From positions 1-28,041 of the forward strand of contig JBBCAV010000019.1 in the NCBI GenBank assembly GCA_051382305.1: 28,041 bases of DNA, written 5' to 3'. The notes under the pieces are model-generated. The model was not told the DNA's origin. It did not search any database and saw only the letters and a list, made by a program, of their open reading frames with translations. Positions 1 through 28,041 of this stretch are shown here, one piece after another (the stretch's first letter is position 1; each line of letters begins with the position of its first letter). Position numbers and translations under genes: made by a program. The DNA is from Bdellovibrionota bacterium FG-2 (lineage in GTDB: Bacteria > Bdellovibrionota > UBA1018).

Positions 1-33
1 GTGGAGTAATGTCCATGGAGCGAAGGGAACCAC
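1..33 (+). ncRNA. Group II intron domain III, 3' part
   Basis: Hairpin GTGGA(1-5)/TCCAT(12-16) with a GTAATG loop, followed by the conserved GGAGCGAAGG and the 3' strand of the basal stem (GAACCAC). Confidence 0.7.
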
Positions 34-1466
34 ATCAAGCGAACCTATTTAAGCTCACTCCCGAGCCCTGTTCATATGGGCCATTTAAGGGATACGCGAG
101 ATTAGATCGGATAAACTTAGCTGCCCGCAAGAACGAAAACCTAAAATTCAAGGCACTTTTGCCTCAATTTTCGGTTGAAAATCTGCGGCAGGCATTCCGG
201 AGCCTAGACGGATCAAAGGCTGTCGGAATCGATCAAGTCACCAAAGATCACTATGCCAAGAATCTTGAGGCCAACTTGCAACAACTGGCTGATCGAATCT
301 CACGCGGCGGATGGAGACCCCAGCCCTCTCGTGAAGTTCTGATCCCAAAAGCCAGCGGCGGCACAAGGCCACTAGCCATCGGCTGCCTGGAAGACAAAAT
401 CGTCCAGCAACTGGGGGCCAAGATTTTAGAAGCAATCTACGAAGACTCGTTCCATCGCCACAGTTTTGGGTTTAGGCCCAAACGCAACACTCACCAAACT
501 ATTGCAAGACTCTACAAGGTCATTCAAGAGTGCGGGGAGAACTGTGTCGTAGTAGAAATGGACCTGGAGAAATTCTTTAACTCCATGGATCACGAGAAAC
601 TTCTAGAAATCTTATCGGTTAGAATCGAAGACCACCACTTTCTCCGGTTGATCCGAAGAATGCTGAGGAACTCCATTCTCACCGAAGAGGGCGAAATCAG
701 GCTAAATGAACGAGGAACCCCACAAGGTGCCCCAATCAGCCCGATCCTCGCGAATATCTATTTAGACGCTTGTCTGGACTCTTGGTTTGAACAAAACTGG
801 GGACAGCACGCGCAGATGGTGCGCTATGCTGACGATGCCGTTTTCGTGTTTACGGACATGAAAAGGGCGGAGGAATTTAAAAACAGCCTGGCCAACCGTT
901 TTGAAGACTTTAAGCTCAAAATGAACGACAACAAATCGGGCATTACGAACTTCAATCTTCACTCCCCGGAGGCAGAAATCCAATTCCTGGGTTTCCACCT
1001 TTATTGGGGAAAGAAATCCTCCGGCAGCTCAAAGAAGCTGCTTAAGGTAAAGACGTCACCCAAGAAGCTCGGTAAAAGCATTGAAGCTTTTGGCGAATGG
1101 ATCAAAGCCCGACGAAGCCGACTGACCTTAGATAAAATCTGGGCGCAAACAGCTCAGAAACTCCGAGGTCACTACAGCTACTACGGCCTAGTCTTCAACC
1201 GCTCAAAACTCAACCACTTCTACCACGCCATCACGGGGACGCTCTTTAAGTGGCTCAACCGCAGGTCTCAGAAGAGTTCTTACACTTGGGACGGCTTTAT
1301 AAAACGCCTCAGGTACAAGCCTCTTCCAAAGCCCTCGGAAGCCGCACTAATAGATATCACCTCTGGAACTGTTCCTGAGTTGAAACGTAAAATGAGGAGC
1401 CGTATGCGTAAATCGCGCACGTACGGTTCTAAAAGGAGTCCGGGCTTATCCCCGGTATTTACTTAA
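9..1466 (+). CDS. ltrA: Group II intron reverse transcriptase/maturase (RT0-7 plus X domain, no endonuclease domain); start codon uncertain
   Basis: Motifs KAVGIDQVT, IPKASGGTRPLAI, LEDKIVQ, SFGFRPKR, DLEKFFNSMDH, GTPQGAPISPILANIYL, RYADD, FLGF; X-domain LRGHYSYYG and WLNRRSQ; no HNH motif. Confidence 0.95.
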   Translation: MSMERREPHQANLFKLTPEPCSYGPFKGYARLDRINLAARKNENLKFKALLPQFSVENLRQAFRSLDGSKAVGIDQVTKDHYAKNLEANLQQLADRISRGGWRPQPSREVLIPKASGGTRPLAIGCLEDKIVQQLGAKILEAIYEDSFHRHSFGFRPKRNTHQTIARLYKVIQECGENCVVVEMDLEKFFNSMDHEKLLEILSVRIEDHHFLRLIRRMLRNSILTEEGEIRLNERGTPQGAPISPILANIYLDACLDSWFEQNWGQHAQMVRYADDAVFVFTDMKRAEEFKNSLANRFEDFKLKMNDNKSGITNFNLHSPEAEIQFLGFHLYWGKKSSGSSKKLLKVKTSPKKLGKSIEAFGEWIKARRSRLTLDKIWAQTAQKLRGHYSYYGLVFNRSKLNHFYHAITGTLFKWLNRRSQKSSYTWDGFIKRLRYKPLPKPSEAALIDITSGTVPELKRKMRSRMRKSRTYGSKRSPGLSPVFT

Positions 1467-1467
1467 T
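1396..1467 (+). ncRNA. Group II intron catalytic domain V and branch-point domain VI
   Basis: DV: GAGCCGTA(1397-1404) pairs with TACGGTTC(1422-1429), AGC triad at 1398-1400, 2-nt bulge near 1419-1421. DVI: AAG/CTT, bulged A1461, GAGT/ATTT, CCGGG/CCCGG. The branch A is the 7th nt from a terminal AT. Confidence 0.92.
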
Positions 1468-3181
1468 GAAGATTACTGCAGCATATTTCAAGACACTGAT
1501 CTGGTGGATTTGCGCTCTTCTCACTTGCCTTGTGCTTGGACTTTACGCCTATCACTACACCGACATCCTTCTTACGGGAGACGCTGCCTATAACCATATG
1601 CAGGCCAAAGAAGTGCTTTCGCTTCGGCATTTAGATCTTGTGCATATCGGGTATCAATATTGTGGTTTAACTGACCATTTTATTCCCGGAATTTTGAGTT
1701 ATTTTTTGCCCTATGGGCTCTCTGCGATTGCGGGCATCCTGGTTTTTTTCGGCGCAGGGTATTTCTGCATCCGAAATGAGTTTCAACCTTCACTCAGGCC
1801 TATGATACTCCTGCTGCTTGTGCTGCCTTTTCCATGCCTCTTCATTCAAACCTACTCGGCTCAAGGGGGGCACACCTATGTCATTTTTCAGTTCTTTTTG
1901 GGCATTTGGATCTTGAGCCGATCGTATTTCAAAGACAAACACGGAAGCTATAATGTCTTAACCTATGCCGTTGCGGGCCTTTCCTATGGGTTTGCGCTCT
2001 ATGCGTTTCTGCTCTCTCAGCTAGCGGGTATATGCCTTTTTGCGTGCCTGTTTTTCCTAGATCTTGTTCTTCTGGTTCGGGAAAAACCCCTCAAATATCT
2101 CGCGGCTCTCCCGCTTAAGATAGGCGCCGCTTGGATTGGATATAAGTTTGGCAACTTTCCCTACGCCTACTCGTTGCATCGTTTTCCGGATGCACACACA
2201 TTCAACACTCCGAATCAGATGAACTTTTCATCCTCTCATGCTCTCGAAACCCTGCCAAACTTGTGGGAGGCGCTTTCGCATTTGTTCATGCCTAATTTTG
2301 CACATGGGCTAATCCTTGAGGGATTTTACAATCACTTCAGTTTTCCGCTTCAGGAAGTTCTTGCCCATTATTCTTGGATCGGCGTTGCCATATGCAGCGG
2401 ATTCCTCGTGTGTTTTCTCTTGCTAACCTTGCGGGCACTGTGGCGATCGAGAATGAAGAATCCGTTCATCCTCTATTTGAGTCTTAATTTTGCCGCTTTT
2501 ACCGCCGCTTACCTTTTGCGAGCAGAAACCATTACCGCGATACATGGAACTAGGCACCTTATGGTCGTTTACTTTGTCCTGATTCTTGGGGTCATTCGCC
2601 TAATGAAGCCTCGTTACGGATTGATCCTCGCGTCTTTGATCGTTATCTTGAGTCTCGGCAGTCACTTTGAGATTCTCAGGGCAAATGGAGACTATTTAGC
2701 GAAATTGAATGAGGATTCGTCCTGCACTTCACTGACTCGCGGACAGGTCCAAACGCTTCTCCGCGAGATACAGCCGCCTGCAATGGCTGGCCCCTACATG
2801 ACGATCTGGCCTCTAGCACTCGCTTCTTACAACAACCTCGTTTTAGATGTCGAAAAACGCAAATTCTACTTTCATTTGGATGAGTTTAGCAGGCTGCCCA
2901 TGACAATGTTTTTCTACCACTCGGATTCCAAGGCCCAGATCCTTGAACGGATAAAGGCAGGGTTTCCTCGAATGCCCGGCGCAGATCAGAACCGAAGCTT
3001 TATAGAAACAGAGCTTGGTTTCTACACCGCATATTTTGAAATCATGAATCCTATCGCCTGGAAGGAGTTTCTCAAGAAGCGCTCGCTTCCCGAGGTTTCA
3101 GGATGGCCAGAGCTTATTGATCAAAAGGTCGCTGCGTTTGGAAAAGTCCCGTGTGCAAAGATGGCCCCCACCGTTTGGTAA
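1466..3181 (+). CDS. Polytopic membrane protein, putative GT-C-fold glycosyltransferase
   Basis: 571 aa with many hydrophobic helices; acidic motif after TM1 (TGDAAY) and GYQYCG; TRHL in a late loop; soluble C-terminal domain. Confidence 0.65.
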   Translation: MKITAAYFKTLIWWICALLTCLVLGLYAYHYTDILLTGDAAYNHMQAKEVLSLRHLDLVHIGYQYCGLTDHFIPGILSYFLPYGLSAIAGILVFFGAGYFCIRNEFQPSLRPMILLLLVLPFPCLFIQTYSAQGGHTYVIFQFFLGIWILSRSYFKDKHGSYNVLTYAVAGLSYGFALYAFLLSQLAGICLFACLFFLDLVLLVREKPLKYLAALPLKIGAAWIGYKFGNFPYAYSLHRFPDAHTFNTPNQMNFSSSHALETLPNLWEALSHLFMPNFAHGLILEGFYNHFSFPLQEVLAHYSWIGVAICSGFLVCFLLLTLRALWRSRMKNPFILYLSLNFAAFTAAYLLRAETITAIHGTRHLMVVYFVLILGVIRLMKPRYGLILASLIVILSLGSHFEILRANGDYLAKLNEDSSCTSLTRGQVQTLLREIQPPAMAGPYMTIWPLALASYNNLVLDVEKRKFYFHLDEFSRLPMTMFFYHSDSKAQILERIKAGFPRMPGADQNRSFIETELGFYTAYFEIMNPIAWKEFLKKRSLPEVSGWPELIDQKVAAFGKVPCAKMAPTVW

Positions 3182-3244
3182 AAACGAAGCCCGAAGGTAA
3201 AACTTGCCGCAGCCAGCCAGAACGCTCCTTTACAAAACCAACGA

Positions 3245-3273
3245 TTGTTGTTTCAAAAAAGAAGTAATACTGT
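3245..3273 (+). promoter_or_regulatory. Possible sigma70-type promoter for the GtrB-like gene
   Basis: TTGTTG(3245-3250)-N17-TACTGT(3268-3273), 14 nt upstream of ATG 3288. Confidence 0.3.
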
Positions 3274-3287
3274 CGTCTGATACAAAC

Positions 3288-4220
3288 ATGAAACTCATCA
3301 GCATCGTTACCCCCTGTTACAACGAAGAAGAAAACGTCGAGCCGCTACATACGCGCGTTAAGGCGGTCTTTGACTTAATAGCTGACCGTTATCGATACGA
3401 GTACATTTTCATCGATAACAGCTCAACGGATCGTACCGTTGAAGTTTTGAAAAAACTCGCTTCCCGCGACAAGAACGTCAAAATCATCGTCAATGCTCGA
3501 AACTTCGGCCACATTCGGTCCCCCCATCATGCTTTGCTGCAAACCAAAGGGGACGCCTCGATCACCTTGGCAGCTGACCTCCAAGATCCGCCGGAGCTCA
3601 TTCACGAGTTTATCAAGAAGTGGGAAGAAGGCTTTAAGATCGTCTTAGGAGTAAAAACCGAGAGCGCGGAATCTCCGCTGATGTTTGCGTGCCGAAAACT
3701 TTTTTACGACCTCATTGGCCGCCTCTCGGAAGTGAAACTAACCAAAAACAACACGGGTTTTGGGCTTTACGATCGAATCGTCATGGATGCCCTGAGAAAA
3801 ATCGACGATCCCTACCCATATTTTCGCGGTCTGCTCTCAGACATTGGGTTTGAGTCAGCAAAAATTGAGTATAAACAACCGCTCCGCTATCGCGGCCTCA
3901 CCAAGAATAACTTTTACACCCTTTACGACATCGCCATGCTGGGCATCACCAACCACTCAAAAGTCCCCCTTCGAATTGCGACAATGGCGGGATTTGCGAT
4001 GTCGGCGATTAGTTTACTCATTGCCGTTGGCTTTTTCGTTGCAAAGCTCGTCTTTTGGAGCCGATTCTCGCTAGGCCTAGCGCCTATCCTCATCGGCACC
4101 TTCTTCTTCTCGTCGGTACAGCTCTTTTTCATCGGAGTGCTCGGCGAGTACATCGGCGCGATTCATACCCAGGTATTGAAAAGACCGTTGGTGATTGAGA
4201 AGGAGAGGATAGGGTTTTAG
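3288..4220 (+). CDS. GT2 polyprenol-phosphate glycosyltransferase, GtrB/ArnC-like
   Basis: ISIVTPCYNEEEN, IDNSSTD, RNFG, ADLQDPPE, two C-terminal TM helices, GEYIG...RPL. ATG 3288 is preferred over TTG 3204 because the family N-terminus begins there. Confidence 0.9.
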   Translation: MKLISIVTPCYNEEENVEPLHTRVKAVFDLIADRYRYEYIFIDNSSTDRTVEVLKKLASRDKNVKIIVNARNFGHIRSPHHALLQTKGDASITLAADLQDPPELIHEFIKKWEEGFKIVLGVKTESAESPLMFACRKLFYDLIGRLSEVKLTKNNTGFGLYDRIVMDALRKIDDPYPYFRGLLSDIGFESAKIEYKQPLRYRGLTKNNFYTLYDIAMLGITNHSKVPLRIATMAGFAMSAISLLIAVGFFVAKLVFWSRFSLGLAPILIGTFFFSSVQLFFIGVLGEYIGAIHTQVLKRPLVIEKERIGF

Positions 4221-4225
4221 ATTCT

Positions 4226-5467
4226 ATGTTGTCCTTACCTTTTCTTATCCTAGCGAGCCAAGTCCTTGGATTTGACAAACGTTTTCCCTGGAGTTGGCTA
4301 CCGCCGATCATAAGTCGAGGATTTTGGGTCGTATTTTCTATCTTCTTTTTTGAGGTGGCACTCAATCGGGAACTTCGAATTAAGCTGAATCATGCTTGCT
4401 CGTGGATCGTCGATAGCCCTTGGTTCTATCGCGTGCTCCTGGCTTTAAACGCAGCGTACGTGTTTCTAAATTATTTCTATTTTAGAGACCTGGCATACCG
4501 TTTTCCATGGGTCGCCATCTTGCTGTGTTTCAGTGGGTTTTTCGTAGTCAAAAAAAATTCTATCGGGCGGGGATTTATTCTCTCCCTACTCCTGCTATTT
4601 TCTTCCATCCTATTTTTTCCGATTACTGATCGCCGTTCCGAGATGCTTCCCGTCATTTCAGAACTGATTACTGGTTGGAGAAACGGGCAACGCGGAATGG
4701 TTTTACCCTATTTTCCGGGCACGATCCTTTCTCATTTTCCAGCGGCATTAATGGGACTAGATTTGAGATGGAATACGCTAATCTATCGCGCGGGGTGGTT
4801 ATTTCTTCTTTGGAAGCAGGTGAAAAATCTTCCATCTGAATCTTCCTGGCGAGGCATGGCGATTTTTTTAGTCCTCAATCCATACTTGACTTATCGCCAT
4901 GAGGTCGGTTTTGAGTTTTTTGTTTTCTTAGTGGCTGTTTTCTGGAGTGCCTCTACGGCGCGTGGCGTCGTTCTTGCGGGCCTAGTGCTTACCCACGAGT
5001 GGGCATTAGTATTAACGCCCTTCGTTTTGCTAGATTGGGAAAAAAGGAGGCAATTCAAGCAAAGGCTTGGCGAATTCGCAGTCGGCCTAGGTTTTGGAGC
5101 TATTCTCATAAAACAAGTTTTTTTGGGTGGTTCTTTTTGGATTCTTTTTACTGCTGGCTTGGGATTGACCGGATCAAAACTAAATCCGCGTCTAGGGGAC
5201 TATGGGATTAGTTTTACACCGCTTTTTATAGAGCTCCGGTGGCTATCAACACTACAAATCGTACAGACTTCTGGAATCATACTCGCGTTCGGATGGGTGC
5301 TTATTCACGAGGCAAAGGAAACACAATATTGGGGTTGGGTAACACTTGCCGGAGTTGTTACATTAAGCTGTAATTACTCAAATTATTATTGGTTTCCTGT
5401 GGTGTTTTTTCTAATGATGGGCGTTTTGTGTGGTGAGATTCGAGAAGATTTTCCAGATACCCAATAA
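4226..5467 (+). CDS. Polytopic membrane protein, possible GtrC/GT-C-type transferase
   Basis: 413 aa, highly hydrophobic; RSEMLP and PYFPG motifs; directly downstream of the GtrB-like gene. Confidence 0.55.
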   Translation: MLSLPFLILASQVLGFDKRFPWSWLPPIISRGFWVVFSIFFFEVALNRELRIKLNHACSWIVDSPWFYRVLLALNAAYVFLNYFYFRDLAYRFPWVAILLCFSGFFVVKKNSIGRGFILSLLLLFSSILFFPITDRRSEMLPVISELITGWRNGQRGMVLPYFPGTILSHFPAALMGLDLRWNTLIYRAGWLFLLWKQVKNLPSESSWRGMAIFLVLNPYLTYRHEVGFEFFVFLVAVFWSASTARGVVLAGLVLTHEWALVLTPFVLLDWEKRRQFKQRLGEFAVGLGFGAILIKQVFLGGSFWILFTAGLGLTGSKLNPRLGDYGISFTPLFIELRWLSTLQIVQTSGIILAFGWVLIHEAKETQYWGWVTLAGVVTLSCNYSNYYWFPVVFFLMMGVLCGEIREDFPDTQ

Positions 5468-5474
5468 TAGCTTT

Positions 5475-7454
5475 TCAAACTTTTGCAGCACGATCTAGAA
5501 TTGCGAAATCTATTTTAAAAATCTTTGCCCCATCATTGTCATATACTTTTTTATAGTAGGAAGGATATTTCTCCCAATCTACGATGCCTTCGCCCCAATA
5601 ATGATAAGCACCTAGGTACACATATCTCACGTTTCTTTGCCTCAGTTCTGTCAAAGCGTCACGACTCGTAAGATCACCCGCTAGTTTCCGGAAAATCATA
5701 ATGTCATGCGAATTCTGGTCCTCAAAAACGTCCCCGGCTGTGAAGCCGAGGAATTCTTGTCGCTGAGCAAACACTTTTAAATACATCGAAGCATCGGTCT
5801 GAAAGCTCACCCCGTTTGTAAAAACGATATTAGCGGGCAGAAAATAGTCATTTTCATCCGTATTATTCCTAATCCACGCAAACGCTTTTAGGTCAGCCTG
5901 TGACACCGGACTTAAGTGCTGACTACCTGTAAAGGCATCATAGACACCTACTTTAAGCGAATCGATTCCATAAATTAGAAAAGCTCCGACGCCAATAGTA
6001 AACAAAACTGGGAAACGCCTCAGTTTTACAAAAACAACATAGATTCCAAACACGCTAAAAAAAAGAAACGGAATGAAATCGTTCAAACTAGAATAGTGCT
6101 GAATCGAACGATTAGATACAAAATGGGGAACTATGCAGCACAATCCAAACAGCGGCAAGAACAGGAGACTATACTCCCGCCTCCAAATCGCGCTCAAAAC
6201 GCTCGCAACTACGGACAAATAGACCCCGGAAAGTGCAGTAAGCCTAAAGAACTCATGCTTTTCAAAACCTAAAAACGAAGGCAAATCCATGAGAACCTTG
6301 CCAAACTGAGACCAAAAATCTCTAACAAACAGACCCCCTGCAGCTACACTTCCTGCGCCGCTGTGACCTGGAATAATATGCCCCCCGGAGCGGGTATGTG
6401 TTAACTCCCAAAACAACAAGAGCAGACCAACAACAAAATAAAGAAACGCGCCCCCAAAGGCCGCCCAGTCCTGACGACTGTATTTTCTCAATTCTGGCAC
6501 GGCGGTCAAGGCAATACACAATAAACCCAAAGGAAGAATAACTATGTTATTATAATGAATCATGATAGCAAATAGGCTCACAGTAAGAGCCACCCCATTG
6601 GACAATAGACCCGGAGCCCTCAGCGCCACGGTCACAGCCCAAAAGGAAGCGAACAGAAAAAAGTAACCAAAAATCTGAGAATTTTTCCCTGCGGTAAAAT
6701 AAAGTCTCGAAATTGAGACGGAATACATGCAGAGAACTATAATTCCCAGATACTCAACCCCTCTTTTTTTCAAGAATGTTATCAGAAACAATCCCAAAGA
6801 AAAACCACAGAGCAGGCTCATGAAATTCGTCGTAAACAGAACAGCGCGTGCAGCATCCACCCGAGTAAAGGAACAAAGAAGCGCCGTCCAATAAGCAGCC
6901 CCAGGAGGATAGCCAGACATGAATTTTGGAAACTGTGCCAACGAAAAACCAAATCGGCTCAATTTGTCCGCAATAATGACATTAGCGGTTGGATCATGAA
7001 GAGGAGGAACCAAGAGTCCCTGCGTGGGAGCAATGAAACAGTAGAACAAAATATTGAAAAGCGTAAAAATGGCGGCATCGCCCCAACTGAGAATGGGGAA
7101 TTTTAGGCCCGGACGCATTCTCCATAGGAGAAAACCACCCGCCAAATAGACTGCGGCCAGCCCCCCCCACTGAAACCCACTACTTAAATTGAAAAAATGG
7201 CCCAAAAAATAGACAAACGAGGTCACCAGACTCGATCCCAAAATAAAACCAATGAGCCCCTGCTGCCAGAACTCCTGTGACACTTTAACGAACCCCGAAA
7301 AAAAACCGATGAGCCATCCGGGCAACACAAACAGGAAAACAATGCCTATTATCAGCCGAAAATAATCGTAGTCGCTGTTCCCCGTGGAAAACAGAATCCA
7401 CAGCCCCGCAACAAGATTGAGAAGGAACGCAAATCTGACCCCAATTCGATTCAT
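5475..7454 (-). CDS. Polytopic membrane protein, putative GT-C-fold transferase (paralog A)
   Basis: About 660 aa; PPLHDP and GYPPG motifs; C-terminal soluble domain with AFAWIRNNT, VRYVYLG and KVYDNDGAKIF. ATG 7454 has a GAGG SD and matches the paralog N-terminus. Confidence 0.7.
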   Translation of the reverse strand: MNRIGVRFAFLLNLVAGLWILFSTGNSDYDYFRLIIGIVFLFVLPGWLIGFFSGFVKVSQEFWQQGLIGFILGSSLVTSFVYFLGHFFNLSSGFQWGGLAAVYLAGGFLLWRMRPGLKFPILSWGDAAIFTLFNILFYCFIAPTQGLLVPPLHDPTANVIIADKLSRFGFSLAQFPKFMSGYPPGAAYWTALLCSFTRVDAARAVLFTTNFMSLLCGFSLGLFLITFLKKRGVEYLGIIVLCMYSVSISRLYFTAGKNSQIFGYFFLFASFWAVTVALRAPGLLSNGVALTVSLFAIMIHYNNIVILPLGLLCIALTAVPELRKYSRQDWAAFGGAFLYFVVGLLLLFWELTHTRSGGHIIPGHSGAGSVAAGGLFVRDFWSQFGKVLMDLPSFLGFEKHEFFRLTALSGVYLSVVASVLSAIWRREYSLLFLPLFGLCCIVPHFVSNRSIQHYSSLNDFIPFLFFSVFGIYVVFVKLRRFPVLFTIGVGAFLIYGIDSLKVGVYDAFTGSQHLSPVSQADLKAFAWIRNNTDENDYFLPANIVFTNGVSFQTDASMYLKVFAQRQEFLGFTAGDVFEDQNSHDIMIFRKLAGDLTSRDALTELRQRNVRYVYLGAYHYWGEGIVDWEKYPSYYKKVYDNDGAKIFKIDFAILDRAAKV

Positions 7455-7532
7455 TTTCGTCGCCTCAGCCAAAATTTCTCCCAATCGCTCTTGATTTACT
7501 CATGCTCGGGAGTCAAAGAATTTATACACGAT

Positions 7533-8132
7533 CTAAACCGCGCTCTCCCACTTCGTCTGCCGCGCCTTAAGATCAGGATGACTTACGAGCAGATGCCAAA
7601 TAACTGCGCAAAGTCCCTCAGTATGGGGCGTAATGCGATCAGGGCTTGTCGGAGGAATAACAACACAAGCACGAGCAACCTGTTTGGTGTAGCCTCCATC
7701 CTTTCCGATAATTCCAAAAATCTTCGCTTTGACCTCAATTGCGACTTGGAGTGCCCGAATAAGGTTCACAGAGATATTCTTCTCTTTGTTGCCTCCCCCT
7801 ACAGAAAACACCAAGAGGGCATCTTTTTCGCTCAAACGAGAACCCTTGAGCCACTCTGAAAAACAACTCTCCCATCCCTCGTCGTTAATACGCGCCGTCA
7901 GTTCCGACACATTATCGGTTGGAGCATAAGATTCAAATCCACAGATTTTGCGAAAATCATTAACCGCGTGACTGGCATGCCCGGCGGAACCTCCGACCCC
8001 CAAAATGAAAAGCCTCCCGCCGCCGTTGCGCACCTGAGCAAGTCCCTGTGCGACTTGATCAACGTGTTCTGTATTAACCAAACGTAAAATTAAAACACTC
8101 TCCTCAATAAAATCTCGCGAAAATGAAGACAT
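7533..8132 (-). CDS. gmhA: SIS-domain phosphosugar isomerase, GmhA (phosphoheptose isomerase)-like, atypical motifs
   Basis: GVGGSAGHASHAVNDFRK, SELTARINDEGW, GKDGG; co-oriented with gmhB and hddC; ATG 8132. Confidence 0.75.
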   Translation of the reverse strand: MSSFSRDFIEESVLILRLVNTEHVDQVAQGLAQVRNGGGRLFILGVGGSAGHASHAVNDFRKICGFESYAPTDNVSELTARINDEGWESCFSEWLKGSRLSEKDALLVFSVGGGNKEKNISVNLIRALQVAIEVKAKIFGIIGKDGGYTKQVARACVVIPPTSPDRITPHTEGLCAVIWHLLVSHPDLKARQTKWESAV

Positions 8133-8156
8133 AAAACCTACTCTTTCCAAAGTTAT

Positions 8157-8723
8157 TTACTGTCCTAACAAAAAGTCAGTGAACTCCACAAGCGAACTTC
8201 CCCAAAAATCCGGTTTTATTCCAAGCTTCTCAAAAACCTTACAAGCATCACATTTTCTGGGACCCAAAAAAGCAGTTTTCACACCAAACCGCGCCCCTGC
8301 CTGAACGTCCGTGACCCCATCCCCAATCATCCAAGAATCAGCTTTCTCAAACCCCGGGTGCCGAGCCCAAAGAGTCTGTAAGAGGCCAATACCTGGTTTC
8401 CGACACAGACACAGATCCTCTCTCCTATGAAAACAAAGCTCAGAACTTAAAACCTTGGCTCCCTTAGCTTGAATGTCACTCAATATCTGAGCATGAACGG
8501 CATCAAGATTCTCTTTCGTTGTTTTACCCTTCGCTACCGCGGGCTGATTGCTCGCAATGACGAGCGCGAAACCCGCCCCATGGAGTCTTGCAAGTGCTTC
8601 CGGAACTCCCGGCACAAGTTGCACCTGATTCGAATGAAGAGGGCTATCGACTGTCCCCTGCTCGGGCTCAATGACCATTTCGTTTAACACTCCGTCACGA
8701 TCCAAGATTAGCAGCCCACTCAT
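8157..8723 (-). CDS. gmhB: HAD IIIA phosphatase, heptose-1,7-bisphosphate phosphatase-like
   Basis: LDRDGVLN, SNQP, Zn motif CFH...CLCRKP, MIGD...DVQAG. Confidence 0.85.
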   Translation of the reverse strand: MSGLLILDRDGVLNEMVIEPEQGTVDSPLHSNQVQLVPGVPEALARLHGAGFALVIASNQPAVAKGKTTKENLDAVHAQILSDIQAKGAKVLSSELCFHRREDLCLCRKPGIGLLQTLWARHPGFEKADSWMIGDGVTDVQAGARFGVKTAFLGPRKCDACKVFEKLGIKPDFWGSSLVEFTDFLLGQ

Positions 8724-9454
8724 GATTCCCCTCTTGTGTTTTTGGTCCTCAAATACCGCGAAAATTCCGCCAAACCCTCATGCGAACCAATTTCGTAAAA
8801 ACGTTCAGTCACTTCAAATCCACAAAGCTCACCCGAGACGCTGAGCTGGTAGAAAAGATCTGCAAGATCACTTTTTGCCCCGGGTACAAGCGGCGCCATT
8901 CCTGAGGCAATTGTATCACGCGCAAAAACACTCAGGCCATAGTCAATATGTGACATTTCATCAGCCCGGGTCCTTCGCTTCTTGTCGTAAAGTTCAAGTT
9001 TCCCCTCACGAAAAACCACGTTGCTCGTATCCCACTGCCCTTGATTCTGAAAAACCGTCATAAGTGCCCGAGCCCGAGACTTCAAGAAACACTCCCAAAC
9101 CGCCCCAAAATCAACCGGCAAATATGAGTCCCCATAAAGCACGAAAAAGCGCTCCTGCAAAACTCCCTCATCAAAAGCCAAACGAAGAGCTCCGCCTGTG
9201 CCACGCAGGTTTTCACCTTCGTCCACAAAAACAATCTTAAGGCCACGAGGAGCATACCGATCTAAATGCTCCCTCAGCATTTCGCCCCGATAGCCGATTG
9301 AAAACACGACCTCGGTTATTCCTTGATCGACCAAATACTCCAATTGCCAATCCACAAAAGGCCGACCTTCAACTTCGATTAAGGCCTTAGGGATCGTTTC
9401 TGTCATCGGCCGCATTCGGGTCGCTAACCCACCCGCAAGCACAACGCACTGCAT
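8720..9454 (-). CDS. hddC: Sugar-1-phosphate nucleotidyltransferase, HddC/WcbM-like
   Basis: VVLAGGLATRM...PKAL, GTGGAL, YGDSY, FYEIGS; SD GAGAGG; 4-bp overlap with gmhB. Confidence 0.8.
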   Translation of the reverse strand: MQCVVLAGGLATRMRPMTETIPKALIEVEGRPFVDWQLEYLVDQGITEVVFSIGYRGEMLREHLDRYAPRGLKIVFVDEGENLRGTGGALRLAFDEGVLQERFFVLYGDSYLPVDFGAVWECFLKSRARALMTVFQNQGQWDTSNVVFREGKLELYDKKRRTRADEMSHIDYGLSVFARDTIASGMAPLVPGAKSDLADLFYQLSVSGELCGFEVTERFYEIGSHEGLAEFSRYLRTKNTRGES

Positions 9455-9478
9455 AGTGCCCTCTCTTTTCAGAAGTGT

Positions 9479-9507
9479 TTGAACCCAATCAAAAACTAAG
9501 ATAGCTT
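9479..9507 (+). promoter_or_regulatory. Possible sigma70-type promoter for the GT2-methyltransferase pair
   Basis: TTGAAC(9479-9484)-N17-TAGCTT(9502-9507) in the 62-bp divergent gap. Confidence 0.35.
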
Positions 9508-9516
9508 TCTAGCACA

Positions 9517-10725
9517 ATGATCGCAAATGATCCCGAAATACAACTGCTCTTGCCAGCTGATGACATTTTAAATCCGGAAATATCAATCGTCGTACCCGCA
9601 TTAAACGAGGAGCTCACTATTGCGGAATTTGTCGAATGGTGCAAACAAGGCATCGCAAGTGCAAATGTAAGGGGAGAAATCCTCATCGTCGACAGCTCCC
9701 AGGACAAAACAGCCAAAATTGCTCAAGCTCACGGAGCTCGGGTTTTGAAAACACCAAGGAGAGGTCTCGGGCGCGCCTACATTGATGCAATGCCGTTCGT
9801 TCGTGGCAAAGCCATTGTCATGGGAGATTGCGATTGCACCTATGATTTTCGAGAACTAAAGCCGTTTGTTGCGCGTTTTCGTGAGGGCTACGAATTTGTC
9901 ATGGGTTCCCGCTTCAAAGGATTTATTGAACCTGGCGCCATGCCTCCCCTGCATCGCTATCTTGGAACCCCCGTGACAACCTGGATTCTAAACCTAATCT
10001 ATTCGAGTCATTTTTCAGATATCCATTGTGGAATGCGCGGAATTTCTACGGATGCCTTTCTAAAAATGCATCTCCGCTCCCAATCTTGGGAATATGCTTC
10101 TGAAATGGTTCTAAAATCCGTTCACATGGAACTCAAAACGGCCGAGGTTCCCATTCGTTTTCTAAAGGATAAAGAAGGAAGACTCAGCCACCACAAACGT
10201 TCAGGCTGGCTCTCCCCTTGGCAGGCTGCCTGGATCAACCTACAATCGATGTTCATCTACGGCCCACATTTTTTTTTATTCAAGCCGGGCATCCTTCTGT
10301 CCGCTCTCGGCCTACTCATCACAATACCGATTTCCTTTGGGCCGATTACTCTCGGACCTATTACTTTTTCCCTCTATTGGATGCTCTTAGGGCTTTGCTT
10401 CTCAATACTGGGTTTGCAGTCAATCTGCATGGGCATACTCGCCCAAGTCACTATGGACTTTACAGGCCATGCAACGAAAAAATGGCTTTCAATTTTTCCC
10501 TATAACCGATCGGTCGCAATCAGCTTTGTTATAGGATTACTGGGAGTTTTTTTCAGTTCTATGCTGGTAAGGGATTATTTATCAAACGGATTTAGACTTC
10601 AGGCTTTGACCCCGTCCAACTATCTTGCAGTCATAGGCCTCTTGCTCCTGATGAGTTCCTTCATTCTCTTCACATTTACGCTTTTGTTACACGCAACGAC
10701 TGAGCGCCGCAAAGGTGGAACATGA
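9517..10725 (+). CDS. GT2 DPM1-like polyprenol-phosphate glycosyltransferase with four C-terminal TM helices
   Basis: ISIVVPALNEE, GLGRAY, DCDCTYD (DxD), VMGSRF, SDIHCGMR; hydrophobic C-terminus. Confidence 0.85.
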   Translation: MIANDPEIQLLLPADDILNPEISIVVPALNEELTIAEFVEWCKQGIASANVRGEILIVDSSQDKTAKIAQAHGARVLKTPRRGLGRAYIDAMPFVRGKAIVMGDCDCTYDFRELKPFVARFREGYEFVMGSRFKGFIEPGAMPPLHRYLGTPVTTWILNLIYSSHFSDIHCGMRGISTDAFLKMHLRSQSWEYASEMVLKSVHMELKTAEVPIRFLKDKEGRLSHHKRSGWLSPWQAAWINLQSMFIYGPHFFLFKPGILLSALGLLITIPISFGPITLGPITFSLYWMLLGLCFSILGLQSICMGILAQVTMDFTGHATKKWLSIFPYNRSVAISFVIGLLGVFFSSMLVRDYLSNGFRLQALTPSNYLAVIGLLLLMSSFILFTFTLLLHATTERRKGGT

Positions 10726-11336
10726 ACGACTCCGTTCGCAGCCAGTCTTTTGGACAAAACTATAACCCGAGTTTGATCGATAAGTTTGGAGTTTGGCTCT
10801 CAAGCCGACAAATCCGGCGCCGAGTCCCAGATTTTTCAGGACTACGCATTGGAGACTTTGGGTGTGGCTTTCATGCTTCGTTTAGCCGGACAATTCTCAA
10901 CCAAATTTCCAATGCAACCCTAATTGACGTGGCCATTTCGGACGAGTTGCGACGTTCCCCGAAAGTCAAGGCTTTTCAGGGCGACCTTCTTCAATCACTT
11001 GCGCAGCTTGATTCAAAAAGTCTCGATGTCATCCTGTGCGTTTCCGTTTTGGAGCATATCTGGGATCCTGTACCTGTGCTTCAAGAATTTCACCGAGTTC
11101 TCGCGCCCAACGGAATTTGTCTTCTCAACGTGCCCACATGGAGAGGTAAGTGGTTTCTGGAGTTTTCTGCTTTTCGATTAAAATTAAGCCCAAGTTTCGA
11201 GATGGATGACCATAAAAACTATTATGATCTTAAGGACTTTTGGCCTTTGCTGATTCGCGCTGGATTCAAGCCAAGCAAAACCGCGTGTTTTCCTCACAAG
11301 TTTGGCTTAAATCTCTTTTCAATCTGCAGAAACTAG
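10722..11336 (+). CDS. Class I SAM-dependent methyltransferase
   Basis: DFGCG motif I; SVLEHI...RVLAPNG; ATGA overlap with the GT2 gene. Confidence 0.85.
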   Translation: MNDSVRSQSFGQNYNPSLIDKFGVWLSSRQIRRRVPDFSGLRIGDFGCGFHASFSRTILNQISNATLIDVAISDELRRSPKVKAFQGDLLQSLAQLDSKSLDVILCVSVLEHIWDPVPVLQEFHRVLAPNGICLLNVPTWRGKWFLEFSAFRLKLSPSFEMDDHKNYYDLKDFWPLLIRAGFKPSKTACFPHKFGLNLFSICRN

Positions 11337-11345
11337 GTGATAGGA

Positions 11346-12320
11346 CTATCTGACTGCGGATTTTATCCTTAAGATTCTCGGGTCTTTTAACAAGGATTTA
11401 ATCGTTGCCTCAACTGTTTCTGCCGAACTGAATTTCGCCCGCCAGCCGATCTTAGTAATTCGCCTATTGTGTAAGCGGACAATGGCGACATCGCCCTTCC
11501 AGCCGATCTTGCCACCCGTTCGATTCAGCTTGACCCCTTTAAGACCCATCGTACGAACGACAAGCTCTGCAATGCGGTTCACCGTAATATAAGAATTTGA
11601 AGACAAGTTATAAAAATTCACCTTCTCTCGACCCTTTTGGGGCACGAGAATCAGCGCATCAATCACGTCATGAACATGCAAATAAGCTTTATTCTGCTTC
11701 CCATCACCCAAAATTCTGAGCGCCGTTGGGTCCGCCTTCAATCGTTTAACAAAATCAAAAACCACCCCATGAGTTGTTCGTGGACCTGTAATATTTGCAG
11801 GTCTTAGAATCCAGGCTTGCATCTCAAAAAGGTGCACAAAAGCGCTAATCAAGCCCTCAGCACCTAATTTTGAAGCCCCATACATTGAAACTGGCTCAAG
11901 CGGCCCAAAGTCCTCTCCCGATCGCTTTAATCCTCGGTCCCCATAAACGCCGCTTCCGGAGGTATAAACGAGTTTTCGAATCCCATGATGTCTCATCGCC
12001 TGCAGAAGCGAAAATGTTGCCACAATCGAATGCTCAAAATCCAAAGTCGGGTCATCCACACCGCGTGCAATATCAGCGTTCGCTGCGAGATGATAAATCA
12101 GATCAATTGAAGGATCCAATGCGGCCCGGAGCTTCTTCGTATCTCTGACGTCAAGTTTGACGAAACAAAACCGTTTTGAGGGGAGGTGATGAGAAATAAA
12201 CGCTTTTTGTCCCCCGCTGAGATTGTCAACGACCAGCACCGAATGGCCGAGCGCCATCAGCCGATCAACGAGGTTTGATCCGATAAATCCAGCCCCACCA
12301 GTTACCGCTATTTTTGCCAT
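11346..12320 (-). CDS. NAD-dependent nucleotide-sugar epimerase/dehydratase (extended SDR)
   Basis: TGGAGFIG, HLAA, YGASK, LGDGKQ, GWKGDV. Confidence 0.9.
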   Translation of the reverse strand: MAKIAVTGGAGFIGSNLVDRLMALGHSVLVVDNLSGGQKAFISHHLPSKRFCFVKLDVRDTKKLRAALDPSIDLIYHLAANADIARGVDDPTLDFEHSIVATFSLLQAMRHHGIRKLVYTSGSGVYGDRGLKRSGEDFGPLEPVSMYGASKLGAEGLISAFVHLFEMQAWILRPANITGPRTTHGVVFDFVKRLKADPTALRILGDGKQNKAYLHVHDVIDALILVPQKGREKVNFYNLSSNSYITVNRIAELVVRTMGLKGVKLNRTGGKIGWKGDVAIVRLHNRRITKIGWRAKFSSAETVEATIKSLLKDPRILRIKSAVR

Positions 12321-12426
12321 TGTTGAACTCTTAGCGTGGGATGGTTATAGGAGGCAATATCAAACTGATTTCTATGACTTGACTCCCGCCATAAAATCTG
12401 TGACTTGATACCTTAAGGACCCATTT

Positions 12427-13401
12427 ATGATCATAGCACGTAGCCCTTTGCGTATCTCCCTGGGGGGAGGCGGGACCGATCTCCCTTCGTATTATCGTGA
12501 ACACGGTGGTTTTCTAGTAGCTGCCGCTATTGATAAATACGTGTATGTAACTTTTCAGCGCACTTTTGCGCAAGAAATGCTTCTGCGCTATTCGCAGATT
12601 GAGCATGTCACCCAAACTTGCAAAATCAAGCACCCCATCATTCGCGAAGCACTGAAGCTGATGGAAATCGATCAACCCAATATTGAAATTACAAGCATGG
12701 CTGATATCCCAGCGGGAACGGGCCTAGGATCTTCGGGGAGCTTTGGAACAGCACTGCTCAAGGCCGTTCATAAGTTCAAGAATTCCCACATTACCCCCAA
12801 AGAACTGGCCGAAATGGCCTGCCATATTGAGATCGACGTCCTCAAAGAACCCGTCGGCAAGCAGGATCAATTTATTGCCGCTTTTGGCGGCTTAAGCGTT
12901 TTTGAGTTTCACAAAGATGACACTGTCCATGTCCGCCCGCTTCGGATCTCTGATGAGACACTGAGCCGACTGGAAGACAATCTTCTTTTGTTCTCAACCG
13001 GAATCATCCGCTCTGCTTCCGAGATTTTAAGCGACCAGCATCAAAAGAGTTTGAAAAAAAACGCCCAAATGATTGAGAATCTCCACTTCATCAAGGAACT
13101 GGGACTTCAAAGCTGTAAAGCCCTTGAAGACGGGCGGTTAGAAGACTTTGGTCGCATCATGAATGAACACTGGGAGCATAAGAAGCGAAGGTCCAGCTCG
13201 ATCTCCAACTCTGAGATCAACAACTGGTACGATTTGGGAATGTCGGGCGGAGCGTGCGGCGGCAAACTTATTGGCGCCGGCGGGGGCGGGTTCTTGATGT
13301 TTTATACGGAAGATCCCGCGCGCCTGAGAAAAACGATGAATCAAGCCGGCCTCATGGAGTTAAGATTTTCGTTAGATTTTGAAGGGACAAAACTTCTGTG
13401 A
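12427..13401 (+). CDS. hddA: GHMP-family sugar kinase, D-glycero-alpha-D-manno-heptose-7-phosphate kinase-like
   Basis: PLRISLGGGGTD, DIPAGTGLGSSG, GKQDQ, GGKLIGAGGGGF; SD AAGGA. Confidence 0.85.
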   Translation: MIIARSPLRISLGGGGTDLPSYYREHGGFLVAAAIDKYVYVTFQRTFAQEMLLRYSQIEHVTQTCKIKHPIIREALKLMEIDQPNIEITSMADIPAGTGLGSSGSFGTALLKAVHKFKNSHITPKELAEMACHIEIDVLKEPVGKQDQFIAAFGGLSVFEFHKDDTVHVRPLRISDETLSRLEDNLLLFSTGIIRSASEILSDQHQKSLKKNAQMIENLHFIKELGLQSCKALEDGRLEDFGRIMNEHWEHKKRRSSSISNSEINNWYDLGMSGGACGGKLIGAGGGGFLMFYTEDPARLRKTMNQAGLMELRFSLDFEGTKLL

Positions 13402-15059
13402 ACTCTCAAAAAAAGGACCTAGGGCAGGTACCAATCTATGTCTTCTTGTTACTCACCATTTTACGGTTTTATCTATTGCACGGTCAACCTATGCTTGTCG
13501 GAAATTCGCCGTATGATGACGCCGGATTTGTAAGGACAGCAAACTATCTGATCCATGGAGAATGGCTCGGACCTTATTCTGACATGACCTTGATCAAGGG
13601 AGCCTTTTATCCGATTTGGATTGCCCTTTGCCATTGGTTTCATATCTCACTGCACTTCTCTCAACAGTTCCTTCATATTGTCGCTTGTTTTACGGTTCTT
13701 GTCGCCTTTCGCCCCATCATGGGTCGAGGCAGAATTGCTCTTGCTCTGTTCACTGTCATGCTCTTCAGTCCCTATCTCTACAGCGAAACTCGCGTGTTCC
13801 GGGAAGGAATCTATGGCTCCCTCACCCTGCTGATACTTGCGATATCTATTGGGACTGCCTTTAGATTGCACGCATCCCTAAAATCCCTATTGCCATGGTT
13901 GCTGAGCCTGGGTTCGATTCTTGGTTTCTTCTGGCTGACGCGCGAAGAGGGCGTATGGATTCTTCCTTCATTAGCAATCCTATGTTTCGGTGCGATCATA
14001 AAGAGCCATCAAGAACACCTTCTCAAATGGCTGAAAATCGCTTGGACACTTGGGATCCCGATGTGCGTCTGTTGCTTTTGGATACTCTTGATCGCAGCGA
14101 TTAACTTAAAAGAATATGGCCTTTTCGAAACCGTTGAATTTAACGCCCCGGCTTTTCTAAATGCTTATGGCTCTCTTCAGCGATTGCGCGTCGCCCCCCC
14201 GAGACATCGGGTTCCTGTCACTCGCGAGATGATGAAGGTCGCTTATTCAGTGAGTCCAGCCTTTCTTGAGCTTAAGCCACTTTTAGATGGGGATATGGGA
14301 AGAAATGCGGCCTGCGAGCAATTTCCGGATTGTTCCGACATTGGAGGAGGCCAGTTCATGTGGACCTTCCGGCTAGCCACAGCGGAAACGGGTCACTACC
14401 GGTTTGGGGCCAAAGCCGCAATGGCGTATTATCAGAGCATTGCTGATCAAATCAATTCGGCTTGTAACACCGGCAAAATTCAATGCCTCGCTCAAACCTC
14501 TTCCATGTTTCCCACCGATCCTTGGTTCTTTTGGAATCCCATTCTATCTCAGATCGGACATGGATTATATGTTGTCTCTCACCACGGCCCGCTCAAACTC
14601 TCTTGGACCGAACAATCAGGACCGGATCACTATGTCAATACCCTTCGCGACGTCACGGGCTCTGTAATTGTCCAACCCGGATGGAAGGATCGTCACGAGC
14701 CTGAACCCATGAATGCCTTCGGACAAAAAACTGGCGCAATGATCCTAAATTTCATTAACGTGATTTATCACGGTGTTTTGCCATATCTTTTGTTTCTTTC
14801 CTTTCTCGCGGTCTTCTATCTTCTATCCCAAAAAACAACTCGACAGGTGAAGTGGACTACCGGCTTGGTGTTCGTCTCGCTTTGGACAGCCATAATGGTT
14901 CGAATCATCTTACTGTCGATCCTTGACGTGACCGCATTTTGGGGAATCAACTCCGTTTATCTTTCACCCCTATTTGACATCGTCCTCTTAAGCAGCCTTT
15001 TCCCCTTGGCTCTATTTGCTCAGACGCTTGTTCAAAAAAGGAAAGCCAAAACTCAATGA
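13398..15059 (+). CDS. Polytopic membrane protein, putative GT-C-fold glycosyltransferase
   Basis: 553 aa; PYDD after TM1, WLGPY...TLIKG, WLTREE; large Cys-containing extracytoplasmic loop; GTGA overlap with hddA. Confidence 0.65.
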   Translation: MNSQKKDLGQVPIYVFLLLTILRFYLLHGQPMLVGNSPYDDAGFVRTANYLIHGEWLGPYSDMTLIKGAFYPIWIALCHWFHISLHFSQQFLHIVACFTVLVAFRPIMGRGRIALALFTVMLFSPYLYSETRVFREGIYGSLTLLILAISIGTAFRLHASLKSLLPWLLSLGSILGFFWLTREEGVWILPSLAILCFGAIIKSHQEHLLKWLKIAWTLGIPMCVCCFWILLIAAINLKEYGLFETVEFNAPAFLNAYGSLQRLRVAPPRHRVPVTREMMKVAYSVSPAFLELKPLLDGDMGRNAACEQFPDCSDIGGGQFMWTFRLATAETGHYRFGAKAAMAYYQSIADQINSACNTGKIQCLAQTSSMFPTDPWFFWNPILSQIGHGLYVVSHHGPLKLSWTEQSGPDHYVNTLRDVTGSVIVQPGWKDRHEPEPMNAFGQKTGAMILNFINVIYHGVLPYLLFLSFLAVFYLLSQKTTRQVKWTTGLVFVSLWTAIMVRIILLSILDVTAFWGINSVYLSPLFDIVLLSSLFPLALFAQTLVQKRKAKTQ

Positions 15060-16876
15060 TTTGGCTGCAATTTCTCTGCGTGCTGCTGCTTCAAGCAGGA
15101 ATGACTCAAGTACTTGGAGGAGTAGTTTGCCACCTTACAATGAAGCGCGGCACAACTGCAGATGCCCCACTGTACTTTCTGGTGAGACATATTCTAGGCA
15201 CAGTGATTCTCGCGATCATTGGCATTCTTGTCTTTGGATTGAATATTCCAAATTCGGCTGCATTTGTATTTTTTTGGCCAATCTTCTTCGCCGCCTTGAT
15301 ACTATCAATATTCTTAAAAAGAAAGGAACTCCCGCCATGGGCCCCCATTAGAAGGTCTGGAACATGGTTTATTGAAAATCGCATCCTGTTTGCCCCTGTC
15401 CTTTTCGCGCTTTTTATTTCGGCTTTCTTTTTTTTCCCCTTTGGGCCCGAACTCCTCAAAACTGAAGTAAACTGGCATCACACCTCTTCACGACTCTACC
15501 CACTCAATGACAGCGCGCTTCAATTCTGGGTCTCGAACAACTTCTTTTTCAGAAGACCCATTGAAAACGGCTTTCATCTCAGCAACTGGGTATGGAGTGC
15601 AGGCGATCGGCCGATGCTTATGGCGCTGCTAGACGCCACCTCAAGCCTCCTTACGGGAGAAAAGGAACTCCACCTCAATCACTACTCCATCCGCATTTTT
15701 TATTCTGTTGCAGTGCTCATTGTCCCGTTCTTTGTCTTATTTGGCCGAATCCTCCGACAGCCCATCAAGACTGTTGCGCTCGTTTTTGCCGCAATGACTT
15801 TGCATCCCTTTTTTCTTACCAACTTTCAGTTTACCTGGCCAAAGGCCGCCGGGACGTCCTTTTTTTTGTGCGGCTTGGTCCTCGGATTAGAGGGATTGGA
15901 GGCCATTAGTCCTGCTCGTCGCAATCTCCACCCAAAGAGTTTTCTGAATCTTTTGTGGATCTCCAGCGGACTTGCTCTTGCTTTTTCACTGCTTTGTCAC
16001 GAAACACTCATTTTTGGAGTCGCAGCAGCGCTCACTTTTCTCACATGGAAAAGCCGCCCGTTGAGCCTAGGCCTTGCGAGAAATCTCAAAAAAGAAATCC
16101 TGATTGTTTGTTTTTCCTTTATCTTCCCTCTTTCCATTCACAGCATTTACGTGAAAACTCATACCACCGCCTTTGGTCTGCTAAAGATTGCCGCCTTTTG
16201 CCGAGAAGGGTCCTTCTCGTTCAAAAATGAGCCCACAACTTTGGTTGAGGCCTGTATCCGATACTATCATCGCGCAGGGCCAATAGGCATAGTCCGAGAC
16301 CACCTTTCAAGCCTCGGTAGTGCGTTTGTTTCTGGATGGAGCGACATTGCCATTGAAGCGCACCAGCTCCTATCAGGACAGTGGCAGGACCTCATAAACA
16401 GCTACTATTACAATGGACGGTACGTTCCGATTTTTGCCTACGGCTTCTGGAACCTCCCCCTGCTAGGCGTCGTTATCGCAACGATCATTTTTCGACGAAA
16501 AGCCGTTCCTCCCCATTTGAAGGATTTGATTGCCCTTTATTTTGTCGGATTTATTTTTCTTTTTCTCTTTGCGGCTAGCATGAGCGAATCTTCGGAAGTC
16601 ACAGCGATGCAAATACCGCTCACTCAACAAATTCTTGTTTTTTCTTGCGGGCTTTTCCTCTGGGCTCATAAATTCCGAAAAATCATTTCAGCCTTCATCG
16701 CCTTATATTCGACTTGTTGCATCGTAATGTACTATTATTGCGATTCTCAAATTCTCAAACTTAAAATTAACGGGTTTTTTTATTTTATGAGCTATTTTTT
16801 CCTCATCGCCTCCATTGCGCTGATGCTTCAAGCCCCTCTATTCCCATTCGAGAAATCAATTGCAAAAACGGAATAA
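15056..16876 (+). CDS. Polytopic membrane protein, putative GT-C-fold transferase
   Basis: 606 aa; LNDSALQ, WSAGDRP, FTWPK, LCH motifs; ATGA overlap with the upstream gene. Confidence 0.6.
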   Translation: MIWLQFLCVLLLQAGMTQVLGGVVCHLTMKRGTTADAPLYFLVRHILGTVILAIIGILVFGLNIPNSAAFVFFWPIFFAALILSIFLKRKELPPWAPIRRSGTWFIENRILFAPVLFALFISAFFFFPFGPELLKTEVNWHHTSSRLYPLNDSALQFWVSNNFFFRRPIENGFHLSNWVWSAGDRPMLMALLDATSSLLTGEKELHLNHYSIRIFYSVAVLIVPFFVLFGRILRQPIKTVALVFAAMTLHPFFLTNFQFTWPKAAGTSFFLCGLVLGLEGLEAISPARRNLHPKSFLNLLWISSGLALAFSLLCHETLIFGVAAALTFLTWKSRPLSLGLARNLKKEILIVCFSFIFPLSIHSIYVKTHTTAFGLLKIAAFCREGSFSFKNEPTTLVEACIRYYHRAGPIGIVRDHLSSLGSAFVSGWSDIAIEAHQLLSGQWQDLINSYYYNGRYVPIFAYGFWNLPLLGVVIATIIFRRKAVPPHLKDLIALYFVGFIFLFLFAASMSESSEVTAMQIPLTQQILVFSCGLFLWAHKFRKIISAFIALYSTCCIVMYYYCDSQILKLKINGFFYFMSYFFLIASIALMLQAPLFPFEKSIAKTE

Positions 16877-16908
16877 ATGACGCAAGAAACTAGAAGAGAA
16901 ATCAAATC

Positions 16909-18369
16909 ATGAAACCCCAAGCTAATCCTAAATCCGTTACCATCATTGGGGCTGGGCCAGCTGGCCTAGCAGCCGCCTATGAACTTTGCAAAGCGGGGCA
17001 TGTCGTCAGCGTTTTTGAGGCATCCCCTTACATTGGTGGGCTTTCCCGAAGCTTTGAGCTCTGGGGTCAAACCGTGGATATGGGACCTCATCGTTTCTTT
17101 AGCAGCGACAAGATTGTTAACGATCTTTGGCATGAGGTGATAGGTGCGGATTATAGCATGGTCAATCGACTGACCCGAATCTACTATCGCGACCGATTTT
17201 TTTATTACCCGCTTCAACCGATGAATGCTTTCTTTAACCTAGGACCGGTAAAAACTTTCCAATGCATTTTGAGTTACCTCATCACAAAAATAGGCCCCAG
17301 TGAGCCGGCAAAAACCTTTGAGGACTGGGTGGTCTCTCGTTTCGGCAGGCGTTTATTTGAGATTTTCTTCCAAACTTATACAGAAAAAGTTTGGGGAATT
17401 AGCTGCAAAGAAATCGATGCCGACTGGGCTGCGCAACGCATTAAGAAACTTTCTCTTTTTGAGGCAATCAAGGCTGCTTTTTTCAAAGATAAGAAGCAAA
17501 AGCATAAAACACTGGTTGAACAATTTGCTTACCCCAAGGGAGGGACGGGAACTTTCTATAAAAAGATGGCAGATCAAATCACTCGCCTTGGAGGTTCTGT
17601 TCATCTCGAAACGCCGGTAAAATCCGTATTGACCAAGAATACCCCAAGCGGCCAGCAAACCTGCGGGATTCAACTTGAGAACGGACAAGAGATCTTCTCG
17701 GACATTGTTGTTTCAACGATGCCGATTACCGTCATGGTACAGCACCTTCCTGGAGTCCCAAAGGCAGTTACTGCGGCCGCCGAAGAGCTCTATTATCGAA
17801 ATACTATTTTGGCATATATCGAAGTAAGCGGAGCACAGATCTTCCCGGACAATTGGATCTATGTCCATTCCCCTGAAGTTCGGCACGGGCGAATTACAAA
17901 TTTTCGCAATTGGTGTCCCTCTCTTTATGCAGAATCCCAATCCACGATTTTGTGTATGGAGTTTTGGTGCTTTGAAAATGATGCGATTTGGTCTGAAACA
18001 GCTGAGAACTTGGGGCAGCTGGCGATAAAAGAACTCAACCGAATTTCACTGATGCCTGAGGGGAGCAAAGCGCTAAGGACGCACATTTTGAAGGTTCCAA
18101 GAAGCTACCCAGTATACCAGACTGGATTTATGAAACCCCTGGAAACAATTCAAAACTACGTCGATTCAATTGAGGGCCTCTATGCCATTGGCCGAAACGG
18201 CGCTTTCAAATACAACAACCAAGATCATTCGATTCTCATGGGTTTGCTTGTTTCCAGGGAAATCATCACAGGGGATGTCCAAAACTTGTGGCACATCAAC
18301 ACTGACAGCGAGTATCAAGAACAGGCAACTACCGACGAGGCCGGCCTGAACCCACCTAGAGATGTTTAA
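16909..18369 (+). CDS. FAD-dependent oxidoreductase (HemY / UDP-galactopyranose-mutase-like superfamily)
   Basis: IIGAGPAGL..A, GGLSR, DMGPHRFFS, YTEKVWG, WAAQRI, YPKGG, GRNGAFKYNNQDHS. Confidence 0.85.
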   Translation: MKPQANPKSVTIIGAGPAGLAAAYELCKAGHVVSVFEASPYIGGLSRSFELWGQTVDMGPHRFFSSDKIVNDLWHEVIGADYSMVNRLTRIYYRDRFFYYPLQPMNAFFNLGPVKTFQCILSYLITKIGPSEPAKTFEDWVVSRFGRRLFEIFFQTYTEKVWGISCKEIDADWAAQRIKKLSLFEAIKAAFFKDKKQKHKTLVEQFAYPKGGTGTFYKKMADQITRLGGSVHLETPVKSVLTKNTPSGQQTCGIQLENGQEIFSDIVVSTMPITVMVQHLPGVPKAVTAAAEELYYRNTILAYIEVSGAQIFPDNWIYVHSPEVRHGRITNFRNWCPSLYAESQSTILCMEFWCFENDAIWSETAENLGQLAIKELNRISLMPEGSKALRTHILKVPRSYPVYQTGFMKPLETIQNYVDSIEGLYAIGRNGAFKYNNQDHSILMGLLVSREIITGDVQNLWHINTDSEYQEQATTDEAGLNPPRDV

Positions 18370-18450
18370 AAAAATCCATCTTGATAAAGGTCAATTTCAA
18401 AACTTCCAAGATACGCCGCTCTTTCATCACTTGCTCAGCTTGGGCCTCCA

Positions 18451-18621
18451 TTATTGAGGGATGAGCCCAGCTAAAATCAATAGGACCTTCACAAGTCTAT
18501 ATGGTTTCGCCCGCAAGAGGGCAATTGGGAAAACGAAAAAAGGCAAAATAGGCAGCCAGTATCTTTGTCCAATATCGGGGCCACTCTACCACCCCCACCA
18601 CTTTGAAATCAAAACAACGTA
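18451..18621 (-). pseudogene. Relic of a GT-C-like membrane protein gene (C-terminal portion)
   Basis: Minus-strand frame not in the ORF track: YVVLISKWWGW*SGPDIGQRYWLPILPFFVFPIALLRAKPYRLVKVLLILAGLIPQ*. In-frame TAG at 18588-18586 and TAA at 18453-18451. Confidence 0.6.
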
Positions 18622-18722
18622 CCTCAGCTCCAAAACCAAGGATTGTTCTTTTAAGTAAGAAGTAATAAAGTCGCGCGACATAGCCAAACGCATCAACATC
18701 GCCACGCCCCAGGTAAGTCCTT

Positions 18723-20720
18723 ATGAAGTTCACCCTTTGTCTCAATCTGATTGTCACCTTTTGGGTGCTTCTTAAGGCAGGAAACGACCAATACGATTAT
18801 ATCCGAATCATGCTATGGATGATCCTCCTCTTTGGCTTTCCCGGCTGGTTGATGGGCCTTTACTCTGGGATGATTAGGTACTCCCAGGAATTTTGGCAGC
18901 AAGGACTTATCAGTTTCATAATAGGATCGACCGTCGTCACTTCTTTAGTTTACGTGCTCGGACACTTCTACACCCTAGGGAACATCACTCAGTGGTTAGG
19001 ATTCGGACTCTTCTATGTGTCATTCGGGCTTGGTGTGAAACGATTGAAGCCGCAGCTTAAACTGCCGATTTTGTGTTGGGAAGATATCGTGCTAATGACC
19101 CTTTTTAATATTCTTCTCTATTGTTACATCGCCCCAACGGAAGGGCTTATCGTCCCACCACTCCACGACCCCTCCGCAAATGTGATCATTGCAGACAAAT
19201 TGAGCCGATTTGGCTTTAGTTTGGCCCAATTTCCAAAGTTTATGTCGGGCTATCCACCCGGGGCGGCCTATTGGACTGCACTACTTCGCTCCTTTTCCCG
19301 CGTTGACGCCGCAAGAGTCGTTCTTTTTTCGACAAATTTTATGAACATGATGTGTGCCTTCTCATTTGGCCTTTTTATAAAGACCTTTTTTGAAAAGAAG
19401 GACTTAATGCCCCTAGGAGTCATTGTTCTCGGCATGTTGTCCGTGTCAATTTCTCGGATGTATTTCGAAGCAGGAAAGAATTCACAGATTTTTGGATATT
19501 TCTTTCTCTTTGCCTCTTTTTGGGCGGTGACTGCTGCATTGAGAAGTCCGCGACTTTCTTCAAATTTCCTCGCTATGACAACCTGTCTTTTTGCAATTTT
19601 AACCCACTACAACAATATCATTATTCTCCCTCTAACCCTTTTTTGCATTACCTTAACGCTTCTGCCGATTTTTCGAAAATATCGCACTAAGGAATGGTGT
19701 TATTTTGCAGCAGGCATTTTCTATTTTTCCGGATGCCTGCTTCTCATGTTTTGGGACCTCAAACATACACGCTCAGGAGGACACATAATTTCGCAGGGCA
19801 AAGAAGGGGGGGGTAGCGCTGTCGGAATTGTTGTTGATAATTTTTGGGCCGAACTAGGCAACGCGATTCTTAATGCACCCGCAGTCTTGGGCTCTGAGAA
19901 GAATCCCCTTTACCGTTTCACTGCACTTTGGGGGCTGTATTTTGCTCTTGGATTTAGCGTCTGGACCTTAGTCCGAAAGCGACAAATTAGGCTCATTTTT
20001 CTGCCACTTTTTGGAATTGTTTGTCTGATTCCTCACTTTCTTACCAATCAATCTGTTCAACGCTACTCCACCTTGAACGATTTTCTCCCATTTCTCTTTT
20101 TTAGTGTATTTGGAATCTATTTTGTTGTTTCAAGAGTTAAACGCGTGAAGTGGTTATTCATCGCTTCACTTACGTGTCTCTTGTTTTTCGGCATTATCTC
20201 ACTTAAACTCAATGTTTATACACCATTTTCCCAAGGCCGACGATTAAGCCCCGTCACCCGCGCTGATATGGATGCCTTCGCGTGGATAAAGAATAACACG
20301 AAAGAAACTGATCACTTTCTACCAGCAAACATCGTACTGGCGCACGGGGTTGCCTTTCAAACTGATGGATCAATGTATTTGAAAGTGTTTGCTCAAAGAC
20401 AGGAACTCTTGGGATTTACTGCGGGCGACGTATTTGAAGACCAGAACCCACACGACATCGAACTCTTCCAAAAGCACGCAAGGGATCTCACAAATCCAGA
20501 TGTATTGAAAGAATACCAAGCGAGAAATATTAATTACGTTTATGTGGGCCCCTACCATTATTGGGGACCTGGAATTTGGGATTTGGAGAAGCATCCCGTC
20601 TTATATCAAAAAGTATACGATCATGATGGGGCCAAAGTTTTCAAAATAAATTTTCCTCATTTTACGAATAAGATAAAGACCTCGGACTTAGGATCGCTCA
20701 GAAGGAAACACCAGGCATGA
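18723..20720 (+). CDS. Polytopic membrane protein, putative GT-C-fold transferase (paralog B of 5475-7454)
   Basis: 665 aa, collinear with paralog A, including an identical 37-aa block ANVIIADKLSRFGFSLAQFPKFMSGYPPGAAYWTALL. Confidence 0.7.
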   Translation: MKFTLCLNLIVTFWVLLKAGNDQYDYIRIMLWMILLFGFPGWLMGLYSGMIRYSQEFWQQGLISFIIGSTVVTSLVYVLGHFYTLGNITQWLGFGLFYVSFGLGVKRLKPQLKLPILCWEDIVLMTLFNILLYCYIAPTEGLIVPPLHDPSANVIIADKLSRFGFSLAQFPKFMSGYPPGAAYWTALLRSFSRVDAARVVLFSTNFMNMMCAFSFGLFIKTFFEKKDLMPLGVIVLGMLSVSISRMYFEAGKNSQIFGYFFLFASFWAVTAALRSPRLSSNFLAMTTCLFAILTHYNNIIILPLTLFCITLTLLPIFRKYRTKEWCYFAAGIFYFSGCLLLMFWDLKHTRSGGHIISQGKEGGGSAVGIVVDNFWAELGNAILNAPAVLGSEKNPLYRFTALWGLYFALGFSVWTLVRKRQIRLIFLPLFGIVCLIPHFLTNQSVQRYSTLNDFLPFLFFSVFGIYFVVSRVKRVKWLFIASLTCLLFFGIISLKLNVYTPFSQGRRLSPVTRADMDAFAWIKNNTKETDHFLPANIVLAHGVAFQTDGSMYLKVFAQRQELLGFTAGDVFEDQNPHDIELFQKHARDLTNPDVLKEYQARNINYVYVGPYHYWGPGIWDLEKHPVLYQKVYDHDGAKVFKINFPHFTNKIKTSDLGSLRRKHQA

Positions 20721-22699
20721 CCAGGGAAGCAACCAGGATTTGGGGATTATTGGTATTTTGCGCAGTCACTGGCTTTGGAACACGTGCGGCGCTAAGAGCC
20801 TTACCAGCCCAGGAGCTTGAAATTTCCTACACTGGGGCAGCGACAGACACTACGCTGGATGTTTTCTATGATTTCGGTTTTGATCGCAAAACCCACATCC
20901 ACGACTCAACTCGGCACGCACTGAAATCCGGGAACGGAAGGATTCATTTCTCACTTTTGAGAAAACCAATTCTAGGGCTACGGCTTAATCCAAGCCCAAA
21001 GTCCGGGCTTCCACAGATTCAATCTATTCTGGTGAAGGTGGGTAGCGCTGCAATCAATGTCGACCCGGCCGAACTTACTGAGAATGCGCAGGGCAAGTGG
21101 AGCTTAGATCTCGATAGAGGCAACGATTCAATCCCCAGGGTATCTCCTCTCAGGCCTGACCGAAACCGAGCTGCAACCTCAGCGATGTCAATCCTCTACG
21201 AAACGAAAGCGATCAAGAGCAAGATCTTTGTATTCAGATCCATTCTAGGATTCCTGGCACTCTTTACTGCAAGCCTTCTATCCCTGGTCATCCTCAAATG
21301 GGGCAAAATTGAACCCTATCTTAGTCGCTGGACCACGAAATCTGACCGCCTCGTCGAGGCCCTAATCGCCCATCCGCGGTTTGAATCACTTTGGATGAGT
21401 ATGTGCGGCACTTGGTTTCTCATGCAGACTTTGTTTTTCGCGCTTCGAATCAAAAACAACATTCCACCAGATGAAGCTTGGCATTTTCGCAGACTGAACA
21501 TTTTCTTAAATACAAAAGCCCTCTGGTTTTCAGAAACCCCTGAAATCTACCCCCTCGGGGCGTTGGGTCACATGGGCAATCTTCACCCCCTCCTTACCGC
21601 GCCCCTAATTAGCATTAGCCAATTCTTCGCTTGGGATCCATTTCTAGCCCTCAGACTTTCGAGCGTCGCATTTTCTCTTGGTACATTTTTCTATACGTTC
21701 TTGTTGCTGCGCCTTCTTGTCAGCAATCTCCTTACACGTTGTGCGATAATGGCCTTCTTTTCAAACATCCTCATGTTTACCTTTATTTCGAGCGCTATCT
21801 CATACGACGCACTCACAAACCTTTTGGCTATCGCATCAGTGTTTCATCTTATGCGTTTTGGGAAAATGGGACGGACCGAGGACTTGTTTTTTCTATGCCT
21901 CACCTGGGCGGCAGGAGCGATTACCAAAATCACCTTCTTGCCGCTCATCGCACTCGAATTGATTCTACTGCTCCAGCAGGGCTACTCTATGCAGTGGCAC
22001 AGAACGATCAACCTCGAAAAGCTGCGACAGTCGCTTAAGACAAAAAGGCGTAAAGCCGTTTTGCTTGTGACACTTTTCTTTGGCATTTGGGGCGTAAGCC
22101 TTTATGGCCGCAATCTCATAACCTATCACGCATTGGAGCCGGGCATTGACTTAATCACTACCCCTGCCACGGCACTCGAATCTAACGCCGAATACCGAAC
22201 GACGCAAGAGCGCCTCGAAACGCGTGATTCTAGGGCCGAGCTGTCTTTTGGTAGCTTCTCCAAAGATTGGGTAAAAATGATGGTGACCAAGACTTTTGGG
22301 ATTCACGCCCACCTAAATCTGTTTAAAGACACGAAAGAGCTATGGCCCATCTATTTTCTAATCTATGCCTCTTTGTTTGCCTTTCTGTTTTCTTATAGGC
22401 ATTTGTTTTCTGAAAGAACTTTCTTACAGCTTCTCTTCCTGTCGGCTGGATACGTCGTCATTGTTTTTATGCAAAATCTAAAATCGCAAACCGAATTTCG
22501 AATTATCGGAATTGCAGTCCAGGGCCGCTATCTTTTTCCAGTGCTTGCGCCTCTGCTCATCGTCCTATTTCACCCCATCTTTTCCTTCGTAAGAAGCCGC
22601 ACGGGACAAGCGCTTCTCACTCTATTCACCTTAGTCACAGGGGGCTACGGAGGCTTTATTTACTTTATTAGTAATGCAGGTCCCGAGTGGTTTAGATAA
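20717..22699 (+). CDS. Membrane protein: N-terminal extracytoplasmic domain plus PMT/ArnT-like GT-C domain
   Basis: PPDEAWH, LRLSSV, ISYDAL, TKITF, QGRYLFP motifs; soluble segment after TM1. Confidence 0.7.
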   Translation: MTREATRIWGLLVFCAVTGFGTRAALRALPAQELEISYTGAATDTTLDVFYDFGFDRKTHIHDSTRHALKSGNGRIHFSLLRKPILGLRLNPSPKSGLPQIQSILVKVGSAAINVDPAELTENAQGKWSLDLDRGNDSIPRVSPLRPDRNRAATSAMSILYETKAIKSKIFVFRSILGFLALFTASLLSLVILKWGKIEPYLSRWTTKSDRLVEALIAHPRFESLWMSMCGTWFLMQTLFFALRIKNNIPPDEAWHFRRLNIFLNTKALWFSETPEIYPLGALGHMGNLHPLLTAPLISISQFFAWDPFLALRLSSVAFSLGTFFYTFLLLRLLVSNLLTRCAIMAFFSNILMFTFISSAISYDALTNLLAIASVFHLMRFGKMGRTEDLFFLCLTWAAGAITKITFLPLIALELILLLQQGYSMQWHRTINLEKLRQSLKTKRRKAVLLVTLFFGIWGVSLYGRNLITYHALEPGIDLITTPATALESNAEYRTTQERLETRDSRAELSFGSFSKDWVKMMVTKTFGIHAHLNLFKDTKELWPIYFLIYASLFAFLFSYRHLFSERTFLQLLFLSAGYVVIVFMQNLKSQTEFRIIGIAVQGRYLFPVLAPLLIVLFHPIFSFVRSRTGQALLTLFTLVTGGYGGFIYFISNAGPEWFR

Positions 22700-22702
22700 T
22701 TC

Positions 22703-24163
22703 TCAAGCCACAAACTTAATCCGCCCCATCGCAAAGACACACATTTTCAACAAAAGCCAGCCGTGTTTCCACCGGCTAATGTTTGTCTCGCCATAAGTGC
22801 GCTCACGATAACGAATGGGAACTTCGGCGATCTCCAAATCGAGCTTTGACGCGCCAAATATCAAATCAAAATCCCCAAATGGATCAAAATCCCCAAAATA
22901 GGTCCGCCCCCGCGCGATCCGGTCATAATTCACGCGACTCACGACCTTTGTCCCGCAAAGGGTGTCCTTGAATCGCTGGCCTAACAGCCAGGTAAAAGCA
23001 AAACTAAAAAACTTATTACCCATAAGATTCAAAGGCCTCATGGCTTCTTTTTCCATTTTATAAACCAAACGACAGCCGTTAATAAACTCGCCATGTCCGC
23101 CCGCATAGACATCAACAAATTTGGGCAAATCCTCAGGGGGAACAGTTAAGTCAGCATCCAAAATCATCAACAAATCCCCGCTGGCCTTCGAAAACCCCAA
23201 TCGAACCGCATCCCCTTTACCGCGCCCCGCTTGCCTAAATCCCAAGACAGGGAACGGCTTAGGGATCGATTGATCAGCAATCACCCGATCAATCTCCTCG
23301 CCCGTCCCATCTGAAGAATTACCTTCGACAAAAATCAGCTCATACTTTTCCGTTCGCCGAGAGGCGACTTCGGCCATCCGACGAACTGCGGCCTCAATAT
23401 TGCCCTTTTCGTTCCGAGCAGGAACCACCACAGAGACTTTGAAGTCACGGAGATTCACAACGGAGGACATTCGCGCGATTACGAAATGAGTACAGCCAAG
23501 CAGACTTAGAATCGGTAGCGGAGAAAAAAATCGATTAACAAAATCCGAAAATGGACCCCAATTAACAGGAATCAAACAGCGATAGCCACGCTTAATAGTG
23601 CGGAACCCCGAGATGCTCAACAAATTGGAAACATCCTCCGCCGAAAGCCAATTCATAGCCGGCTGGGGCATTTTTAGTTTTAGCATCTGAGCAATCCTAA
23701 ATACCGGTGCCCAAAGAAAGTTATAATAAGATGCGATAATTCGTGTATTGGAATGGCAAAGCGGCCTCAAGTATTCCAGTGCTTTTTGCACATCGTCCCA
23801 GAGACCGACAGCATTCACGAGCACAATATAATCAACCCCGTTTGGAAATGCTTTGATAACCGAATCCGGGAGCGGGCCGTCTCCCCTCCAAGTGTCAAAC
23901 GAGAACCCTGGAAACCGCCTCCGAGCTTCATCGCAAACCCGGGATGAAACATCCAGGCCAAATCCATTTGAACTTTTGCAGGCTTCCAGAATCGAGCCCA
24001 CACCAAATCCGATTTCCAGAATCGAAGCGCCTTTTTCGACATGAAAGGCAAATAGCCGCTTCAGGTCTTGATAATAGTACCCGCTCTTCTTAATCCAATC
24101 ATACCGATCAGCCACTATTGTCACCCAACCATCTAAATCTGCCATAAGCCCCAAATCTGGCAT
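22703..24163 (-). CDS. Fusion of a SAM methyltransferase-like domain and a GT2 glycosyltransferase
   Basis: N-terminal LEIGFGVG; C-terminal SVVVPARNEKGNI, GKGDAVR, LDADLTVPPE, DTLCGTK, DPFGDFDL. Confidence 0.9.
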   Translation of the reverse strand: MPDLGLMADLDGWVTIVADRYDWIKKSGYYYQDLKRLFAFHVEKGASILEIGFGVGSILEACKSSNGFGLDVSSRVCDEARRRFPGFSFDTWRGDGPLPDSVIKAFPNGVDYIVLVNAVGLWDDVQKALEYLRPLCHSNTRIIASYYNFLWAPVFRIAQMLKLKMPQPAMNWLSAEDVSNLLSISGFRTIKRGYRCLIPVNWGPFSDFVNRFFSPLPILSLLGCTHFVIARMSSVVNLRDFKVSVVVPARNEKGNIEAAVRRMAEVASRRTEKYELIFVEGNSSDGTGEEIDRVIADQSIPKPFPVLGFRQAGRGKGDAVRLGFSKASGDLLMILDADLTVPPEDLPKFVDVYAGGHGEFINGCRLVYKMEKEAMRPLNLMGNKFFSFAFTWLLGQRFKDTLCGTKVVSRVNYDRIARGRTYFGDFDPFGDFDLIFGASKLDLEIAEVPIRYRERTYGETNISRWKHGWLLLKMCVFAMGRIKFVA

Positions 24164-24197
24164 AGAATTAGGGCCGCGAAAAGGCTAATAATCGAGT

Positions 24198-24941
24198 ATG
24201 TGCGCCCAAGACCTCGATGATCCAAACAGAGTTGATGAATTGCGGAGACTGATCGAGACTAAGGGATTCTTGAAGCGGTTTTACGCCGAAGTTTACGCAA
24301 AATACGCTCAATGCCTCCGAAACTGCCCGTCCGAGGGGCTCGTTCTGGAGCTGGGCTCAGGGGCAAGTTTTGTGAAAAAGCTTATTCCCGAGACGATTAC
24401 CTCTGACACCATCGCCTATGCTGGAATTGACCAAATCGTTGACGCCACCCAAATGCCCTTTGCGGATCAAAGCCTGCGTGCGATTTTCATGATGAACGTT
24501 TTTCACCATATTCCGGACGCGGCGTCTTTTTTGGCAGAGGCTTCACGCTGCCTTAAAAAAGGGGGCCGCATTTTTATTTTAGACCAGCACGTTAGCCCTC
24601 TGAGCAAGCTCGTTTTCCAGAATGCCCATCATGAACCCTTTGACCCCACCGCCTCCGATTGGAAATTTGCTTCGAGTGGTCCACTCTCAGGCGCAAACGG
24701 AGCCTTGGCTTGGATTGTTTTTCGAAGAGATTACAAAATATTTGAATCAAAATATCCGGATTTTAAGCTTTTGCAGTACAGTCCTCACACGCCGTCTCGC
24801 TATTGGATATCTGGAGGACTGAAAAGCTGGGCGCTTGCGCCGGGGTTTCTTTTTCATCCCTTTACGCTTTTTGATCGGGGGCTCGCAAAGATCAGCAGTA
24901 AATTCTGTTCTTTTGTCGATATCGAAATTGTGAAAAATTAG
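24198..24941 (+). CDS. Class I SAM-dependent methyltransferase
   Basis: LELGSG, DATQMPF, VFHHIPD, RCLKKGG, HHEPFD. Confidence 0.85.
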   Translation: MCAQDLDDPNRVDELRRLIETKGFLKRFYAEVYAKYAQCLRNCPSEGLVLELGSGASFVKKLIPETITSDTIAYAGIDQIVDATQMPFADQSLRAIFMMNVFHHIPDAASFLAEASRCLKKGGRIFILDQHVSPLSKLVFQNAHHEPFDPTASDWKFASSGPLSGANGALAWIVFRRDYKIFESKYPDFKLLQYSPHTPSRYWISGGLKSWALAPGFLFHPFTLFDRGLAKISSKFCSFVDIEIVKN

Positions 24942-24942
24942 C

Positions 24943-27081
24943 CTACTGGCCTTCCTGAATCACAAAAAAATAAGACTCTTTGGCTAAACTCTGAATCACA
25001 TCAAAGTGGGCATACTGCATCAACTGAAATGCCTGATAAACTTGGGGCCGATCTCCCTTTTGCGTCACCATTTTGAGGTCTGTCTTTTTGAAATCTTTAG
25101 GGAGGTGCGCAACACTTTGCGCGTCCTCTGGCAACATCAGATAGACTTTCAAATCGGGCCTGGGCAAAAGCGACAATGCCCCTTCAGGCGGACGCTTGCG
25201 CGCCAGCTTATTCAAATGCTCCGTATGCTGCCGTGTCTTATCATACTCAAAGAAGTAACGCTCCTCAGACTCAATTCCTCGCGCATCAACGACAATTGCC
25301 CCACGCAGCGCTTCGTCAAGTTCCGAAATCCGCGCTTCCGCCTGCCCATACTCAACAGGCATTCCCTCCCAAACACGCCCCACTCTCAACCCATTTAACT
25401 TCAAATTCTGAAAGACGAAATCGACATCATTTTGGGCCAAAACCACACGATCCGAAAGCAGGGCGAGCAACGGTCGGTCAAGCTTTGGGATTCGATTCTT
25501 CATGAGATCGTCATAGGCCAGTTGGGCCGGAATCCAATACTGCCTACGCGCATAGAGTGCACGCTCCCAGCCATACCGATTGTAATTCACGTCGAGCCGA
25601 TGCCGTATTTGGGTAGTATGAAAAAGACCTCGTCCAAACAAGACCAAAAAAGCAGCGATAGCAACAAACCAAAAACGAGAAACCCGCTCTGGATTCCATT
25701 TTGAACTCAATTCAAGTACCAACAAAAAGCCCGATAAAAACAAAAGCCACTCCATCCATAGGAGATCTCTTAAAACAAAACGCGATCCAAAAACAGCATT
25801 AGCATAGGCAAGCGATACCAAGACGAAGAGCGCACAAAACCTCTTGTCCTTAAAAATGGAAAACCCACTTTTGCGAAACATCGGAACAAAGTAGGTTGAA
25901 CACAAAACCACATGGGTCAAATACAGAACGGGACTGAAGCCAACAAAGCGAATAAAACCTTTGAACGAGTCCTTCAATCCAACGGAGTAGTACATCTTAC
26001 GCATAAACAGGATCTTGAAATCATAAAGCAGATAAGTCCAACCGAGCTCTCCAGCAATAGCGATAAAATGCAGTGCAAATGACGCCAAAAATCCTGTAAC
26101 CAGGAGGCTCCCTAAGGCCGCAAACTCAGAAACTGGGCGCCTCCAAAGCGGAGAAAAAACATAAACCTGGCCGACCATCAGGGCACAAAACAATATCGAA
26201 ACACTTGTCACACCCCAGGCCTTAAAATAGGTCTCATGGGCTGCATAAATATGGAGATCAAAAACTCTCCAAAAAAGCAGCAAAAAGACCGCTAAGTTAA
26301 CGACCGAAAGTCCATGATAGCGCCGCAGCAAAGACTTCGCTAAAGTTCGCTTCCCCTCCGGCGGCGCGTGCGAACTCCAAAACAGATATAGGAAAGCCGG
26401 AAAAGAAAGCAGATAAAAAAACGACTGAATCTTTGTCAAAAACGAAAGCCCTAACAAAACCCCACAAATAAGGGGTGCCCCAATGTTCCTAACCTTAGAC
26501 GGCGAACCGCCGCGCTCTGAGGCGAAAGCGAATGATGCAATCCAAAGCGCTAGGGCCCAAAACAAGAAACTATAGAGCTCGGTCCTCGAAATTGCCGCTT
26601 GATAAGTGAATGATGCCTGAACGCCCACAAACAACAACAACGCGGCTGAGACCCAAACCCCAGAACTCTTGAACCAGGTCCTTAACACCCCCCAAACCGC
26701 CAATACACAAACCAAAACCATCCAAGGACTCAGCGCCCGAACATTCAAAACATTCTCCGCAATAACCCCCAACGGATTAAGCGAAGCCTTAAGTTCCGGG
26801 ATCGAACACGGGGTACTATACCCAACAAAAGCCCCGATCTTAGCCAGAATTAGAAACAGGAGGTACATCCCAAAACCCGTATGATTCAAATGCGCAGGAA
26901 TCTCACCTCCCTGAAGAACGCAAGAATCCAGGGTCGAGACATAGTCCAAATCAAAAACAAAATAGTAGGGGTACTTCGAAGATAAAAAGGAATAAAACGC
27001 CAACAGAGAAGCGGCGATCAGGGCAATCAACACTGAACCTACATTAGAATTCTCGGAAAACTTAGAATTAGCTTTCAACAC
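24943..27081 (-). CDS. Large polytopic membrane protein, putative GT-C-fold transferase
   Basis: About 710 aa; FDLD after TM1, HLNHTGFG, RTELYS, LTKIQ; soluble C-terminal domain. Start is probably GTG 27081 or TTG 27078, after a GAGGG SD. Confidence 0.6.
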   Translation of the reverse strand: MLKANSKFSENSNVGSVLIALIAASLLAFYSFLSSKYPYYFVFDLDYVSTLDSCVLQGGEIPAHLNHTGFGMYLLFLILAKIGAFVGYSTPCSIPELKASLNPLGVIAENVLNVRALSPWMVLVCVLAVWGVLRTWFKSSGVWVSAALLLFVGVQASFTYQAAISRTELYSFLFWALALWIASFAFASERGGSPSKVRNIGAPLICGVLLGLSFLTKIQSFFYLLSFPAFLYLFWSSHAPPEGKRTLAKSLLRRYHGLSVVNLAVFLLLFWRVFDLHIYAAHETYFKAWGVTSVSILFCALMVGQVYVFSPLWRRPVSEFAALGSLLVTGFLASFALHFIAIAGELGWTYLLYDFKILFMRKMYYSVGLKDSFKGFIRFVGFSPVLYLTHVVLCSTYFVPMFRKSGFSIFKDKRFCALFVLVSLAYANAVFGSRFVLRDLLWMEWLLFLSGFLLVLELSSKWNPERVSRFWFVAIAAFLVLFGRGLFHTTQIRHRLDVNYNRYGWERALYARRQYWIPAQLAYDDLMKNRIPKLDRPLLALLSDRVVLAQNDVDFVFQNLKLNGLRVGRVWEGMPVEYGQAEARISELDEALRGAIVVDARGIESEERYFFEYDKTRQHTEHLNKLARKRPPEGALSLLPRPDLKVYLMLPEDAQSVAHLPKDFKKTDLKMVTQKGDRPQVYQAFQLMQYAHFDVIQSLAKESYFFVIQEGQ

Positions 27082-27088
27082 GTCACCC

Positions 27089-28041
27089 TCACACTTTTGC
27101 CTTCTCAAACAACTTCACCAGCTCTTTATTCCGAAACGTATTCGAGAACTTCCCCTCGTTTTCAAAATCAATCGTAGCCTTAGTACTCAAACGCTCCCGC
27201 AGCCCCTTGTCCAAAACGAGCTGAGCCATCTTCTCCTCAAGCTCTCGCACCATCAAGACGTGAAGTTCGGGCGCAACGACATAGGCGCCCGAATCTCGGG
27301 GCGGCGCCAAAACCGTCCGATCTAAGCCTAAAGGAGGCAAATCCAAGAAAAGCCCATTCTCGCCATCGCGAATGATCTCAGGAGTTGCAAACTGACGAGT
27401 CAGGACAACCGGTTTTCCGCAACTCAGAGCTTCCATGAAAACCATCCCGTAAGACTCCTCAAGGGTCGGCATCAAGAAAATATCCGCTGGCAAAAAAAAC
27501 TGAGTCATAACCTCAAGAGTCGAGAACTGAGGGCTAAAAAAATGAATCGCAGGGTTCTTCGCATAGCGTGTCTGGAGATCCCCAGGCGCATCCGACACAA
27601 TAAAGAGCCGACAGCGCTCAAATTTCTCCTGAACTCGCTCAAAGGCTTCCAAGACCTCAGGCAACCCCTTGCGAAGCGCCTCTTTGCCGACAAAGAGAAA
27701 ATTCACTTCTTGGTCACCTGACATTCCAGGCGTAGGCTTAGGCACCACTTCATGCGAGACCCGATCCTTGTAAAGATCACGATAAATGGGCAGGCTGGGA
27801 TAAATCACATGGACCCGAGACCGGATCAGATCATAGTCGCGCCCCAAAGCCAATTCCAAGGAGCGCGCAGCCGCATGGCTGATCGGGACGATTCCGCGGC
27901 ATAGCGGGTGGGTCAAAATTTCCAAAATGTGTGGTCTTGCGGCCTCAAAGGCCGTAGGCCCTAAAAAATTTACGAGGGCATTGGCGTGCTCGATATCGAT
28001 AAAGAAAGGTTTGTCCGGAATTTGATCAGGCAAAATTCCCA
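27089..28041 (-). CDS. GT4 (GT-B) glycosyltransferase, 5'-truncated by the window edge
   Basis: FLFVG...RKG, ADIFLMPTLEESYGMVFMEALSCGKPVV (EX7E), EIIRDGENG; frame is open to the window end. Confidence 0.9.
   Translation of the reverse strand, partial: GILPDQIPDKPFFIDIEHANALVNFLGPTAFEAARPHILEILTHPLCRGIVPISHAAARSLELALGRDYDLIRSRVHVIYPSLPIYRDLYKDRVSHEVVPKPTPGMSGDQEVNFLFVGKEALRKGLPEVLEAFERVQEKFERCRLFIVSDAPGDLQTRYAKNPAIHFFSPQFSTLEVMTQFFLPADIFLMPTLEESYGMVFMEALSCGKPVVLTRQFATPEIIRDGENGLFLDLPPLGLDRTVLAPPRDSGAYVVAPELHVLMVRELEEKMAQLVLDKGLRERLSTKATIDFENEGKFSNTFRNKELVKLFEKAKV

Follow-up and report, generated by a model that had tools for sequence, protein, structure and literature searches.

The window, by which we mean the whole stretch of 28,041 nucleotides from Bdellovibrionota bacterium FG-2 that was analysed, begins inside a multi-copy group II intron, and positions 1–1467 are the 3′ three quarters of it. 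This intron belongs to a monophyletic clade whose members sit inside start codons and whose reverse transcriptase (RT) frame runs through the end of the ribozyme to stop at the 3′ splice site. The explanation that we consider probably correct is a start-codon intron clade in leaderless hosts, in which ribosomes would be relayed from an open frame in the 5′ part of the intron (ORF1) to the RT and from the RT to the host open reading frame.

Structure of the intron 3′ end

The branch-point A (1461), the RT stop, the terminal AT of the intron and the ATG of the host gene all lie within 1461–1468 (ACTTAATG). The features of this part of the window are as follows.

1–9 (+): last codons of ORF1, GTG GAG TAA (sequence; matching context in relatives)
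9–1466 (+): RT/maturase ORF, 485 aa, endonuclease domain absent (ORF call, Pfam)
1396–1430 (+): ribozyme domain V, DV (RF00029 alignment and fold)
1433–1464 (+): ribozyme domain VI, DVI, with the bulged branch-point A at 1461 (RF00029 alignment and fold)
1464–1468 (+): TAATG, comprising the RT stop TAA (1464–1466), the intron terminal AT (1466–1467) and the host ATG (1466–1468)
1467/1468 (+): 3′ splice site (sequence, Rfam alignment, divergence of copies past 1468)
1466–3181 (+): host gene, 571-aa polytopic membrane protein (ORF call; ATG at 1466–1468)

The Rfam model of group II DV and DVI (RF00029) matches 1395–1467 over the full model (1–77), reaching 40.3 bits where the gathering score is 40 (E = 8.2e-5). 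The predicted fold of the same segment (−29.2 kcal/mol, z = −3.93, equalled by 0 of 200 shuffles) has a single bulged A at 1461, the seventh base from the intron end. DV begins with GAGC, giving an AGC triad, and DVI carries its bulged branch A at the usual 7–8 nt from a 3′ AY end, here the intron terminus AU at 1466–1467. The RT frame reads through both domains, and its residues 463–485 (23 aa, RSRMRKSRTYGSKRSPGLSPVFT) are the translation of 1395–1463. The first-pass annotation had described this overlap, which is borne out by the sequence, RF00029 and the fold. Its placement of the 3′ splice site agrees with RF00029 and with the copies that diverge after 1468, and its readings that the RT frame crosses DV and DVI and that unspliced RNA gives the host ORF an intron-supplied AU within a TAATG stop–start overlap also hold.

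In the 485-aa RT, Pfam finds RVT_1 at residues 112–331 (E = 1.2e-37) and GIIM at residues 363–427 with 20 bits, under the cut-off of 23, so that the maturase domain alone is weakly detected. A sub-threshold RdRP_1 match overlaps the RT domain, and beyond these three Pfam shows no endonuclease or other further domain. The nearest solved relatives in the PDB are group IIC RTs (E = 4.5e-42), with the T. elongatus and LtrA RTs at about 1e-27. The RT tail over DV and DVI varies little at any codon position among relatives (0.041/0.084/0.070).

The 571-aa gene is the first of a glycan-synthesis cluster. Its product has no Pfam match and finds only itself among 5.8 billion protein clusters. The gene had been annotated as a glycosyltransferase acting in surface glycosylation; it does lie among glycan-synthesis genes, but the enzyme label is unsupported, with neither a Pfam match nor a homologue. 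A comparison with intron-less alleles, which had been proposed as a check, found neither such an allele nor a homologue of the gene in 60 relatives.

Copies of the intron in the genome

A second copy is present in the same genome, where positions 1–127 of contig C189 equal window positions 1342–1468 at 100% and diverge from 1469 on. In the sole public sequencing run found, three distinct contigs branch directly after 1468, and the depth is 46 over 98–1468 compared with 15.2 downstream (about 71 over 1–200). Depth that is roughly threefold over the intron part, together with unrelated flanks at the junctions, shows that the element exists in several copies, as a mobile intron does. Altogether, the genome has five 5′ junctions and three 3′ junctions, and their flanks are unrelated. 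The sister copies start with GTGCGCC, and so have the GUGYG 5′ end of group II introns in the region that lies beyond the window; the copy on contig C40 and relatives match RF02005 (Rfam group-II-D1D4-6). At all five 5′ junctions of this family in the genome the exon ends in AT. Copies with identical 5′ ends occupy unrelated genes, and the only sequence common to their sites is YAT/G, the slash marking the insertion point.

Assemblies break at these intron copies, and the window, which is the start of contig C19, itself begins inside one; statements about its 5′ exon rest on the sister copies. None of the other contigs of the genome overlaps the first 127 bases of the window, and synteny with the same-genus genome G001 gave no link to the 5′ exon. 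In G001, a 541-aa membrane gene stands ahead of the GT2 neighbour, and ahead of that gene lies DNA that matches our own contig C400, which ends in a different multi-copy repeat. The 541-aa protein shows no detectable relatedness to the 571-aa protein (best E = 2.9).

A lineage with the RT stop at the splice site

Of 129 related RT ORFs examined, 47 have their stop 1 nt short of the 3′ splice site. In a tree built on RT residues 1–440, from which the tail was excluded, the 46 non-identical RTs of this kind form one side of a branch with a support of 100, against 75 others on the opposite side. Among clade members the stop precedes the intron end by 1 nt in 13/14 genome-derived and 32/34 metagenome-derived sequences, and in the outgroup introns L048 and L051 the RT stops 103 nt before the intron end. 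The layout is a lineage trait of a monophyletic clade and not a chance stop loss. Sister copies that stop before DV and insert at unrelated sites had been named in the first-pass annotation as the case that would reduce the arrangement to such a loss, and the opposite was found.

Insertion within start codons

The clade introns sit inside start codons, in the order exon …NT/GUGCG…U(A/G)AU/G… exon. Among distinct 3′ exons, 52/55 start with G, and the 45 distinct 5′ exons end in AT (36), GT (6), TT (1) or otherwise (2, namely CG in L041 and GC in L054). Conservation of the site is limited to positions −3 to +1, with C (23/43) or T (10/43) at −3, A or G at −2 (42/45) and T at −1 (43/45). Since the 5′ exons end in NT and the 3′ exons start with G, splicing rebuilds the original start codon and yields the same protein. 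Judged by its sister copies, the window copy would be spliced to NTG followed by AAGATT…, leaving the start codon unchanged.

We examined 49 junction ATGs that have at least 15 codons of flank, following each frame up to 98 codons. The frame is open as far as visible in 39 of them, compared with 13.3 predicted from random ATGs of this genome, and 0 of 200,000 simulations arrived at 39. In five domain cases Pfam places the junction ATG at a true N-terminus, as shown by these alignments counted from the junction ATG.

PFK: residues 4–311 on profile positions 1–277
IS3 HTH_Tnp_1: residues 4–76 on profile positions 2–74
PAS: residues 4–111 on profile positions 2–113
Globin: residues 11–108 on profile positions 3–100
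AAA_14: residues 22–136 on profile positions 4–128

When the exons of full-length relatives are joined, the same ATG and ORF result, and in 6/12 an in-frame stop lies 1–12 codons upstream with no alternative start; short metagenome contigs may fuse the flanks of two copies, which touches this joined-exon test and not the separate junction counts. Exceptions exist: 3/55 3′ exons lack the initial G, 10/49 junction ATGs open short frames only, L042 lies within a Ser/Thr kinase gene and L038 lies near the end of a 270-codon frame.

An open frame through DI–DIII

Within the window, ORF1 is represented by its end. The ORF1 stop at 7–9 overlaps the first RT ATG at 9–11 as TAATG, and GGAG at 3–6 stands 8 nt ahead of a second RT ATG (15–17). 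In relatives the corresponding context, GAAGTGGAGTAATG, closes an open frame of 147–155 codons, and the distance from the 5′ splice site to the RT start is 441–468 nt in all sequences measured. This frame starts with the exon AU and the intron G, and it is uninterrupted to the RT start in 10/14 and 20/26 sequences (about three quarters). Over ten sequences with 56–88% identity, the number of alignment columns with a stop is 0 in this frame compared with 38 and 29 in the other frames. Variation by codon position is 0.206/0.232/0.220 in ORF1, with no third-position excess, compared with 0.208/0.135/0.465 in the RT. ORF1 is kept open and its peptide is not conserved; a real ORF1 protein was rejected as a candidate because the third-position excess is absent. 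The RNA fold is also maintained, compensatory changes being present at 61 of the 114 predicted pairs. On C40, the ORF-less copy has a length of 663 nt, a multiple of 3; it is stop-free and in phase with its host ORF.

ORF1 is interrupted in L036, L037 and L041 of the genome set and in L120, L121, L127, L128, L134 and L136 of the metagenome set; in L038 it is open but runs 33 nt past the RT start. As several copies with a broken ORF1 still occupy start codons, the frame is dispensable for that position.

Promoter signals upstream of the insertion sites

For this comparison, 37 non-redundant 5′ exons were aligned and numbered from the start-codon A (+1). They have A at −11 in 25/37 (control 32.6%, p = 1.4e-5), T at −7 in 21/37 (control 26.0%, p = 7e-5), T at −35 in 21/37 (p = 1.6e-4) and T at −36 in 20/37 (p = 1e-3), the controls being drawn from this genome only and crudely defined as the first ATG of ORFs of at least 200 codons. 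The promoter score of the sites exceeds that of the controls (p = 6e-5; p = 0.007 against AT-rich controls), the sites being drawn from many genomes and richer in AT than the controls (0.62 versus 0.54). A two-hexamer promoter match of at least 8 of 12 occurs at only 5/15 sites, and in a separate scan the ATG follows the end of a sigma-70-like site by 8 nt on C142 and by 6 nt on C220. Divergent neighbour genes begin 30–150 nt upstream at 6/13 sites. A Shine–Dalgarno-like motif is found in 0/15 5′ exons, compared with 36% of 2525 crude gene starts. By these promoter signals, transcription would begin at the A of the start codon, and the combination of −35/−10 signals at a fixed distance with no Shine–Dalgarno motif suggests that the host genes are probably leaderless.

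A proposed ribosome relay and its alternatives

The favoured reading joins what is observed, namely the anatomy, its conservation, the monophyly of the clade, the start-codon position and the promoter signal, to a leaderless transcription start and translational coupling, which are inferred, as is the manner of site choice. The intron would borrow the promoter and the start signal of its host. In the unspliced transcript, a 5′-terminal AUG made of the exon AU and the intron G would open the stop-free frame across DI–DIII, and this frame would terminate in UAAUG on the RT start. The RT frame would then cross DIV, DV and DVI and terminate in UAAU/G on the host start, where the replacement AUG consists of the last AU of the intron and the exon G. 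Termination–reinitiation would hand ribosomes to a host ORF lacking its own ribosome-binding site. With the start codon kept whether or not the RNA is spliced, insertion would be neutral for the host protein either way. The first-pass annotation had offered as an alternative that the insertion is harmless without splicing, and the layout conserved in 13/14 and 32/34 members fits this idea.

Two difficulties accompany the relay. A transcript starting at the A leaves a 5′ exon of 2 nt, with which the second splicing step is hard to picture, and ribosomes traversing DI–DVI should counteract ribozyme folding.

How the sites are found can be treated separately. With the transcription start at the A, the insertion point would lie between +2 and +3 on the sense strand. 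Positions +2/+3 are the downstream edge of the DNA bubble that RNA polymerase keeps open at a promoter. It is conceivable, as a tentative proposal, that the clade homes to the transcription start of leaderless genes, with the intron ribonucleoprotein (RNP) using the open promoter complex (melted DNA or polymerase) as a landmark, and that the inserted intron has evolved for ribosomes to read it from end to end, so that the 5′-terminal AUG, the sole start signal of a leaderless gene, is relayed via ORF1 and the RT to the host ORF. The RNP would pair only with YAU/G, and such a landmark would resemble the use of hairpins by group IIC introns.

An account by sequence targeting and selection we regard as unlikely. 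Here Y-A-T/G would be recognized through a 3-bp EBS1–IBS1 pairing and one EBS3–IBS3 pair, copies elsewhere would be lost, translation would be incidental and host expression would need splicing; the terminal UAAU and the open DI–DIII frame would be by-products of RNA constraints. The sites indeed agree only at −3 to +1, and a conserved UAUG hairpin loop in DI is a candidate EBS1, which in the C40 copy is UAUU, with an A at −3. The RT tail over DV and DVI is RNA-constrained, as its low variation at all three codon positions indicates, and ORF1 is not intact in six plus three clade members. However, a YATG should turn up roughly every 128 nt on each strand, and a random ATG of this genome opens a long ORF as its first ATG in only 4.3% of cases, yet 39/49 sites resemble gene starts. 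Neutral survivors at intergenic YATG should be common, and few are seen. RNA constraint alone also leaves unexplained why stop columns number 0 against 38 and 29 down to 56% identity, and sequence targeting accounts neither for the exactly in-frame ORF-less copy nor for the −35/−10 signal at a fixed distance.

The first-pass annotation had further suggested a switch, in which splicing would take out the intron AU and attach GAAGATT… to an unrelated 5′ exon, turning the gene off or giving it a new N-terminus. The 5′ exon of the window copy does lie beyond the contig start, and 2/45 sister 5′ exons (L041 and L054) do not end in NT. Against this, the exon ends in AT at 5/5 5′ junctions of this genome, 43/45 5′ exons overall end in AT, GT or TT, and the joined exons of relatives restore the same ATG and ORF shortly after an in-frame stop; we hold the switch to be highly improbable. 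Finally, a single stop loss that carried the RT frame on to the following stop, in accidental contact with an ATG, is an event that one locus by itself could not exclude, but it is scarcely credible and is refuted by a layout found in 47/129 related RT ORFs, in one clade and at 55 distinct 3′ junctions.

Comparison with known introns

The closest precedent in position is the IIB1/CL1 clade (Michel, Costa, Doucet & Ferat 2007, summarised in PMC12584367), whose introns lie within or adjoining start or stop codons; according to the passages on this clade in PMC12584367, insertion between the second and third codon positions leaves a working codon behind. The present clade shares the position within or adjoining start codons. 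As that summary describes them, however, the IIB1/CL1 introns encode a CL1 RT with a C-terminal endonuclease domain, carry a 300–700-nt subdomain Ia at domain I's base and home to one conserved gene, for example at the groEL stop codon. Here, the RT has 485 aa and no endonuclease domain, subdomain Ia is absent from the alignment and the sites lie in unrelated genes sharing only YAT/G. For the IIB1 clade, the same passages of PMC12584367 mention neither a stop-free frame through DI–DIII nor an RT that stops on the 3′ splice site, and they make no connection to leaderless genes.

With group IIC introns the clade shares an RT without an endonuclease domain, its closest solved RTs and varied sites that have a genomic feature and not a sequence in common. 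A very short exon pairing may be a further common trait: group IIC introns have an IBS1 of 3–4 nt and lack IBS2, and the sites here agree only at −3 to +1, with EBS1 a candidate loop. Whereas group IIC introns insert after transcription terminators or attC hairpins, the sites here are gene starts and not ends. Group IIC introns use a CGC triad in DV. The triad here is AGC, and the ribozyme matches Rfam group-II-D1D4-6, in contrast to IIC. PMC4424553 gives the triad only as 'CGC for some introns'. Hairpin targeting of the IIC kind was rejected as a candidate, with only 2/15 5′ exons folding better than shuffles at z ≤ −2, and a scan found no terminator-like site beside C142 or C220.

In the yeast mitochondrial introns aI1 and aI2 the protein frame is continuous with the upstream exon. 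Likewise, the frame described here enters the intron from the exon and crosses DI–DIII; unlike in aI1 and aI2, it begins at the host start codon, lacks a conserved peptide and ends in UAAUG at a separate RT frame. Stop–start overlaps such as UAAUG and AUGA couple translation in bacterial operons. The TAATG overlap occurs twice here, between ORF1 and RT and between RT and host; it differs from operon coupling in lying across a splice site and in having a ribozyme and its RT as the upstream cistrons. Beyond the IIB1 clade, a literature search covering titles and the openings of abstracts, mostly outside subscription journals, returned no group II intron at leaderless genes, no bacterial stop-free frame through DI–DIII and no case of an RT that ends on the 3′ splice site.

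Implications

Bacterial group II introns are thought to persist either by staying out of genes or by efficient splicing. A third route of survival is suggested by this lineage, which is to lodge in a start codon and let ribosomes through, with host expression not necessarily relying on splicing. If the leaderless link is true, the lineage would show an apparently new target choice for a retroelement, a functional landmark (the transcription start together with the start codon) and not a sequence or hairpin, and the way in which start- and stop-codon introns find their sites, called an open question in the part of PMC12584367 that treats them, would become testable. For annotation, genes downstream of such introns start with a partly intronic ATG. 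In addition, the lineage marks probable leaderless genes in poorly studied phyla and offers a natural setting for a ribozyme that has to fold under translation.

The intron 3′ end and the host start codon

The genome is assembled in 433 contigs at 85% completeness. The window covers bases 1–28,041 of contig C19 and begins inside a group II intron. The features at this end of the window are as follows.

1–9, + strand: GTG GAG TAA, the end of ORF1, a stop-free frame upstream of the intron-encoded reverse transcriptase (RT) (sequence)
9–1466, + strand: RT ORF (ORF calling)
1396–1430, + strand: domain V, DV (RNA folding)
1433–1464, + strand: DVI; a lone bulged A, the seventh base from the intron end, is at 1461 (RNA folding)
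1466–3181, + strand: 571-aa host ORF (ORF calling)

The Rfam DV/DVI model matches end to end at 1395–1467 (40.3 bits; gathering score, 40), and the DV/DVI fold has a z-score of −3.93, equalled by none of 200 shuffles. Translated, DV and DVI are RT residues 463–485. The bases at 1461–1468, ACTTAATG, combine the branch-point A with the RT stop codon, the final AU of the intron and the host ATG; sequence, Rfam match and fold thus bear out the overlap described in the first-pass annotation. The first 127 bases of contig C189 are identical to window 1342–1468 and the sequence differs beyond. X1 is the only public run that contains this locus; it consists of contigs and has no RNA, and three of its contigs diverge directly after 1468. 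The 3′ boundary is therefore independently supported. The junction ATG in C189 opens a 391-aa AAA_14 ATPase ORF, and in the third X1 branch the frame is open from the ATG across all 30 letters visible. The 5′ strand of DVI also carries AGGAG (1434–1439, and at the same place in all clade members listed), a Shine–Dalgarno-like word 26 nt upstream of the host ATG, which the DVI helix would draw near the ATG.

A clade of RTs ending at the splice site

RT relatives were taken from 60 related genomes, 80 loci of species-representative genomes and 80 metagenome loci, and the stop position was counted in the 129 loci where a long RT frame includes a YADD-type motif. In 47 loci including the window, a single base separates the stop from the 3′ splice site, giving T(A/G)A-T↓ (arrow, splice junction); this layout is absent in the other 82. 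In a FastTree tree of RT residues 1–440, which excludes the tail encoded by DV/DVI, the 46 non-identical RTs with this stop are split from 75 others by a branch with support 100; the trait takes one change on the tree, matched by 0/500 label shuffles. Among members, the stop is followed by one last intron nucleotide in 13/14 from genomes (the exception, L054, has a decayed RT) and in 32/34 from metagenomes (L128 and L134 have broken frames). In the outgroup introns L048 and L051, the RT stop is 103 nt earlier. Judged from sequence, the layout is a trait of the clade and not an accident.

More distant relatives were also observed. In many of L055–L108 and L171–L193 (RT 33–37% identical), the RT stop is directly before DV (GGTAG followed by GAGCC) or in the apparent DV (AGCCCGGTGCGTTAG), and RT frames reaching DV may be common in the wider family; a frame running through to the last intron base was seen only in the start-codon clade. 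The same genome holds more distant group II introns on C317 (L004), C201 (L006) and C422 (L007), with RTs 27–40% identical. A tRNA gene (L004 5234–5307) lies roughly 640 nt from the C317 intron, and C422 has DV/DVI near the contig end and a separate D1–D4 1.4 kb off. C313:9000–16141 (L005) carries two distinct RT genes along with two distinct D1–D4 matches (RF02005 at 1231–1452 and RF01999 at 4227–4345), with one RT split around the other and the appearance of an intron within an intron.

Copies in the same genome

Depth in X1 is 46 over window 98–1468, 15.2 downstream and about 71 over 1–200, and therefore indicates roughly three full copies of the intron in the genome plus additional 5′ parts. 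An X1 contig of depth 25 departs from the intron after window 127, a variant or truncated copy differing just inside the RT 5′ region. With the 5′ region of a full-length relative as the query, five 5′ junctions were located in the genome, four at contig ends (C142, C180, C220 and C424) and one belonging to a complete copy:

C40, 469–1503: ORF-less intron copy (L109) with DI–DIII and DV/DVI, without the RT; 663 nt

All five junctions read ...AT↓GTGCGCC, and the upstream DNA is unrelated. C180, C220 and C424 carry the same intron 5′ end over 109–127 nt (one mismatch in C220, near the contig end), and their flanks have AT alone in common. Because all five 5′ exons end in AT, exon joining at the window copy would, by analogy with these sister junctions, yield ATG AAG ATT..., with the same start and protein as unspliced RNA. 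The first-pass annotation had proposed that splicing could switch the gene off or change its N-terminus; neither outcome is supported by these exons, nor by a wider set in which 43/45 end in AT, GT or TT, and its other proposal, an insertion harmless without splicing, is the one supported. The 663 nt of the C40 copy are a multiple of three without a stop, in frame with a 123-aa host ORF, and translation of the unspliced RNA would give a 344-aa fusion.

Other repeats occur in these contigs. One (C424:1–173, C40:64–237, C86 and C185) adjoins an IS200-like transposase fragment in C40 and precedes two intron copies by a few hundred bases. C142:25191–25490, at the far end of C142, and C178:1–148 form a tandem repeat, with offsets of 72 nt within C142 and 24 nt relative to C178. 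A further multi-copy element (C400:18049–18348 and the ends of C76, C433, C174, C118 and C202; at least six contigs, ends 98–100% identical) sits between a conserved neighbour gene and the expected continuation of the window locus.

Insertion within start codons

The junction census, screened for duplicates (none found) and leaving out the untrustworthy 5′ ends of L118 and L146, comprises 55 distinct 3′ and 45 distinct 5′ junctions. The 3′ exon begins with G in 52/55 (A in two, C in one), and the 5′ exons end in AT (36), GT (6), TT (1), CG (1) and GC (1). Where the flank has at least 15 codons, 39/49 junction ATGs are open as far as the contig reaches (98-codon ceiling); the expectation from random ATGs of the window genome is 13.3, and 200,000 simulations never exceeded 29. 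Pfam matches identify junction ATGs as true N-termini of unrelated proteins: phosphofructokinase, Mur ligase, YceI with its signal peptide, two histidine kinases, globin, IS3 transposase OrfA, E1 dehydrogenase and AAA ATPase. When exon pairs were joined, 6/12 lacked an alternative start and had an in-frame stop 1–12 codons upstream; L039 shows no such stop within 26 codons, L036, L040 and L044 have alternative starts, L038 is inserted 19 codons short of where a 270-codon frame ends, and the L037 exon is too short to judge. There are exceptions: the L042 intron lies within a Ser/Thr kinase motif, the L041 junction spans no ATG, and the junction ATGs of L034, L035, L038, L044, L054, L124, L144 and L154 open short frames of 4–48 codons.

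The host gene of the window encodes a hydrophobic helix at the N-terminus of its product. It heads a cluster of GT2 and GT1 transferases, methyltransferases, an epimerase, heptose-pathway-like enzymes and several other membrane proteins without a Pfam match. The earlier label of glycosyltransferase was a guess from this context: the 571-aa protein has no Pfam match, found only itself in the protein-collection search and has no homologue among the 60 relatives. Five more large ORFs (553–720 aa) without a Pfam match lie in the glycan cluster, at window 5475–7484, 13398–16876, 18723–22699 and 24943–27108.

Promoter signals at the insertion sites

The alignment comprised 37 5′ exons, all non-redundant and with a flank of 42 nt or more: 5 own, 10 genome-derived and 22 metagenome-derived. 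L029, L041 and L054 were left out for odd junctions, L118 and L146 for untrusted 5′ ends, and five others for short flanks. Positions are numbered from the start-codon A (+1). With 2525 crude gene starts of the window genome only as controls, the enriched bases are A at −11 (25/37 against 32.6%, p 1.4e-5), T at −7 (21/37 against 26.0%, p 7e-5), T at −35 (21/37 against 27.4%, p 1.6e-4), T at −36 (20/37 against 28.6%, p 1e-3) and C at −1 (18/37 against 26.2%, p 3e-3); T is also commonest at −12 (17/37) and −13 (16/37). Control starts show a purine-rich Shine–Dalgarno zone instead, and a Shine–Dalgarno-like word occurs at 0/15 intron sites against 36% of controls. The two-hexamer promoter score exceeds that of controls (p 6e-5) and of AT-rich controls (p 0.007), a separate scan predicted promoter sites ending 8 nt (C142) and 6 nt (C220) before the ATG, and at 6/13 sites a divergent gene starts just 30–150 nt upstream. 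The pattern points to a sigma-70 −35/−10 pair with transcription starting at the A of the start codon. We infer that the host genes are leaderless, and the clade is probably tied to such genes.

An open frame through the ribozyme

In the full-length relative in genome G018, an ATG made of exon AT and the first G of the intron opens a 147-codon frame through DI–DIII that terminates in TAATG at the RT start. This frame, ORF1, is open to the RT start in 10/14 genome-derived and 20/26 metagenome-derived members, and across all 36–42 codons present in the own-genome 5′ fragments. It is not intact in L036, L037, L041, L120, L121, L127, L128, L134 and L136, and in L038 it is open and overshoots the RT start; members that lack an intact ORF1 still have the RT-to-host overlap, and in them GGAG precedes the RT start. 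Among ten members at 56–88% nucleotide identity, stop columns number 0 in the ORF1 frame against 38 and 29 in the other frames. Mismatches by codon position are 0.206/0.232/0.220 in ORF1, without a third-position pile-up, against 0.208/0.135/0.465 in the RT. What is conserved is the lack of stops and not a peptide. Compensatory changes at 61/114 predicted pairs argue that the ribozyme fold is selected simultaneously with the open frame.

Relation to known introns and a proposed mechanism

The start/stop-codon introns of Michel et al. 2007, as summarised in the parts of PMC12584367 consulted, have a CL1 RT with an endonuclease and a 300–700-nt subdomain Ia, and how they find such codons is stated there as unknown. 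The clade described here also occupies start codons; it has neither structural feature and is spread over unrelated genes, whereas the known clade homes to one gene. Our literature search, including parts of PMC4424553, PMC3552965, PMC3753933 and PMC7306698, returned no report of group II introns at leaderless genes, of an exon-initiated frame through DI–DIII in bacteria or of an RT frame stopping at the 3′ splice site. As far as this search went, the window locus belongs to a previously undescribed clade of start-codon introns.

Regarding site choice, base pairing at the insertion site can extend to about four positions at most, and UAUG, a conserved hairpin loop in DI, is a candidate EBS1; the C40 copy has UAUU there and A at −3. 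The sites themselves are not preceded by a hairpin. On the sense strand, insertion is at +2/+3, the downstream edge of the open-complex bubble. DNA melted by RNA polymerase would therefore be an attractive, if speculative, landmark.

A leaderless gene would have its 5′-terminal AUG as its sole start signal, and a transcript starting at this A would leave a 5′ exon of 2 nt. An intron after the second base of the AUG would bury the host ORF 1.9 kb into the RNA, without a ribosome-binding site. We propose that the clade could meet this in three steps. First, the 5′-terminal AUG would be remade from exon AU and intron G. Second, the frame behind it would be kept stop-free up to UAAUG at the RT. 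Third, the RT frame would be prolonged across both DV and DVI, reaching U(A/G)AU↓G where the host ORF begins. The two classical stop–start overlaps could then pass ribosomes on, and splicing, when it occurs, would bring back the original start codon.
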